DNA of 64,000 nt from the NCBI GenBank assembly GCA_037445065.1, contig JBBILD010000006.1, forward strand, positions 164,539 through 228,538. Direction: 5' to 3'. The notes beneath the pieces were generated by a model that was not told the DNA's origin, did no database searches, and saw only the letters and a program-made list of their open reading frames with translations. Source of the DNA: Myxococcales bacterium. Lineage in GTDB: Bacteria; Desulfobacterota; Binatia; HRBIN30. This document shows, piece by piece, positions 1 to 64,000 of the stretch. Numbering within the stretch: position 1 is the first letter of the stretch; each line of letters begins with the position of its first letter. The position numbers and the translations under genes were made by a program.

Positions 1-897
1 ATCGGTAACACCCCGGTGGTGAAGCTGCAGCGGATCGCCACCCCCGAGATGGCGGAGGTGTGGGGGAAGCTCGAATCCATGAATCCAGGCGGGAGCGTCA
101 AAGACCGCATTTGTCGGGCCATGATCGAGGCGGCCGAAAAAGATGGCCGCCTCAAACCTGGGGGAACGATCGTGGAGCCCACCAGCGGCAACACCGGGAT
201 CGGGCTTGCTTTGGTGGCCGCGGTCAAAGGGTACCGGTGCGTGCTGACCATGCCGGACACGATGAGCGAAGAACGACGCAGCTTGCTCACGGCCTACGGG
301 GCGTTTTTGGAACTAACGCCTGACAGCAAGGGCATGCACGCGGCCGTGGCTCGGGCCGAGCAGATCGCGCGCTCGCACCCCGACTTCTTTATGCCGCAGC
401 AGTTTCGCAACCCGGCCAACCCGGAGGCACATCGGCGAACGACGGCGCAAGAATTGTTGGAAGACTTTGAACGAATCGACGCCTTTGTTGCTGGGGTAGG
501 TACGGGCGGCACCATTACCGGCGTGGGGCAAGTGCTCCGGGAGCGTATGCCCGGAATCCGAATCTTCGCCGTGGAGCCGGCCGCCTCGCCGGTTTTGCGT
601 GGAGGGGAGCCAGGGTTTCATAACATCCAGGGAATTGGCGCCGGGTTCGTGCCCGAGATCCTGGATACGACGATTTACGACGAGGTCATCGAGGTTTCGG
701 ACGAAGAGGCGACCTACTTTACGCGCCGCTTGGCACAGGAAGAAGGCTTGTTATTGGGAATTTCCTCGGGTGCGAACGTGTGCGCCGCGGTCGAGGTGGC
801 GAAGAGACTCGGCCCGGGAAAAGTGGTTGTGACCATGCTGTGCGACACGGGCCAGCGTTACTTGAGCACACCCGTGTTTCAGTGCGAGGGAATTTGA
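1..897 (+). CDS. cysK: Cysteine synthase A (O-acetylserine sulfhydrylase), 5'-truncated by the window edge
   Basis: Frame is open from base 1 (IGNTPVVKL). Motifs: [14 protein letters not shown] (PLP lysine), [33 protein letters not shown]. Confidence 0.95.
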
Positions 898-1733
898 TGA
901 TGTCCAGCGACGAAAAGCTTACACGTTTGCGTGCGATCCTCCGTGGCTGCGAGCGGCTACTGGTGGCCTTTTCGGGCGGAGTGGATTCTTCCTTTTTACT
1001 GCGGGTTGCGGCTGAGGAACTGCCCGGCCAGGTGGTTGCCCTGACCATTTCGTCACCCACCGTTCCGGCTGAGGACTACACGCTAGCGGTCGAGTTGGCG
1101 CGCATGTGGGACGTGGAGCACGTGGTGGTGGAAGCTGACGAGCTGGGCATCCCGAACTACGCCGCCAACCCAGTCAATCGCTGCTACTTCTGCAAACACC
1201 ACTTGTACGAGATCTGCGCCAAGGAGGCTGGGAAGCGCGGCATCCGCGTGATTGCCGATGGGGTGAATCGGGATGATCTGGGGGATTACCGCCCCGGACT
1301 CCAAGCCGCACAGGAAAGCGGCATTCGCCATCCCCTGGTCGAGGCGGAGCTCGGCAAGGCGGAGATTCGGGACTTGAGCCGCCGGCTCGGCCTGGCGACT
1401 TGGAACAAGCCGGCTAGTCCCTGCTTGTCGTCCCGCTTCCCTTACGGCACGCCCATTACCCACGAGGCGCTCACGCGCGTGGCTCGAGCGGAACGGCTCT
1501 TGCGCCAAGCGGGGTTTTCCGATTGCCGGGTGCGTTATCACGGAGAGATCGCCCGTATCGAAGTGCCAGTACCGGAACTGCCGCGCTTGGTCGAACCCTC
1601 CTTCCGGCAAGAGATCGTCAGCGAGTTTCAGGAGTTGGGTTTTCGCTTTGTTACGGTGGATCTGCAGGGGTTACGAAGTGGCAGCCTTAACGAGGGGATT
1701 GCTCTCGGATACGGGAGTTCTCTGAACTCGTAG
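897..1733 (+). CDS. larE: LarE-family ATP-dependent sulfur transferase (PP-loop)
   Basis: SGGVDS PP-loop, RCYFCK, DDLGDYRPG, SPCLSSRFPYG, RVRYHG. ATG at 897 overlaps the cysK TGA. Confidence 0.88.
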   Translation: MMSSDEKLTRLRAILRGCERLLVAFSGGVDSSFLLRVAAEELPGQVVALTISSPTVPAEDYTLAVELARMWDVEHVVVEADELGIPNYAANPVNRCYFCKHHLYEICAKEAGKRGIRVIADGVNRDDLGDYRPGLQAAQESGIRHPLVEAELGKAEIRDLSRRLGLATWNKPASPCLSSRFPYGTPITHEALTRVARAERLLRQAGFSDCRVRYHGEIARIEVPVPELPRLVEPSFRQEIVSEFQELGFRFVTVDLQGLRSGSLNEGIALGYGSSLNS

Positions 1734-2424
1734 AACCAGCTCGGCTTCGTGCCGCGTACCACTCAGCCCAATCCCAATCGTCCGGCCGGGTAAGCTTTCG
1801 GTTGGTCTCTTCCCCGGGGACCACGTGCACGGGGAACCCGGCTGCTTCTAGCAGTTGAGCCTCGTCGGTGGCTTGGAGCCCGCAAGTTTGGGCATGAGCA
1901 ATCGCTGTCACGAGCCAGTCCCGGCGGCTTACCTGTGGGGTTTGCGCGTGCCAGAGACAGCTCCGGTCTACGGTATGATGGATGACGCCTGCCTCTACCC
2001 ACTTGATGGTATCCGTGACCGGGATGGCGAGAATGGCGCTCCCATGCGATCGGGCGCCCCGAACACACGCCTCCACCGCCGCCCGGGTCACGAACGGGCG
2101 CGCCGCATCATGGACCAGAACCAGCTCATTGCTGGGATCGCTAGCGGCCAAGCCAGCGGCGACCGAATCGGCCCGCTCGGCACCGCCTGCAACCACTCGC
2201 AGGCGAGGCTGTTCCTGTGAATGCCCTTCCAACGCTGCCAGAAACGAATCAAGCGCATCACCCGGCGCGACAATGACGATTTCCGTGATGCCCGAAACTT
2301 GCTGAAGGGTTACCAAAGAATGCAAGAACAGGGGCTTGCCACCGAGCGGACGGAGAGCCTTGGGCAAGCCTCCGCCCATCCGCATTCCGCGGCCGGCGGC
2401 GGCCAAGATGGCTGAAAGCGGCAC
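1687..2424 (-). CDS. ispD: 2-C-methyl-D-erythritol 4-phosphate cytidylyltransferase
   Basis: AAGRGMRMG..PK, GGAERADSV, VHDAARPFV, AQTPQ, ATDEA, NRKLTRPDD. Follows carD. Confidence 0.93.
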   Translation of the reverse strand: MPLSAILAAAGRGMRMGGGLPKALRPLGGKPLFLHSLVTLQQVSGITEIVIVAPGDALDSFLAALEGHSQEQPRLRVVAGGAERADSVAAGLAASDPSNELVLVHDAARPFVTRAAVEACVRGARSHGSAILAIPVTDTIKWVEAGVIHHTVDRSCLWHAQTPQVSRRDWLVTAIAHAQTCGLQATDEAQLLEAAGFPVHVVPGEETNRKLTRPDDWDWAEWYAARSRAGSTSSENSRIREQSPR

Positions 2425-2469
2425 GGAACTCGGCCTGCGCTCAAGAACTCAAATCCTCGGGTGCCGGGC

Positions 2470-2958
2470 TCACTGGGCGAAAATCTGGTTTAATTCTTCG
2501 AGCACTTTCTCTTCGGGGTGCGACTTGGCAATCGAGATTTCTTTGACGAGAAGGTTCCGCGCTAAGTCCAGCATTTTTCGTTCCCCGAAGGAAAGCTCTT
2601 TGTCGCTGCGCAAGATGCTCAAATCGCGCAGGACCGTAGCAATTTCGAGCACGGATCCTGTTTTGATCTTCTCTGTGTACTCGCGGTAGCGCCGATTCCA
2701 AGTCTGCTGATCCATGGGCTTCTTTACTTTCCGCTCCCGCAGAATCTTGTAAATCTTATTGACCATGTCTTTGCCGATCACTCGGCGCAGGCCCACCGCT
2801 TCGACACTGTCGGTCGGGATCATGATGGTCATTTGGTTGTCCAAGATGCGGAGCATGTAAAACGTCTTTTGCGTGCCTTGGATCACCCGAGTTTCGATGC
2901 TTTCGATGACCCCAACCCCGTGAGCCGGGTAGACGACCTTTTCGCCGACTTTGAACAT
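2470..2958 (-). CDS. carD: CarD/CdnL-family RNA polymerase-binding regulator
   Basis: MFKVGEKVVYPAHGVG, WNRRYREY, LSFGERKML. Confidence 0.95.
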   Translation of the reverse strand: MFKVGEKVVYPAHGVGVIESIETRVIQGTQKTFYMLRILDNQMTIMIPTDSVEAVGLRRVIGKDMVNKIYKILRERKVKKPMDQQTWNRRYREYTEKIKTGSVLEIATVLRDLSILRSDKELSFGERKMLDLARNLLVKEISIAKSHPEEKVLEELNQIFAQ

Positions 2959-3234
2959 CGCCTGCTCCTCCCCTGGCCCAATGAGCCGCGGATTGACGAG
3001 TTGGTCTTCTTAAGTACCTATAAATCCAGCTTTTTGCAACTCGGGCGCGTTTTTTGCGGCGGCCCGCCGGCGTTGCAGCGAGCGCTCGGTGCACAAGCTT
3101 TCCCAGCTTTCCAGCCGAATTCTCGACCGCCGGCGCTGTTTTGGTTGCGCAGGGAGAATCTCTGGCTCGATAGGTTGAGCCCCCCACTGAATCGTAGTAG
3201 AGGCGACCCAGTTCAGGCGGAGGGAGCCGACGGT

Positions 3235-5583
3235 ATGGAGCGGTACATTCGTTTCATTGTGGCTCAGCGGCGTTGGGTCATTGCGGGGACGGTGCTGGTG
3301 ACGGTTGCTGCCATTGCCCAGTTCCGTCACCTCCACCTCGAGATCCGCCGGCGAGCCAATCTTCCTGACCACCACCCGTACGTACAGGTGCAAAACAAGA
3401 TCACTGATATCTTCGGGGGCGAAGGGGTGGTGATCATCGGCGCTGCTGCTACCCGGGGCACAATTTACACGCCAGAGTTTCTGGGCAAAGTTTTTCGGGT
3501 TTGCGATCGGCTGGCGCGGACTGAAGGCGTAATTCCGACGAACCTGTTTTGCATGGGTGCCCCGGTGGTGAAAACGATTCAGTCCACCGGCGACGACATG
3601 GAAGTGCGCCCCCTGATGGAGCGTGCCCCTGGCAACCAGGCCGAGGTAGACGAGGTACGCCGCCGCATCGAGGCCGATCCTCTCTTGCGGGAGAATCTGG
3701 TGTCCAAGGACGGTACCGCCACCGTGCTGGTGGTGGAGTTCGACGACAAACTCAACGAACAACAAATCTTCGCCAAAGTCCAAGAAATCGTGGCCCCTGA
3801 ACGGGATGACACTGTTCGCTTCGCGCTTGCTGGGGCGCCAGTGCTGCGCGCGTGGCTTGCTAAGTACACGCGCTTGATTGGCGTTCTCTTGCCAGCGGCA
3901 GTGGTGGTGATCGGGCTTGTCCATTTCGAAGCGTTCCGCACGCTCCAGGGCATGATCCTGCCCTTGGTCACCGCCATTTTGAGCGTGGTGTGGGCGCTCG
4001 GGATCATGGGGCTGAGCGGGCAACCCATGGACACCTGGAGCGCCATGACTCCGGTAGTCATCCTGGCCGTGGCAGCGGGGCACGCGGTGCAAATCCTCAA
4101 ACGATATTACGAGGAGTTTGCCATTGTGCGGGATAGCCACGAGGCGATTGTCCGCTCGATCGTGGCAGTGGGTCCCGTGATGATGGTGGCTAGCGTGATC
4201 GCCGCCGCGGGCTTTGCCTCCCTCACGACGTTCGGGATCACCAGCGTGCGGGTTTTTGGCCTGCTTATGGCGAGCGGCATTCTCAGCGCCTTGGTGATCG
4301 AGCTGACCTTCACCCCAGCGTGCCGCGCCATGCTGCCGGCCCCAAAGCTCAGAGAAACGGCGAGAGAACAGTCGCACGGTTGGCTGGATCGTTTGCTTGA
4401 AGCTCTAGCCCGCCTGGTGTCGCAGCGGCCGCGGGCGGTACTGGGCACGGCGGCCGTGGTGTTCCTCGTTGCCCTGCTCGGGACCACGCGGATCCGAGTG
4501 GACAACAGCTTCCGCTACTGGTTTGCGCCCTCGACCCAAGTACGGCTCGACGACGCCTTTCTCAACGAGAAGTTGCCAGGCACGGCTTCGCTGCGCATTC
4601 TGATCGAAGGTAAGGAAGAGAACGTCCTGCAGCGTCCCGACGTGCTGCGAGCCATGGACGATCTGGAAGCCTTTTTGGCAGCCGACCCGCACCTGGGCGC
4701 AATTAATTCGATCGTAGGGCGCGTCAAGCGCATGCATCAAGCGATGCATGGCGATGACCTGGCTGCGTACACAATCCCGGACAATCCGCGCCTCATCAGC
4801 CAGTACCTGCTGCTCTACAGCATGTCCGCCGGCCCGGACAGCTTGAGCGCCTTTGTGGATGCGAATTACCAGCGGGCAGTGATTCGCGCCTTGAGCAAAA
4901 CCGACACAGCCGCTTACTCGCGCGAATTGATTGCCAGGTTGCGCGCTTTTGTCGAGCAACGCTTCCGTGGCCTTCCAGTCGAGGTGGGTTTGGTGGGCGG
5001 TACGCTCGGCGTGCAGACGGCGATGAACGACGTGGTTGTGCACGACAAGATCGTCAATATGATCCAGATCGCGGTCATCATTTTTGTCCTGGCCAGTGTC
5101 GTACTTCGCTCGCTGGTGGGTGGCGCAATCGTGTTGCTCCCGCTCACCCTCGCGGTGACCTTCAACCTGGGTCTGATGGGATGGTCGCAGATCTGGCTCG
5201 ACATGACCACCGCGGCCATCACCGCCATGGGCGTGAGCATTGGAGCAGACTTCGCCATCTACCTCATTTTCCGCATTCGCGAGGAGATGCGCCGGCGCGG
5301 GGATTTTCAGGAGGCGGTTCGCGCGGCTCTGCGCACCTCGGGTAAGGCGATTTTCTTCGTGTCGTCGGCTGTGGCCTTGGGATACATGGTGCTGCCGCTT
5401 TCTGGCTTCAGCCTGTGGATTCGCTTGGGGGCACTCACGGCGCTGATCGTATCGGTGAGCGCGCTGGCCGCGGTCACGATCCTTCCCGCCATCGCGTTGC
5501 TCGGTCGACCGCGGTTTCTCGTGGCCCGGGGTGGCGGGGAGGCGGTGGTGACGGAGCCGAAACAGATCGCCGTCCCCAGTTGA
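3235..5583 (+). CDS. MMPL/RND-family lipid exporter
   Basis: Duplicated architecture of a soluble loop plus about 6 TM helices, GIGADF-like motif (SIGADFAIY), GKAIFF. ATG 3235 follows GGAGGGAG; the upstream ORF extension overlaps carD and is rejected. Confidence 0.85.
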   Translation: MERYIRFIVAQRRWVIAGTVLVTVAAIAQFRHLHLEIRRRANLPDHHPYVQVQNKITDIFGGEGVVIIGAAATRGTIYTPEFLGKVFRVCDRLARTEGVIPTNLFCMGAPVVKTIQSTGDDMEVRPLMERAPGNQAEVDEVRRRIEADPLLRENLVSKDGTATVLVVEFDDKLNEQQIFAKVQEIVAPERDDTVRFALAGAPVLRAWLAKYTRLIGVLLPAAVVVIGLVHFEAFRTLQGMILPLVTAILSVVWALGIMGLSGQPMDTWSAMTPVVILAVAAGHAVQILKRYYEEFAIVRDSHEAIVRSIVAVGPVMMVASVIAAAGFASLTTFGITSVRVFGLLMASGILSALVIELTFTPACRAMLPAPKLRETAREQSHGWLDRLLEALARLVSQRPRAVLGTAAVVFLVALLGTTRIRVDNSFRYWFAPSTQVRLDDAFLNEKLPGTASLRILIEGKEENVLQRPDVLRAMDDLEAFLAADPHLGAINSIVGRVKRMHQAMHGDDLAAYTIPDNPRLISQYLLLYSMSAGPDSLSAFVDANYQRAVIRALSKTDTAAYSRELIARLRAFVEQRFRGLPVEVGLVGGTLGVQTAMNDVVVHDKIVNMIQIAVIIFVLASVVLRSLVGGAIVLLPLTLAVTFNLGLMGWSQIWLDMTTAAITAMGVSIGADFAIYLIFRIREEMRRRGDFQEAVRAALRTSGKAIFFVSSAVALGYMVLPLSGFSLWIRLGALTALIVSVSALAAVTILPAIALLGRPRFLVARGGGEAVVTEPKQIAVPS

Positions 5584-5723
5584 GTCGTTGGCTTCTACAT
5601 GGGCTTGTGCCCAATGGGTGCCAGGAACGGTACCCGTTTGCGCTGTTTGCCTCAGGCTCCGCGGCTTGACTCACTGCTGCCAGCGCGGAACGATGCGTGA
5701 CACGCGTCAGCTTGGAGGTAGCG

Positions 5724-6668
5724 ATGCAAGAGCAGGCACACCACGACTATTTGCACCCGAACACGGGCGAGCCGAACTTCAATGAGAGCATGTACTTCAA
5801 CTTTTACGACCGCCGCTCACGGTGGGGAGGCTTCGCCCGGATTGGCAATCGTCCCAACGAAGGATACGCCGAGGTGACCCTTGCCCTGTACCGCCCGGAT
5901 GGAACGGCACTATTCAACTACAAGCGCCCGGAGATCGCCGACAACCGTGCCCTTGCTGCTGGAGGCATGGAGTTTTCCATTCTCGAGCCTGGACGCCACT
6001 TGCGCGTGCGGTATCGAGGGAATGCAGTCTACCTGGCGCAACCGCGAGAGCTCGAGGACCCTCGTCGGGCTTTCACCGTGAATCCATATCGTTCTGTGGA
6101 ACTCGACCTCGATTTTTACGGCCTGAGCCCCATGTACGGAGGTGAAACTGAGGCACAAAGCGAGGCTCTGGTCTTCGCGCGCGGCCACACCGAGCAGCAC
6201 GTTCGCGCCAGCGGTACTCTCACCGTAGAGGGCGAAACCGTGCCGATTTCTGGGCTCGGCCTGCGGGATCATTCCTGGGGACCGCGTTCTTGGCAGTCTC
6301 CCGCGTTTTACCGCTGGCTCACATGCCAATTCGACGAGTCCTTCGGCTTCATGGGTTCCCACATCCACTTACAAAACGGCGCCGATCTTATGTCCGGGTT
6401 TGTGTACCGGGAAGGGAAGAACGACTTGGTCCATGCCCTTCGCATCGACACGGAGTGGGAAGAAGGTGCTCCCTACCAGAAAGCTTTGAGGGTGGAACTG
6501 CATACCGGGAGCGGCAAACTGCAGGTGAGTGGCGAGGTGTTGAGCATGTTGCCCCTGCGCAATCGGCGCGAAGGGAAAGTGACGAGAATCGCCGAGGGAC
6601 TCACGCGGTGGCGTTGCGGATCGCAAGAAGGCTACGGCTGGGCCGAGTACCTGGACCAGATAGGCTAG
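5724..6668 (+). CDS. Conserved protein of the AttH/CrtC/tocopherol-cyclase-like beta-barrel superfamily
   Basis: NESMYFNFYD, GLRDHSWGPRSW, C-terminal GYGWAEYL. GGAGG RBS before ATG 5724. Confidence 0.6.
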   Translation: MQEQAHHDYLHPNTGEPNFNESMYFNFYDRRSRWGGFARIGNRPNEGYAEVTLALYRPDGTALFNYKRPEIADNRALAAGGMEFSILEPGRHLRVRYRGNAVYLAQPRELEDPRRAFTVNPYRSVELDLDFYGLSPMYGGETEAQSEALVFARGHTEQHVRASGTLTVEGETVPISGLGLRDHSWGPRSWQSPAFYRWLTCQFDESFGFMGSHIHLQNGADLMSGFVYREGKNDLVHALRIDTEWEEGAPYQKALRVELHTGSGKLQVSGEVLSMLPLRNRREGKVTRIAEGLTRWRCGSQEGYGWAEYLDQIG

Positions 6669-6772
6669 CCTTCGCTCCGCGGAGCCGAACCCCTTTCTCC
6701 CGACCAAGAGGCGCGCTACGTTTGAGGCGCGTGTCTGCTTCGTTGATCGAGGCAAATGGTTCTTTGAGTTGT

Positions 6773-7118
6773 GGGGGCGATCTGGTTTCGACGGAGGTGA
6801 GAAGGTACGTGGTTGCGTGCCCGGGAGCCTGGGTACCGGTGAACAACCCCAGGGCTGCATAAACGCAGACGAACCGCTTGCTCTGGCTGCCTAAAGCGCA
6901 GTCACGTCTCCCCGACTCGAGCCCGTAGGGTCGGGTGAGGCGTCGCAAATCGGGCTAAGCGGTGGTGGCTGCTCGGACACCACCGACGAAAACGTACGAG
7001 CTGGCACTTGGATTCCCCGCCCGTGGGGCCGCCAAGTGCGAGAATCAAACGCGTGGCTACGCACGTAGAGACCACGGCTGACTGCCTCCGGACGGGGGTT
7101 CGATTCCCCCCGCCTCCA
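6773..7118 (+). ncRNA. ssrA: tmRNA; tag reading frame 6865-6894 encodes (A)ADEPLALAA*
   Basis: 5' GGGGGCGA..GGTTTCGAC pairs with the 3' T-arm and acceptor GACGGGGGTTCGATTCCCCCCGCCTCCA (G3.U alanyl pair). TAAAC-GCA resume context and an ALAA-ending tag. CCA is not encoded. Confidence 0.96.
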
Positions 7119-7287
7119 CTTTCTTCACGGCCGCCCGCGATTGCCGTTCCACTTGCGCAGCGGGCGGCCGCTGTTTTTCGAGGACTTCGGGAAACCGCTT
7201 CTCTGGACGGGCGGCGCGGAAACATGTGGTCTGGACGCGACCGCGGCGGCCATGTGGACGCTGTGACAGTAGAGGGCGCAGCTCAGC

Positions 7288-8151
7288 TTACTGTGTCGCA
7301 GCGACTTGGCTCACGGTCTTCGCTAGGTCCGCTCGGGCTGCCTCCATTCCTTGACGGAGTGCCGCGAAGTGCCAGGCAAAGAAGGAATAGGGGTCCACGC
7401 CTGGTTCTTGCAGGACGGGCACCGAAAAGCGCGTACCGTTGTGGGTAGAGGCAACCAACTCCTCGTCGGTCGTCCTGGCGATGCGCAAGATCGTGTTGTC
7501 CAAGTCGTACTGCCAGAGGGTCTGGTCCGACTGGCGGTCCCGCAATGTCAGCGTTGCCTTGACGACGGCCCCGGTTGTGCCGCAGTAAACAGGGTTCATG
7601 AAGGCGTGCAGCGCGTACACGGCCGGGCCCAGCATATACGTGGTCCGCGTCATGAACAGGGTGGAATCGTGCAGCACTCCGGTCAGCTCGTACCGAATGT
7701 GGTCGAGGGCAGGTGCTTCGTCTTCGAACAACACGAAATCCGCAATGCCGCTAGCGCGCAGGTCTTTCGCCACGGCCCGCGCCAGGCTGCGCGCCAGAGT
7801 GTAGCCCGTACTGGCGGCGGTGCTCTCAGCGGAAGCGGTTGCGCCCAAGGTTCTGTCTGCCTGTTGGCGGGCTTGCATCTCGCTCAGGATTTCATCCAGC
7901 CGTTCGTACTTGGCCGAGGCTACGGGCAAAAGCGGAATCCAAGTCACGGCATGGAAAAAGCGACTCACCTCGCTTTTGCGAGGCGGTCGCTGGTCCACCC
8001 AGGCCCACACCACAAGCCCGCCCCGGAGCAGTGGCTCCGTCGCCACTGGTGGCGGGGGGACATAGCCTGTACCCAAATTGCCCGTACTCGCGCACCCGAG
8101 TAGCCCAGCGACACCCAAACTAACGAGCCCGAAACGCTTGCGTCGCCTCAT
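7288..8151 (-). CDS. Hypothetical lipoprotein
   Basis: MRRRKR plus a hydrophobic stretch and lipobox LLGC. Strong AAAGGAGG RBS before ATG 8151. Confidence 0.7.
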   Translation of the reverse strand: MRRRKRFGLVSLGVAGLLGCASTGNLGTGYVPPPPVATEPLLRGGLVVWAWVDQRPPRKSEVSRFFHAVTWIPLLPVASAKYERLDEILSEMQARQQADRTLGATASAESTAASTGYTLARSLARAVAKDLRASGIADFVLFEDEAPALDHIRYELTGVLHDSTLFMTRTTYMLGPAVYALHAFMNPVYCGTTGAVVKATLTLRDRQSDQTLWQYDLDNTILRIARTTDEELVASTHNGTRFSVPVLQEPGVDPYSFFAWHFAALRQGMEAARADLAKTVSQVAATQ

Positions 8152-9033
8152 CGGAACCCCTCCTTTCTTTTTGAAAAGAACGGCTTTGCTCTTCGACAAC
8201 GTAGCCGTTTGGGATGCGGTGGCAGCCAGGAATACAGAGCTCGGAATTCTGCCCTTATTTGCTGTGACAGCAATTCATGGTAAGTTTGGATTCCAGATCG
8301 GGGCATTGATTGCAAGAAGTCGGAAGAAAAAATTTTCTATCGAACTGTCGGGCGGGCCCCCAAGGACGCACCAGAGAGTCGCGAGTGTTTCTGATGGTGC
8401 GCCCGCAGCATTTCGAGCAGCAGCCGGCCCGAGTCTGCGCCTCTCAAGATCGGAAGAGCGAGGCAAGGCTGAGGAAAAGACCGAAGGGATCTCCCAGAGC
8501 GCGCTTTGAGGCGAGACCATCGGTAGTGAGCGGATGAGCTTTGTGCTCGGGCCAGGCTTGCTAGGGCCGCGACCGCCGAGCACGGAGTGGCGCGCCGCGT
8601 TTGTCCTGCTCTTCAACTTGGCTCGCTGCTGGGTGCTTTAGCAGAGCGAAACCTCCACGAAGTAGCGACCGCTTCTGTGGCGAAATGTTGTCTGCTGATT
8701 TGGGAGCGCATCCGTTTGGGATCTTCGGAAAGTTCCCGCCCTGATCCAGCGCGGGCCTTGGCGCCGTGCGTTCCAGAATGGTGGTCAGACCGGCGAGACG
8801 CTGGGCACCCGCATGTTAAGGCGGCGCTTGTCCGTGTGACTTCGAGCCCCGCCGCTACTGGTCCTCGATCAGCCACTGCCTTGGCAGCGTAGCCTGGTCC
8901 CGTGCCGCCAATCGCTCCGTGTACCGTAAAAAAACTTTCTCGATTCGTTGACCTCGTTTGCCGGGATCGGGTAGGGCGCCAAAGCAGTAGCCCGGGAGGG
9001 TCGAATCATGCTTGACCGTGCTGTGCTTTTGGC

Positions 9034-11785
9034 ATGCCCGGCCGGGGTGGTTCGCGCCTTGTGGCCTCCGCACGCTTCGTTCTGCCTGGGAGCGCACTGG
9101 CAGCGTTGGCCGCCCTCGGCTTCCGGGGCGACAACGGCGGGGAGCGGCAGGCGGCGTGGCGAGCGGCGGATTTCGTGGCCTTCAGAACGGTGGAGGCCAC
9201 GCGCGCTGGGACGGGTGCGAAGTCTCCCGTCCCCGCTCTGTTCGAAGCAGGCCGTGTACAGGCTGCGCCGCGGCAGGGACCTTCGGCATTGCCGCCGTTG
9301 GTGCAGGCGGCGGTGTCCAGAGCAGTAGGTAAGGATCGCGCCCAATTTCATGCGCGCCAGGAGTTGCAGAGCGACGCGATTCGCTTCGCGCAGCCCGGGC
9401 GAGGTCTCGAGGCAGAACTGCGCCCAGAGCACGGGCTGACGGTAAGGAGCGTGTCTGGCCACCAATGGGGCCTGGAACTGACGCGTTGGGGCTGTGGGAA
9501 AGATTTGCGCTCTGCCGGGCCGGTAACCGAGCAGCACCTGCTGGCAAACGAAGTCACGTGGGTCCGGAACGGAGGCGGCCTCCGCGAGTGGTATGTGCAT
9601 GGGCCGTTCGGGATTCAGCAGGGCTTCACGGTCGTGAGCGCGGGTGAGTCTTGTAGGCGCGAGGCGGCGGATGAGCTGGTACTCGAACTCCAGGTGCGTG
9701 GCAGCGTGATCGGCGAACCCGAGCAAGATTGGCGGAGCGTGCTCTGGCGCGACGCAAGGACGCAAGAGCCCGTCGTCCGCTATTCGGGTCTCATTGCATA
9801 CGATGCGAACCACCGAGCGCTGCCGGCACGCATGGAGTTGGGGCGGGACACGTTGGAGCTGCGGGTGGCGCTGGCGGGGGCGGAGTATCCAGTAGTGGTG
9901 GATCCGTTCGTGCAGGAGGCCAAGCTTACCGCAGCAGGCACTGCAGGCTTGGCCTTGTTCGGAGCGTCAGTGGCAATTGACGGAGACACGATCGTTGTCG
10001 GGGCGCCGGGCGTGGACTTTGATGTCGGGGCTGCGTACGTGTTCGAAAAACCAGCCTCTGGTTGGAACATCACGTCTACCTACTCGGCCAAGCTCACTCC
10101 CACGTTCGACGACACGTTTTTGCCTGAAGGGTTCGGTTACGCCGTCGCCATCTCCGGCAATACGATCGTCGTGGGGGCTCCGTTTTCCACGGTGCACGAG
10201 GCGCTCATGATGAAAGAGGCGATCGGCTTGGCGTATGTATACGTGAAACCGGATACGGGCTGGGCCGACATGACCGAAACGGCCCGGCTCCGGCCAAGCG
10301 ATGCCGGCTCGGTCGAGGACTTCTTCGGCTACTCGGTCGCCATCGAAGGCGACACAATCGTCGTGGGCGCTCCATCTCACACGCCGCCCCCCCGGGGGCG
10401 AGGCGTTGCAGTTCAATGGATCCACATACGTCTTCGTGAAGCCCGAATCGGGTTGGTCCAACATGACTGAGACTGCCAAGCTCGAAGCAGAAGGAAAGTG
10501 GTTGGGTGCCTCGGTGGGCATCAGCGGTGACGTTGTTGTGGTGGGTGCCCCACTCCATGATCTTGAAGAAAGAGTGAATGCGGGCGCCGCGTACGTGTTT
10601 GCACGGCCCGCCGGCGGGTGGACTGGACATGTGCCGCCAGTTGCGAAGCTTACCGCCTCCGACGGGGAAGCGGGGGATCAACTGGGGCACAGCGCGGCCA
10701 TCGATGGCGATACCATCGTCGTCGGCACCTTGTTCGACGACGTTGATGGAAGTGCGGACTAAGGTTCCGTTTATGTGTTTGCCCGCCCGAGCGGTGGCTG
10801 GCAGGACACGACGGAAACAGCCAGGCTGACGACCTCGGACGGGGCAGCCGAAGATTGGTTCGGGCTTGGCTTGGCGATCGAGCACGATACGATCGTTGCG
10901 GGAGCGCAGCAACACGACGTTGATAGTGCTTCGAATCAAGGCGCTGCTTACGTGTTCCTCAGGCCCTCGGGTGGCTGGGCAACGGCGACAGAGGACGGCA
11001 AGCCGTTGGCGTCGGATGGGCAAGCTGACGCCAACTTTGGTGTGTCCATCGGTTTATCGGGCGGGGTGCTAGTGGCGGGTGCGCTCTTTCACGACCAGAA
11101 CGGGAACGTAGATCAGGGCTCCGCCTATGTTTTCGCCCGGGAGTTGGAGCCCCCTTCTCCAACGCCGACCTCGAGTGCGACCCCAACCCCAACCCGGACC
11201 CCGACGCCGACCCTGACCCCGACGCTGACCCCGAGCGGCGCTTGCCCAGCGCTGCCGCGGCTCGACTGCGATCTACCAGCGCGAGCGTCTTTGTGGCTCC
11301 GCGACTCTCTCCTCGATCGCGGCGACCGGTTCGCTCTCCGCTTGTTGCGCAGTGCCCCGAAGCGCAAGCGGGCTGAGTTAGGCGACCCGACCGAAAGCGC
11401 GACGTACTCGGTCTGCATGTGGCAAGGTACGGAACCGATGGCACAAATGCGAGCGTGGGATCGGAGGAAGTGGACCTCCGGGCCGCGCGGTTATCGGTAC
11501 ATTGATCGCTCGGCATTGAGTGACGGACTCGTCCTGCTCGGTTTGCGGACTGGCGGCGATAGGTCGGCCAGAAGGACGCGCGTGATCGCCTTCGGCAGGG
11601 GGGTAGCCTTGCCGGAAGTGGCACTTCCCCTGAGCCTGCCGGTGCAGCTCACGGTTCAAGTGGTGGAGTCAGAGAGTGGCGTCTGCTTTGGCCAAACGTT
11701 TACCGATGCTCAGGTGATTGAAAACCGTGAGGATCCCACCGGGCGAACACGGGTGTTTCGAGCCGAACGGCCCAAGGCGCCGTAA
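9034..11785 (+). pseudogene. Secreted FG-GAP (integrin-alpha-like beta-propeller) repeat protein with Thr/Pro linker and C-terminal domain; frameshift at 10387-10398 and in-frame TAA at 10760-10762
   Basis: Six FG.SVAI.GDTIVVGA...G.AYVF.P..GW-type repeats run across three ORFs. Removing one C from the C7G5 tract joins frames (TPPPGGEALQFNGSTYVF). GSAD*GSVYVF aligns with sister repeats NVDQGSAYVF and ASNQGAAYVF. Confidence 0.85.
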
Positions 11786-11806
11786 CGGCAGGGTACGGCC
11801 TGACGC

Positions 11807-12898
11807 TTATCGCGCCGCGTACGTTGTAAGCGGCGTCAACATCAAGGCCAGCGCGGCGCCGACCGGGAACGTGGCGAACCAGGCCAGCAACACCTCCGAG
11901 AACGTGCGCACATGGAGCCGCTCTTGAGAACCGCCGGCGCCGGCGATCGCGGCAACGGCGACGTGGGTCGCCGACACGGGCAGGCTCATAGCGCTGGCGG
12001 CAATGACGAGGGCGCTTGTCACTGCGTTGGCTGCAAAGCCGGTACGCGAATCGAGCGGAGCAATCCGGTAACTCATCGTCGAGGCAACGCGGCCTCCCCA
12101 AAACAAGCTGCCAGAGGCCATTGCCAGCCCCACCGCAGCGATGGCGGGTGCACTGGGTAGCGAGTGGGAGGCGTAAAGGACTCCTAGGACCTTGGGCAGA
12201 TCGTTGGCGGCACGTGCAAAGCATACGGCCAGTGCGGACAAGAGGTGCAGGCCGTTCAGATGCTGCGTGATCGAAACCTGCGCAACCGGGTAATGCCGCT
12301 CGCAAGTACCGGCGCTAGCGGCCAAGACTAGTGGCGGCACCCACCGTTGTACGAGCACACCGCGGAATGGCTGGGCTTCGAGCGTGGGTGCCACAACGCA
12401 GAGGCAAGCCCGACTGAGATGTGCTCTGCTGAGAAGTTTGCTGAGGAGAACCCCGAGCCCTGCAGCAAGGAGGGGTGAGAGCAGCATGGGCGCGAGAAAG
12501 ATACCGCCCAAAACACCAGCATTGAACGATTGGTGGTGTGCGAGCGCGGTGCCGACCAGGCTGCCCAGCAGGGCGTGGGTCGTGGAAACGGGGAGGCCGA
12601 GACAGGTGGCGAGCCCCACCGCGCCAGCACCTGCGAGCACGACGCTCAGGCGGAAACTGTCCGTGGCGAGCACATCAGCCGGGACCAGTCCGCTGCCCGC
12701 GAAACGCTCGGCAAGCTGCTTTCCCAAAGCAATGGCGCTCAGTGCCCCGGCAAAGGTCGCGAGCGTGGCCAGAGTTTTCGCATGCCGATAGCGAAACACC
12801 TGCGCCCCCACCGCGGTTGCGAAGCCTTTGAAGTTATCATTCGCGCCGTTTGCGAAGCCCAGAAGGAGAACAGCGCTGAAAAGCGACAGGTCCGTCAT
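11807..12898 (-). CDS. PiT-family inorganic phosphate/oxyanion transporter with Cys-containing central loop
   Basis: GANDNFKG, PVSTTHALLG, ANDLPK and PVSATH signatures, multiple TM helices. Confidence 0.85.
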   Translation of the reverse strand: MTDLSLFSAVLLLGFANGANDNFKGFATAVGAQVFRYRHAKTLATLATFAGALSAIALGKQLAERFAGSGLVPADVLATDSFRLSVVLAGAGAVGLATCLGLPVSTTHALLGSLVGTALAHHQSFNAGVLGGIFLAPMLLSPLLAAGLGVLLSKLLSRAHLSRACLCVVAPTLEAQPFRGVLVQRWVPPLVLAASAGTCERHYPVAQVSITQHLNGLHLLSALAVCFARAANDLPKVLGVLYASHSLPSAPAIAAVGLAMASGSLFWGGRVASTMSYRIAPLDSRTGFAANAVTSALVIAASAMSLPVSATHVAVAAIAGAGGSQERLHVRTFSEVLLAWFATFPVGAALALMLTPLTTYAAR

Positions 12899-13029
12899 CG
12901 TAGCGACGAGGATCGGATTGGGCGTTGGGTGATCAAAGGGAGCCGGGGCCCTTACGTGCGCCTGCGCTGCCTCGGAGAGCGCTTCTCCAGTGCGGCGGTA
13001 GCTCCCTTTGTAGAGGCTGGTCCATCGAA

Positions 13030-14067
13030 TCAGCAACAACCGTTTTTTGTGTCGTTCACCGGGGCCTCGAACGGGGCGCTTGCGCCGCATCCGGGGAAGA
13101 TTCCGTAATGGCGTGAAAAGTCGCCGATGAATTCAAAGTGAGGCGCAAAACGGGTCTGGCGCAGCATCCGCCAGGTGTTCCCGCAAACTGGAAAGACCCG
13201 GCCGGCGTCCATTTCGTGACGTTTGTCCAAGCGGAACCGGTGTGGAAACCACGGGATGGTTCCACGATAGATCACCGCCTGCCCGTAGTCCTCGCAAGCG
13301 TCTTCCAGTCCTTCGAGCCGAAACATGCGATAGGTAGCCGAGTAAAAGCGCACAGCGCCAACGCGCGCGGCAAGTTTGGGGTCCGTGAGTTCGATCGGGC
13401 GATCTTCCACTAAGCGGGGATCGGTGAACCCAGTGCATCGCACCAGACGGAGAAAATCGTTCCAGTAGAGTGCCCCTCCTAGGCATTCCGCGTAAAGCAC
13501 GGGGTCATTTTGGACCTCGAGTGGCACGCGCCGGTCGGCGTAAACATCGGAAAAGTAGAATTCGCCTCCGAACTTGAGCAAGCGGTACACCCCGGCGAGC
13601 ACTGCCGCCTTGTCGGCGGAGAGATTCACCACGCAGTTCGAGACGACGACGTCGAAGCTCGCTGGTTCCAAATCGAGTTCTTCCAAGCGTTCGATGTACC
13701 CGCGCAGAAAACGCACGTTGGAGAACCCAAAGCGCTCGGCGTGCCATCGCCGGTACCGCTCCGCGACCGCAAGCTGCTCCTCCGTCATATCCACCCCGAC
13801 GACTTCACCGCTCGGCCCTACGAGTTGCGCGAGCAGGTACACGTCTCTTCCAGCGCCGCAGCCCAGATCGAGAACGCGGCAGCCGCTGAGCAGTGGCGGG
13901 CAGCTGAGGCCGCAACCGTAGTACCGCTTCGCGACCTCCGGGTGAATGTTGGCGAGAAGTGCTTTTAGCCACGGTGGCGTGGCGACCGGGTCGCAACACG
14001 CCGTCGTCTTCAAGTCCGCGGACTGCTGCAGGGTTTTGCCGTAATATTCCTGAACGAGTTCATGCAT
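13030..14067 (-). CDS. arsM: Arsenite S-adenosylmethionine methyltransferase (ArsM/AS3MT-like)
   Basis: LKTTACC, YYGCG, VLDLGCGAGRD, SNCVVNL, ECLGGALY, CEDYGQAVIY, VCGNT, C-terminal CC. GGAGG RBS. Confidence 0.88.
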   Translation of the reverse strand: MHELVQEYYGKTLQQSADLKTTACCDPVATPPWLKALLANIHPEVAKRYYGCGLSCPPLLSGCRVLDLGCGAGRDVYLLAQLVGPSGEVVGVDMTEEQLAVAERYRRWHAERFGFSNVRFLRGYIERLEELDLEPASFDVVVSNCVVNLSADKAAVLAGVYRLLKFGGEFYFSDVYADRRVPLEVQNDPVLYAECLGGALYWNDFLRLVRCTGFTDPRLVEDRPIELTDPKLAARVGAVRFYSATYRMFRLEGLEDACEDYGQAVIYRGTIPWFPHRFRLDKRHEMDAGRVFPVCGNTWRMLRQTRFAPHFEFIGDFSRHYGIFPGCGASAPFEAPVNDTKNGCC

Positions 14068-14113
14068 GCGGGTTCGCCTCCCTGAATGATGTTCTGTGGG
14101 ATTCGTTGCGCGT

Positions 14114-14143
14114 TTGGTCGCACCAAGTCCTCGCCTCGTTACA
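14114..14143 (-). promoter_or_regulatory. Candidate ECF-sigma promoter of arsM-PiT
   Basis: TGTAAC-N17-CGACCAA, 46 nt upstream of the arsM ATG; one of five copies. Confidence 0.7.
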
Positions 14144-14494
14144 ATTGCCAGACTCGCTCCCATGCCGCGCCTCTCGACTCACCCTGTACGTTGCGAAGCA
14201 GCGTGAACCTCTTCTCGGGCCCCCGCATAGGCCCGAGAAGAAGCGCAGCCCGCAGATCGCGGAAAACCCAGTGTCGGCGCGCACGGGCGCGCTCGTCGGT
14301 ACAGTTGCCTCCCGCTGTCAAGGGCGCCCGGAGCCACGGCGTTATCGCGCCTTCGCTGGCACGCCCAAACAGCGCCGACGGGCCAGGCAAGGGAAGCGCA
14401 TGCAGTTCTGGCTTTGGACAGCCCTCCGAACTGAGTTGCGTGCGCTCCCGTGCAACGCGGAAACCGTCTCGCTTGTTGCGGACCGCACATTGCG

Positions 14495-15133
14495 TCATGG
14501 TGCGAGATGGACACCGCGCGCCAGTGAGGGCGGCAATTCGCTGAGGTGGGCTGGTTCGTCAATGTCAGTGAGCGCTGGAAACTCCTTCCAAAGCCACCCA
14601 ATCTCGCGTAGGCGTGCCCTGGTTTGTGCCGCTACAGACGAAGTACTCCACGCGATGTCGGAAAACAGCCGCGGGTGGAAGTGGCGGGCGCCGAGAAGCA
14701 CGTAGCCGCCGTCAGTACTAGGAACCAGCACCGCGTCGTGGCGCGTCAGCGCCTGCCCACAAGCCCTGAGGACGGAGCGTTCTAGGGCAGGACAATCGGT
14801 TCCAAGAAGCAGCACCGCATTCCCCAACGCTGCCGATCGTTCCGCAGCCCGAGCAAGGCGCCGACCTAGATCTCCAGCGCCTTGGTCTGTCCAACGGGTA
14901 ACGCGAGCAGCGAGTCGCTTACGCCATGCCGTCCACACCGGATTCTCTGGCTCGGGAGTAACGCAGAGTTCTACTTCGCCGATACCCGAACGGCACGCTT
15001 CTCGAACCGTGTAGAGGAGCATGCGGCGGGCGAGAAGCGCGGCGCCTACTTCTCCGAGCGCGGGGATGAGCCGCGTTTTTACGAACCCGGGAACGGGTGC
15101 CTTTGCGAACACCACAAGGCGCAAGCCCTTCAC
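14495..15133 (-). CDS. TIGR04282-type arsenosugar biosynthesis glycosyltransferase (CofC/DUF2064-like)
   Basis: FAKAPVPGFVKTRL, QGAGDLGRRL, GTDCP, DGGYVLLG, WSTSSV, DIDEP. GTGA overlap with the upstream gene. Confidence 0.85.
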   Translation of the reverse strand: MKGLRLVVFAKAPVPGFVKTRLIPALGEVGAALLARRMLLYTVREACRSGIGEVELCVTPEPENPVWTAWRKRLAARVTRWTDQGAGDLGRRLARAAERSAALGNAVLLLGTDCPALERSVLRACGQALTRHDAVLVPSTDGGYVLLGARHFHPRLFSDIAWSTSSVAAQTRARLREIGWLWKEFPALTDIDEPAHLSELPPSLARGVHLAP

Positions 15134-15804
15134 GGGTAGGCCCTCGCCAAATCTTCCGCAGGGACGCCGAGCCAATACAAGCAGCGAAGCCGCCACATGA
15201 GAAGGATCGTTCTCCATACCCCGTACGTTTCCCACCGGCGCCCAGAAGTGGTTACGCGCGAGCCCACGCAAGCCGGGCGGCCGAGCTGCTTCAGCGCACG
15301 GGACAGCCAGATGTCTTCCATCAACGGTTGGTCGGGATAGCCCCCGACTTTCCAGAAAACGTCGCGGCGGACGAAAATGGCTTGGTCTCCGGTGGCAATC
15401 CCACTGAGTCGGGAGCGCAGGTTCATCAGCGCGGCAATCACTGGGAACCAGCGGCTTCGACCTTCGATGCGTACGTCGAAGCGGCCCCAAAGGACCTGGG
15501 GGCGGGAGAGTGCTCGAGCGATTTGGTAGCACGCGTCGGGAGGCAGCCGCGTATCCGCATGCAGAAAGACGAGTGCCTCGCCGGTAGCCACGCTCGCACC
15601 TGCGTTCATTTGCCTTGCTCTTCCCCGCGGGGCGCACAAGACCCGGAAACCAAGGGCACGCGCAAAGGCGACCGATCCGTCTTGACTGCCGCCGTCTACA
15701 ATCAGCACCTCGCACCCAGCCCGGCGCAGTGGCAGCAAGTGCTGCAACAACGAGGGGAGCTGCGTCATTTCGTTGAGCATCGGAACGATGAGGGAGATTT
15801 TCAT
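15130..15804 (-). CDS. TIGR04283-type GT2 arsenosugar biosynthesis glycosyltransferase
   Basis: IVPMLNE, VDGGSQD, RARQMNAG, FLHADT, TGDQAIFVRR, LMEDI, TSGRRW. ATGA overlap with the DUF547 gene. Confidence 0.88.
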   Translation of the reverse strand: MKISLIVPMLNEMTQLPSLLQHLLPLRRAGCEVLIVDGGSQDGSVAFARALGFRVLCAPRGRARQMNAGASVATGEALVFLHADTRLPPDACYQIARALSRPQVLWGRFDVRIEGRSRWFPVIAALMNLRSRLSGIATGDQAIFVRRDVFWKVGGYPDQPLMEDIWLSRALKQLGRPACVGSRVTTSGRRWETYGVWRTILLMWRLRCLYWLGVPAEDLARAYP

Positions 15805-16724
15805 CGTCTGCTTGCTACAGAGTCGTTCAGACTCCAATCGTAGTCTCCGAAGCGGATGGGGATGCGGCCAGCCCGCAACGCCGTTTCTCGTTCAGGGGAC
15901 AGCTCGAGTTCGCGTGCGTAGAGTGCCAGAAACTCCGCGAGCGAAGTCGCACCGCGGAAGCCCTGCTCGAAGTCGCCGCGATACCAGTGGAAGATCGGAG
16001 ACACTTCCAAGTACGTCCCCACCAGCCGATTCCGACCGCGATCTCCGAGAAATCGGCGCGCTTGATCCTCGAGCTGTGCATCGAGTTCACTTCCTGTGTA
16101 CGCCTCGGGCCGCAATGCTGGACAGCCGACACTGGCGCAATTGAGGGCAAAGTGAACCCGTGGGTCTCGGTAGCGCCCTGAGCCGCGAATGAGTCCGTGT
16201 TCGATATCGTCCAGAGAGACCGTCTTGCTCAGCAAGCGAATGAACGGACGCTTCCAAGGCGATTGGAAGAGGGACCCCAAGTCCTTGATGGACTTGAGCC
16301 CCGGGTATCGGCTCAAAACGAGTTGGATGGTGAAGGCATTGTAGGCGTTGATGAGGAACGCCAGTTGCTGGCTCGCGGGCCAGGTGTCAAAGGCGGCTTG
16401 TTGCACCGCCGATAGGTTGGCCAAATAGGCATCCAGCGCTGCTTGATTTCTCTTGAATCCCGCGTAGTCCACAGTACTCGCGTGCCCTTCGTACACCCAA
16501 CGCACGTGTTGTTTGAGGAGCGTGTCCCAGGAGCTGTGGTCCGCGAACGCGAAAACAGGCCAGGCCGGGAACAGTCCGAGCAAGAGGAAGGAAAAGCAGG
16601 CTAGGAGGTTCCGGTGGCAGGTCGCGCCGCGCTGGGGCGTGCTCGCGGAAGGCCGCGGAGACTCGGCCGCTCTCCCTTTTCCGGTGGCAAACAGGGCTGC
16701 CATCGCTCTCTGGACTAGGGCCAT
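15801..16724 (-). CDS. DUF547-domain exported protein
   Basis: QLAFLINAYNAFTI, SLDDIEHG, DPRVHFALNCASVGCP, YDWSLN, and a signal-like hydrophobic segment. Start codon is uncertain. Confidence 0.85.
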   Translation of the reverse strand: MALVQRAMAALFATGKGRAAESPRPSASTPQRGATCHRNLLACFSFLLLGLFPAWPVFAFADHSSWDTLLKQHVRWVYEGHASTVDYAGFKRNQAALDAYLANLSAVQQAAFDTWPASQQLAFLINAYNAFTIQLVLSRYPGLKSIKDLGSLFQSPWKRPFIRLLSKTVSLDDIEHGLIRGSGRYRDPRVHFALNCASVGCPALRPEAYTGSELDAQLEDQARRFLGDRGRNRLVGTYLEVSPIFHWYRGDFEQGFRGATSLAEFLALYARELELSPERETALRAGRIPIRFGDYDWSLNDSVASRR

Positions 16725-17710
16725 GACGGCCGAGCCTCCGCTCCTGCCGAGGTTTGCAGGGCGCCACCGCAACTACTGCCCTGGCCCGCAGTGCAGCCGT
16801 AGCAATGGTCGGCAACCCGAATCGGCGAACCGGCAGGATCCCACTCGAGCAAGTCGCGCAAGTGGGCGGGCCGCAGCTGGCGGTTGAGCGGCAAGCGAAG
16901 CTGCTGGTTGAAGTCGCAATCGTACAGGTAGCCCTGCCAGTCCACACTCACGAGGGAACGGCACATGACCTGGTCTGTGTTGCCCGCCCGGAAGTGCTCC
17001 TTGAGCAATCGCAGGTAGTTGTGAAACTCGCCGCGCGAAAGCAGCCACGAGCCGAAACGCTGAATCGGCATGTTGGTTAGAACGAAGAGGTGGTGGAAAA
17101 CGATGCCGAAGCGCTCGCGTAGCTCCTGCTTGTACGCCGCTTCGAGGGACGTTTGGTTCGGCGGTAGGCTGGGGCCGAGCGGATTGTATACGAGATGAAG
17201 CCGCAGGGGGGAGTCCTCTTGGCCGTAGCCAAGGGCGTTCAGCTTCCGTAATGCCGCAATGCTCTTTTCGAAAACACCCTTGCCGCGCTGGCGATCTACG
17301 TTGTCGGCGGAGTAGCAGGGCAGAGATGCGACCACCTCCACTGAGTGGTCGCGCAGAAACTCAGCCAGGTCTTCCTCGCCTGGCTCGAACAGGACCGTAA
17401 GGTTGCAACGGTCGATGACGCGCACCCCGAGACCATGCGCGGCACGCACAAGATCCCGGAACCCTGGATGCAATTCCGGAGCCCCGCCGGTAAGGTCGAG
17501 GGCGGAGATCCGCCGCGCTGCGAGCACTTTTGGGATCAGCGCCAAGATGTCTGCTTGCATCATCTCTGTGCGGTACGGCCCGGCGTTGACATGGCAGTGC
17601 ATGCACGATTGGTTGCAGCGGTAGCCCAGGTTCACCTGCAGCGTGTTTACGGGCCCGCGCTTCAGTGCGGGGAAATCTGTGGGCTCGAGTAGTGGCAAAA
17701 CGGTCTGCAT
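16715..17710 (-). CDS. arsS: Arsenosugar biosynthesis radical SAM protein ArsS (TIGR04167 family)
   Basis: LQVNLGYRCNQSCMHCHVNAGP, DLTGGAPEL, SLPCY, YDCDFNQ, HCYGCTAGQGSSCGG. Confidence 0.92.
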   Translation of the reverse strand: MQTVLPLLEPTDFPALKRGPVNTLQVNLGYRCNQSCMHCHVNAGPYRTEMMQADILALIPKVLAARRISALDLTGGAPELHPGFRDLVRAAHGLGVRVIDRCNLTVLFEPGEEDLAEFLRDHSVEVVASLPCYSADNVDRQRGKGVFEKSIAALRKLNALGYGQEDSPLRLHLVYNPLGPSLPPNQTSLEAAYKQELRERFGIVFHHLFVLTNMPIQRFGSWLLSRGEFHNYLRLLKEHFRAGNTDQVMCRSLVSVDWQGYLYDCDFNQQLRLPLNRQLRPAHLRDLLEWDPAGSPIRVADHCYGCTAGQGSSCGGALQTSAGAEARPSWP

Positions 17711-17779
17711 CTTTTTTCCTCTCGAAACAAAGAACGGAATGTTTCATCCCTTGAGATCGTTGACGGGTGCGGCGTTGCT

Positions 17780-17809
17780 ATGGTCGTTCCCCTCCATCGC
17801 TCTCTTACG
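17780..17809 (-). promoter_or_regulatory. Candidate ECF-sigma promoter of the arsS operon
   Basis: CGTAAG-N17-CGACCAT, 69 nt upstream of the arsS ATG. Confidence 0.68.
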
Positions 17810-17841
17810 GTCGAGGTGGCGGGCAGGATGAGATTCGCGCC

Positions 17842-17871
17842 CGTAAGAAACGGAGAGCCTGGCCCGACGAA
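17842..17871 (+). promoter_or_regulatory. Candidate ECF-sigma promoter of the AhpD-like gene
   Basis: CGTAAG-N17-CGACGAA, 85 nt upstream of ATG 17957; back-to-back with the arsS copy. Confidence 0.65.
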
Positions 17872-17956
17872 CGGGGCCAGAGCTGCTGCGACCTACGCCT
17901 GCGTTCGGACAACTGCACAGGGGGATCGCGCGAGCGTTCGATTCGAAAGGAGGAGA

Positions 17957-18544
17957 ATGACCATGGAAAGAAAGTCCGCTCTCCTGGATCTTGTCCCGTA
18001 TTCAGCCGAATCGGCACCGGAGAAAGCTAAGGAGCTAATGGAAAGGATTCGCGCCAAGTATGGATTCGTTCCGAACGTGTATGCGGGGATGGCTCATTCC
18101 CCTGGCCTCCTCGAGACGTACCTAGTCGGGTACGAGCAGTTCCGGGAGAAGAGTGGGTTGAACCCAATTGAGCAAGAGGTCGTTTTCCTCACCATCAGCC
18201 GCTTCCACCGATGCCACTATTGCATGGCCGCGCACAGTCTGGTGGCCGATTTGGTGGCGAAAATGCCGACTGACGTCCTGGATGCTGTTCGCAAAGGCAG
18301 GAGCATTCCTGACCCCAAGCTCGCCGTGCTAGCCTCTTTCACCCACGCCATGGTGGAAACCCGGGGAATGCCAACGCCCGAGCAGGTGCAGGAATTTCGC
18401 GCTGCAGGGTACACCGACCGGCACGCGCTCGAAATCATTCTGGCGTTGGCCCTCAAGACCATGAGCAACTTCTCGAATCACCTGCTGCAACCGGAGCTGG
18501 AGCCGGCTTTCCGAGCCTATGCGTGGGCGGAAGACCCTAGCTGA
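17957..18544 (+). CDS. Carboxymuconolactone decarboxylase/AhpD-family peroxidase-related protein
   Basis: YGFVPNVY, EQEVVFLTIS...CHYCMAAH (CxxC), KTMSNF. AGGAGGAG RBS; start is 17957 or 17963. Confidence 0.88.
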   Translation: MTMERKSALLDLVPYSAESAPEKAKELMERIRAKYGFVPNVYAGMAHSPGLLETYLVGYEQFREKSGLNPIEQEVVFLTISRFHRCHYCMAAHSLVADLVAKMPTDVLDAVRKGRSIPDPKLAVLASFTHAMVETRGMPTPEQVQEFRAAGYTDRHALEIILALALKTMSNFSNHLLQPELEPAFRAYAWAEDPS

Positions 18545-18765
18545 GTCTTATAAGGGTCCCGATTTGGCCCGGCGCATTGACGAGCGCTGGCTTGTTCGGC
18601 CACAGGGCCTGCGGCGCTGATTTCTAGGCTGCGGCACGGCTTTTCTCGGCCCGCAGGCTGGGCCATCACTACTGAGTGCACTGCCAGCAGTGCTCGCAAC
18701 TGGAGCCGGGCGCAAGTCGCGCTCGGCCTGGAGAATCAGGAGTCACGACCCGGAGCGTCCCGGCT

Positions 18766-18966
18766 TCATTTCGCGCCAGGCATGTTCGGGCGATCCGTGC
18801 TGACGTATCGGCGGATCGCTTGTCGTAGTAAGAGGAACTGCTTGCGGGCATTGCGGCAACCGGAACACATCATTGCATGGAACATTAGAGCGACCCTTTC
18901 CCGCCAACTCAGCGAACGCTCCTGCGCCTCGCTCATCAAGCGAGTGGCTTCACGGCAGCTCAACAT
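18766..18966 (-). CDS. zf-HC2 (ZAS) zinc-binding anti-sigma factor, 66 aa
   Basis: MLSCREATRLMS and HAMMCSGC (HxxxCxxC). Start overlaps the sigma stop codon. Confidence 0.88.
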   Translation of the reverse strand: MLSCREATRLMSEAQERSLSWRERVALMFHAMMCSGCRNARKQFLLLRQAIRRYVSTDRPNMPGAK

Positions 18967-19622
18967 GGTTTGCCTCCCGAGAACCAGCGGTTCTCGAGGC
19001 ACTCCCGCAAGCGCAGGCGCGCCCGGTGCAACATGACGTTCAAGTTCGTTGCCGTAATCCCTAGGCTGGTACAGATCTCGTGGCTTTCGAGTCCTAAAAA
19101 CTCCCGCATCATGAAGACCCGTGCCTGGCGCGCGGGCAGATGCTCTAAGCACGCTTCGAAGACTTGCCAGAACTGTGCGTTTTGAAACGCATCTTCTGGG
19201 TCTTGCCAGGTACGAGGGCGTTCTTGAGCGAGCCAAAAGCCCTGCTGATCGAACCACTCCCCTTCTTCCTCCTCGTCCTCCCGCAGCAATTGGCTGGCCT
19301 CAACCAGTCGCTGGCGCCGGCGCAGCTCGTCCGCGACTTTGTTTTTGAGGATTGCAAACACCCACGTCTTGAATGCCGAGCGGCCGGCAAAGGTGCTCGC
19401 GTTTTTCATTGCACCAGCGAGTGCCTCCTGAACGGCGTCCTCGGCTGCCTGGGGATCGGACAGTTGCAGGGTGGCGAACTTAAGCATTTGCCGGCGCAAC
19501 TCACCGAGAAACCCCTCGTCGAGCGCCGCCACACTGGTTGCGCGAGCACTGCCTAGCGAAGGTGGCGTCCGCGTCTCATTCATTGGTTGTCCGTCGTTCT
19601 GTTCGGCCAGAGTGTCTTTCAC
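18960..19622 (-). CDS. ECF sigma-70 factor (TIGR02943-like)
   Basis: AEDAVQEAL, FKTWVFAILKNK (region 2), VFMMREFLGLESHEIC and VMLHRARLRLRECLE (region 4). GTGA overlap with the upstream oxidoreductase. Confidence 0.92.
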   Translation of the reverse strand: MKDTLAEQNDGQPMNETRTPPSLGSARATSVAALDEGFLGELRRQMLKFATLQLSDPQAAEDAVQEALAGAMKNASTFAGRSAFKTWVFAILKNKVADELRRRQRLVEASQLLREDEEEEGEWFDQQGFWLAQERPRTWQDPEDAFQNAQFWQVFEACLEHLPARQARVFMMREFLGLESHEICTSLGITATNLNVMLHRARLRLRECLENRWFSGGKPC

Positions 19623-20780
19623 GCACGGGGGCAGGGAAAAGCTGGAAGTAAACTACCGAAGGAGAAACGAGCAATAAAGCTCCTGTCCAGCGTTTCCTTC
19701 CACTTCCAGGCCAAGCGGCCTTCAAAATGCAAAGGACCCCACGCCGCGACGGCATAGCCAGGCCCGCAGCTCAGCAGAGATAGGGTCCATGCGCGCGGCT
19801 GGACCATTCGCAACGGTTCACCGCATAAAGCCGCCCGGAGGTTGTGGGCAAGGAACGACCCCGTGCGTGCAGCGTGGATGTCCGCGCCCGGCAACCTACC
19901 ACCGGCGGGCGTGCACGTCTCTCCAACGCAGAAGACGTTGGGATGCGAGACGCTGCGGTGCGAACTGTCCACGAGTACGAACCCCGCCGGGTCGAGGTCC
20001 AACCCCGATTGCCGCAGCCAGTGCGGAGGGCGCACATTCGTGGCTGCAAGAACAGTATCTGCCGCCAAGTGCCTACCGCTGCCGAGGAACACGCCGGCGG
20101 AACTGCCCACCGCGTCCTCTCGGATCCACTTGATTCCAGCCGTGCGCAACAACCGTTGGATACGGCGGCGCACGCCCTCCGGGTAGCCAGACAACAATCC
20201 TGCCTCACCGCTAATGAGCACAGTCTCGACCCCGAACGGTCCCAGTTTCTTCTGTGCGGCGAAGGCGAGTTCGACTGCATGACGTCCCTCGCCGATCACT
20301 ACGATGCGAGAAAGCGTGCCTCGCTGTGCTCTGGTGACAAGCTGCTGCCAACCCGCGCAAAAGTCGGTTGAAGGACGGAGTGCTAGCAGGCGGTTTCCGC
20401 AGGCAGCGAGGCTCGAGACATCCGTTTCCCCTTCGAGTTCGAGCGAGACCACCCCGTAGGCAAGTGTGGCGCCGCTCACGAACCGGGCTCGAGACTGCCG
20501 TGCGTCAATCGCTGCGATTCGGTCTTCGATGAAGCGGATCCTTGCCCGAGCGCATAGGGCCCGCAAATCGATCCGCCATTCTTCTTCCCGATAGTACCCG
20601 CCCATCCACTCAGGCAGCATCCCAACGGGAAACGAATACCGCGTGGGAGCCACGAGTATCACTTCCCCTGCATCGAGCGGCGTGCGGGCGAGCTGCTCGA
20701 GGACGAAGAGGTGGGCCTGCCCCCCCACCGGCCAGGAGTAGCCGTCGCCTGCCATTGTGGGTGGATTGCAGCGCCTCCAT
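19619..20780 (-). pseudogene. FAD-dependent pyridine nucleotide-disulfide oxidoreductase (resembles the domain found N-terminal to SelD), +1 frameshift in G7 tract 20720-20726
   Basis: ATG 20780 reads MEALQSTHNGRRRLLLAGGG. Deleting one G continues QAHLFVLEQL, restoring the LxGGGxAH Rossmann start. Later motifs SVSHPNVFCVGE and WKWKETLDRSFI. Confidence 0.75.
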
Positions 20781-20871
20781 GGCTGACCGGCCCGCTCGCG
20801 GGCCGGCGCGCATTCCCGTACCTGGACAGTATGCCACAGGGTGATGCCCGTGGAATCTCATCTTGTCCGCG

Positions 20872-20900
20872 TTGGTCGGACTGGGCGCACGTTTCTTACC
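20872..20900 (-). promoter_or_regulatory. Candidate autoregulated ECF-sigma promoter of the oxidoreductase-sigma-anti-sigma operon
   Basis: GGTAAG-N16-CGACCAA, 91 nt upstream of ATG 20780. Confidence 0.7.
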
Positions 20901-20971
20901 TGACGGGCAGCGTCGGTGGCATTTCCGCTGGACACGGATGTCTCCCGAGAAGGGCGATTCATGCCAGATCT

Positions 20972-22330
20972 TCAGAGGACCAGTTTGTACGCGAGACCGA
21001 ACGCGCCGCTCAGCGCAATAACTGGGATCACGCCGGCTTGCTGGCGAAAGAGCAAGTAGGTGGCGCCAAGGGCAATGCATGCTGAGGGCCAGTCGAAACG
21101 GCCGCTGAATCCATGTGGCCAAAGCACGTGGTAAGTCAGGAACAATGCCAAATACACGATCACCCCGGTTACCGCCGCAGTAACTGCCTGTAGCGGCGCC
21201 GTGAGCGTCAGATTGCCGCGCGTGGATTCGACCATAGGGCCACCCGCGAGAATGAACAGAAAAGAGGGCAGAAAGGTAAACCACGTGGCCACTAGGGCGG
21301 CGAGTGCCCCTCCTGCAAAGGTGTACTCCGGGCCGAGGAGTGCCTGCCGGTAGCCGGCTACGAAGGCGACGAAGGCCACCACCATGATCAGTGGACCTGG
21401 AGTCGTTTCGCCGAGCGCTAAGCCGTCAATCATCTCTCCAGGAGTAAGCCAGCCGTAATGGTTCACAGCGGCTTGGTACACATAGGGAAGCACCGCGTAC
21501 GCGCCCCCGAAGGTGAGCAAGGCGACCTTGGTAAAGAACCAAGTCATCTGCGTGAACATGCCACGCCAGCCGTCCGTTGCGGCCAGCCACGCCATTGGCA
21601 CCACCCAAAGCAACGCACCGGCCACCAGCACTCGGGCAAAGCTGCGCGCGCGAAAGCGGGTGTGTTCTGGTGGGGGCGTGTCCTCGTCGATCAGCGCGGG
21701 AGTAAATTGCGAGACGGCCCCATTTGTTTTTCCCAGCAATCGCTCAGGAGCCAAGCGCCAGGCCAAGTAGCCGACCACCGCCGCGCCGGTCAAAATCGCC
21801 GGGAACGGCACCTGGAGGGCGGAGATGGCCACGAAGGAGGCGGCCGAAATTGCCCAAAGCAAATGGCTGCGAAGCGTACGCGTGCCAATGCGGTAAGCGG
21901 CGTGCGCGACGATCGCGGTGACCGCCGGTTTGAACCCGTAAAAGAGCCCGGCCACAGCGGGCTGGTTGCCGAACGCAACATAGAGCCACGCTAGTAGGGT
22001 CAGGAGGATCAGCGACGGCAGGACGAACAGGGCTCCAGCAGCAATTCCGCCCCACGTGCGATGCAGTAACCAGCCAATGTAGGTGGCAAGCTGCTGGGCT
22101 TCCGGCCCGGGAAGCAGCATGCAGTAGTTCAGAGCGTGCAGAAAGCGAGGTTCGCTGATCCAACGCCTCCGCTCGACGAGTTCGGCGTGCATGATCGCGA
22201 TTTGGCCGGCTGGACCACCAAAGCTCACGAAACCAAGTTGGAGCCAGAACCGAAGCGCCTCCCGAAAGCTCACAGTCGCTGGTCGCGAGGTTGGTCCCTG
22301 GGAAGGGGGTTCCGTCGTCTGCGCTGTCAC
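20972..22330 (-). CDS. chrA: Long-chain chromate efflux transporter
   Basis: GFVSFGGPAGQIA, LPGPEAQQLA, TFGGAYAVLP, TTPGPLIMV; two CHR halves. Confidence 0.93.
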   Translation of the reverse strand: MTAQTTEPPSQGPTSRPATVSFREALRFWLQLGFVSFGGPAGQIAIMHAELVERRRWISEPRFLHALNYCMLLPGPEAQQLATYIGWLLHRTWGGIAAGALFVLPSLILLTLLAWLYVAFGNQPAVAGLFYGFKPAVTAIVAHAAYRIGTRTLRSHLLWAISAASFVAISALQVPFPAILTGAAVVGYLAWRLAPERLLGKTNGAVSQFTPALIDEDTPPPEHTRFRARSFARVLVAGALLWVVPMAWLAATDGWRGMFTQMTWFFTKVALLTFGGAYAVLPYVYQAAVNHYGWLTPGEMIDGLALGETTPGPLIMVVAFVAFVAGYRQALLGPEYTFAGGALAALVATWFTFLPSFLFILAGGPMVESTRGNLTLTAPLQAVTAAVTGVIVYLALFLTYHVLWPHGFSGRFDWPSACIALGATYLLFRQQAGVIPVIALSGAFGLAYKLVL

Positions 22331-23725
22331 ACTAGGGCCCTTGCTCGAGGATCACCGTAGCTGTGCGCGCAGGTGCTTCCACTGCAGACAGGAACCGTTC
22401 CTGTTCCGAGGCAATCTTCCATCGTCGCTTGCAACTCCTGGTGCATTGCAGGTGAGCTGGGTGCGTCAGTTGCTGCGAAGGGACTCGGGGCTTCTGTTGT
22501 GGCCCTGGACAGTCGCCGTGCGGGCCAGCCTCCGCTGCCAGAAACTCGCTGCGGCTCCTGAGGCCACGAGTAAGAGCGGCCTTTTCTCCTCCGTTAGCCT
22601 ATGTCGAGGGAGCGGTTCCCTGTTTGCCGGACCTCGTGCACGTCTCCCGTCAGCGCCTGGATCGGATGCAAACAGCTCTGCTCGTCGGAAGAGAACGCCC
22701 CACCGGGGCACGCCGATCACGTTCTTGTTCGGACCGCTCCGGCGTGTAGGCCCTGTTCGAGGGCCTACGGGACTGGTGCGGGAGCCGGTAGAGCCTCCAC
22801 GTCTCCCCGCTCTTGTGCTCCTCCCAGTTGCGAAGCTGCGGACATTGTGCTGCCGACTTGCTCGGCCACTCCTGCAAGTCTGGAAGCGCCTCTTGCCCAG
22901 CCCGTCTGTCGGCGAGCCAGAGCCGCCCGCTCACGTAGACAGCGTTCGTTTTGCGCGGCAGGTCGTCCACGGCTTTGCACAAACGAGTGCATGCTCCAAC
23001 GCTGCCTGCGTGCCGCGGGCAGCACCTGAGAGGCAGTCGCGCCGAATTCGGGTGGCGGTCGCCCCTCCGCAGCTCTACCCCGCGAAGCTCCCGATCCTTG
23101 CGGCGCAACCACACAGCCTGCCAGCTTGGCTCGCAGTGGCGGCGCACCCACCTTCGCCGCGACTGGCGGTTCCGTCGGCACACGTGCAAGCAGAAGAGCT
23201 GCCCTTACAACAATTGGCAGCCCCGGTAATTCAACGGAATCCGAACACCCACAGCACGGGGCCACGTGCCGCTGCTTGCACAGCGGGCGCGGGTACGAGA
23301 TGCCATCCAGGTTGTGTAGGGGCGACCCTTGTGGTTACCGGAGGTGCCGTTGGCAGTGCTGTTCGAACGTGCCCGCGGCGTTTATGCGACCACGCGTTGC
23401 TGGCAGCATGGTGTCCCTTCGCCGCACTCCCCTGCCCCCCGAGGCATGCTGTCACCACTACCACCAACAACGCTGAAATCGTTGCGCATGGCTCCCCGGG
23501 ATTGGACCGCAGCGCCTACCCAGGAGCGCTTTCGGCGTGAGCGGCCGAGCGCACTCCTGGCGAGTGGGCAATGAGCTGGCCGATCGCCGGCGTTTGGGGA
23601 CGCCGCTGGTGCGAGCACTTCGGTGCGGCCCAGGCTCGACCTCCGCGGCTTTGGTTCCGAAACTTCGTTGCTTGAGTTGCGTGCTAAGGGGTGTAGCGTG
23701 CCGAGTCAGGCGAGGAGGGTTGCGC

Positions 23726-25280
23726 ATGCACCCAGCCGCCGCACGGCAAAGGTGGCCTAGTAGTCGCGGGGGGCGTACTCGCGCATGCGCGTGGTTCCTC
23801 GCGGTCGTGTTCTTTTGGGCGAGCCCGGAGGCTCCATGGCTTTGGCACTCGCTGCCTGCCCGCTCGACTGCAATGAAGACGGGCTCGTATCGGAGAGCGG
23901 GTTAGCCCTTGGACTCGCCAACGTCTCTCCCCGAGCAGTGTTTGGCTGTCCCATCGCTGGCCCGCAGTCGACTCCAACGCCGACGGCGACTACGGCGTCG
24001 AGGACCTCATCCGCGGCGCCACGGCTCGCCGTCTGCAGTGCGAAGATGTGGCATCACCGGCAGGCTGGCGCGGTGCGGTCATTGACGCATTGCAGGGACT
24101 CTATCTCATCGGTGCCCAACTCCGCGCCAACCGCTGACCTCCACCGGGCACGTTGGCGTCCGACCCCTCATGGGCGTGGCTTGGGCCGGATTCTGCCACG
24201 CCGAGCCCACGCCTCAGTTCCGGTTCGTCACCACAACCTCCAATCTGCCCTGGATGCGGCCTGGCTGGCCACCGCCGAATTGTGCCTTCGACCCGCCGGC
24301 GGCGGCTTATCTCGCGGACGTGCCGCCCACCCCTACCCTCACGCGCACGCCTACCAGCAGCACACCTACCCCGGGCACGCGCACCCCCACTTGGATTGCC
24401 ACGCCCACTCGGACGGCCACGGCCACTCCCACCGGTCCCACGCCCATACGTACACCGGTTCTCTTATGCGACACTGTGGATTGCCGCGGGATCGCTCCGG
24501 ACTGCTGCCCGTGCCCTGGAGATTCCTGTCCCATTGCCGATTGGCAGGTGGAACCAATACCGCAAGTGCAAGGAGTATTTCTGCGCGCTCGATCCGTTGA
24601 GCCCGGCGTGCTTGGGCGAGTGTGGGACTTGTCCACCGAATGCTCCGTGTCTCGGCGCTCCAGCGACTGCTTGTGCGACAGCCACCTACACGCGTACGCC
24701 GGCGTGCAGCCCACGCGCACCGCCAGTCCCACTCGCACGCCCACCGGACCGACCCGTACTCCCACCGCGGCGCCACCCCCGGCGCGCATCCCCGGACTCG
24801 CTGTGCCGATCCTCGACGTATCCGGGAGCAACGGCGAGCGTGTGACCGTCGAGGCGTACTTAGTGGGCAGCGGCGGCAAGGTTGGCGGTTTGGAATTCGA
24901 CTTGCTGCTGCTGCAGGCGGCTGTAGCGCCAGTGGCTGTGTCGGAACAATCGGCGGACAGCGTCCTGCAAGCAGCCTTTCTCTCCACCCACCGCTTGCCT
25001 CTAGTCGCGCCCCCGATCACCCGCTCGCTGGATTCGACCGGGTGCCGGTGCTGGTGGCGGACCGCAACGTGACCGACCGACTGCGCGACGAAACGCAGAT
25101 GTTGAGCGACGGTGTGGTGGTGACCTGCACTCTGACCATCCTCACCAACGCGCCTAGGGGCGGCCACCCGTTGCGCGTGGATCGGGCGCGAGCAGGCGAT
25201 GAGCGCGGCACTTCCCTGTGGCCCTTCCGGGGCAGGCGACGCTGTGGGTGGGGGGCTGTTCGGGGAGCTGCTGCTCAAAG
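23726..25280 (+). pseudogene. Heavily frameshifted secreted protein: dockerin-like pair, Thr/Pro linkers, Cys-rich segment, cohesin-like domain
   Basis: AGGAGG RBS and ATG 23726 with a signal-like segment. CPLDCNEDGLVS and DSNADGDYGVEDLIRG lie in different frames. TPT-rich tracts, then VSGSNGERVTVEAYL...GGLEFDL and DGVVVTCTLTIL in shifting frames. End is approximate. Confidence 0.6.
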
Positions 25281-25291
25281 GAGGCGCCACC

Positions 25292-26354
25292 ATGAGGCCG
25301 ATGTTGTTCGGCACATACAGAACAACCGAACCCGCACCGCCTGCCTGGCTTGCAGCGCTGCTCGCGGCAGCCGTTGTTCAGGCTCGTGGGGCCTGGGGCC
25401 AGTTCGTACTCGAGGAAAGGTGGGACTTCCGGTACCCAGGCCCAGGCTATGTCATCGAGCGCACGGCCTGGTATGCGGTCTACCCGGTCAAAACCAGAGA
25501 TGCCATTGGTCCGCCTGGAGGCAGTGCGATGATTTCCGTTGCAGTGCGCCCGACATTGCGCTGTTGCGACTCAGAGCCGCAAGCGTTCTGGGAGGGGTGG
25601 TTTTCTCTCCGCTTCGCGGGTCTCGAGGGCTTGGGTTCCCCGTTGCAGCGCAGCTTTATCCGGCGCGGCCTGCGGTGAGCCGTGCTGCCCGATTCTTTGC
25701 AAGTCGTCCCGGACCGAGGGTCTGGATGGCGTCTTCTCCCTCCCCGTTGGGGTGGGTTTCGGTTCATTCCGGCCAAGGTTCCGGATATCCAGGTCCGGGA
25801 ATGGCTCAGGGGGCTGAGAGCCCCTGGTCGCCCTGAGTCAGCGCCATGCGAGAGGATCGTGGTTTGGTTTTACGTTGGGCTTCAACTGTTGCTTGAAGGC
25901 GAGTCGGGCCCATTCGCAACGGACCCGATTCCGATTCACGAGTGGCCCGAGGGGGCCCTCGGGCCTGCCGTTTTTCGCGCCTGAGGATTCGGCGGTGTGC
26001 TGTGGCTTCTTTGTGCCTGCTACTGCCCGCCCAGGGACGTACCCGGCAGAGTGCGCGGGCAACGAAGAAGGGATCCTGCTGCCGCCGGAGTGTGGCGGCT
26101 GCCAACGGGGCGCTTTGCACGTGGTGCCGTGCGTGGCCGACTGCAACCGCGACGGGCAGGTGACCGTGGAGGAACTGGTGCGCGCGGTGGGCGTGGTGGT
26201 GGGCAGGGAGCGTTACGAAGGCTGCGCTGCTGCCGATGGCAACGAAGACGGGGCGGTCGCCTTGGATGAGGTGGTGCGTGGCGTGCGCAACGTGCTGACG
26301 AGCTGCCTGCAGACCTGGATGGAAGCGCACAACGCCCCTCTAGAGGTGCCGTGA
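25292..26354 (+). pseudogene. Secreted protein with C-terminal dockerin-like domain; in-frame TGA at 25676-25678 and a frameshift near 25950-25980
   Basis: AAAGGAGG RBS and signal peptide. ORFs 25199-25678 and 25682-25984 are in the same frame. C-terminus CVADCNRDGQVTVEELV...ADGNEDGAVALDEVV. Confidence 0.65.
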
Positions 26355-26944
26355 TGAGGTTCTCGGCTCGGCTCTCGAGCGTGCTGATCGCTGTCTTGCT
26401 TGCACCGCCCACGGTGCGGTTTGCCGCTGCCATTGACTCCACTGGGGTGCTCAAAGCGACCATTCATCCTGCGGCGGCTCGCGCCGGGGGTGAGGGCGAC
26501 CTGCTGTTTTCGCTTGCCTCTCCCGACGAATCCTGGGAAGGCAAGCGGCTGCGGGGACTGCTGAACTGGCCTCGTGCTGGCGGCAGAGAGCCCAGCCACC
26601 CGTGGTGGTGGGTGCGCAAGGCAGAAAACGGCGTGCCCGACGGCGAGCCCTGGGACGCTGCTGCCTTTACCGAGTTCGAGGTTCGGTTCCACCCGCCAGG
26701 TTGTAGGGAGGGGGTGAATCGCTTCGCGATGACCTTGCGCGGCGAAGTGCACCGCGCGCCGGAACCTCCCATCGTGCGCTGCCGCATCGCGGTGGCGCCA
26801 ACCCGTTCTCCAGGCGAGTACGTGCACTAAACGGGTTGCCCGTTCGGTGCTGCACTCTGCCGGGTGGGCTACCTCTGGCGCCAGTGGTTGGAGGAACCGT
26901 GCGTGCGGATCCCGGGGCGTTTCCCTCTGCGGGTGGAGCCATGA
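26351..26944 (+). pseudogene. Secreted cohesin-like hypothetical protein with probable premature TAA at 26828-26830
   Basis: Signal peptide and start overlapping the previous stop. The frame stays open for 37 codons past the TAA and ends in an ATGA overlap with the next gene (26941-26944). Confidence 0.5.
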
Positions 26945-27447
26945 AGCGCATGACCTGGCTAGCGCGCGCCAACCTATTGCGTGTGCTCCGCTTGTTCGCC
27001 GTCGTCTCCGCTACCACTGCTGTGCTCGCCTTCCTGGCCGCTGCCTTGCCTCCCCTCTCGGTTGCACTGCTGCCGACCTCGCTGGCCTTGCGCGGGAGCT
27101 TGGAGGAGGCCGTTGGCAACGAAGGGCAGACTGGGGCTCCGGACCGGCGGTTGCAGTGGAGCTTCGTTGGCCAGCGCCAAGGCCACGCGTTGCATGGTAA
27201 GTGGCTCATACTCGGCCATCCGAGTTGGAACAGTTTGGCAGTGGAAGCCGCCGTCCTTCCTGAGGTTGTCGAGGGCTTGCTCATGGGCGCGGGTGGCGAG
27301 GTGGTCGGGAAGTTGTCCGGCCGCTGGAGTACTTCGGGGGCAGAGGGCACCTACGAGCTCTTGAGCGGCGAGGCGGGTAGCTGGAATTGGCCCTCGGCGG
27401 CGCCCGACACACCACCGACGGCCGAGAAAGAGCCCGCGCTGGCATGA
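26941..27447 (+). CDS. Hypothetical membrane-anchored/secreted protein
   Basis: ATG after GGTGGAG, N-terminal hydrophobic segment, Gly/Trp-rich beta-type C-terminus (GRWSTSGAEGTY...GEAGSWNW). Confidence 0.5.
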   Translation: MKRMTWLARANLLRVLRLFAVVSATTAVLAFLAAALPPLSVALLPTSLALRGSLEEAVGNEGQTGAPDRRLQWSFVGQRQGHALHGKWLILGHPSWNSLAVEAAVLPEVVEGLLMGAGGEVVGKLSGRWSTSGAEGTYELLSGEAGSWNWPSAAPDTPPTAEKEPALA

Positions 27448-27538
27448 GCGAGCGGAAGTCGCTGGGCGAGGCCCTCGGTCCCGGAGTGCGCGCGGGGCAC
27501 CACCCGTGCGACCCGAACCCAGCAGAGGGCGATTCGGG

Positions 27539-28376
27539 ATGTGGCCTTACCTAGGCGGAGTTCCGGCATATTACGCCGCCTGGGTCGCCGCGGCGGCGGC
27601 GTTCCTGGGGTGGGGCTACCGGGCTTAGCGGTGCAGCACCGCTCGGAGCCTGCCTCGCTTTTTATTGCCGCTATCGCTGGTGTGCGCAGTGCTGCTCGGG
27701 ACAAAGGCGGCTTACGGATTGGAGCGATCGCACGGGCTGAGCACCATGCCCTTTGCCGCACCTGAGTGGTGGTCCGGTTTTCGCCTGCCCGCCGGGAGTG
27801 TGCTCGCGCCCTGTTGCTTTTGTGTTGGGGCTCGCCTGGCGGCGCTTCCGTTCGGCACCGTTGCCGATGCGCTCTCGGTACCGGCATGGGCGAGCGTGGC
27901 ACTGCTCCAAGTCGGCTGTTTGCTCAATGGCTGCTGCTTCGGGCGCTCGAGCTCTCTCCCGTGGGCGGTCTGCTTGTATGGGCACACACAACCTTTCTGC
28001 TGCACGCCAAACTGGGCTGGGTTGCCAGCAGCCAACCTTCTACTGCCCCAGCTCACCCGCTGCCCTTGTACTTTGCTGCGCTCGCCCGGCTCGCTGCGGT
28101 AACCTCTAGCTTCTAAAGGTCTCGGTGGGGCGGCCTGGTGCTCGGTTCCTGACCGCGCTGTGCGTGTACGGTTCGGGTGCCGCGTTTCTGGAGCCGTTGC
28201 GCCCGCTCTGGTTGTGGCCGAACCTCGTTTTCTGCACTGTCCTGAGTGTGGCCAGTGCCGCTGCGCTCGTGAACTTGCACGGCGAAGATCGCGCCGCCCG
28301 GCGTGCTCGACCAGTGGCTCCGCTGTCCAGCGGGAGGGGCCACGATTCGAAGAGAACCGCACCCACGCCCGGGTAG
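27539..28376 (+). pseudogene. Prolipoprotein diacylglyceryl transferase (Lgt)-like remnant
   Basis: MWPYLGGVPAYY start, in-frame TAG 27626-27628, QVGCLLNGCCFGRSSSLPWAV (Lgt RxGCxxxGCCxG signature), and PGARFLTALCVYG...FLEPLR in another frame. Confidence 0.7.
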
Positions 28377-29079
28377 GCTCGAAGCTTGCCAGTTCGAGGC
28401 GCGACGCTGGGCTCTCGTCGCGGCTCAAGGCGGAGCAGGCGATCAGGGGTGTGTGATGACCGGACCACTGCGACTAGTCGCTTACGTGTAAGTCGTGCCG
28501 CGCGTGCGTGCGCTAGCGGGTGCACGGCGAAGGTTTCGGAAGACCACCGGCTGGGCGAAGAAAACCCCCGTTGCGGGTGTTCATGGAGAGCGGTAACGGC
28601 GACCCTCGCGCTCCGCTCGCTTGACTCCGTCCTCACTGTGCCTCTGCGGTCCACGCCTCCAGGACCTGTGATGTGCCGCCCTCACAAGCGCGCAGGAAAT
28701 TGTCGTGGGAAGGCAACGAAGTCCTATCAAACGACCGAAATCTTGCCGCGCTTCCTTTGCGCTTTCTGCCCCTCTTGGCGGCCTTCCCCTCGCTCCTGGA
28801 CTACCTACCAGCCCTGGATCCTTGTCGGCGGAAGGTTTCCCACACTGCGCCTCCGGTCGAGGGCCGAACTCGGCCGCAGAAACTGCCCTCGATCGGGCTC
28901 ATGCGAGAGGGCCGCGAGCAAGGCCGGGTGCGAGGAACGAGCCATTTGCTCTGCACCCCCCGTCCGCCACCAGATCGCCTCTGGCCCGCTCATCTTGGGG
29001 ATCGTTCTCCCGACCTTTCCGCACAACAAAGGGAAAAGACTGGCGTGCAACCCCGCGAGTCGCTTCCGCGTGCGGTTTA

Positions 29080-29108
29080 TGTAACAAGGACTTCGCGCGT
29101 GCGACCAA
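29080..29108 (+). promoter_or_regulatory. Candidate ECF-sigma promoter of the TVP38/MerA-like operon
   Basis: TGTAAC-N16-CGACCAA, 40 nt upstream of ATG 29149. Confidence 0.7.
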
Positions 29109-29148
29109 GCGGGCATGACTAACGGAGCGGGTCGCGCTGGGAAGAACG

Positions 29149-30039
29149 ATGCAAGGAAACACTGAGGGAAACGGGGGCGTCGCCCGCCAGCGTTCTGCGG
29201 GCCTCGCCGGGTTTGCGCGCGGGTTGCGGTGGCTGTGCTGGCTGGTGATTGCAGGCTGTGCGGTAGCGCTCGCTCGTTTGCTTCCGGTGAGCGCGTGGCT
29301 TCAGCAAATCACGGTCGTTGCGGAAGGCGCAGGCCCTTGGGGCCTGGTGATCTTCGGTCTTGCATATGTTGTGGCGGCATTGCTGTTCGTGCCGGGGGCA
29401 GCGATCACGATCGCTGCCGGAGCCGTCTTCGGGCTTGGGCTCGGCATCGTGGTGGTCTCGTTCGCTTCGACTGCCGCCGCCGCACTCGCGTTCGCCATCG
29501 CTCGCTATGCGGCGCGCGGCGCCGTGACGGAGTGGGCGAAAAGATACCCGTGGTTCGTTGCCCTCGATCAGGCGCTCGAGCGTGGCGGATGGCGGATCGT
29601 GGCTTTGCTGCGGCTGTCACCTGTTGTGCCTTTCAACGTGCTCAATTACTTGCTCGGCCTAACCGCGGTCCGTTTTGGGCCGTACGTGCTGGCGAGTTGG
29701 ATTTTCATGCTTCCCGGCACGGTGCTGTACGTGGGAGCGGGTTACGCGAGCCGGCTAGGACTGGAAGCAGCGGCAGGCCAGGAGGCGGCGCTTTCTCTCG
29801 GCCGTTGGCTGCTGCTCGTAGTGGGCCTCGCCGCCACGCTTTTTGTGACCGTGTACGCAGGCCGGCTGGCCCGCCAGGCGATGGCGGAGCAGGTGCAAAG
29901 TCTTGCCAGCCCAAAGCCGCAGCAGCCAGCAACAAGGACGGGAGCCAGTTCTACGGGCCTGCTCGTGCTTGCTTCGCTGGCCGTGTTGATGGTCGCGGTG
30001 ACGTCGTTCGCCTATTTGCACGCGGGTGGGGCCCACTGA
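29149..30039 (+). CDS. TVP38/TMEM64 (DedA/VTT) membrane protein
   Basis: LFVPGAAITIAAGAVFG, LLRLSPVVPFNVLNYLLGLT, MLPGTVLYV. Confidence 0.9.
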   Translation: MQGNTEGNGGVARQRSAGLAGFARGLRWLCWLVIAGCAVALARLLPVSAWLQQITVVAEGAGPWGLVIFGLAYVVAALLFVPGAAITIAAGAVFGLGLGIVVVSFASTAAAALAFAIARYAARGAVTEWAKRYPWFVALDQALERGGWRIVALLRLSPVVPFNVLNYLLGLTAVRFGPYVLASWIFMLPGTVLYVGAGYASRLGLEAAAGQEAALSLGRWLLLVVGLAATLFVTVYAGRLARQAMAEQVQSLASPKPQQPATRTGASSTGLLVLASLAVLMVAVTSFAYLHAGGAH

Positions 30040-30091
30040 GCCCGCGCTCCGCTTCCAACGTGGAAAGACCTACGCATCGCGAGGAGGAACG

Positions 30092-31660
30092 ATGAGTGCA
30101 CACCGTCTAGCTGTGACCCCATGGGAAACACCTGCGGAAAGCTGGCAGAAGATGCTCGTGCCGGACTCCGAACACAATCGGGAGTTGGCGCGGCAAGTGC
30201 GTCCGCCGAACTGGGTGCCACCGGTTCCAGCTCGCCGTTACAACTTGGTGGTGATCGGCGGAGGTACGGCGGGGCTGGTGACGGCCGTGGGCGCCTCGTC
30301 CTTGGGCGCGCGAGTGGCGCTGGTGGAGCAGGGGCTGCTCGGCGGCGACTGCCTCAACGTCGGATGCGTACCCTCCAAGGCAGTTCTGCACGCTGCCCGC
30401 GTGGCCGCCGAGGTGCGGCGGGCAAGCTGGCTGCGTGTGGCGGGCGGTGGCGCGGTGGAAAGTGACTTTGCGCGCGTCATGGAACGCATGCGCGCCATTC
30501 GCGCCGAATTGGCGAGGAACGACTCAGCTCAGCGGCTGGCAGACCTGGGTGTAGACGTGTTTTTCGAGCAGGCGCGCTTTACGGGACCGGACACGGTGCA
30601 GGCTGGAAACCAGGAGCTGCGCTTTGCGCGTGCCGTGATTGCTACAGGCGCGCGTGCGGCAGTCCCGCCCATCTCTGGTTTGGACTCGGTGCCATACTGG
30701 ACCAATGAGTCGGTCTTCTCGATGACCGAACTTCCACGGCGCTTGGTGGTGCTCGGTGCCGGACCGATCGGGTGCGAGCTAGGGCAAGCGTTTGCTCGTT
30801 TCGGCTCCCGCGTGACGTTGGTGGACATGGCGCCTCGAATCTTGCCAAGGGACGATGCGGAAGCTGCCGCGGTCGTGACCGAGTCCTTGCTCCGCGACGG
30901 CGTCGAAATCATGTCCGAGGCTAAGGTCGAACGAGTGGAGCGTACGCGCGGCGGTGAGATCTCCGTACAGGTGCGCTCTGCCCGGGGGGCAGCCGCGCTC
31001 GCGGCCGACGGTCTCTTGGTCGCTGTCGGCCGTGCGCCGAACATCGAGGCGTTGGATCTCGAAGCGGCGGGGGTGCGATACGATGCCAGGCAAGGGGTTC
31101 AGGTTGACGACTTCCTGCGCTCGAGTAACCCTCGCATTTACGCGGCAGGCGACGTTTGCTCCGCGTTTCGCTTTACTCACGCTGCGGATGCGATGGCGCG
31201 CATTGTGATTCAGAATGCGCTCTTTTTCGGGCGCGCGCGGGTGAGTCAGCTCGTGATCCCATGGTGTACCTACACCGACCCTGAGCTGGCGCAGGTAGGT
31301 TGGAGCGAGGAAGAAGCGCGCCGCCGAGGAGCGGATCCGCACGTCGTCCGAGTGGACTTTGCTGAGGTCGATCGCGCTGTCGTAGATGGGCGCGCGCAAG
31401 GCTTTGTGAAAGTTGTTGCTCATCGGCGCTCGGGGAAGGTGCTGGGGGCAACGATTGTGGGGCCGGCTGCCGGGGAATTGGCAGCCCACCTTGCCACTGC
31501 AGTGCAACATGGTGTGCGCCTTTCCAGCTTCGCCCGCACAGTGTTTCCGTATCCAACGCTTTCGCTTGCCATCAAGCGCGCGGCGGACCAATGGAACCGC
31601 ACGCGCCTGACACCGCGCGTGCAATGGTTGTTTTCCAAGTTCCTTGCGTGGCGCCGCTGA
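30092..31660 (+). CDS. Mercuric-reductase-like class I flavoprotein disulfide reductase
   Basis: GGGTAG, GGDCLNVGCVPSK, GAGPIGCE, YAAGDV, PWCTYTDPE, PYPTLS. Lacks the C-terminal Cys-Cys of true MerA. GGAGGA RBS. Confidence 0.88.
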   Translation: MSAHRLAVTPWETPAESWQKMLVPDSEHNRELARQVRPPNWVPPVPARRYNLVVIGGGTAGLVTAVGASSLGARVALVEQGLLGGDCLNVGCVPSKAVLHAARVAAEVRRASWLRVAGGGAVESDFARVMERMRAIRAELARNDSAQRLADLGVDVFFEQARFTGPDTVQAGNQELRFARAVIATGARAAVPPISGLDSVPYWTNESVFSMTELPRRLVVLGAGPIGCELGQAFARFGSRVTLVDMAPRILPRDDAEAAAVVTESLLRDGVEIMSEAKVERVERTRGGEISVQVRSARGAAALAADGLLVAVGRAPNIEALDLEAAGVRYDARQGVQVDDFLRSSNPRIYAAGDVCSAFRFTHAADAMARIVIQNALFFGRARVSQLVIPWCTYTDPELAQVGWSEEEARRRGADPHVVRVDFAEVDRAVVDGRAQGFVKVVAHRRSGKVLGATIVGPAAGELAAHLATAVQHGVRLSSFARTVFPYPTLSLAIKRAADQWNRTRLTPRVQWLFSKFLAWRR

Positions 31661-31695
31661 GGAACGCTCGGCGGGTAGTCCGCCGAGCGCAAAGC

Positions 31696-32904
31696 TCAGG
31701 GGGGATCGCTAGCCACAGATACGCTAGCGCCGGGGTCGCGCAGTACGCAGCGCGTGCGCTGGTAAATGGTCGGCACGCACTCATTGCAATGAGTGCATAA
31801 AGAGGCGTGTTCGGGGTCTTGCTGCCACACCCGTACAAGCTCGGGTTCGCGCAGCAAGGCACGGCCGATTTGCACGAAATCGAATCCTTCCGAGAGGGCC
31901 ATACGCACGGTCTGCAAGGAGGTCACGCCGCCCAAGAGAATCAGCGGTAGGCGCAGTGCGGCGCGGAACTGCCGCGCCTGAGCGAGGAAAAAAGCCTCTT
32001 CGAACGGGTAGCTCCGGAACAAGCGCCGCATGAGGAGCTTGGCGGGCAAGCGCAACCAGCGCGGAAAGCGCGTGCTCATGGAATCGATTGGCGCGTCTCC
32101 CCGGAACAGGAACATGGGGTTGGCGAAGGAAGAGCCACCCGTGAGCGTAATTGCATCCACGGTGCCATCTGCTTCGAGCATACGGGCGAACTCGAGGCTC
32201 TCCTCCACTTGCAGGCCATCGGGCAATCCGTCGCTCATATTGAGTTTCGCGGTGACCGCCATACGAACCCCCGCAGCCTGCCGCACCGCTTCGAGCACCC
32301 GCCTGGGAAAGCGCGCCCGGTTGGCCAGGGAGCCTCCCCATTCGTCGGCTCGCTGATTGAGGCGCGGGGAAAGAAACGCGCACAGCAGGTAGTCGTGGCC
32401 CAGGTGGACCTCGATGGCGTCGAAGCCGCTCTCGCGCAGGAGGCGCGCGCCGCGGGCGAACTCCTGCTCGATGCGCTGCAGGTCGCGCTCGCTCGCCGCG
32501 CGCGTCCAGCGCATACGCGAGGCACTGAACACACGCGAAGGAGCAAGCGTGCCGAGGGGTCCTGAATGGCCGATTTGCGCGGCTACCTTCGCTCCGCATG
32601 CGTGAACAGCCTCGGCCAACCGAGCCAAGCCTCTTCCGACGCCGGGCAAGTCCAACTGCACCTGCCTACCGTCGATGCTTCCTTCGCGGCTCACGGCACA
32701 GTAAGCCACTGTGGTCATTCCCACCCCGCCTCGCGCAAAGCGGCAGTGGAATTCGACGAGGTCGCTGCTCACCTCGCCCCGGGGGGCGCGACCCTCGAAG
32801 GTAGCCGCTTTGATGATCCGATTGGGCAGTTCAACTGGTCCCAGTCTTGCCGGTGCAAACGGATCGGGTCCCGGGTCCTGTACCGCCATGGCCTTTTCCT
32901 CCAC
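31696..32904 (-). CDS. NADH:flavin oxidoreductase (old yellow enzyme family)
   Basis: NRIIKAATFEG, GFDAIEVHLGHDYLL, NQRADEWGGSLANRARF, GRALLREP, CTHCNEC. Start is 32904 or 32889. Confidence 0.88.
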   Translation of the reverse strand: MEEKAMAVQDPGPDPFAPARLGPVELPNRIIKAATFEGRAPRGEVSSDLVEFHCRFARGGVGMTTVAYCAVSREGSIDGRQVQLDLPGVGRGLARLAEAVHACGAKVAAQIGHSGPLGTLAPSRVFSASRMRWTRAASERDLQRIEQEFARGARLLRESGFDAIEVHLGHDYLLCAFLSPRLNQRADEWGGSLANRARFPRRVLEAVRQAAGVRMAVTAKLNMSDGLPDGLQVEESLEFARMLEADGTVDAITLTGGSSFANPMFLFRGDAPIDSMSTRFPRWLRLPAKLLMRRLFRSYPFEEAFFLAQARQFRAALRLPLILLGGVTSLQTVRMALSEGFDFVQIGRALLREPELVRVWQQDPEHASLCTHCNECVPTIYQRTRCVLRDPGASVSVASDPP

Positions 32905-33167
32905 CAGTACACGCCTCTATGTCTTACGCCGCGCTGAGGAAGCAAGGGACGCAGGTCAGGAACCGGATCCTGGGTGTGCCCGACCAACCGCGTGTTTGTG
33001 TTTCAAGATTTGGGAACGCAGTTCGCAAGTGGCCGCCTTTATGATCTCTTTGCCCGGAGAACTGGCGTGCGGGCACGCGGATGCGTAGAACAGGCGCCTT
33101 GTACAGGCAAAACATGGAGCGGGATCGTTCGTGCGAGCGGGGCGACAGGTGGTTCGACCTTCGTGCG

Positions 33168-34670
33168 ATGAGAGTATGGACCACAGCGCTGGCAGTGCTG
33201 GCCTCTCTGGGGCGGGCACAGGCCGAGGGGACCCACTTTCAGTTCGCGCAAGTTGCCGAGCGCGCGCAGCAACTAGCGAAGGGCGCGTATCAGGCACCTG
33301 AGCGCATTCCTGACTGGCTCACTCGTATTTCGTATGATCAATGGCGGGACATTCGTTTCCGGCCCGAGCGGGCACTGTGGCGGGATGGCCGTACCCCCTT
33401 CCAAGTGCAGTTCTTCCATCCGGGTTATTATTACGAGCGGACGGTCGCCATACGGATCGTGGATGAGGCGGGTGTCCACCCTGTGGCCTTTTCTCCTAGC
33501 GATTTCGATTACGGGAAGAACGACTTTGCGAGCCGCGTGCCCCACAATCTGGGTTTTGCTGGCTTTCGGCTGCACGCGCCGATCAACCGTCCCGATTATT
33601 TCGACGAGGTCATCGTCTTTCTCGGGGCCAGCTACTTTCGCGCTGTGGGGCGGGGGCAAGTGTTCGGGTTGTCTGCGCGTGGTCTAGCCATCGACACCGG
33701 GTTGCCGAGCGGCGAAGAATTCCCGTATTTCCGCGAGTTTTGGATCGTCAAGCCGCCGCCTTGGGCAACCGCAGTGACAGTATACGCGCTGCTCGACAGC
33801 CCGAGTGTGGCCGGGGCGTACCGTTTCGAGATCTACCCAGGCGAAACAACGCGGGTAGAGGTGACAAGCCGGCTGTTTTTCCGGCGCGAAGTGCAGCAAC
33901 TCGGTGTTGCGCCGCTCACGAGCATGTTTTTCCATGGCGAATACAGCCCGCGGGCCGTCGAGGACTACCGGCCCGAGGTCCACGATTCGGATGGACTCCT
34001 GCTCCATTTCCGCGGCGGGGAGTTTCTCTGGCGTCCCCTTTCCAACCCTCGTACTTTGCAGATAAGTAACTTTCGTATGCAGTCGCCCCGCGGGTTTGGC
34101 CTGCTTCAGCGGGATCGGGACTTCGATCACTACCAGGACTTGGAAACGAGGCGCGAGCTGCGTCCGAGCGTGTGGGTGGAGCCTCTTGATGATTGGGGAG
34201 CCGGCAGAGTGCTACTGGTCGAGATCCCGACCAAATCTGACACCAATGACAACATCGTTGCTTTTTGGGTGCCAGAGCCGCGACCCAAGGTCGAACTCCC
34301 GTTTGAAGCGCGCTACCGCTTGCACTGGTTTTCCGAGTATCCAGGCTTGTCCCCCGGCGGGCGGGTGGTGGCGACCCGGCGTGACCGTGGCAATCGCGAA
34401 AACGTGGTCCGTTACGTTGTCGACTTCGCTGGGGGCGGCTTGGAGGCAATCCCTGCCGACACGGTTGTCCACGGCGCTGTCACCATTGCAAGCGGCGAAG
34501 ACGCTGCTGAGTTGCTCGATCAGCAAGTGGTGAAAAACCCGGTGACGGAGCATTGGAGACTGGTGTTCCAAGTGCGGCCCAAACGCAGCGAGCCGGTTGA
34601 GCTGCGCGCGTACCTGATGCTGGGCGATCGGGTACTCACCGAAACCTGGTCAGCCGTCCTGGTGCCATGA
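33168..34670 (+). CDS. opgG: Osmoregulated periplasmic glucan biosynthesis protein G
   Basis: SYDQWRDIRF, FLGASYFRAVG, GLSARGLAIDT, EEFPYFREFW, RPEVHDSDGL, DNIVAFWVP. Start is uncertain (33114 or 33168). Confidence 0.93.
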   Translation: MRVWTTALAVLASLGRAQAEGTHFQFAQVAERAQQLAKGAYQAPERIPDWLTRISYDQWRDIRFRPERALWRDGRTPFQVQFFHPGYYYERTVAIRIVDEAGVHPVAFSPSDFDYGKNDFASRVPHNLGFAGFRLHAPINRPDYFDEVIVFLGASYFRAVGRGQVFGLSARGLAIDTGLPSGEEFPYFREFWIVKPPPWATAVTVYALLDSPSVAGAYRFEIYPGETTRVEVTSRLFFRREVQQLGVAPLTSMFFHGEYSPRAVEDYRPEVHDSDGLLLHFRGGEFLWRPLSNPRTLQISNFRMQSPRGFGLLQRDRDFDHYQDLETRRELRPSVWVEPLDDWGAGRVLLVEIPTKSDTNDNIVAFWVPEPRPKVELPFEARYRLHWFSEYPGLSPGGRVVATRRDRGNRENVVRYVVDFAGGGLEAIPADTVVHGAVTIASGEDAAELLDQQVVKNPVTEHWRLVFQVRPKRSEPVELRAYLMLGDRVLTETWSAVLVP

Positions 34671-37288
34671 GCCAGCCCAAACGAGCCGAGCCTGAGCGGG
34701 GTCGTGAGACTCTGTACGCCCTGCGCATTTCGAGTGAGCGCTTGTACCAGGATTGGGCGGCTGCCCACGCCCGCGCACTGGCATACCTCGCCAGCCTCGG
34801 CATTTTTGGCGAGGAAGCCGAGGGTTTGTGTGAGGCCGCGGTACACCGGGCACTCGGGCGCGAGGAGTGGGAGGCCGAAGGCACGGCCGTGAGCGAGACG
34901 CAGCGGGCTTTGCGGGAAATGCTCTCGGAGGGGGTCGCGGCCGGCCGGCTACCAGCATTTCTGGCTTTTCGATTGGAGCGGTTTCTCGGTCGCTCGGGGC
35001 TGGATTCTTTGCCGCACCGGGCTGGATACCCGACATCACACGCGCCGCTTAGCCGCCGCTCGATGCGGCCCGAAGCTGTGGAGCGTCGGGTGTGGGTGCG
35101 GGTTTGGAATCGGCTGCGCGGCAGGGTCAGTGCCGACGTGGCCCGCGGGCGCGAGCTGCGCAAGCAGCGGCGGAGTCTACCGTGGATTTGGGCGGCTCGG
35201 TGGCGGCGGGGCCTGCTCCTCATGCTCGTGTCGTTGCCCAGCGTCGTTGCTGCCGGCTTCATGCAGACGGTGCTGCCTTACCAGGGACGAACTTGGCTCG
35301 AGTTCCTGATCGTGTTGTTCTTTGGTGCCTTGTTCGGTTGGATTTCGATCGGATTCTGGACGGCGTTGTTTGGCTTTTTCACGCTGCTCTTTGGCGACCG
35401 CTACGCGGTTGGCCGCCTGCCTAGCCGGGGCCGCGAATTTCGTCCGAGGGGACGCACCGCCATTGTCATGCCGATTTGCGAGGAGCCAGTGGAACGGGTG
35501 TTCGCTGGCCTGCGCGCCATTTACGATTCGCTCGAGCGCACGGGTGCGTTGGATCACTTCGATTTCTTCATTTTGAGTGACACCTCCGATCCGGGCACGT
35601 GGGTCCGTGAGGAAGAAGCATGGGCCGAGTGGTGCCGTGAGGTGGGTGGATTCGGGCGCATATTCTACCGGCGCCGGCGCGTGCGGCTCAAACGCAAGAG
35701 CGGCAACGTTGCCGATTTCTGCCGCCGTTGGGGCCAGCGGTATGAGTACATGGTCATGCTCGATGCGGACAGCATCATGAGCGGCGAGACCATCGTGCGG
35801 CTGGTGGAAATGATGGAAGCATTGCCTCGTGCCGGCATGATCCAAACCGCGCCGAAAGCCGTCAACCGGCGTTCCCTACTGGCGAGGGTGCAGCAATTCA
35901 GTAGCCGCGTGTACGGACCGATGTTTGCGGCTGGGTTGCACTTTTGGCAGCTCGGCGACGGGCAGTACTGGGGTCACAACACGATCATTCGAGTGCAACC
36001 CTTCACCGATCACTGCGGCTTGCCGCGCCTGCCGGGCAAACCCCCTCTTGGCGGGGAGATCATGAGTCATGACTTTGTTGAGGCCGCGCTCCTCGGTCGC
36101 GCCGGGTGGCAGATTTGGTTGGCCTACGATCTCGAGGGATCCTACGAAGAAGTACCTTCGACGCTGCTCGAAGAAATGAACCGGGATCGCCGCTGGTGCC
36201 AAGGCAACCTCCAGCACCTGCGTTTGCTCTTTACCGAGGGACTGTTCGGAGCGCACCGCGTCTTGTTCCTGAACGGTGTTCTCTCGTACGTTTCCGCGCT
36301 GCTTTGGTTTCTGTTCCTGGCGCTCAGCACCGTCGAAGCAGTGGCGCACGTAATCTGGGAACCCGAGTACTTTCCGCACGGTCCGAGTTTGTTCCCGGAG
36401 TGGCCGATTTGGCGCCCGGACTGGGCCATGTACCTGATGGCGGTCACCGCCATGATTCTCTTTCTACCGAAGGTGCTGAGCTTGGTGTTGGTGGCATTGG
36501 TCTGGCGGCGCGCAGGAGACTTTGGCGGCCTCCTTCCGCTGCTGGGTAGTGCGCTCATCGAAATCCTGCTCTCCGCCCTATTTGCCCCGATCCGGATGGT
36601 GTTCCACAGTCGCTTCGTGGTGCAGAACCTCCTGGGCCGCACTGTGCAGTGGAGGTCACAGGGACGCGAAGATGCGGAAACTCGTTGGAGTGATGCGTTG
36701 CGCTACCACGCCTGGGACACGCTTTGGGCTTCGGGCTGGGGCCTGATGTTGTACTGGTTGAACCCGGGCTATTTTTGGTGGCTGGCTCCAATCCTGGTGG
36801 CGTTGGTCCTGTCGGTACCGCTGTCGGTCTTCGTCAGTCGCGTGAGCTGGGGCGACGCTGCACGGCGCTGGCGCTTGTTCTTGATTCCGGAAGAGATCGC
36901 TCCTCCTTTCGAGTTGCGCGCTTTGGAGAGTCACTGGAGCCGCTTACGCCGGGAGACCGATGCCTTGGCACCGGCCGAGCGCGATGGCTTTGTGCGCGTG
37001 GCCGTGGATCCATACGCCAACGCTTGGCATCGCGCCTTGTTAGCGGCGCCACGTCGCGTGCGGCCCTCGATTCGAGCGTTTCGAATCGGCTTGTTGCAAC
37101 GAGCACTGCGTGAGGGGCCGAATGCGTTGAGTGCGCGCGAACGCCGGATGCTGTTGTACGACCCGGACTGTGTGGATCTCCTGCACCGTTCCGTCTGGGC
37201 CTTGGGGGATGACGACGCCGCGGCGCGCTGGGGCCGCCCAGGGAGCCGAGGTGTCCAGGGCGGCGGGTCGAGTGCCGTAGCGGCGTGA
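34667..37288 (+). CDS. opgH: Glucans biosynthesis glucosyltransferase H
   Basis: FFILSDT, KSGNVADFCRRWG, LDADS, YWGHNTIIR, SHDFVEAAL, RDRRWCQGNLQH. ATGA overlap with opgG. Confidence 0.94.
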   Translation: MSQPKRAEPERGRETLYALRISSERLYQDWAAAHARALAYLASLGIFGEEAEGLCEAAVHRALGREEWEAEGTAVSETQRALREMLSEGVAAGRLPAFLAFRLERFLGRSGLDSLPHRAGYPTSHAPLSRRSMRPEAVERRVWVRVWNRLRGRVSADVARGRELRKQRRSLPWIWAARWRRGLLLMLVSLPSVVAAGFMQTVLPYQGRTWLEFLIVLFFGALFGWISIGFWTALFGFFTLLFGDRYAVGRLPSRGREFRPRGRTAIVMPICEEPVERVFAGLRAIYDSLERTGALDHFDFFILSDTSDPGTWVREEEAWAEWCREVGGFGRIFYRRRRVRLKRKSGNVADFCRRWGQRYEYMVMLDADSIMSGETIVRLVEMMEALPRAGMIQTAPKAVNRRSLLARVQQFSSRVYGPMFAAGLHFWQLGDGQYWGHNTIIRVQPFTDHCGLPRLPGKPPLGGEIMSHDFVEAALLGRAGWQIWLAYDLEGSYEEVPSTLLEEMNRDRRWCQGNLQHLRLLFTEGLFGAHRVLFLNGVLSYVSALLWFLFLALSTVEAVAHVIWEPEYFPHGPSLFPEWPIWRPDWAMYLMAVTAMILFLPKVLSLVLVALVWRRAGDFGGLLPLLGSALIEILLSALFAPIRMVFHSRFVVQNLLGRTVQWRSQGREDAETRWSDALRYHAWDTLWASGWGLMLYWLNPGYFWWLAPILVALVLSVPLSVFVSRVSWGDAARRWRLFLIPEEIAPPFELRALESHWSRLRRETDALAPAERDGFVRVAVDPYANAWHRALLAAPRRVRPSIRAFRIGLLQRALREGPNALSARERRMLLYDPDCVDLLHRSVWALGDDDAAARWGRPGSRGVQGGGSSAVAA

Positions 37289-37316
37289 AGGCGGGCGCCG
37301 GGCGCGGAGAGAAAGC

Positions 37317-37367
37317 GGGGAAACCTGCCCTGGATTTCCCTCGCGAGGGGAATCCAGGTTTCGCCCC
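37317..37367. terminator. Long imperfect hairpin between convergent genes (possible bidirectional terminator)
   Basis: CCTGGATTTCCCTC-GC-GAGGGGAATCCAGG, with flanking GGGGAAACC and GGTTTCGCCCC. No clear U tract. Confidence 0.45.
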
Positions 37368-37385
37368 AAGAAATTCGCTCGCAAC

Positions 37386-38123
37386 TCACTCGCTTAGCGG
37401 GATGGGGGCATCGAAGCGGCCGATGAAGTGCTCGGTCCAAGTGGCCATGAGCGGTGGGGCAGGCAGCCCAAGGCGGCGCAGTTCGCCCGCCAGAGGGTGG
37501 ACACCCAATTCGAGGTGAACTCCTTCCCCACCCGGGAACATCATCACGCCCCGACCGGCGGAGGCGAACGGAACCGCGTGGAGCGTAGGGTGATACGTGT
37601 AGGTCAGCATTTCTGTTTCCGGAGTTTCCCCAGGAATGCCTCCTTGCGTCGGCACCGTTAGGCGAAAGACGTTTGTCCCCTCCATCGCCAGGGTGCAGGT
37701 GGCCACCGAGCCGTCGTGTTGGAGGGTGATCTGCTCCACGCTTTTGGGAAACCCCCAGATCTGCCGCCCAGCCGCGCACGTGAACTCTCCATCTACCGGT
37801 AGCTTATAAATGAATGTTCCCTCGGGGCGCGCCGCTCCCCAACGCGGGCGTACAAAGAACACCATCATGACTTCGAGATACTGGCCGAGATCGTTGTCCA
37901 GGTATTCTACGCAACCAAGAACGAGTTGGCCCTTCCCCGGTTGGATCTCCACGGGCTCCAGGGCCTGCCCGACCAGCTCCGCGGACACTTCGAGGTCGAC
38001 AGGGTAAAGGACGTGCATTGCCCGTGCGTCCCGCACAATACAGGGCATCGTTACCGTTCGCCCAAGAACTTCGTAGACGCGAGCTTTCCCCGGGTTCGCG
38101 TTGACTCCGTGGGCTTCTTGCAT
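37386..38123 (-). CDS. Acetoacetate decarboxylase-like family protein
   Basis: EYLDNDLGQYLE, IYKLPVD, GRQIWGFPKS (Schiff-base Lys context). Confidence 0.8.
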   Translation of the reverse strand: MQEAHGVNANPGKARVYEVLGRTVTMPCIVRDARAMHVLYPVDLEVSAELVGQALEPVEIQPGKGQLVLGCVEYLDNDLGQYLEVMMVFFVRPRWGAARPEGTFIYKLPVDGEFTCAAGRQIWGFPKSVEQITLQHDGSVATCTLAMEGTNVFRLTVPTQGGIPGETPETEMLTYTYHPTLHAVPFASAGRGVMMFPGGEGVHLELGVHPLAGELRRLGLPAPPLMATWTEHFIGRFDAPIPLSE

Positions 38124-38182
38124 GCGGGCCTTTTGCCGGAGCGAGGAGGCCAGGTCAAGGCGAGCGCGACTGCACTCCGAAC

Positions 38183-39856
38183 TCACGGGAAGACGAGGGC
38201 TCGCATCCCTTGCCGCAGGCGCACCGCACGGGTTGCGCTTGCCTCACCCAGCGTGATCGAAAAGGTAAAGGCGTTCCCGACGGGGACAAAATCGGAGTTG
38301 CGGCGGTTCACCACCGTGACTTTGTAGGAGCCCTCCGGCGTACGCACCAGGTCCACCACCGTCACCGCTTCGGACGTTCGTTCTCGGTAGCGCCAGCGGT
38401 TTCCGTTCACGTTGCGGAGCCATTGATCGGGAAGCACGCTGATCTGAAACAAGAACTCTCTCCCGGTGCGCGCGCTGATGAAGAAGGGTTGCGAGTCCGG
38501 TGACAAAGCAGAGTCGCTCGGCTGGAAGAGGCCCGTGATCAGCAGGCGCTGCCGAAGGGAGCCGCCAACGTCGGTTGCCACGAAGGCGCTCCGCTCGGTA
38601 ACGAATTCGCTGCCCTCTTCCGCGGGGTAAAGGGCGCAAACTGCGGCGTGGTCTTCGGCCCCTAAATAGGCACCACGAAAATCGAAGTGAGCCTGGTAAT
38701 ACATTGCCGCGTCTCGCTTGAGCAGGTCGGGCTCGTTGGGATCCTCCGAGGAGTGCGCCAAACCCAAAGAATGCCCGACCTCATGGGTGAGGACTTCTGC
38801 GAGGTTCGGGATGTTCCAGAACGGGCAGGAGCCGAAACCATTGGCGATCACGACATCGCCTTCGGTGATGACTGCATAAGAGCTGCCAGCGAAAGCGCGT
38901 TGCTCGTTGCTCCCACAGACTCCGCCCACGCCGAGCACTCCGACACAGTCAACCGGGTCGTCAATGTCGTCGAAGGGGTCGTTGAAGCTGATCTGGCTCA
39001 CACCGTTGCAGGTGGAGAAGGGACTCGGCTCGCCTTCCCCTTCGATCGTCGCGCGTACGCTCGAGCACGGAACCTGGCTCCATGCCTCCACAGCCTGCTC
39101 GGCCGCTGCCCGAGAGTTGTGTGGGCCGATACTGAGGTCCCCAGTTTCGTCAATCCGGAAACCCACGCGACCGCCTTCGTCGAACGCGAACCAACGCACT
39201 GCGGGCGGCCCACTGAATGCGAAGCGAGGGCGGCGCAGGGCGCCACTGGCTCGGCGGCTCGATAAAGGTGCTTTGCGCCGCTGGTAGGCAGGTTCCAGAG
39301 CTTGCAAGCGTTGCCACAGATCCGCCAGGCGGAAGGTTGTCGAAGTCGCCCGCAGAACCCGGCGCTTGCGCGGGTCGAGCACCAACCCTTCGTCAAGATT
39401 CCGCACGGCGTACTCCAACCCGCGCCGGTCGCGCACCACGCGAAACTTTCCCATGCCGAGGAACAAAGGGCGTAGCTCACCGTGGTTGTTCAAGCGGGCG
39501 AAGACCAAGATCTTTTCTCCAACGTAAAAGCGAGCTGTCCCGAACTGCCACCGAGAGAGGTGGCCATTGTCCCCGCTGGCCTCGACCAGCGTCACCGGGC
39601 TCGCCACCTCACGCTTGAGGGTTCGTTCCACTGCGACCTCGATGTTGGTCCGAACCCTACGGTCGTCCCCCACCGACTCGATCGAAGAAACAGTTCCGAC
39701 GAGAACCACGTCAGCCGCGTCGTAGAGTTCCTCTACGCCGGCCAACACGAACGTGGTTGCCAACAGGCTGCGCTCGGCGCCGAGCACAGCGATCACACTG
39801 ACGACGAGTGAGAGAGCGCGAACGAGGGAAAGTCCGGGCCCAGTTTTGTTGGTCAC
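38183..39856 (-). CDS. Secreted matrixin-like (metzincin) metallopeptidase
   Basis: Signal peptide, HEVGHSLGLAHS (HExxHxxGxxH), Met-turn AAMYY. Confidence 0.85.
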   Translation of the reverse strand: MTNKTGPGLSLVRALSLVVSVIAVLGAERSLLATTFVLAGVEELYDAADVVLVGTVSSIESVGDDRRVRTNIEVAVERTLKREVASPVTLVEASGDNGHLSRWQFGTARFYVGEKILVFARLNNHGELRPLFLGMGKFRVVRDRRGLEYAVRNLDEGLVLDPRKRRVLRATSTTFRLADLWQRLQALEPAYQRRKAPLSSRRASGALRRPRFAFSGPPAVRWFAFDEGGRVGFRIDETGDLSIGPHNSRAAAEQAVEAWSQVPCSSVRATIEGEGEPSPFSTCNGVSQISFNDPFDDIDDPVDCVGVLGVGGVCGSNEQRAFAGSSYAVITEGDVVIANGFGSCPFWNIPNLAEVLTHEVGHSLGLAHSSEDPNEPDLLKRDAAMYYQAHFDFRGAYLGAEDHAAVCALYPAEEGSEFVTERSAFVATDVGGSLRQRLLITGLFQPSDSALSPDSQPFFISARTGREFLFQISVLPDQWLRNVNGNRWRYRERTSEAVTVVDLVRTPEGSYKVTVVNRRNSDFVPVGNAFTFSITLGEASATRAVRLRQGMRALVFP

Positions 39857-40007
39857 AGAAAACTCCTGTGATGCGGCCTAAGAGCAAGCGGCGCGCCATT
39901 GGCGCTGTGGCGAAACAGCAAAAAGAAAGCGCAAATTACGTTTCGCTCGGCAGGGCCCGTTACCGTGCAGCGGCATAAAGTGTCAGCTTCCTGACTGCGC
40001 ACTGTCC

Positions 40008-42932
40008 ATGCGCTCGCAAAAAAACGTGGCCGGGCACGAGCAAACCATTCGTGCGTTGTGTACCGGGCAGGCATTGGGTAGCTTGCCTCGATCGAGGAAC
40101 GTGGTGCGGCAGGAGGAAGAACCCAAGAGGCAGGTGCGCGGTAAGGCCGCGCGATGGTCGCTGGCAGCGCTGCTTCTGATCGTGCTGCGCGCCACTGCAC
40201 TGCAGGCGGAGCGCCCAGGAGACGCAGACTGTAACAATATCCTCGGCCCCGACGATCTCACTGTGGCCGCTACGTGGATCTTTCGATCTCCACCCTGGCC
40301 GTGTTTGTCGGTAGATGGCAACGGGGATGGCAGGCTCAGCGCGGCAGACTTTTCTGCGCTGGCCGCCGCGATCGCTGCACCCGTTCCGGTTGGTCCGGTG
40401 ATGACGTTCCTGGGATTGGCGAGCGCGGACGGAACCCCGTTTTCTGTGGTGGAAACAGTGCAAGGGGTCCCGGTGTACGCGCGCCCTGCAGGGCAGGGGT
40501 TCAAAGTCGTGATCGAAGCTCGTCCTGGGAGAAACGGGGTCAGCGTAGGGCAAGTTGTGTTCCAGCGCGATCCCTTGCGCCCGGAAGTGAGGCCGGATTT
40601 GTGGGTCTTGGTGAGCGAGCCCTTGGGTGATGGCAGCCGCACTGTGTGCGAAGGTGGGGTGCCCGCGGTTCACCCTCCTGACTTTCGCCCACTCCGATCG
40701 GTAACGGACGCCATCAACGATCTGGGTTGCAACGTCACGGTGGCGACCTCCCCGGCTTTCGCCTGTACGCAGGACCGCTTTGGTCGTGGCGCCTTTGTTG
40801 GTGACGGAACGCAGGTACAATTCTGTTTTCAAGTCAGCCGGGCCCTCGTGTTCCGCGATGGCGAGACCCTTCTCAGTGCTGTGGTACGCGACGTTGCTGG
40901 TAACCTCGGGCCTCTGGGTCAGATTCGAGTTCGCGTCGGGCCGGGGCCCTTTCCGCCCTCGCCGACACCCACTTCGACGGCCACCGTGACCCCGCCCGTT
41001 CGCCCTCCGACTTTTACGCCACGCCCGAGCGCCACGCCGACCAACCCGCCTTCCACGACGCCGACACGAAGTGCAAGCCCGACTCGCCCAAAGACGGCCA
41101 CCCCCACGCCAACTCAGCCGCCGAGCGCTACGGCCACCCCAACCGGGATAGCGCCGAGTGCCACGCGAACTCCTACGCGCTCCGCGACCTCGACTGCGCG
41201 AGACGCAACTTCTACTCCAAGCACGCAGGTACCTACGGCCTCTTTTTCTCCTACGATCACCGCATCGAACACACGGATTCAGGAAACGCCGACCACAACC
41301 GCCACGCCCCCGCGTACCGCCAGCGCCACGAGAACGGCGACCTCGAGTCTGTCGCCTTCGTCCACAGCAACGCGCAGCGCCACCCGGTCGCCCACTCCGA
41401 CCCGATCGCCCTCCTCGACTGCGACCCGCTCGCTCACCCCGACGCGTACCCAGGCTGCAGCGAGCGGGCCGGTGGTGACCTATTTTGGACTTACCCGCGC
41501 CGATGACACCTTACTGGATCCGGCAGCGATCAGCCCCGAGGGCATCCCCATTTTTGTCCGCCCGCAAGGCTTTGGTTTCAACGTGGTGGTGGAAGCAGGA
41601 CGCGGCGTAAGTGGGCTCGAAGTGGGTCAGCAGACCTACGTTCCCTCGTTGACATCGCTGCCCGATTTGCAAATCGTGGCGTCGCGCCCACTTGGCGACG
41701 GTAGCGAGGTCGTGTGTGACAGCAGTGGGCCGAACGCCGGCGGCGTACCGGCAGTACACCCACCTCAGTTCACCCCTACGGAAGACGTGATCCGCGCGGT
41801 CAACGATCTTGCCTGCCGTTTCGTGGATGGTACAGGGCGCCCCCAAGGGCGCGGCAGCGGTGATGCTTGCACGCGGGTGCCACCCGAACAGGACTTCGGG
41901 TTCGTTGCTGGGAGCGCGACCGCGGTCCAGTTCTGCGCGCCGGTGACCCGCGCGATGGAATTCCCGCCTGGCGACACCCTGCTTACCGTGCGTGTCTTGG
42001 ATCGCGCCAGCCCGGACGCCCCTCCGGGCAGCGGGACCCCCGGACCGGTGGCACGAATCATCGTCCGTGTTGGCAGTGCTCAGCCTGTCTCCGCTACTCC
42101 AACTTCAACTCCGACTCCGACTTTAACGAGGACGCCTACGCGTACTGCCACACCCACATTCCGAGATCTCAGTCCGACAGCGACCCGAACGCCAAGCCGT
42201 ACGGCTAGCCCGTCCACGTCTCCCGACCTGCCACTTCCTACTCCTTCGCCGACGCGCACTGCCACCCGAACCGCTACCGGCACCGCCACCCGCACGCGTA
42301 CGCGCACCGCCACTGCAACCCGTACAGCCAGCCCGACTGCGACCGTAAGCTTGGGCCCGGTGGTAACCTTCTTCGGCTTGGCGCGGGCGGACGGGCTATT
42401 GGTACCCGCGGAGGGCAACGCGGAAGATGGGACACCGATTTTCCGGCGGCCACTCGGGGCAGGATTCACTCTCGTGCTGGAAGCGAAGCCGGGTGCCAGC
42501 GGGCGGCCGGTAGGTCTCTTCACGTTCCGGAGCGATCTTTCGGATCTGCCAGACCTGCAAATCGTTGCTAGCCGCCCATTGGGGGACGGCAGCGAGGAGG
42601 TGTGTGACGCCCGTCCTCCGGCGGCCGGAGGAGTGCCTGCCACCGACCCACCGCGCTTCGACCAGATCGGCGTAGTGAACGACCTTGCCTGCCGCTTCCG
42701 AGATGGTGTGGACCAGCCGCAGGGGCGGACCGCTGTGGACGCCTGTGTGCAGTTCGAGAACGGCAGTTTCGGATTCGTGGCCGCGGACTCGACGGTGCAG
42801 TTCTGTGCACTCGTGGATCGCGCTTGGGCCTTTCCCGATGGAGACACCTTGCTCACGGCCCGCGTACGCGACGCAAGTGGCAATGTGGGCGCCACTGCCC
42901 GCATTCTCGTACGAGTGGGCGGGTCACCGTGA
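40008..42932 (+). CDS. Secreted protein: dockerin-like N-terminus, three copies of a ~190-aa Cys-containing domain, Thr/Pro/Ser linkers
   Basis: Signal WSLAALLLIVLRATALQA, then GDADCNNILGPDDL and DGNGDGRLSAADF. Repeats at ~40392-40940, ~41466-42074 and ~42354-42920. The true start may be GTG 40101 or 40134. Confidence 0.85.
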   Translation: MRSQKNVAGHEQTIRALCTGQALGSLPRSRNVVRQEEEPKRQVRGKAARWSLAALLLIVLRATALQAERPGDADCNNILGPDDLTVAATWIFRSPPWPCLSVDGNGDGRLSAADFSALAAAIAAPVPVGPVMTFLGLASADGTPFSVVETVQGVPVYARPAGQGFKVVIEARPGRNGVSVGQVVFQRDPLRPEVRPDLWVLVSEPLGDGSRTVCEGGVPAVHPPDFRPLRSVTDAINDLGCNVTVATSPAFACTQDRFGRGAFVGDGTQVQFCFQVSRALVFRDGETLLSAVVRDVAGNLGPLGQIRVRVGPGPFPPSPTPTSTATVTPPVRPPTFTPRPSATPTNPPSTTPTRSASPTRPKTATPTPTQPPSATATPTGIAPSATRTPTRSATSTARDATSTPSTQVPTASFSPTITASNTRIQETPTTTATPPRTASATRTATSSLSPSSTATRSATRSPTPTRSPSSTATRSLTPTRTQAAASGPVVTYFGLTRADDTLLDPAAISPEGIPIFVRPQGFGFNVVVEAGRGVSGLEVGQQTYVPSLTSLPDLQIVASRPLGDGSEVVCDSSGPNAGGVPAVHPPQFTPTEDVIRAVNDLACRFVDGTGRPQGRGSGDACTRVPPEQDFGFVAGSATAVQFCAPVTRAMEFPPGDTLLTVRVLDRASPDAPPGSGTPGPVARIIVRVGSAQPVSATPTSTPTPTLTRTPTRTATPTFRDLSPTATRTPSRTASPSTSPDLPLPTPSPTRTATRTATGTATRTRTRTATATRTASPTATVSLGPVVTFFGLARADGLLVPAEGNAEDGTPIFRRPLGAGFTLVLEAKPGASGRPVGLFTFRSDLSDLPDLQIVASRPLGDGSEEVCDARPPAAGGVPATDPPRFDQIGVVNDLACRFRDGVDQPQGRTAVDACVQFENGSFGFVAADSTVQFCALVDRAWAFPDGDTLLTARVRDASGNVGATARILVRVGGSP

Positions 42933-42999
42933 GCGGGTCGTGCCCACTTTTCCCAGGACGGCCAGCTCGCCAAGAATCGAGTCCGCGCGGTAAAGGCTC

Positions 43000-43578
43000 T
43001 CAAGACGTGGCGCTTCTGGCACGGCGGTAGTACCACTCATCGCGGCGTAAGAGGTAAACGCGGAGGGGATGCTTCGGCCCTGGTACTTCTCGCAAGCAAC
43101 GGAAACCGAGGCGCTCGACTATACGCCGAGAAGCCGAGTTGGGAAGGTCATGCACGGCAGCGATCACCTCTTGGTCGAGCACGGTAAACGCGTGCCGCAG
43201 AAGAGCATGGAGCGCCTCGCAGGCGTAGCCGCGATGCCACCACCGGGGTGCCAGCGCGACCAGGATCTCCAGCGTTCCAGCTAACTCGGGGGCGCGGCGG
43301 GACGCCTCGATGGCCGGCAGTAAACCGGCGCATCCGATCAGGAGCTTCGACTCACGTAGGAACAGCAACCATAAGCCGTACCCAGAGGGCTGGCAGGAGA
43401 GCGCGTTGTCCAGAGCCTTGGCCGCCAGGGCCCTGGAGACCGGCTGGTCATCGAACAGAAAGCGCCGAACCTCGCTGTTGTTCCAAAGCCGGTGCAAGAC
43501 CGCGAGATCGGGGCGCCGCGCCGGGCGAAGTCGGAGGCGCGCCGTACGAAAAGCCGGCTGGGGAGGCGTGGGCGGCAT
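43000..43578 (-). CDS. GNAT (RimJ/RimL-type) N-acetyltransferase
   Basis: RTARLRLRP, LIGCAGL, WWHRGYACEAL, NSASRRIVERLGF. Confidence 0.85.
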   Translation of the reverse strand: MPPTPPQPAFRTARLRLRPARRPDLAVLHRLWNNSEVRRFLFDDQPVSRALAAKALDNALSCQPSGYGLWLLFLRESKLLIGCAGLLPAIEASRRAPELAGTLEILVALAPRWWHRGYACEALHALLRHAFTVLDQEVIAAVHDLPNSASRRIVERLGFRCLREVPGPKHPLRVYLLRRDEWYYRRARSATS

Positions 43579-43967
43579 CGCGGTGGCGAAACAGTTTTGA
43601 GAACCACTCTGGCGAACAATGGGCGGCTCCGCAAGTTCGTAAGGACTGACAGGGAACGACATGTCCCCTTTGCTGCAGGAGCGCGGAGCTAGGCGCAGCA
43701 AGGAAGGTCTCGCGCTTGCTCCCTTGCCGGCGCCGAGCCGAATGCCGAGAACCGGGGCGAGAACCATCGACTTGCGCGGGCTGCGAACAGCGGCGGTCTT
43801 CCCTGCTCGGTGCTGAAACACAGAGGCGCGGGCTCGACCGCCACTTTGCCGTCACGCGACGCGCAAGTGTTACCTGTGCGCCGCAAGGGAGGCGCGTGGA
43901 TCGGTGAGGGGAACTCGCAAACTCGGGTTGCAAGCGACGGTACGCTTCCTGCTGGCCATTGGCACTT

Positions 43968-44129
43968 ATGATTCGCGGGCGTCTTGTACCTGTGGCTGTT
44001 CCGAAACCACGCCTTCCCTCGGAGCGAGCGGAAGGCGGGCTCCACCAATGGGAATCGCTGGTTTTGGCCGTTCTCGTCGGGCTCGTGGTCCTGAGCGCTT
44101 TGTTCGTCTCCATTCCCAGCATCCGGTGA
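43968..44129 (+). CDS. Candidate 53-aa single-pass membrane protein (absent from the ORF track)
   Basis: MIRGRLVPVAVPKPRLPSERAEGGLHQWESLVLAVLVGLVVLSALFVSIPSIR*, followed by a GC hairpin at 44163-44189. No clear RBS. Confidence 0.35.
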   Translation: MIRGRLVPVAVPKPRLPSERAEGGLHQWESLVLAVLVGLVVLSALFVSIPSIR

Positions 44130-44234
44130 ATTGGGACAGCGGTCTACGGTTGCCTTGGAGGTGGCGGCGGGGCGCAAACCTCTGCCGCCGGTTGGTTGAC
44201 CAGGGATGGGATTCTCCGTACGATCGGCTCGGTC

Positions 44235-44786
44235 ATGAAGCGCTGGTTTGCCCTTTCGGCCATTGGCCCCGATCGTCCGGGGATTGTCGCGGACTTGGCC
44301 GAACTCATTTACGAGTGCGACTGCAACCTCGAAGACTCGAGCATGACCGTGCTCGGGAGCGAGTTTGCAGTGTTGCTGTTGCTCACGGGCGAGGGAGAAA
44401 ACATCGAGCAACGCCTTTCTTCGGCTTGTAAACGTCTGGAATGGGAAAAGCGGCTGACGGTCTTTTTTAGGCCACTGGAGACTGAGCCGGTCTCGTACCG
44501 AGTGGCAGCGCGGGCCAAGCCGTATCTGTTGCAGGCCAGCGGCGTGGATAAGGCTGGAATTGTTGCGCGCGTGGCTCGCACGCTGGCGGGTCATGGGGTG
44601 AACATTACGCGCATGGAAACCGTGTCCCGGCCGGAGCCGGGTACGGGAACTCCGATTTACCACATGCGGATTTGGATGGATGTGCCAGCCAGCGCCGAGT
44701 TGTCGCGGTTGCGAGAGGATTTGGAGCGAGTGGCTGCCGAATTGCTGATCGACATTTCGCTCGAGCCAACGCCTGCGAACGACTGA
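44235..44786 (+). CDS. GcvR-like tandem ACT domain protein
   Basis: AIGPDRPGIVA...CNLEDSSMT and GVDKAGIVARVA...VNIT (two ACT domains). Confidence 0.88.
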   Translation: MKRWFALSAIGPDRPGIVADLAELIYECDCNLEDSSMTVLGSEFAVLLLLTGEGENIEQRLSSACKRLEWEKRLTVFFRPLETEPVSYRVAARAKPYLLQASGVDKAGIVARVARTLAGHGVNITRMETVSRPEPGTGTPIYHMRIWMDVPASAELSRLREDLERVAAELLIDISLEPTPAND

Positions 44787-44869
44787 CTCTTCTAAGGACT
44801 GACTCCGCTTGCGTTTCCAAGTGCTGGGCCTGCTGCTAGGGAACGGGTCTACCGCAAGGAGGAGTGCCC

Positions 44870-45064
44870 ATGTTTGGCCTCGGTGTTCCAGAGTTGGTCG
44901 TGATCCTCGTCGTTGCCCTGCTGATTTTTGGGCCCGGGAAGCTCCCCGAGATTGGAGCTGCTCTGGGTAAGGGTATCCGCGATTTTAAACGCAGCTTCGA
45001 GGGGCGGGACGAAGAAGAAGCCAAACAGCTGGACGAGGGAAAGCAAAAGCCCCCTACCAATTGA
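44870..45064 (+). CDS. tatA: Twin-arginine translocase subunit TatA
   Basis: [50 protein letters not shown]. Confidence 0.95.
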
Positions 45065-45181
45065 GAGAAGCGATTCCACGGCCGGTCGGCCCGACCGAAG
45101 AGCCACTTGGCTCCGCGAGGCTAAGCCGGAAAGTTAAAGAACCCGACCGCGGCCGGTATGGGCCAGTGACCGGTGCCTCTC
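45063..45181. ncRNA. Candidate structured non-coding RNA of unknown class
   Basis: Nested pairings GAGAG/CTCTC and CGGCCG-GTCGG/CCGAC-CG-CGGCCG, inner hairpins, a purine-rich unpaired segment and a potential pseudoknot. Lies between convergent genes. Confidence 0.45.
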
Positions 45182-45262
45182 GACGTTGTCGGTGCTCAGC
45201 ACGGGTACTACGCCACTTCCGGTGGCAACCTGCTCCAAAAACGCGGGAAGGATTTTTCGCCC

Positions 45263-45760
45263 TCACTCGCCGCGATAGAGGCGGATCCGCTTCGGGTCTT
45301 TCACTCCAGCTAGCAGCTCGGAAACCGTTTTTCCTAAGACAGGATGCAGGAAGTGAGGAGCTAGCTCGGCCAGTGGCATTAAGACGAAACGCCGATTCTG
45401 GATCTCAGGGTGGGGGAGCTTGAGGTTGCGTTTGTTCAAGATGGCGTTCTCGTAAAACAGGATATCGAGATCGATCACGCGGGAACCCCAACGCTTTCCT
45501 TTGACCCGCTTCCGACCCATGGCTTCTTCGATCGCTAGAAGCTTCTTCAGTAGCTCCTCTGGCGAGAGTTCAGTTTGCAGTTCGACCACCGAGTTTACGA
45601 ACCAGTTTTTTGCGTCGCCATGAGGCTCGCTTTCGTAAAAGGAAGATTGGCGGACGACTCGCGTGTAGGGGATCTGGTTCATGCGTTCGATGGCTTCCAT
45701 GTGGTTCGCTTTGCGGTTTCCTCGGTTCGAGCCTATTGCCACGAAAACCTGATGGGGCAT
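45263..45760 (-). CDS. folK: 2-amino-4-hydroxy-6-hydroxymethyldihydropteridine pyrophosphokinase
   Basis: VAIGSNRG, SSFYESEP, WGSRVIDLDIL, LPHPEIQNRRFVLMPL. Confidence 0.95.
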   Translation of the reverse strand: MPHQVFVAIGSNRGNRKANHMEAIERMNQIPYTRVVRQSSFYESEPHGDAKNWFVNSVVELQTELSPEELLKKLLAIEEAMGRKRVKGKRWGSRVIDLDILFYENAILNKRNLKLPHPEIQNRRFVLMPLAELAPHFLHPVLGKTVSELLAGVKDPKRIRLYRGE

Positions 45761-46005
45761 CCCTCGACAACCTCCGCTCCGACCTGAGCCACCTCTTGTG
45801 TGCCACCTTCCCCGGACCGCGGTTTTGCGTCCCAGGCACCCAACACCGCGCGATCGCCTGCGACATCTTCGACGCGACCGCTAGCTGACCCTTACCGCGC
45901 TTTTTGTCCTTTTACAACTCGCGCAGTTTGGGTTTGGTAAGTTGCTTGCTGGCAAACGCCCGCGATGCTACGCGCGACCGGCTTTTTTTGACCAGGAGGC
46001 ACGCG

Positions 46006-47172
46006 ATGGAGATCGCTCAACGCCTGAAACGCATTCCGCCGTACCTCTTTATGGAGTTGCGGCAAAAGATCGCCCGCGCCCGAGCCGAAGGGGTCGATGT
46101 GATCAGTTTGGCCATCGGTGACCCCGTAGAACCTACGCCGGAGTTGGTGGTGGAAGAGTTGAGCCGTGCGGCGCGAGACCCGGCGAACCACCGTTACCCA
46201 ACGGATGAAGAGAAAGGGATGCTTGCGTTTCGGCAGGTAGTGGCACGTTGGTACCAGCGCCGGTACGGTGTGGAGGTCGACCCGGCGACCGAGGTGATCG
46301 CGCTGATTGGCTCGAAGGAGGGCTGTCACCACTTTGTGCTCGCGCGCGTGAACCCGGGCGATGTTGTGTTGATGACCGATCCTGGCTACCCGGCGTACCG
46401 GGCCAGCATTCTGATCGGAGGAGGGGAGCCGGTGAGTGTCCCGATTCGGGCAGAACACGGCTACCTGCCCCAACTGCGCGATATCCCCACGGACGTGGCG
46501 CGGAAGGCGTCGGCCATCTTCCTCAACTATCCCAACAATCCGACGGGAGCGACTGCGACCCGGCAGTTTTTACAGGAGCTGGTCGAATTTGCTCGATCGT
46601 TCGACATCGCGGTGTGTTACGATAACCCGTACAGCGAGATTGTCTTCGATGGCGAACCGCGCCTGAGCTTCTTGTCTGTGCCGGGAGCCAAAGAGGTCGG
46701 CATCGAACTCAACTCTCTGTCCAAACCATTCAACATGACCGGTTGGCGCCTGGGCATGGCTTTGGGAAACCGCGACCTGATTGCAGGGATTTCGCAGGTC
46801 AAGGAAAACACCGACTCGGGCGTCTTCAATGCAATCCAGTACGCCGGGATCGTTGCCCTCGAGCGGTGCGAGAGCAACATCGAAGCGATGCTCTCGATTT
46901 ACCGCCGCCGGCGGGAACTGGTGCTGGGCACGCTCCGCAGTCTTGGTTTCGATTTTACCCCAGCGCGGGGAACCTTCTACCTTTGGGTACCCACGCCGCG
47001 AGGGATGAGCAGCGTGGACTTCGCTACGTTCCTGTTCGAACGAGCGCACGTTGTTGTCGCCGCTGGTGCGGCCTACGGCACTTACGGCGAAGGCTACGTG
47101 CGTTTCTCATTGACTGTACCCGACGACCGTCTGCACGAAGCCATGGAGCGGATCCGCAAAGCCCTCTCCTGA
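46006..47172 (+). CDS. dapL: LL-diaminopimelate aminotransferase-like class I PLP aminotransferase
   Basis: IPPYLF, IGSKEG, DPGYPAY, NYPNNPTGA, SLSKPFNMTGWRLG, GEGYVRFSLT. AGGAGG RBS. Confidence 0.78.
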   Translation: MEIAQRLKRIPPYLFMELRQKIARARAEGVDVISLAIGDPVEPTPELVVEELSRAARDPANHRYPTDEEKGMLAFRQVVARWYQRRYGVEVDPATEVIALIGSKEGCHHFVLARVNPGDVVLMTDPGYPAYRASILIGGGEPVSVPIRAEHGYLPQLRDIPTDVARKASAIFLNYPNNPTGATATRQFLQELVEFARSFDIAVCYDNPYSEIVFDGEPRLSFLSVPGAKEVGIELNSLSKPFNMTGWRLGMALGNRDLIAGISQVKENTDSGVFNAIQYAGIVALERCESNIEAMLSIYRRRRELVLGTLRSLGFDFTPARGTFYLWVPTPRGMSSVDFATFLFERAHVVVAAGAAYGTYGEGYVRFSLTVPDDRLHEAMERIRKALS

Positions 47173-47473
47173 ACAGCATACTCGACACAGTCGCCTCTGT
47201 CTTGGATCTGCTGGCAGCGATGTTGGGCTGGTGCGGAGGAAGGGCCCGTTGGGCAAGCGGATCGCCCGCTAGCGCCGGGGCGCCGCACGAGCAGCTAGGA
47301 ATCAGGGTATCGCCGGGCGCCGTCTGCGACCGGCGATACAGGCCCGGTACGCTCGACTTCCAACTCTTGCAAGCTTTCCGAGTTGGAGGTGAGAATGGGT
47401 GGCTTGGCCACCGGGGTCGCAGCTTCTTCCTGCGCGACGGACGTTCATCGGGAACCGTTCCCAGGTCGGGATA

Positions 47474-47562
47474 CGGAGAGGGAGGGATTCGAACCCTCGG
47501 TAGAGTTTTAGCCCTACACACGCTTAGCAGGCGTGCGCCTTCGACCACTCGGCCACCTCTCC
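47474..47562 (-). tRNA. tRNA-Ser(GCT)
   Basis: GGAGAGG/CCTCTCC acceptor stem, anticodon arm CACGC-CTGCTAA-GCGTG, long variable arm, GGTTCGAATCC. CCA is not encoded. Confidence 0.96.
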
Positions 47563-47583
47563 AAGCGCCGATGTCGCGCTTGC

Positions 47584-48354
47584 TTATCTTGCGTTTGGGC
47601 CCGGTGCAACTACCTGGCGGCGAACCAAAGCCTGCAGGTACGCTGCATCGTTGACGGCGGCCGCATTGACGTCGTTGTTGAAGTACACGAAGCAGGTTTT
47701 CCCTTGCCTTGCCTGCTGGCGCAGCCAGCGGGCCCAGCGGCGCAGTTTGGGGCGGGCGTAGCGGCCAGCATAGGCCGACACGGTGCCGTGGAACCGTACG
47801 TACACGGTCCGCCCGACGACCCAACGGGGTACGCGCAGTCCGGGGAAGTCGTGCACGCAAAAGGCCGCACCGAATTTTCCGAGCACTTCGCGAATCGCCT
47901 TGGAGAACCAGCTCGGATGGCGGAATTCGAAGGCGTACGTGTGCTCTTGCGGCAAACTTGCGAGGAAGGTCTCGAGCCGCAGCGGGTTGGCGTTCCAGCG
48001 CGGGGGCAGCTGGAACAAAATCGGACCGAGCTTATCGCCCAGAACCTCGACCCGCGAGAGGAACTCGGCGACGACCCGATCCACCTGCTGGAGTTTTTTT
48101 CGGTGCGTGATGAATCGGTGCGCCTTGATGGCGAATAAAAAGCCGGGCGGCACTTGTTCTCGCCATTGCTGCAAAGAGTGCTCCTTCGGTGACGAGTAAA
48201 AGGTGCTGTTTACCTCCACAGTGGGAAAGCGTTGGGCGTAAAATGGAAGCCATTGAGAGGGGGCTAGGGCGGCCGGGTAAAAACGCTCGCGCCACGAGGG
48301 GTACTGCCACCCGGAGCAGCCGACAAAAATGGGAGCTAGCGGGGCAACGCCCAT
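47584..48354 (-). CDS. DUF72 (YecE/YunF) family protein
   Basis: GCSGWQYPSW, VEVNSTFY, ILFQLPP, FEFRHPSW, YVRFHG, YFNND. Confidence 0.92.
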   Translation of the reverse strand: MGVAPLAPIFVGCSGWQYPSWRERFYPAALAPSQWLPFYAQRFPTVEVNSTFYSSPKEHSLQQWREQVPPGFLFAIKAHRFITHRKKLQQVDRVVAEFLSRVEVLGDKLGPILFQLPPRWNANPLRLETFLASLPQEHTYAFEFRHPSWFSKAIREVLGKFGAAFCVHDFPGLRVPRWVVGRTVYVRFHGTVSAYAGRYARPKLRRWARWLRQQARQGKTCFVYFNNDVNAAAVNDAAYLQALVRRQVVAPGPNAR

Positions 48355-49442
48355 ACTCCAGGTACCTCGAGACCACAGTTTGGGCAACGGCCGTTGCGCA
48401 AGTGGTTTGCCAACAGCGTAACGCCGTAGCGAGCAATGAGCAGCTTCTGGCACTGCGGGCAGTAGGTGTGTTCTCCTCCTTCGCCGGGCACGTTGCCCTC
48501 GTAGACGTAGCGGAGACCTTCCTCCAAGCCGATCTGCCGCGCGCGGCGCAGGGTGGCCACGGGCGTTCGCTCGCGGTCGAGCAAACGATACGCGGGATAA
48601 AACTGGGTCACATGCCACGGGATGTCGCGGTCCACTTGCGCCAAGAACGCAGCGATGCCGCGCAACTCTTCCTCTGAGTCGTTGTGGCCAGGGATAACCA
48701 GGGTCGTGACTTCGATCCAGATGCCGAGTTCGTGGTAGCGGCGGATGTTCTCCAAGACTGGAGCCAGACGGGCGCCCGTCATCTGTTTGTGAGCGGAGTC
48801 GCGGAAGCTCTTGAGGTCAATATTGGCTGCATCCAAGTAAGGCGCGATCTCGTGCAGCGCCGCGGCGCCGATGTAGCCGTTGGTCACGAACAGATTTGCT
48901 AACCCGTGCTCGTGGGCCAGCCGCGCAGTGTCAAAAGCGAATTCGTAAAAAATGGTTGGTTCGGTGTAGGTATAAGCGATCGAAGTGCAGCCGCTGGCTA
49001 AGGCAGCGTCCACGATCTGTTGTGGGGTAACGTCCTCACCGGGAATGCGGCGTTCTGCATCGCGGAGACTCAAGCACAGGATCTCAGGATCCTCTCCATC
49101 TGCACGGTCACCGTCGGCGCGGATTACGCCCTTTTCCTTCGGCTGCTGGGAGATTTCCCAGTTCTGGCAGTGCAAACAGCGGAAATTACAGCCCACAGTC
49201 GCGATCGAATACGAGAGCGAGCCAGGGAGGAAGTGGAACAGCGGTTTTTTCTCGATGGGGTCAATGTGACGAGCCACGACTCGGCCGTAGACCAGAGTGA
49301 GTAGGCGGCCATCCACATTGACGCGCACTCCACAGGCCCCCCGCCTCCCGGGCGAGACCGTGCAGTCCAAGGCGCACAGGGTACAGCGGACTTTCCCGTT
49401 CGGTAGCGGGTCCCAAAAACGAGCTTCGTGGATGCTGCTCAT
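48336..49442 (-). CDS. amrS: AmmeMemoRadiSam-system radical SAM enzyme
   Basis: CTLCALDC..CGVR, DPIEKKPLFHFLPG, GCNFRCLHCQNWEISQ, YTYTEP, C-terminal CPQC/CPNC. AAGGA RBS. Confidence 0.9.
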   Translation of the reverse strand: MSSIHEARFWDPLPNGKVRCTLCALDCTVSPGRRGACGVRVNVDGRLLTLVYGRVVARHIDPIEKKPLFHFLPGSLSYSIATVGCNFRCLHCQNWEISQQPKEKGVIRADGDRADGEDPEILCLSLRDAERRIPGEDVTPQQIVDAALASGCTSIAYTYTEPTIFYEFAFDTARLAHEHGLANLFVTNGYIGAAALHEIAPYLDAANIDLKSFRDSAHKQMTGARLAPVLENIRRYHELGIWIEVTTLVIPGHNDSEEELRGIAAFLAQVDRDIPWHVTQFYPAYRLLDRERTPVATLRRARQIGLEEGLRYVYEGNVPGEGGEHTYCPQCQKLLIARYGVTLLANHLRNGRCPNCGLEVPGVWALPR

Positions 49443-49459
49443 TGGGGCTTCCTTTTGGA

Positions 49460-51196
49460 TCAAACTGCGCACTCGCGGCACTCGGCTTGCGCCGCATCGT
49501 CCACCAGCGACAACACCTGACCCGGCCTGCTGCCGTAACGGTATACGGTCACCCCTTTGAGGCGAAGTTCGCGTGCCAGCAGGTAGGCGTCGAGCACTTG
49601 TTGGACGCTGGCGTCGGCGGGCAGGTTGATGGTTTTCGAAACCGCGGCATCGGTGTACGCCTGAAACTGGCCTTGGATGCGCAGGTGCCATTCCGGTGCA
49701 ATTTCGTGAGCGGTGCGAAAGCGCTTGCGCACATCTTCTGGAATGCTCTCGAGCCCAGCAAAAGAGCCGTGTGCCTCGAGGTGAGCGCGGATGGCACTGG
49801 CTTGCTCCGGCATCTGTGCGAGGAGTGCCTCGACTTCGGGATGAATCTCGACAAAGCGCCGGCCGTCGAGAAGGCGCCGGCAGGTTGCGAGCGCGAAGAA
49901 GGGCTCGATACCGCTCGATACGCCAGCGATCAGGCTGATGGTTCCGGTGGGTGCGATGCAAGTTACCGCGGCGTTGCGCAGGGTTTTGAACCCCCGTGCG
50001 GGCCATACACTTTCGGCGAACGCGGGAAATGGGCCGCGGCGGCGGGCCAGTTCGAGCGAGGCCGTGCGGGCCTCGACGTTCATGAACACCGCTAACTCGC
50101 CAGCGAGCTCGAGAGCATCCTGGGAATCGTACGCGATCCCAAGTTTCGCCAACAAATCTGCCCAGCCCATGATGCCCAACCCGACCTTGCGAGTCCGCCG
50201 AGTCGCGAGTTCGATCTCCAAAAACGGATGCCCAGTGGCTTCGATGACGTTGTCGAGAAAAGTGACCGCATCGTGGATTGCCTGGCGCAACTCGTCCCAA
50301 TCCAGGGCGGAACCACGCACGAAACGAGGCAGGCTGAGGGAGCCCAGCACGCACGATTCGTTGGGCAAGAGCGGCTGCTCGCCGCAGGGGTTGGTGGCCT
50401 CGATGGGGCCGAGAGCTGGTGTGGGCTGGTGACGGTTGACCTCGTCCAAGAACACCAAGCCAGGGTCACCACACTGCCAAGCTGCCTGCGCGATTTGCTC
50501 GAACAGCTGTTGTGGATCCACTGCGCGGACTGCTTGGCCGTTGCGCGGGTTCACCAGGGTGAAGGGGCGCTTTTGCTCCAGAGCGGCGAAGAAAGCGTCG
50601 GTGACCCCAACGGACAAATTGAAATTTTCCAGCCGCCCGGGCTCGAGCTTTGCACGGATAAACTGCTCAATGTCCGGATGGTCAATCCGGAGGACAGCCA
50701 TGTTGGCCCCGCGCCGGCGGCCACCTTCTCGAATTACTGCTGTGGTGTGGTCGAACAGCTCCATGAACGACACAGGCCCCGAAGTGATGCCTCCAGTGGA
50801 GCGGACGCGATCCGCTCGGGGCCGCAACCGGGAGAAAGAAAACCCTGTTCCCCCGCCGGTCTGATGGATACGCGCCATCCGCATGAGAGCGGTGAAAATC
50901 GAGTCGAGATCGTCTTCGATCGGCAAAACGAAACACGCTGCCAGCTGCCCTTTCGGCAATCCCGCGTTCATCAGGGTGGGTGAGTTAGGCAAGAATTGCA
51001 AGGAGCTGAGGCGATGAAAGAACCGCTCCTCCCACTCCCCAGCAGATTCACTGAACTTGGCGGCAGGAGCGGCTACTGCCTTTGCCACGCGGCGCAGCAT
51101 CCCGATCGGATCTTCGATGAGCTGCCCCTCTTCGTCGCGCTGCAAATAGCGCTCCTCCAGTACGGCTAGGGCGGCGGGGGAAAACTGCGGCTCCAT
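49460..51196 (-). CDS. nrdJ: Adenosylcobalamin-dependent (class II) ribonucleotide reductase, compact 578 aa
   Basis: PNSPTLMNAG, AACFVL, GGTG, ATNPCGEQPL, CVLGSL, IAPTGTIS, SKTINLP, KGVTVYR, C-terminal CREC. AAAGGAGG RBS. Confidence 0.9.
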   Translation of the reverse strand: MEPQFSPAALAVLEERYLQRDEEGQLIEDPIGMLRRVAKAVAAPAAKFSESAGEWEERFFHRLSSLQFLPNSPTLMNAGLPKGQLAACFVLPIEDDLDSIFTALMRMARIHQTGGGTGFSFSRLRPRADRVRSTGGITSGPVSFMELFDHTTAVIREGGRRRGANMAVLRIDHPDIEQFIRAKLEPGRLENFNLSVGVTDAFFAALEQKRPFTLVNPRNGQAVRAVDPQQLFEQIAQAAWQCGDPGLVFLDEVNRHQPTPALGPIEATNPCGEQPLLPNESCVLGSLSLPRFVRGSALDWDELRQAIHDAVTFLDNVIEATGHPFLEIELATRRTRKVGLGIMGWADLLAKLGIAYDSQDALELAGELAVFMNVEARTASLELARRRGPFPAFAESVWPARGFKTLRNAAVTCIAPTGTISLIAGVSSGIEPFFALATCRRLLDGRRFVEIHPEVEALLAQMPEQASAIRAHLEAHGSFAGLESIPEDVRKRFRTAHEIAPEWHLRIQGQFQAYTDAAVSKTINLPADASVQQVLDAYLLARELRLKGVTVYRYGSRPGQVLSLVDDAAQAECRECAV

Positions 51197-51322
51197 GATC
51201 CCTCCTTTGGGTGGGTTCGTGCGCGTTGGTTCCCTGCTACGACATCCTCTCTGGGGCCGCAAGGCGCGCAGCGAACGGGAAAGAGGTTGACAATCGAGGG
51301 AGGGGTGGGGGAAACGCAGCTT

Positions 51323-52483
51323 ATGAAACGCATTTTGCTTCTTTCTGGCCTGGCATTGGTGGCACTCGGGGTGTGGCTCTTGGTGCGCTTGCCCGTATTG
51401 GTGGAGCAACGCCTGTTGGGCGTGTTGCAGCCTCCCCCGTATCCGATCCGGGAAGACACGCAGCAATGGTATCGCACTTTGTTGGTCGCCGATTTGCACG
51501 CGGACACCCTTTTGTGGAAGCGTGACCTGCTCGAACGAGCTAAGCGGGGCCATGTGGACGTGCCGCGCTTGCAGAGCGGTGGAGTAGCGTTGCAGGTGCT
51601 GAGCGCGGTGACCAAAGTCCCGCAAGGTCTCAACTACGAGCGCAACGACGCCACCACCGATCAGGTCCGTTGGCTCGCTCTGGTACAACTGTGGCCCTGG
51701 CCGACCTGGAACAGCCCCTTCGCTCGCGCTCGTTACCAGGCAGAAAAACTGCGAGCGGCAGCGGAAAGAGCGCCGGATCAATTAAAGCTGGTGCGTTCGC
51801 GCGCAGATCTGGAGGAATTCTTGGCGTTTCGGGCGCGCCGCCCACAGCTGGTGGCATCCGTGTTGGGTGTGGAGGGGCTCCATGCACTGGAGGGGCGTTT
51901 GGAAAACCTGGAGGTTCTGTTTTCGGACGGTTACCGGGTGATGGGACTCACTCATTTCTTCGACAACGAGCTTGGTGGGTCTGCGCATGGAGTGGCAAAG
52001 GGCGGACTCACCGACTTCGGGCGTGCGGTGGTGGAAACGATCGAGCGGAAGGGAATGATCGTCGACTTGGCGCACGCCTCGCCGCGGCTCATTCAGGATG
52101 TGCTTGCAATCGCTCGGCGACCAGTCATCGTCTCTCACACCGGCGTGCGCGGAACCTGTGACAACGTGCGTAATTTGTCTGACGACCAATTGCGCGCGAT
52201 TGCCGCAAAGGGCGGTCTCATCGGCATTGGTTACTGGGACAAGGCGGTGTGCGACGTGAGCTTGCAAGGAATCGTACGGGCGATTCTGCACGCCGTGAAC
52301 GTCGTCGGCGCGCAGCATGTGGCGTTAGGTTCTGATTTCGACGGCGCGACCATTACGCCATTTGACACCACCGGTGTTCCGCAAATCGCACAAGCTCTCC
52401 GCGACGCCGGTTTGAGCCTGGAACAGGTGGCGGCAATTATGGGCGGAAACGTCGTCCGTTTATTGCGCGAGTTGCTCCCGTGA
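51323..52483 (+). CDS. Membrane dipeptidase (peptidase M19)
   Basis: N-terminal anchor, DLHAD, GVEG, DLAHAS, VSHTG, GSDFDG. Confidence 0.9.
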   Translation: MKRILLLSGLALVALGVWLLVRLPVLVEQRLLGVLQPPPYPIREDTQQWYRTLLVADLHADTLLWKRDLLERAKRGHVDVPRLQSGGVALQVLSAVTKVPQGLNYERNDATTDQVRWLALVQLWPWPTWNSPFARARYQAEKLRAAAERAPDQLKLVRSRADLEEFLAFRARRPQLVASVLGVEGLHALEGRLENLEVLFSDGYRVMGLTHFFDNELGGSAHGVAKGGLTDFGRAVVETIERKGMIVDLAHASPRLIQDVLAIARRPVIVSHTGVRGTCDNVRNLSDDQLRAIAAKGGLIGIGYWDKAVCDVSLQGIVRAILHAVNVVGAQHVALGSDFDGATITPFDTTGVPQIAQALRDAGLSLEQVAAIMGGNVVRLLRELLP

Positions 52484-54843
52484 AACAGCGCGGCCGGCCG
52501 CGCCGTGGGGCGCGACAAGAGGACAGGCGAGGTCGGAGGGAGATGGCGAAGGGCGAAGGTGACGTAGGGGCTTTGCTGGACCTTCTCAAGGAGCGAGCGC
52601 CGCGTCCGCTGACGATCGAAGAAATGGCACGCTTGCTCGAATGGAGAAGTTATGACCGGCGGCAACTCAAAGCTGCTCTGGAAGCGGCGGTTGCCGAGCG
52701 GCGGCTGCGCCGCATTGGAAAAACCCGATATCAGTGGATTCCTCCGGAGGCGCAGGTGTCCGCCCCAGCGCAGCTCGCTCGTCCGGTCAGGGCACGACAG
52801 CGTCGGCGGGAGGCGGGGCCGTTGCGGGTCGAGGGCCTCTACCAACGGGTCCGAGCCGGTTACGGATTTGTCGAGGTGCTGGGGAGCGAGCGCAGTCGGT
52901 TTGCGCGCGACATCTTGATCCCAGCGGGCTTGGAGAAAGGTGCGCTTCACGGAGATCGAGTCGAGGTGGAGATCGTCCGTCATGACCCGCGGCTGCGGCG
53001 GGTGATCGGGCAGGTCACGCGCGTGGTCTCATCCCCTCACTCCACTCTTGTTGGCACGCTCGAGCGTGGTCGGCGAGGCTGGCTCCTGGTGCCGGAGGTC
53101 GATGTCCTACCCACCGTGGAGTTGATCGGCCAGCGCCAGCCCGCTCGGGATCAGGCGGGGCTTGTGGCGCGGGCGCGCTTGGTACGCCCCGCCGCGGCTC
53201 ATCAGCTGCCTGGGGCAGAACTGGTCGAGGTTCTGGGGCCATCGGACCACCCCGACGTGCAGTTTGCGGTGATTGCCGCGGAGCACGGGTTGCGCACCGA
53301 GTTTCCCGCGGAGGTCCAACAAGAAGCCGCGAAGCTGCCTTCGGACCCCGAAGAGCGAGACTTCGCGGGTCGGGTAGACTTGCGTTCCCTGCCTTTTGTC
53401 ACCATCGACGGGGAGACCGCGCGAGACTTTGATGATGCGGTTTGCTTGCAAACACGGCCGAGCGGGGAGATAACCCTTTGGGTCGTCATTGCTGATGTCT
53501 CGCACTACGTGCGGCCGGGTTCTTCCCTCGACGCAGAAGCGCAGCAGCGTGGGACCAGCGTGTATTTCCCCGATCGAGCTGTCCCGATGCTGCCTGAGCG
53601 GCTTTCGAACGGTTTGTGTTCCTTGTTGCCCGATCGGGATCGCTTAGTCATGGTGGCTGAGCTGCATTACGACCCGCGCGGCCGCCGCCAGCAAGCACGC
53701 TTTTATCGCGGGGTCATTCGCAACCGAGCCCGCCTCACCTACACCCGCGTGGCGGCAGTGCTTTCCGAGGCCATGACCCCGGAAATCGAGGCGTGGCGGG
53801 AGGCACTCGGACCTTTGCTGGACTCGCTGCGCGACATGCACCGACTCATGCGGCTGTTGTACGAGCGCCGCATCCGCGCTGGTTCCTTGGACCTGGACTT
53901 GCCAGAGGCTCTGGTCGACTTGTCGGAAGAGGGGCGGAGTATCGGAGTGCGGATTGCCGCGCGGAACGACGCGCACCGGATCATCGAAGAGTTCATGCTC
54001 GAGGCAAACCGCGCGGTGGCCATGTACTTGCGCGAGCACGATGTGCCGTTTCCGTATCGGGTGCATGAGCCGCCCGATCCGGCAGATATTGATGACCTGA
54101 ATCGGTTCCTCGGGCGTTTTGGTTTCATGGTCCATTACGAGGAACCCGTGCGACCGCAGAATGTCGCGCAGGTGCTCGTTGAACTCGAAGGACACCCGCT
54201 AGCGCGCGTGTTGTCACGGCAGGTTTTGCGCGCGTTGAAACAAGCCCACTACAGTACGGTTAACGTTGGGCATTTTGGTCTCGCGTTTCCCATCTACTGT
54301 CACTTCACTTCCCCCATCCGCCGTTATCCCGATCTCTTGGTGCACCGGCAGCTTGGTCGAGTCTTGGATGGCGAACTCGAGCTGGCTCGCGCCGAAGCCG
54401 AGGTCATGGAAGAACTCAGCGTACTGAGCTCGCAGAGAGAGCGGCAGGCCGTGGAAGCCGAGCGCGCCATGCTCGATCTCAAGAAGTGCGAGTTCATGCT
54501 CGATCATCTGCTGGAGCCAGAGCCGGGCACGATCGTGAGCGTTACGAACTTCGGGTGCTTTGTTGAACTTGACGCGTATGATCGAGGGTCTGCTCTGAAG
54601 CCGGACAGTCTCACGGACGACCGGTACTTTTACCTCGAGGACGAACTCGCCTGGGTGGGTGCTCGCAAGCGGCAGTACTTCACCATTGGTGATCGCCTAC
54701 GCGTGGAGTGCACGAACGTTTCCCTGCGCCGGCGCGAGATTGACTTTGCCCTGCTCGAGCGGCTGCCGAGATTCACGAGCGGTGGACAGGCCGCGGAGCG
54801 GCAGGAGCAGGAGAAAAAAGCCAAGCGCCAGCGGGCTCGTTGA
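52480..54843 (+). CDS. rnr: Ribonuclease R
   Basis: GYGFV, ALHGDRV, TIDGETARDFDDAV, RGTSVYFP, IEEFML, HFTSPIRRYPDLLVHR, S1 domain, basic tail. Confidence 0.93.
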   Translation: MKQRGRPRRGARQEDRRGRREMAKGEGDVGALLDLLKERAPRPLTIEEMARLLEWRSYDRRQLKAALEAAVAERRLRRIGKTRYQWIPPEAQVSAPAQLARPVRARQRRREAGPLRVEGLYQRVRAGYGFVEVLGSERSRFARDILIPAGLEKGALHGDRVEVEIVRHDPRLRRVIGQVTRVVSSPHSTLVGTLERGRRGWLLVPEVDVLPTVELIGQRQPARDQAGLVARARLVRPAAAHQLPGAELVEVLGPSDHPDVQFAVIAAEHGLRTEFPAEVQQEAAKLPSDPEERDFAGRVDLRSLPFVTIDGETARDFDDAVCLQTRPSGEITLWVVIADVSHYVRPGSSLDAEAQQRGTSVYFPDRAVPMLPERLSNGLCSLLPDRDRLVMVAELHYDPRGRRQQARFYRGVIRNRARLTYTRVAAVLSEAMTPEIEAWREALGPLLDSLRDMHRLMRLLYERRIRAGSLDLDLPEALVDLSEEGRSIGVRIAARNDAHRIIEEFMLEANRAVAMYLREHDVPFPYRVHEPPDPADIDDLNRFLGRFGFMVHYEEPVRPQNVAQVLVELEGHPLARVLSRQVLRALKQAHYSTVNVGHFGLAFPIYCHFTSPIRRYPDLLVHRQLGRVLDGELELARAEAEVMEELSVLSSQRERQAVEAERAMLDLKKCEFMLDHLLEPEPGTIVSVTNFGCFVELDAYDRGSALKPDSLTDDRYFYLEDELAWVGARKRQYFTIGDRLRVECTNVSLRRREIDFALLERLPRFTSGGQAAERQEQEKKAKRQRAR

Positions 54844-54902
54844 GCTGGCCACCGTGGCGCTGTCTTGGCAAACGCGGGGGTGTCTGCCAAGCAAGGATTG
54901 CG

Positions 54903-56102
54903 ATGCACCCGTTGGAGGGCTTTGAGCCGTTTTCCGAGACGTTTCGACGCGACCCCTTCCCCGTATACGCGCGCGCCCGCCGGGAGTGTCCGGTGTACGA
55001 ACACCCTGGCCTACCGGTCGTGTCGCTGTTCCGGTATGCGGACATCCAGGCGGTACTGCGCGATCCGACGACGTGGTCCAATGTGTTTCCACCGCCGCCT
55101 GGCTTTGTGCGCCCCGATCACCTGCCACCCAGCATGTTGATGCTGGACCCGCCGGACCATACCCGCTTGCGGGGGTTGGTCAGTCAGGCATTCACCCCGC
55201 GCCGGATTCGTGCCCTCGAGAGCAGGATCGAGGCAACCGCAAGAGAACTCGTGTGGAGCATGAAGCGCCGCCGAGTGTGCGAGCTCGTCGCGGACTTGGC
55301 GGAACCGTTGCCGGTGATCGTGATCGCGGAAATGATCGGAGTCCCGGCGGAAGACCGGGTGAAGTTTCGCGTATGGTCGGACGCGCTGGTGGAGAATCTG
55401 GGCGGGGGAATCTTCGCTCCGCCGGACCCGCAGAGTCTTGCCCGGGAGCTCGCCGCCGTAGAAGCGATGCGCGCGTATTTTGAAGAGCGGGTGCGAGAGC
55501 GAAAAAAGGAGCCGCGCGATGATTTGCTGTCTGCGCTCATTGCTGCAGAACTCGAGGGCTCGCGGCTGACCTTCGATGAAATGCTGCAGATGCTGGTGCT
55601 TTTGCTGGTGGCGGGGAATGAGACCACCCGCAACTTGATCGTCAACGCGGTGGTCACGTTGCTGGAGTATCCCGACCAGCTCGCGCTGCTGCGCGAGCGT
55701 CCGGAGCTGGTGGAGAGCGCGGTCGAAGAAGTGTTGCGATTTGCGAGCCCCGTGCAGTGCGACGTGCGCCGTCTGGCGCGCGACACGCAGGTCGGGTATG
55801 TGCCACTGGTCGCCGAGAAAATCGGTTTGCTGTGGTTGGGTTCCGCAAATCGAGACCCGGAGGTGTTCCCGAACCCCGACGCGTTTGACATTACGCGCGG
55901 GGAGCAACGTCACCTCGCTTTCGGGTTCGGGCCCCATTTTTGCCTAGGGGCGAACTTGGCGCGGCTCGAGGCGCAGGTGGCTTTGCGCGTCTTGCTGGAG
56001 GAGACGAGCTCTTGGCGGATCCTGTCGGAAGGACCGCTGCCGTTGCACCCGAGCGTCTTGTTCCGCAGTTTTACGCGCGTCCCTTTGGAGGTACGGCGAT
56101 GA
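54903..56102 (+). CDS. Cytochrome P450
   Basis: DPPDHTRLR, AGNETT, EEVLR (ExxR), FGFGPHFCLGA heme motif. Confidence 0.95.
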   Translation: MHPLEGFEPFSETFRRDPFPVYARARRECPVYEHPGLPVVSLFRYADIQAVLRDPTTWSNVFPPPPGFVRPDHLPPSMLMLDPPDHTRLRGLVSQAFTPRRIRALESRIEATARELVWSMKRRRVCELVADLAEPLPVIVIAEMIGVPAEDRVKFRVWSDALVENLGGGIFAPPDPQSLARELAAVEAMRAYFEERVRERKKEPRDDLLSALIAAELEGSRLTFDEMLQMLVLLLVAGNETTRNLIVNAVVTLLEYPDQLALLRERPELVESAVEEVLRFASPVQCDVRRLARDTQVGYVPLVAEKIGLLWLGSANRDPEVFPNPDAFDITRGEQRHLAFGFGPHFCLGANLARLEAQVALRVLLEETSSWRILSEGPLPLHPSVLFRSFTRVPLEVRR

Positions 56103-56470
56103 AGCATTCTCCGCGCTTTTTGCGCCTGGTAGAGGAAGCGCGGCGCGAGATCCGAGAGGTCTCGGTCGAGGACGTGCTCGAACGAATCCGGCGCGACGCC
56201 CCGATGTTATTGCTCGACGTGCGCGAGGAAAGTGAATGGAGCCGCGGGCACTTGCCTCAGGCGAAGCACTTGTGCAAAGGCGTGCTCGAACGCGACATTG
56301 AGGCGCTCTGCCCCGACCCAGAGACAGAAATCGTACTCTATTGCGGTGGGGGCTATCGGTCGGCTCTCGCGGCAGCCAATTTGCAGAAAATGGGTTACCG
56401 CCGAGTTGCTTCCATGGCCGGGGGCTGGCGAGAGTGGGTAAGCAAAGGCTTGCCTACAGAGGGGGCTTGA
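56099..56470 (+). CDS. Single-domain rhodanese
   Basis: LDVREESEW, GHLP, LYCGGGYRS, SMAGGW. ATGA overlap with the P450. Confidence 0.9.
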   Translation: MKHSPRFLRLVEEARREIREVSVEDVLERIRRDAPMLLLDVREESEWSRGHLPQAKHLCKGVLERDIEALCPDPETEIVLYCGGGYRSALAAANLQKMGYRRVASMAGGWREWVSKGLPTEGA

Positions 56471-57431
56471 CCGGAAGCAGAGGGGCAGCCGGTGTGCCGC
56501 GCAGCTCGCGTGGCAACGGGAAGCGAACCGATTCCTCGGCAGATACCCAGGTTTCCACCTGCCCGAACCCAAACTCCGCGAGCCTTGCCAGCGCCTCCTC
56601 CACGAGAATCTCGGGAGTGGAAGCACCGGCGCTGAGGCCCACAGTGTTGCACTCTTTTAGCCAATGCGGCTCGATGGCACGGGCGGAGTCAATCAGGTGA
56701 GCGGGGGCACCCGCACGCCGCGCCACTTCGGCAAGGCGGTTTGCATTGCTTGAAGTGTGCGAGCCAATGATCAAAACCAGGTCCGCCTGCGCGGCGATGG
56801 CTTTCACGGCGGTCTGCCGGTTTTGGGTGGCGTAACAAATGTCGTCTTTCGGTGGAGTCCGCAGGGTAGGAAATCGCTCCTGCAACACACGGATGATCTC
56901 CCGGGTGTCGTCAACCGATAGGGTGGTTTGCGTGACCACCGCTACGCGGTCTGGGCGCCGCACCTGCAGCCTGCGCGCGTCTTCGACCGTTTCCACGAGG
57001 TACATGCGTTCCGGAGCATGGCCCATGGTCCCCTCGACTTCGACATGGCCTCGGTGGCCAACCATCACGATTTCGAAGTCCTCACGGGCGTAGCGGAGCA
57101 CCTGCAAGTGGACTTTGGTGACCAGTGGGCAGGTGGCGTCAATGACTCGCAGACCTCGATGGCGGGCTTCGTCCCGTACCTGCGGTGATACCCCGTGGGC
57201 ACTGAAAATCAACAACGAGCCCGCTGGAACCTCCGCCAGATTTTCCACAAAGCGGGCCCCTCGCTGGCGCAGGGACTCGACAACGTGGCGATTGTGAACG
57301 ATTTCGTGCCGCACGTACACCGGCGGTCCGTAGCGCTCGAGGACGAGCTCAACGATTTCGATGGCATACGAAACTCCGGCACAAAACCCGCGCGGCTGCG
57401 CCAAAAGCACTCGACGCGAAGACTCAGGCAT
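56454..57431 (-). CDS. ispH: 4-hydroxy-3-methylbut-2-enyl diphosphate reductase
   Basis: PRGFCAGV, EIVHN, DATCPLV, QTT, DICYATQNRQ, SSN, SAGASTP. Confidence 0.96.
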   Translation of the reverse strand: MPESSRRVLLAQPRGFCAGVSYAIEIVELVLERYGPPVYVRHEIVHNRHVVESLRQRGARFVENLAEVPAGSLLIFSAHGVSPQVRDEARHRGLRVIDATCPLVTKVHLQVLRYAREDFEIVMVGHRGHVEVEGTMGHAPERMYLVETVEDARRLQVRRPDRVAVVTQTTLSVDDTREIIRVLQERFPTLRTPPKDDICYATQNRQTAVKAIAAQADLVLIIGSHTSSNANRLAEVARRAGAPAHLIDSARAIEPHWLKECNTVGLSAGASTPEILVEEALARLAEFGFGQVETWVSAEESVRFPLPRELRGTPAAPLLPVKPPL

Positions 57432-57612
57432 GTGTTCCTCAAGGTGGCACGCCGATGGACCGGGGGCAAGCGAGGGCGGAAGGAAAGCAAAGCCTTTCTT
57501 GGAGTTGCAAACCGAGCGGGCCGTTTTCGTCCCAATGCTGGGCAGCGAACCGGCAACGGTCGAGGGGCTCCGTACTTTCGCGTCGGGCACAGTAGTTGGA
57601 AGAGCTGCAGGT

Positions 57613-58065
57613 ATGCATCTGCGGGAAATCATGCGGACCGAAGTGGTCACGCTTTCCGAAACCGATCACCTCGACCTCGCGGACTCCATCATGCGCCTGG
57701 GCCGGATCCGCCACATTCCGGTGGTGGCTGGCGAACGGGTGGTCGGGATTGTCTCCCAACGCGACCTGTATCGTGCGGCTCTCTCCACGGCACTACACCT
57801 GCGGCCGGCGGCCGAACGAGAATGGCTGGCGAAGATTCCGATCCGGGAGGTCATGGTTCGGTCTGTTATCACCGCCACCCCAGATACCGGGGTGCGGGAA
57901 GCCGTCGAGCGCATGCTCGCGCACAAAATCGGCTGCTTGCCCATTGTCGAAGGTGGAAGGCTGGTGGGGTTGGTCAGCGAGACGGATTTTCTTCAGCTCC
58001 TGGTCCGTCTTTGGGATCTGGCGGAGGCCAGGCGCGGTCTCCCACCATTGACCGAAGCAGATTGA
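57613..58065 (+). CDS. Tandem CBS domain protein
   Basis: IRHIPVV..VGIVSQRDL and KIGCLPIV..LVGLVSETD. Confidence 0.9.
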   Translation: MHLREIMRTEVVTLSETDHLDLADSIMRLGRIRHIPVVAGERVVGIVSQRDLYRAALSTALHLRPAAEREWLAKIPIREVMVRSVITATPDTGVREAVERMLAHKIGCLPIVEGGRLVGLVSETDFLQLLVRLWDLAEARRGLPPLTEAD

Positions 58066-58115
58066 GGAGAATTTGCATTGCGCGGCATGGCGCCGATCCA
58101 TACGTTGCTCGTGAC

Positions 58116-59519
58116 ATGAAGGAAGACCGAAGCAAGACGCGGGGCAATATCTTGGTGGCCGAGGACGAACTCGCTGTGCGCGAGAGCCTGGCTGAGGTGT
58201 TGCGCGAAGAAGGCTACGAGGTCACCGCGGTGGCGGACGGTACCGAGGCGGTCCGGGCCCTCGAGGAGCGCGAATTCGACCTGGTCTTGTCGGATATCCG
58301 CATGCCTGGGGCTGACGGATTGGAGGTTTTACGTCGTACCCGCGAGATTGCACCGCAAACCTTGGTGTTGCTGATGACGGCGCACGCCACGGTGGAAACC
58401 GCAGTGGAGGCCATTCGCCGCGGCGCTCAGGATTACTTGCTGAAGCCGATCATTTTTGACGATCTTTTACACAAGATCGATCACCTGCTGAGGCACCGAC
58501 AAATCGCTTGGGAGAACCAAATCCTGCGCAGCCAGGTGGAGCGCCAGTGGGACTTCGAGAGCCTGGTGGGGCGCTCGGCTGCCATGCGCGAGGTGATGGA
58601 ACTCGTGCGGCGGGTGGCACCTACCCCCAGCACCGTATTGATTACTGGGGAGAGCGGGGTCGGCAAGGAAGTGGTGGCGCGTGCGATCCATCACTTTAGC
58701 GAGTACCGGGACCGGATTTTCTTGCCGGTGAACTGTGGCGCCATTCCGGAGACGTTGCTCGAAAGCCAACTGTTCGGCCACATGCGGGGTTCGTTTACGG
58801 GAGCGATCGCGAACCAAGAAGGGCTCTTTCAGCGTGCGCGCGGGGGGACGATTTTCTTGGATGAAATCGCCGATCTGCCCCTGTCCCTTCAGGTAAAACT
58901 CCTGCGCGCAATCGAAGCGAAGGAAATCTTGCCGATCGGGGCAACGACGCCGATCAAAGTCGAGGTACGGATTATCGCCGCCACCAATCGCGATCTTGCC
59001 AAGGCGGTGGAGCAGGGAACCTTTCGCGAGGACTTGTACTACCGGCTGAACGTGATCGGCATCGAAATCCCTCCCCTGCGAGAACGCCGCGAAGATATCC
59101 CCTTGCTCGTGGAGCACTTCATCCGGTTGCACAACCGCGAACTCAAACGGAACTACAAGGGTGTAGACAGCGCCACGATGAAGCTGCTCATGTCCCTTCC
59201 ATGGAAGGGCAACGTGCGCGAGCTGGATAACGTGATCGAGCACGCCATGATCCTCGGGTCAGGTGAGTGGATCACCGTTCGCGATCTTCCCCGTGCCTTG
59301 CAGCAGGATGCCGGGGCGGTGAGTGAGCTGCCCGACACCGACAATTTGCGCGAGGCGGTACGCGCCTTTGAAAAGGCGCATATCCAGTCCGTTCTCGCCA
59401 AGTGCAATCAGGACAAAAAGCAGGCAGCGCAGCGCCTGGGGGTCTCTCTCTCCTCCCTGTATCGGAAAATGGAGGAACTCGAGATCCCATTACAGGCCGA
59501 GCGCAACTCGCTCGGGTGA
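58116..59519 (+). CDS. NtrC-family sigma-54-dependent response regulator
   Basis: Receiver (AEDE, SDIRMP, KP), GESGVGKE, ESQLFGHMRGSFTGA, FLDEI, FREDLYYRL, WKGNVREL, Fis-type HTH. Confidence 0.93.
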   Translation: MKEDRSKTRGNILVAEDELAVRESLAEVLREEGYEVTAVADGTEAVRALEEREFDLVLSDIRMPGADGLEVLRRTREIAPQTLVLLMTAHATVETAVEAIRRGAQDYLLKPIIFDDLLHKIDHLLRHRQIAWENQILRSQVERQWDFESLVGRSAAMREVMELVRRVAPTPSTVLITGESGVGKEVVARAIHHFSEYRDRIFLPVNCGAIPETLLESQLFGHMRGSFTGAIANQEGLFQRARGGTIFLDEIADLPLSLQVKLLRAIEAKEILPIGATTPIKVEVRIIAATNRDLAKAVEQGTFREDLYYRLNVIGIEIPPLRERREDIPLLVEHFIRLHNRELKRNYKGVDSATMKLLMSLPWKGNVRELDNVIEHAMILGSGEWITVRDLPRALQQDAGAVSELPDTDNLREAVRAFEKAHIQSVLAKCNQDKKQAAQRLGVSLSSLYRKMEELEIPLQAERNSLG

Positions 59520-59619
59520 GGGAGTTGGCATTGGCCCCTGCCGACGTAGGGGACTTGCCGCGTGATGGTACCCGAAGCGCCTCTGGCTCTTTGTAGCGGA
59601 GGCGACTAGAAGGCGAGCG

Positions 59620-60882
59620 ATGTCCCGCGGTAAGTTGACCACCGAAATGGGGCTAGACGCGGAGGTGCGCCAGCGGCGGCTCGATTTCCTGGAACTTGGG
59701 GAGCGAGACGAAGCGTTGCTTGCCGAGCTACGCGAGTTCGGCCGCAAACACGTGGACAGCTTCGTCGAGGATTTTTACCGGCACCTGCTGCGTTTCGAGG
59801 GGGCACGAAAGTTTCTCGGCGGAGAGGAGCGGATTGCCCGGCTCAAGCGGACCCAGCGCGCTTACTTCCTGCGGATGTTGGGGGGCAACTTTGATCAGGA
59901 ATACTTCGAGAGCCGTTTGGCTGTTGGAGATGCTCACCAGCGCATCGACATGCCTCCGGAGTGGTACATTGGTGCCTTTGCGCTCTACCTGCGGCTGTTC
60001 ATTGACCGGCTATTTGCCGAGTTCGGTAACGATCCGCCCCACCTCGCTGCTTTGCTCAAGGCCGTCACCAAGGTGATTTTCCTGGACATGAGCTTGGCGA
60101 TCGATGCCTATATCGCCGGTGGATACGTGCAGCGCAGTCTGGCCGAACAGTTGCGCTCGGCCGCGGAAACCGCGCGCCGCGCGCTCGCAGAAAAGGCCGA
60201 GCTGGAACAATTCAAGTCCGAGTTGACCAACATGATCGTGCACGACCTCAAGGGTCCGATCGGTGGAATCTTGACCGTGACCCAACTCGCTCTGCGTAGG
60301 CCAGGGGCACCGGAAGAAGCGCACTTGCGCCGCTTCGAGCAAATCCAGCGCAGTGCGCGGGACCTCCTGCGAATGATCGAGAACTTGCTCGAAATCGATC
60401 AGATGGAGAGTGGACGGCTCGAGTTGCGCATGGAAGAGGTGGCGTTGGAGCCACTGCTCACTGAGTGCGCAGAGGAGTACCGGGCTGCGGCGGAAATGGC
60501 AGGCCAAACTCTCACCGTGGCCGTGGGACCTGATTTGCCGGTGCTCGTGACGGATCGCTGGCTGCTGCGGCGCATTTTGAACAATTTGGTGGTCAACGCG
60601 ATTCGGCACAGCGGGAGCAAGGGAGCGATCGAACTCGGGGCACGTTGGCCAGGACAAATGGTCGAAGTCTACGTGCGGGATTCGGGAAGGGGAATTCCCC
60701 TCGATCAGCAGCCGTTTTTGTTCGACAAGACCGGACATCGTTGCAACAAGACCAATCGGGAAGACACTGGTCTGGGGCTGGTGTTTTGTAAATTAGCGAG
60801 CGAACTGATGGGGGGCTCGATTCGGGTAGAGAGCGAGCCGGGCAAGGGGGCGACGTTCATTGTGAGCTTACCGGTGTCCTGA
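59620..60882 (+). CDS. Globin-coupled (protoglobin-type) sensor histidine kinase
   Basis: Sensor globin (VEDFYRHL, RLKRTQRAY, VGDAHQRI, PEWYIGAF), H-box HDLKGPI, NLVVNAIRH, DSGRGI, GLGLVFC. No TM helices. Confidence 0.88.
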   Translation: MSRGKLTTEMGLDAEVRQRRLDFLELGERDEALLAELREFGRKHVDSFVEDFYRHLLRFEGARKFLGGEERIARLKRTQRAYFLRMLGGNFDQEYFESRLAVGDAHQRIDMPPEWYIGAFALYLRLFIDRLFAEFGNDPPHLAALLKAVTKVIFLDMSLAIDAYIAGGYVQRSLAEQLRSAAETARRALAEKAELEQFKSELTNMIVHDLKGPIGGILTVTQLALRRPGAPEEAHLRRFEQIQRSARDLLRMIENLLEIDQMESGRLELRMEEVALEPLLTECAEEYRAAAEMAGQTLTVAVGPDLPVLVTDRWLLRRILNNLVVNAIRHSGSKGAIELGARWPGQMVEVYVRDSGRGIPLDQQPFLFDKTGHRCNKTNREDTGLGLVFCKLASELMGGSIRVESEPGKGATFIVSLPVS

Positions 60883-60910
60883 GAGGGAAGCTGTCCGCGG
60901 TCTCCGGGCT

Positions 60911-60950
60911 GCCGTCGAGCACCTCAGTGTCGATGAGCAAGCTCGACGGC
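60911..60950. repeat. 10-bp inverted repeat between convergent genes
   Basis: GCCGTCGAGC-N20-GCTCGACGGC. Confidence 0.4.
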
Positions 60951-61118
60951 TCTGGCCGCCCCTCCGCTTGTCAGGCGCTGCCTCCCTCGCGGAGAGTTCG
61001 GGGCTTTCTTGAAGGTGCGCAGCAATCTGGGAGCGGTTGTTGACTCGCGGGTGCTTACTCAGCTCGCCTGAGGGCATTACTCTTTAGCGGGCGCAGAAGG
61101 CTGATGAGGGAAACAGAC

Positions 61119-63353
61119 TCAGCAACCTTCCCCGGCGACGCACCGGCAGGATGTGCTGCTGCAATCCAGCGTAACGACGCGGGTGTCGGTGCGGTCCCAG
61201 CGAATGCCATCGGCGGCAATTTGGCCGGTGGCGAGTTGGAATGAGACTTCAACTTTGCTCGGATCCCGGCGGTCGAGCACCGTAAGATGGTCACAGCGTG
61301 CCCGGCGACCGTGGCTCACCATGGAAGAGCGATCGAGTGCTCGACAGTGCTCAGCGAGCCAGTTCTGAATGGCCTGTGCGAGTAAGGGCGGCATCGGCCC
61401 CAGCTCTTTGACTTCCTTGCTTGCGCGGGGCTGTGGTGGGGGAGCGACCGGTGGAGGCACGGCTGCGATGGCGGGAGTAGAGGGTGGGGCCGCTGGCGTT
61501 GGTTGCACGCGCACCTCTCGCTCGATTGCTCTCGCTGTCGCGGCGGCCCGGGCTGCCTGCTCCCTGCGCTCCTCCTCTTCCTCGGCTTTTTGCCGCGCGG
61601 TATCGAAAGCGCGCGTCGCCGCGGCAAAAGCTCCTGCAGCCGCCACCAAGTCGCCAGATTTTTGCGCCGCCTCGCCGCGTTGGTAGGAGTTTTGGCCTTC
61701 ACTCCACTCGGCCTCGGCAAGCCCCTCGGCTCCCGCTTGTTGGGCGCGCCGGCGCGCCTTGTTGGCCGCTTGGCGTTGGCCAGTGAGTTCTCGTTCCGCG
61801 ACGTTGCGAGCCGCACGGAAACGCTCGCGAGCCGCGTCTGCAAGGGCAATGGCGCGAGCTGGGTCCTGTTCCAAAGCTTCCCGAGCACTAGTTAGGAAGG
61901 CCTCCCCGCGTTCCACGCTAGCGGCTACTCCCGGAAACCCCTGGCGCAAGCTCAGTGCGGTCGCTCGTTCCGCCTCTGTGACCGCGAGGGCCTCCTCGGC
62001 GCTGCGGCGAACCTCAGCTTTAGCCCCTGCTTCCTGCAGGGCCGCCGCCACCTGCTGGCGGAGGTCTGCCACTTGCTGCTCGAGCCTGTTCAGGTCCGCT
62101 AGCGTGGCGTCTGCTCGCCGAATTGCGGCACGCATATCTTCCAGTCGCCCGAGCAATGTCGCAGAGTGCTCCGCGTCGAGGTGCTGCCGGATCTTCGGCA
62201 GTTCCTCGTCCAACTGCTGTTCGAGCGCCGTCGTCAGGCGCTCGCGGCGGTTGGCGCGTGCCGCCAAGAAAAACTCTTCTGCTTCCTTCAGTTGGTGAAT
62301 GGCCTCGGCGAAGCGAGCCAATGTCCAGAGCTGCTCGGCGCGCTGGCGAGCGTCGTGCGCGCGGGAGAACAGCGGCTCGCCGCCGGCCTCGAAAGCCAGC
62401 GCTTCTTTCTCAGCGTCCGCCACTCGCTTATGCAGGTTCTTCCAAGCTTCGTCCCTCGCGGCGCGGTACAAGCGCAGGCGGGAAGCGAAATCATTGGCCG
62501 GGCTGTGTTGCTCCGCCTTTTCCCATTCACGCGGAGCGAGGTTTGGGGCTGAGGCGGCTAATGCTTCGGCCCGCGCCACGTGCATTTCTTGGCTCGCAGG
62601 GGAGTTGAGGAAATAGGGGTATACGAGCAACGAACTCGCCACGACGAGGATTCCGAGCACGACCGCCAAGCCGAGAGCTAACTTGAGCCTGCTGGTAAGG
62701 GCTCGGGAGCGCCCGGAGGGCTCCGTCCGTTTCCGCGTCCCTGGTGCGGTGGAGAGCGTGTGCAGGGCTTCAGTGAATTGGCTGACCGTGGCGAAACGAT
62801 TCGCCGGAATGAGTCGCGTGGCCTGCTCGATCGTGCGGCGCAGTGCAGGTGGCACGTGGGCCAGCGCCAAGCGGCTATCGCGAGCCGGGGTGAAGGTCCA
62901 TTCGGGAGTTGGTTGGGAACCGGTAAGACGCTGTTGCACGTGAAAGGGTAAACAATGGTTTCCAGCCAGGGCCTCGTACAAGACCACGCCGAGCGAGTAC
63001 ACATCGGAACTCGCATCGGGTCGTTCCGGACCGGCGTGCAGTACCTCGGGCGGGCAGTATGCTGGCTGGATTTGGGCAGAAGGGGGGCCGAGCCGGTAGG
63101 TCGCCCCCTCGTCGGCGAGAAAAATATTGTCGGGACTGACCGCGCCGTGAGGGCATCGGCCGCGGGCGTGGTACGCTGCCAGTGCCTCTCCTACCTGAAT
63201 TCCCAAGTTCACGACCTCTTGCCAGTCGAGTTGGTGAGACTCGTGCAGGAGATGTCGCAGCGTCCGTTCGCCGAAAGCTTTGCGTACAGCCGGCGAGGGC
63301 TCAGCCCCATTTGCAACCGGCTGTGTAGGGGGATTGCCTGTCGGTAATGCCAT
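61119..63353 (-). CDS. Membrane-anchored Ser/Thr kinase-like protein (degenerate kinase domain), coiled-coil region and Cys-rich C-terminus
   Basis: HGAVSPDNIFL, AYCPPE, SDVYSLGVVLYEAL, PANRF; one TM helix; Ala/Glu/Arg-rich helical region. Confidence 0.8.
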   Translation of the reverse strand: MALPTGNPPTQPVANGAEPSPAVRKAFGERTLRHLLHESHQLDWQEVVNLGIQVGEALAAYHARGRCPHGAVSPDNIFLADEGATYRLGPPSAQIQPAYCPPEVLHAGPERPDASSDVYSLGVVLYEALAGNHCLPFHVQQRLTGSQPTPEWTFTPARDSRLALAHVPPALRRTIEQATRLIPANRFATVSQFTEALHTLSTAPGTRKRTEPSGRSRALTSRLKLALGLAVVLGILVVASSLLVYPYFLNSPASQEMHVARAEALAASAPNLAPREWEKAEQHSPANDFASRLRLYRAARDEAWKNLHKRVADAEKEALAFEAGGEPLFSRAHDARQRAEQLWTLARFAEAIHQLKEAEEFFLAARANRRERLTTALEQQLDEELPKIRQHLDAEHSATLLGRLEDMRAAIRRADATLADLNRLEQQVADLRQQVAAALQEAGAKAEVRRSAEEALAVTEAERATALSLRQGFPGVAASVERGEAFLTSAREALEQDPARAIALADAARERFRAARNVAERELTGQRQAANKARRRAQQAGAEGLAEAEWSEGQNSYQRGEAAQKSGDLVAAAGAFAAATRAFDTARQKAEEEEERREQAARAAATARAIEREVRVQPTPAAPPSTPAIAAVPPPVAPPPQPRASKEVKELGPMPPLLAQAIQNWLAEHCRALDRSSMVSHGRRARCDHLTVLDRRDPSKVEVSFQLATGQIAADGIRWDRTDTRVVTLDCSSTSCRCVAGEGC

Positions 63354-63581
63354 GGGCAAGAGGAAGCGCAGCTAGCGGGTTGCGTACCACAACGCAGAGC
63401 GCAAGCGGATTGAGCAATGGACTCCCCACTGTCAGAAATTTGCACATCCGGCAGGCTTTGCATGGTCGAGGTATTGACGACGCAAAATGGGGGTGCTGCG
63501 CAGAGCGCCGCCCGAGGACGGTGGTTTCCGTTGGAAGACGATGATGCCCGCGGGGAGTGACCGCTCGAGCAAGGAGGTGCC

Positions 63582-64000
63582 GTGACAGAAGTAGAGAATC
63601 ATGCAGGACTGTTGCGTGGGGTCCGGGTCGTCGAGTGCTCCCTGTTGGGACCCGCCGCTGTGGGAATGCATTTGGCGGATCTCGGCGCGGAGGTGATTAA
63701 GGTCGAAGGTCCGGGAGGAGACTACGTGCGACGCATGGCCTTTCCGATCGTGGACGGCGTCTCGCTGCTCCACTGGCACCTGAACCGCGGGAAGCGGAGC
63801 GTGGTGCTGGACCTACGCTCTCCTGAGGGCGTCGAAGTGTTTCTCGATCTGGTCAGCCAGGCCGACGTGGTGGTGGAAGCCATGCGTCCCGGGGCCTTGG
63901 CCCGCCGGGGCATCACGTTCGAGCGCATGTGTGCCGCAAACCCGCGGATCGTGTACTGCTCGGTATCAGGCTACGGCCTCACCGGACCGTATCGAGATCT
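63582..64000 (+). CDS. CaiB/BaiF family III CoA-transferase, 3'-truncated
   Basis: AAGGAGG RBS and GTG start; LRGVRVVE, LADLGAEVIKVE, NRGKRSVVLDL, ADVVVEAMRPG, SVSGYGLTGPY. Confidence 0.93.
   Translation, partial: MTEVENHAGLLRGVRVVECSLLGPAAVGMHLADLGAEVIKVEGPGGDYVRRMAFPIVDGVSLLHWHLNRGKRSVVLDLRSPEGVEVFLDLVSQADVVVEAMRPGALARRGITFERMCAANPRIVYCSVSGYGLTGPYRD

Follow-up and report, generated by a model that had tools for sequence, protein, structure and literature searches.

How is an island of arsenic-methylation and arsenosugar genes switched on in a genome region that lacks the customary regulator? ArsR-repressed ars operons (arsRBC/acr3) represent the textbook arsenic switch. We analyzed a stretch of 64,000 nt (referred to here as the window) from a Myxococcales bacterium (GTDB lineage Bacteria; Desulfobacterota; Binatia; HRBIN30), which corresponds to positions 164,539 to 228,538 of the forward strand of contig JBBILD010000006.1 (GCA_037445065.1). 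No arsR-type gene is present in the window, and the term ArsR-independent, by which an earlier note had described the island, fits the genome as well: its sole HTH_5 match resides on another contig (C9) beside the DabA carbon-transporter gene (dabA), and neither acr3 nor arsB was found in the genome. The literature that we searched describes no regulator for the ArsM-ArsS arsenosugar pathway, nor does it contain a report linking the sigma factor family discussed below to arsS or arsM.

Promoter-like sites and genes of the island

A bipartite motif with the window consensus GTAA(G/C)-N16/17-CGAC(C/G)A(A/T) occurs at five positions, each on the coding strand of the gene that follows it (Table 1); reading of the sequence bore out the coordinates that the earlier note had given. 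Between the -10 element's end and the start codon lie 40-92 nt. For the site located in the gap between chrA and the oxidoreductase gene, this distance is 91 nt (116 nt with the ATG at 20755 as the start codon). The sites in front of arsS and the AhpD-like gene are divergently oriented. The half-sites are kept among the five copies while the spacer sequences differ, and four of the copies have an A at 12-14 nt past the C of CGAC. In a weight matrix scan of the window, the best further site reached only 12.8 bits, and no site was present before chrA, just as the earlier note had claimed. Searches of the region for sigma-70-like promoters (0 found versus 1.5 expected) and for Rfam elements returned no match.

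Table 1. Predicted promoters (P) and genes of the island; positions refer to the window.
Feature	Position	Strand	Sequence or best match
PiT/PHO4-family phosphate (arsenate?) transporter	11807..13090	-	PHO4, E 2e-54; start overlaps arsM stop
arsM-like SAM methyltransferase	13030..14067	-	Methyltransf_31, E 1e-37
P(arsM)	14114..14143	-	TGTAAC-N17-CGACCAA; 20.6 bits, genome rank 4; 46 nt to arsM ATG
TIGR04282/DUF2064 glycosyltransferase-like protein, last gene of arsS unit	14495..15217	-	190.6 bits (cut-off 134)
TIGR04283 family-2 glycosyltransferase	15130..15837	-	280 bits (cut-off 182)
DUF547 protein, overlaps arsS end	15801..16772	-	PF04784, E 5.7e-28
arsS, radical SAM enzyme	16715..17710	-	TIGR04167, 456 bits (cut-off 300); DUF3641 + Radical_SAM
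P(arsS)	17780..17809	-	CGTAAG-N17-CGACCAT; 19.7 bits, rank 6; 69 nt to arsS ATG
P(ahpD-like)	17842..17871	+	CGTAAG-N17-CGACGAA; 21.3 bits, rank 3; 92 nt to ATG at 17964
AhpD-like (carboxymuconolactone decarboxylase family) protein	17964..18544	+	TIGR01926, E 6e-19, under cut-off; CMD, E 2e-4
66-aa cytoplasmic ZAS anti-sigma factor	18766..18966	-	zf-HC2, E 2e-6; NF052368 'antisigmaE', 65.7 bits (cut-off 50)
ECF sigma factor (PRK12544 / TIGR02943)	18960..19622	-	NF009196, 298.3 bits (cut-off 287); TIGR02943, 247 (162)
TIGR03169-type pyridine nucleotide-disulfide oxidoreductase	19619..20780	-	TIGR03169, E 1e-72, 245 bits, under cut-off 310
P(oxidoreductase-sigma-anti-sigma)	20872..20900	-	GGTAAG-N16-CGACCAA; 22.0 bits, rank 2
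P(TVP38/MerA-like)	29080..29108	+	TGTAAC-N16-CGACCAA; 23.2 bits, rank 1; 40 nt to ATG at 29149
TVP38/VTT-domain membrane protein	29149..30039	+	VTT_dom, E 1e-22
MerA-like FAD disulfide oxidoreductase (PRK06370.1-3)	30026..31660	+	NF004991, 705 bits (cut-off 620)

ArsS is known to adenosylate DMAs(III) to DDMAA (review PMC13598754); the arsS gene of the window encodes the Cys form of the enzyme and contains no in-frame TGA. The best NCBIfam match of the arsM-like protein is the arsenite methyltransferase family NF008823 (173 bits, under the cut-off of 263), and the protein is 66-76% identical to the sigma-adjacent ArsM proteins of other species. Downstream of it, the PiT transporter gene carries no motif of its own in the window, and neither do its two homologues in other loci. 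Either an ATG (15217) or a GTG (15133) may serve as the start of the TIGR04282/DUF2064 gene, which is followed by a perfect 10-bp inverted repeat (14211-14240).

The oxidoreductase gene is the first of the predicted sigma operon; in the assembly, a run of seven G residues (20720-20726) frameshifts its first approximately 20 codons, and contigs of three other runs possess one base fewer at 20720. The ECF sigma factor comprises Sigma70_r2 and r4_2 domains, has a 207-aa homologue with 97% identity, and likely starts at the Met codon at 19583. Its stop codon is overlapped by the ATG of the anti-sigma gene, whose product contains Cys4, His30, Cys34, and Cys37; all four residues are kept in 79 of 79 orthologues.

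Clustering of the sites and their recurrence in other species

Taken alone, the loose pattern GTAA-N17-19-CGAC is not significant in the window (6 matches versus 2.65 expected; 6 of 100 shuffles reach 6). A different picture emerges for the placement of the sites in the 3,792,780-bp genome. Five of the 8 genome-wide matches to the strict pattern fall inside the same 15 kb, as do 5 of the 48 matches to the core GTAA[CG]-N16/17-CGAC. With a matrix trained exclusively on 131 sites from the loci of other species, and hence non-circular with respect to the window, the five sites take genome ranks 1, 2, 3, 4, and 6, at 19.7-23.2 bits. At 19.5 bits or more, the genome has 6 sites versus a mean of 1.8 in six Markov-shuffled genomes (range 0-4). 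The specificity of this matrix is weak genome-wide: 18 sites score at least 14 bits versus 22 in the shuffled genomes. The signal is therefore one of clustering: 0.4% of the genome harbors five sites that score at the top, lie between genes, and face these in the correct orientation, whereas the genome as a whole shows no excess of matches.

To follow the motif beyond this genome, we used 80 loci of other species that contain orthologues of the sigma gene (79 from Pseudomonadota, 1 from Bacteroidota). Here, GTAA[CG]-Nx-CGAC occurred 53 times with a spacer of 16 nt and 78 times with one of 17 nt, while each of the other spacers from 10 to 23 nt gave 2-10 matches; together, the two spacers account for 131 matches, whereas 20 shuffles averaged 13.5. 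Enrichment of an A is seen at 12-14 nt past the C of CGAC, with 67 of the 131 sites having it at +13. Within 350 nt upstream of genes, the motif was present before arsS in 16 of 18 loci, before arsM in 7 of 12, and before the sigma-linked oxidoreductase gene in 11 of 19; it also preceded four AhpD-like (CMD) genes. It was missing before internal operon genes, i.e., those for the MerA-like protein (0/20), the DUF547 protein (0/10), and the anti-sigma factor (0/78). A divergent CMD/arsS gene pair is also found in two loci (L025 and L030), and a gene for a MerA-like homologue directly follows arsS in other species.

Could the five copies have arisen by chance, or be functionless remnants of a repeat element? 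Such a reading could draw on the non-significance of the loose pattern and on the matches of equal strength in some shuffled genomes, but it is contradicted by the spacer peak, the matrix ranks, and the counts of gene positions. Together with the variation of the spacers between preserved half-sites and the recurrence of the arrangement in other phyla, this makes either possibility exceedingly improbable.

Across many genera, the motif accompanies orthologues of the sigma factor: it is present in 59 of 81 loci, of which 58 belong to the 80 loci from other species and one to a relative. That relative (G020) is the only one among 40 to carry this sigma factor (71% identity), and it possesses the motif before the sigma gene, arsS, and arsM. 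The regulon appears to have been acquired together with the sigma pair from Proteobacteria. Autoregulation is not general across the sigma family: the strict motif stands directly before the sigma or oxidoreductase-sigma genes in only 19 of the 80 loci, and 33 have it up to 4 kb upstream on the same strand as the sigma gene.

Resemblance to characterized sigma/anti-sigma pairs

As judged by anti-sigma layout, promoter, and gene context, the window sigma factor appears to resemble sigmaE of Neisseria and RpoE2 of Haemophilus. In N. meningitidis and N. gonorrhoeae, sigmaE (NMB2144, 'Ecf') is partnered by the anti-sigma factor MseR (NMB2145), and its promoter is described as a -35 element GTMAGBWTT, a spacer of 12-13 nt, and a -10 element CGTCTAAH; six nt downstream follows a conserved A, to which the start of gonococcal msrAB has been mapped (Hopman et al., 2010; PMC2893595). 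Like MseR, the window anti-sigma factor is a small cytoplasmic ZAS protein encoded directly after the sigma gene, with the Cys and His residues at identical positions, and an autoregulated operon is predicted in the window as well. The promoter geometry (GTAAG…CGTCTAA) and spacing are equal, except that one base of the -10 core differs (CGAC in the window, CGTC in Neisseria); CGTC was not enriched across the 80 loci. The sigma gene is preceded by the oxidoreductase gene in the window but by a DoxX operon in Neisseria; the neisserial DoxX/hypothetical-gene operon also adjoins many of the orthologues in the 80 loci. The regulon reported for Neisseria consists of msrAB and the sigma operon, while that predicted for the window comprises arsM, arsS, glycosyltransferase, and disulfide reductase genes.

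In Haemophilus influenzae, RpoE2 activates its own and neighboring promoters and is blocked by HrsE, an anti-sigma factor of 67 aa with which it co-purifies (Nasreen et al., 2021; PMC7907618). HrsE is likewise a short cytoplasmic ZAS protein. The RpoE2 targets listed in that report (msrAB, a DMT transporter gene, mtsZ, and the doxX operon) include no arsenic genes, unlike the predicted window regulon. RpoE2/HrsE has been called ECF group 13, and we infer the ECF13 label for the window sigma factor.

Might the motif be read by another ECF sigma factor or by a DNA-binding protein that recognizes the half-sites, the neighboring sigma factor being unrelated? Besides those of the window pair, the genome has at least five ECF-like matches and seven zf-HC2 matches, so that cross-recognition could occur, and the link of this sigma factor to the sites is sequence-based. 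The co-occurrence of motif and sigma orthologues, their apparent joint move into Binatia, and the presence of both in the sole sigma carrier among the relatives point in the other direction, as does the near identity of the motif to the published promoter of the sigma family (PMC2893595). Spacing, asymmetry, orientation, and distance to the start codons are traits of ECF promoters. We therefore consider a different reader of the motif unlikely.

In RsrA, the cysteines of the zinc site control the release of the sigma factor, and the protein responds to disulfide stress. The window pair shares the ZAS Cys-His-Cys-Cys zinc site and thiol-redox genes in its predicted regulon with sigmaR/RsrA of Streptomyces coelicolor (discussed in PMC2893595); ECF group and promoter differ, and sigmaR/RsrA is not known to be linked to metalloids. 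With ArsR systems, the island has arsenic handling as its output in common, and the three-cysteine site is a plausible As(III) ligand site; unlike in these systems, an ArsR-family gene is lacking from the window, and control would be exerted through promoter recognition instead of repression. Synechocystis reportedly possesses an ArsM-ArsS arsenosugar pathway (work attributed to Xue et al. in 2019). The island matches it in an arsS above the equivalog cut-off, an arsM-like methyltransferase gene, and TIGR04282/TIGR04283 partner genes; here and in Proteobacteria, unlike in Synechocystis, these are joined by predicted ECF promoters and by genes for a MerA-like reductase, DUF547, PiT, and AhpD-like proteins.

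The predicted regulon and its possible signal

Since the motif stands before the operon of the sigma factor itself and before genes for arsenic methylation and arsenic-sugar synthesis, the data suggest that a sigma/anti-sigma pair of the stress type, and not the usual arsenic repressor, turns the island on. The five sites likely serve as promoters for the ECF sigma factor encoded in the island, under the control of its anti-sigma factor, and constitute an autoregulated regulon of five units. The earlier note proposed that the ECF/ZAS pair controls its own operon together with arsM, arsS, the AhpD-like gene, and the TVP38/MerA-like unit as a single regulon; this is supported by independent comparative evidence, because the motif is conserved with sigma orthologues and nearly matches the neisserial promoter.

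In the off state, the zinc-type anti-sigma factor made from the same operon would keep the sigma factor inactive. A thiol-reactive signal, which we guess to be arsenite or a methylated trivalent arsenical and otherwise an oxidant, would hit the Cys3His site and free the sigma factor. This would then boost its own operon in a positive feedback and activate the arsS-DUF547-GT2-DUF2064 and arsM-PiT units, the AhpD-like gene, and the TVP38-MerA-like unit. The products would methylate arsenic, ArsS would subsequently attach a 5'-deoxyadenosyl group, and later steps may process the adenosylated arsenical towards sugar-type products; the regulon would also supply disulfide-reductase functions.

It is quite possible, however, that sites and sigma factor operate as proposed but respond to thiol or oxidative stress in general, such as that caused by hypochlorite, peroxide, disulfide stress, or perhaps copper, and not to arsenic; the organoarsenic genes would then be passengers of a broad regulon or respond to arsenic only indirectly via thiol depletion. 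The earlier note considered As(III) sensing through the anti-sigma cysteines possible; the sigma family at large instead shows a broader, thiol-, oxidant-, and copper-linked regulon. In Haemophilus, HOCl, H2O2, and paraquat increase rpoE2 expression, and msrAB and a DoxX operon belong to the RpoE2 regulon (PMC7907618). Among the 80 loci, the motif is also present before genes for DUF2282 (8), MNIO/MbnB (5), DoxX (5), thioredoxin (2), glutaredoxin (1), MsrB (1), and an MsrP-like molybdoenzyme (1), and the product of the DoxX-MNIO operon is a copper-binding peptide. Moreover, the ars-adjacent sigma factors form no separate clade in a quick tree (14 label changes over 17 rows; 92 of 500 shuffles as low). 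Against a general stress signal stands the report that the neisserial regulon is not induced by H2O2, diamide, or singlet oxygen (PMC2893595). Furthermore, the genome yielded no additional gene for arsenic sensing or efflux, and all strong sites in this genome serve the ars-type island alone.

Promoter-like sites of the ars-type island

An earlier note had placed five promoter-like sites of the form GTAA(G/C)-N16/17-CGAC(C/G)A(A/T) upstream of genes in the window, and reading of the sequence confirmed every one of them at its position, within an intergenic gap and in the orientation of the gene that follows. Across the five sites, 40-92 nt lie between the -10 element and the start codon. To judge by where the sites lie and by how gene ends overlap, the genes probably fall into five transcription units: arsS-DUF547-GT2-DUF2064, arsM-PiT, the AhpD-like gene, oxidoreductase-sigma-anti-sigma, and TVP38-MerA-like. 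ArsS, TIGR04282 and TIGR04283 of the NCBIfam "arsenosugar biosynthesis" set all exceed their cut-offs. The arsM-like protein reaches neither of the curated arsenite-methyltransferase cut-offs (NF008823 and NF038099); it shares 66-76% identity with its arsM-like counterparts in the other loci studied, and we take its cysteine motifs to be ArsM-like.

Promoter-like sites, genes and further features of the island (positions in the window)
Feature	Position	Unit or location	Match or description
Site before arsM	14143-14114	arsM-PiT	
Site before arsS	17809-17780	arsS-DUF547-GT2-DUF2064	
Site before AhpD-like gene	17842-17871	AhpD-like gene	
Site before oxidoreductase	20900-20872	oxidoreductase-sigma-anti-sigma	
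Site before TVP38	29080-29108	TVP38-MerA-like	
arsS		arsS unit	TIGR04167, 456 bits (cut-off 300)
DUF547 protein		arsS unit	family match
GT2 glycosyltransferase		arsS unit	TIGR04283, 280.3 bits (cut-off 182)
DUF2064 protein		arsS unit	TIGR04282, 190.6 bits (cut-off 134)
arsM-like methyltransferase		arsM unit	best match arsenite methyltransferase NF008823, 173 bits (cut-off 263); NF038099, 81 bits (cut-off 400)
PiT transporter		arsM unit	family match
AhpD-like protein		own unit	family match
Disulfide oxidoreductase		sigma unit	TIGR03169 type, 245 bits, below cut-off 310
ECF sigma factor	18960-19622 (-)	sigma unit	NF009196/PRK12544, 298.3 bits (287); TIGR02943, 247.4 bits (162.2)
ZAS anti-sigma protein	18766-18966 (-)	sigma unit	NF052368, 65.7 bits (cut-off 50)
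chrA		within island region	no motif copy before it
TVP38 membrane protein and MerA-like FAD oxidoreductase		7 kb away from the rest	
Inverted repeat	14211-14240 (-)	between DUF2064 gene and arsM promoter	perfect, 10 bp, CTTCTCGGGC … GCCCGAGAAG; 10-nt loop, no T tract
G7 run	20720-20726	oxidoreductase	
Stretch with many overlapping open frames	22330-29000	between chrA and fifth promoter	about 7 kb, no clear gene

The inverted repeat, located between the arsS unit and the arsM promoter, may serve in termination or in processing. At the G7 run, the first ca. 20 oxidoreductase codons, including the start of the GGG dinucleotide-binding motif, are found in another frame. The contigs of X2, X3 and X4, three other sequencing runs from three studies, possess one base fewer at 20720, and this restores a start at the ATG at 20780 together with the motif LLLAGGGQAHL. 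The sequencing run possibly behind the present assembly keeps the base, and the frameshift may stem either from an error in the assembly or from a difference between strains.

In its loosest form, GTAA-N17-19-CGAC, the pattern is not significant in the window (6 matches versus 2.65 expected, with 6 of 100 shuffles reaching as many); the sixth of these matches, at 44286, has a spacer of 19 nt. The extended pattern GTAA[CG]-N16/17-CGAC[CG]A[AT] is present in 8 copies in the 3,792,780-bp assembly, 5 of them within this 15 kb. Since the five sites themselves had gone into the extended pattern, we built an independent weight matrix from 131 sites found exclusively in loci of other species and used it to scan the whole genome. 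In the genome-wide ranking, the five sites take places 1, 2, 3, 4 and 6 with scores of 19.7-23.2 bits, and the next-best site of the window attains 12.8 bits. At 19.5 bits or higher, the genome contains 6 matches versus a mean of 1.8 (range 0-4) in six Markov-shuffled genomes. At 14 bits or higher, there are 18 matches versus 22 in Markov-shuffled genomes, and the genome overall is therefore not enriched. The signal is that five of the six strongest matches of the genome fall within 0.4% of its length, all of them facing genes. The matrix scan of the window also bore out the observation that chrA lacks a preceding copy. Searches of the region for sigma-70-like promoters (0 found, 1.5 expected) and for Rfam families returned nothing. 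A search for RNA sequencing runs that contain 13000-21000 of the window likewise gave none.

Candidates for further members of the regulon elsewhere in the genome were set aside, as none was convincing. The match at C1:85052 (19.9 bits) shows CCAC as its core and is followed by no credible gene; that at C17:65047 overlaps the ATG of an alcohol dehydrogenase gene, and that at C23:26004 falls short of 14 bits when scored with the independent matrix. At the latter position (C23:26004-26031), 5 nt separate the end of the motif-like sequence GTAAGTTC…CGACCAA from the ATG of a glutaredoxin gene (89 aa); if the site were real, this would mean a leaderless glutaredoxin transcript.

The sigma/anti-sigma pair and its possible signal

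The sigma factor possesses only regions 2 and 4 (Sigma70_r2 and Sigma70_r4_2). Directly downstream, with an ATG that overlaps the sigma stop codon, lies the gene for a 66-aa zf-HC2 protein of the cytoplasmic type, in which Cys4, His30, Cys34 and Cys37 form the C-x25-H-x3-C-x2-C pattern of ZAS anti-sigma factors, with zinc binding predicted. These four residues are kept in 79 of 79 anti-sigma orthologues, whose lengths range from 58 to 86 aa (median 69). In the PDB, the best match of the sigma factor is 7qh5 (E 1e-12) and a search with the anti-sigma protein gave no match; the database thus holds no close relative of the pair. Judged from its family profiles and the layout of the anti-sigma protein, the sigma factor is probably of the Neisseria sigmaE/Haemophilus RpoE2 type.

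In Hopman et al. (2010; PMC2893595), Neisseria sigmaE (NMB2144) is described as autoregulated within the operon NMB2140-2145, whose first gene is DoxX-like, and as controlling msrAB; it is held by the small ZAS protein MseR, whose function depends on Cys4, Cys34 and Cys37. The MseR residue positions 4, 30, 34 and 37 are those of the window anti-sigma protein. The sigmaE promoter is given in the same source as a -35 element GTMAGBWTT, 12-13 nt and a -10 element CGTCTAAH, with a conserved A six nucleotides downstream that is the mapped start of gonococcal msrAB. Counted from GTAAG, this amounts to the same 16-17 nt spacing as in the window sites, and the -35 elements are alike, whereas the -10 element reads CGTCTAA in Neisseria and CGAC(C/T)AA here. 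For the Haemophilus pair RpoE2/HrsE, with an HrsE of 67 aa, Nasreen et al. (2021; PMC7907618) report that HOCl, H2O2 and paraquat raise expression; they name the RpoE2 group ECF13, which a main-text table of Casas-Pastor et al. (2021) merges into ECF293. The sigma family, the anti-sigma type and essentially the promoter are already known. A literature search on ECF sigma and anti-sigma factors in combination with arsM, arsS or arsenosugars retrieved no paper linking this family to arsM/arsS-type genes; the nearest statement is a remark describing the promoter of arsM in Cupriavidus as non-RpoD.

Arsenic genes are usually described as ArsR-repressed. The window carries no ArsR/SmtB-family gene, as the earlier note had maintained, and the one HTH_5 match of the genome resides on another contig (C9:42590-42997; L133:5090-5497), where a gene pair for DabA/DabB-type inorganic-carbon transport diverges from it and no metal or arsenic gene is nearby. 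Neither acr3 nor arsB, nor an arsR together with ars genes, was found in this genome (completeness 97.7%).

Most likely, the zinc site of the anti-sigma protein would sequester the sigma factor until a thiol-reactive agent inactivates that site, and the released sigma factor would then transcribe its own operon and the four other units. As to the identity of this agent, the Cys3His anti-sigma protein might sense arsenic directly, with As(III) or methyl-As(III) displacing the zinc and freeing the sigma factor, an idea that we consider tentative and rather unlikely. Arsenite prefers three-cysteine sites and Cys3His zinc fingers, and every strong site in this genome serves the ars-type island. 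The signal may instead be an oxidant or thiol stress and not arsenic; the characterised relatives respond either to oxidants or to none of the agents tried, and the regulon of the wider family comprises thiol, sulfoxide and copper functions. The pairing of promoter and sigma factor yields a testable sensor hypothesis.

As for the output, ArsS adenosylates dimethyl-As(III) to DDMAA according to a review (PMC13598754). Adenine could then be removed by the motif-linked phosphorylase seen in Proteobacteria, and sugar products could be built by the two glycosyltransferase-like proteins. Co-regulated candidates for the later steps are the PNP-type phosphorylase, DUF547, the membrane-linked MerA-like reductase and both glycosyltransferase-like genes. 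A predictable, conserved promoter served by one sigma/anti-sigma pair offers a handle for turning the pathway on, by expression of the sigma factor in the absence of the anti-sigma protein, and would extend the known output of the Neisseria/Haemophilus sigmaE-type family beyond sulfoxide repair to metalloid chemistry. If the anti-sigma protein does sense arsenic, this widespread sigma/anti-sigma family would represent a second, ArsR-independent class of arsenic-responsive switch and the master regulator of arsenosugar-type biosynthesis in Proteobacteria and Binatia. It would then respond broadly to oxidants and to soft metals that seek thiols, which would explain why one family presides over sulfoxide repair, the synthesis of organoarsenicals and that of copper-binding peptides.

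Motif conservation and probable regulon of the sigma family

We collected 80 sigma-orthologue loci (49-73% identity, one genome per species; according to their records 79 Pseudomonadota and 1 Bacteroidota). In these, GTAA[CG]-Nx-CGAC occurs 53 times with N16 and 78 times with N17, and only 2-10 times with any other spacer from 10 to 23; against the 131 N16/N17 matches, 20 shuffles yield 13.5 on average, and seven controls in which the motif was scrambled or re-spaced yield 8-43. At least one copy is present in 58 of the 80 loci (59 of 81 when locus L021 of the relative G020 is included). The consensus reads T-GTAAGAAa…CGAC(T/C)AA, and an A is enriched about 13 nt past the C of CGAC (67 of 131 sites). 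The CGTC core of the Neisseria -10 element is not enriched in the 80 loci. The strict motif stands no more than 350 nt upstream of arsS, arsM and the oxidoreductase in 16 of 18, 7 of 12 and 11 of 19 loci, respectively. Genes internal to operons lack it (MerA-like 0/20, DUF547 0/10, anti-sigma 0/78), with GT2 at 1/16. Only 19 of the 80 loci have a motif directly before the sigma gene or oxidoreductase-sigma, and only 33 have one in the 4 kb upstream of the sigma gene and on its strand, counts that run against a simple autoregulation picture.

A Pfam run on the 126 open frames located 3' of motif copies assigned a family to about 101, by our count, at E <= 1e-5. The larger groups were arsS (16), Pyr_redox_2 (11), the sigma factor itself (10), PNP_UDP_1 phosphorylase (8) and DUF2282 (8), followed by arsM (7), MNIO/MbnB (5), DoxX (5) and CMD/AhpD-like proteins (4); HD_5 and DUF3179 (3 each), DUF2063 and thioredoxin (2 each), and glutaredoxin, MsrB and molybdopterin oxidoreductase (1 each) were rarer. 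By tblastn, 20 of the 80 loci contain ars-type genes, 27 a DUF2282/MNIO operon, and 4 both. The idea of an ars-specialised sigma clade was not sustained by a quick tree (14 label changes over 17 rows; 92 of 500 shuffles equally low). Since the ars-adjacent sigma factors do not form a clade, we see one type of regulator with a modular regulon and no arsenic-specialised branch. For the DoxX-peptide-MNIO-DUF2063 operon, published work (PMC11252979) describes a copper-binding peptide as the product.

In eight proteobacterial loci (L025, L029, L030, L033, L044, L046, L051 and L057), a PNP_UDP_1-type phosphorylase gene carries its own motif and is divergent from the oxidoreductase-sigma operon. These eight genes are candidates for adenine removal after ArsS; no strong site for a gene of this type was seen in the genome of the window.

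Origin of the island

Among 40 related genomes, only G020 possesses an orthologue of the sigma factor (71% identity), with the others reaching at most 38%. It carries the island in a compact form, in which copies of the motif precede sigma, arsS and arsM. In this island (L021, on G020:C3), sigma region 4 and the MerA-like C-terminus lie in shifted frames; these apparent frameshifts may reflect either assembly errors or decay. Elsewhere, the closest proteins are 61-77% identical, and those with names belong to Gamma- and Betaproteobacteria. In a quick, midpoint-rooted tree with weak support at this point, the window sigma groups with sequences from Proteobacteria, its nearest neighbour being that of a Methyloversatilis locus (74%). 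The arsS gene is present in 27 of the 41 genomes of the group. Those of the window and G020 lack a TGA codon and are 60-74% identical to proteobacterial copies; the others of the group are 51-61% identical, and most have an in-frame TGA. Given the placement of the sigma factor and the identities and missing TGA of arsS, the island with its regulator and promoters looks like one module acquired from Proteobacteria, which would mean that it crosses phyla as a unit.

In-frame stops were found in 19 of the 26 arsS matches of the relatives (40 genomes, excluding the genes of the window and G020): TGA in 15, one of which also has TAA, and TAG in 4. The TGA codons fit a selenoprotein form of ArsS.

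ECF control of the native Binatia arsS loci in general was considered and dismissed, with a nearby ECF gene in only 3 of 24 loci, all from one genus; the remaining 21 have no such sigma within about 9 kb. In the three genomes concerned (G008, G018 and G024; L109:5643-7470, L110 and L111), a native DUF547-arsM-arsS-PiT-TVP38/MerA-like-GT2 cluster is divergent from a different ECF sigma factor, about 30-35% identical to that of the window and accompanied by a 227-aa membrane-anchored ZAS anti-sigma protein. The gap in these three loci contains TGTAAC/CTAAC-N17-GACC-like sequences.
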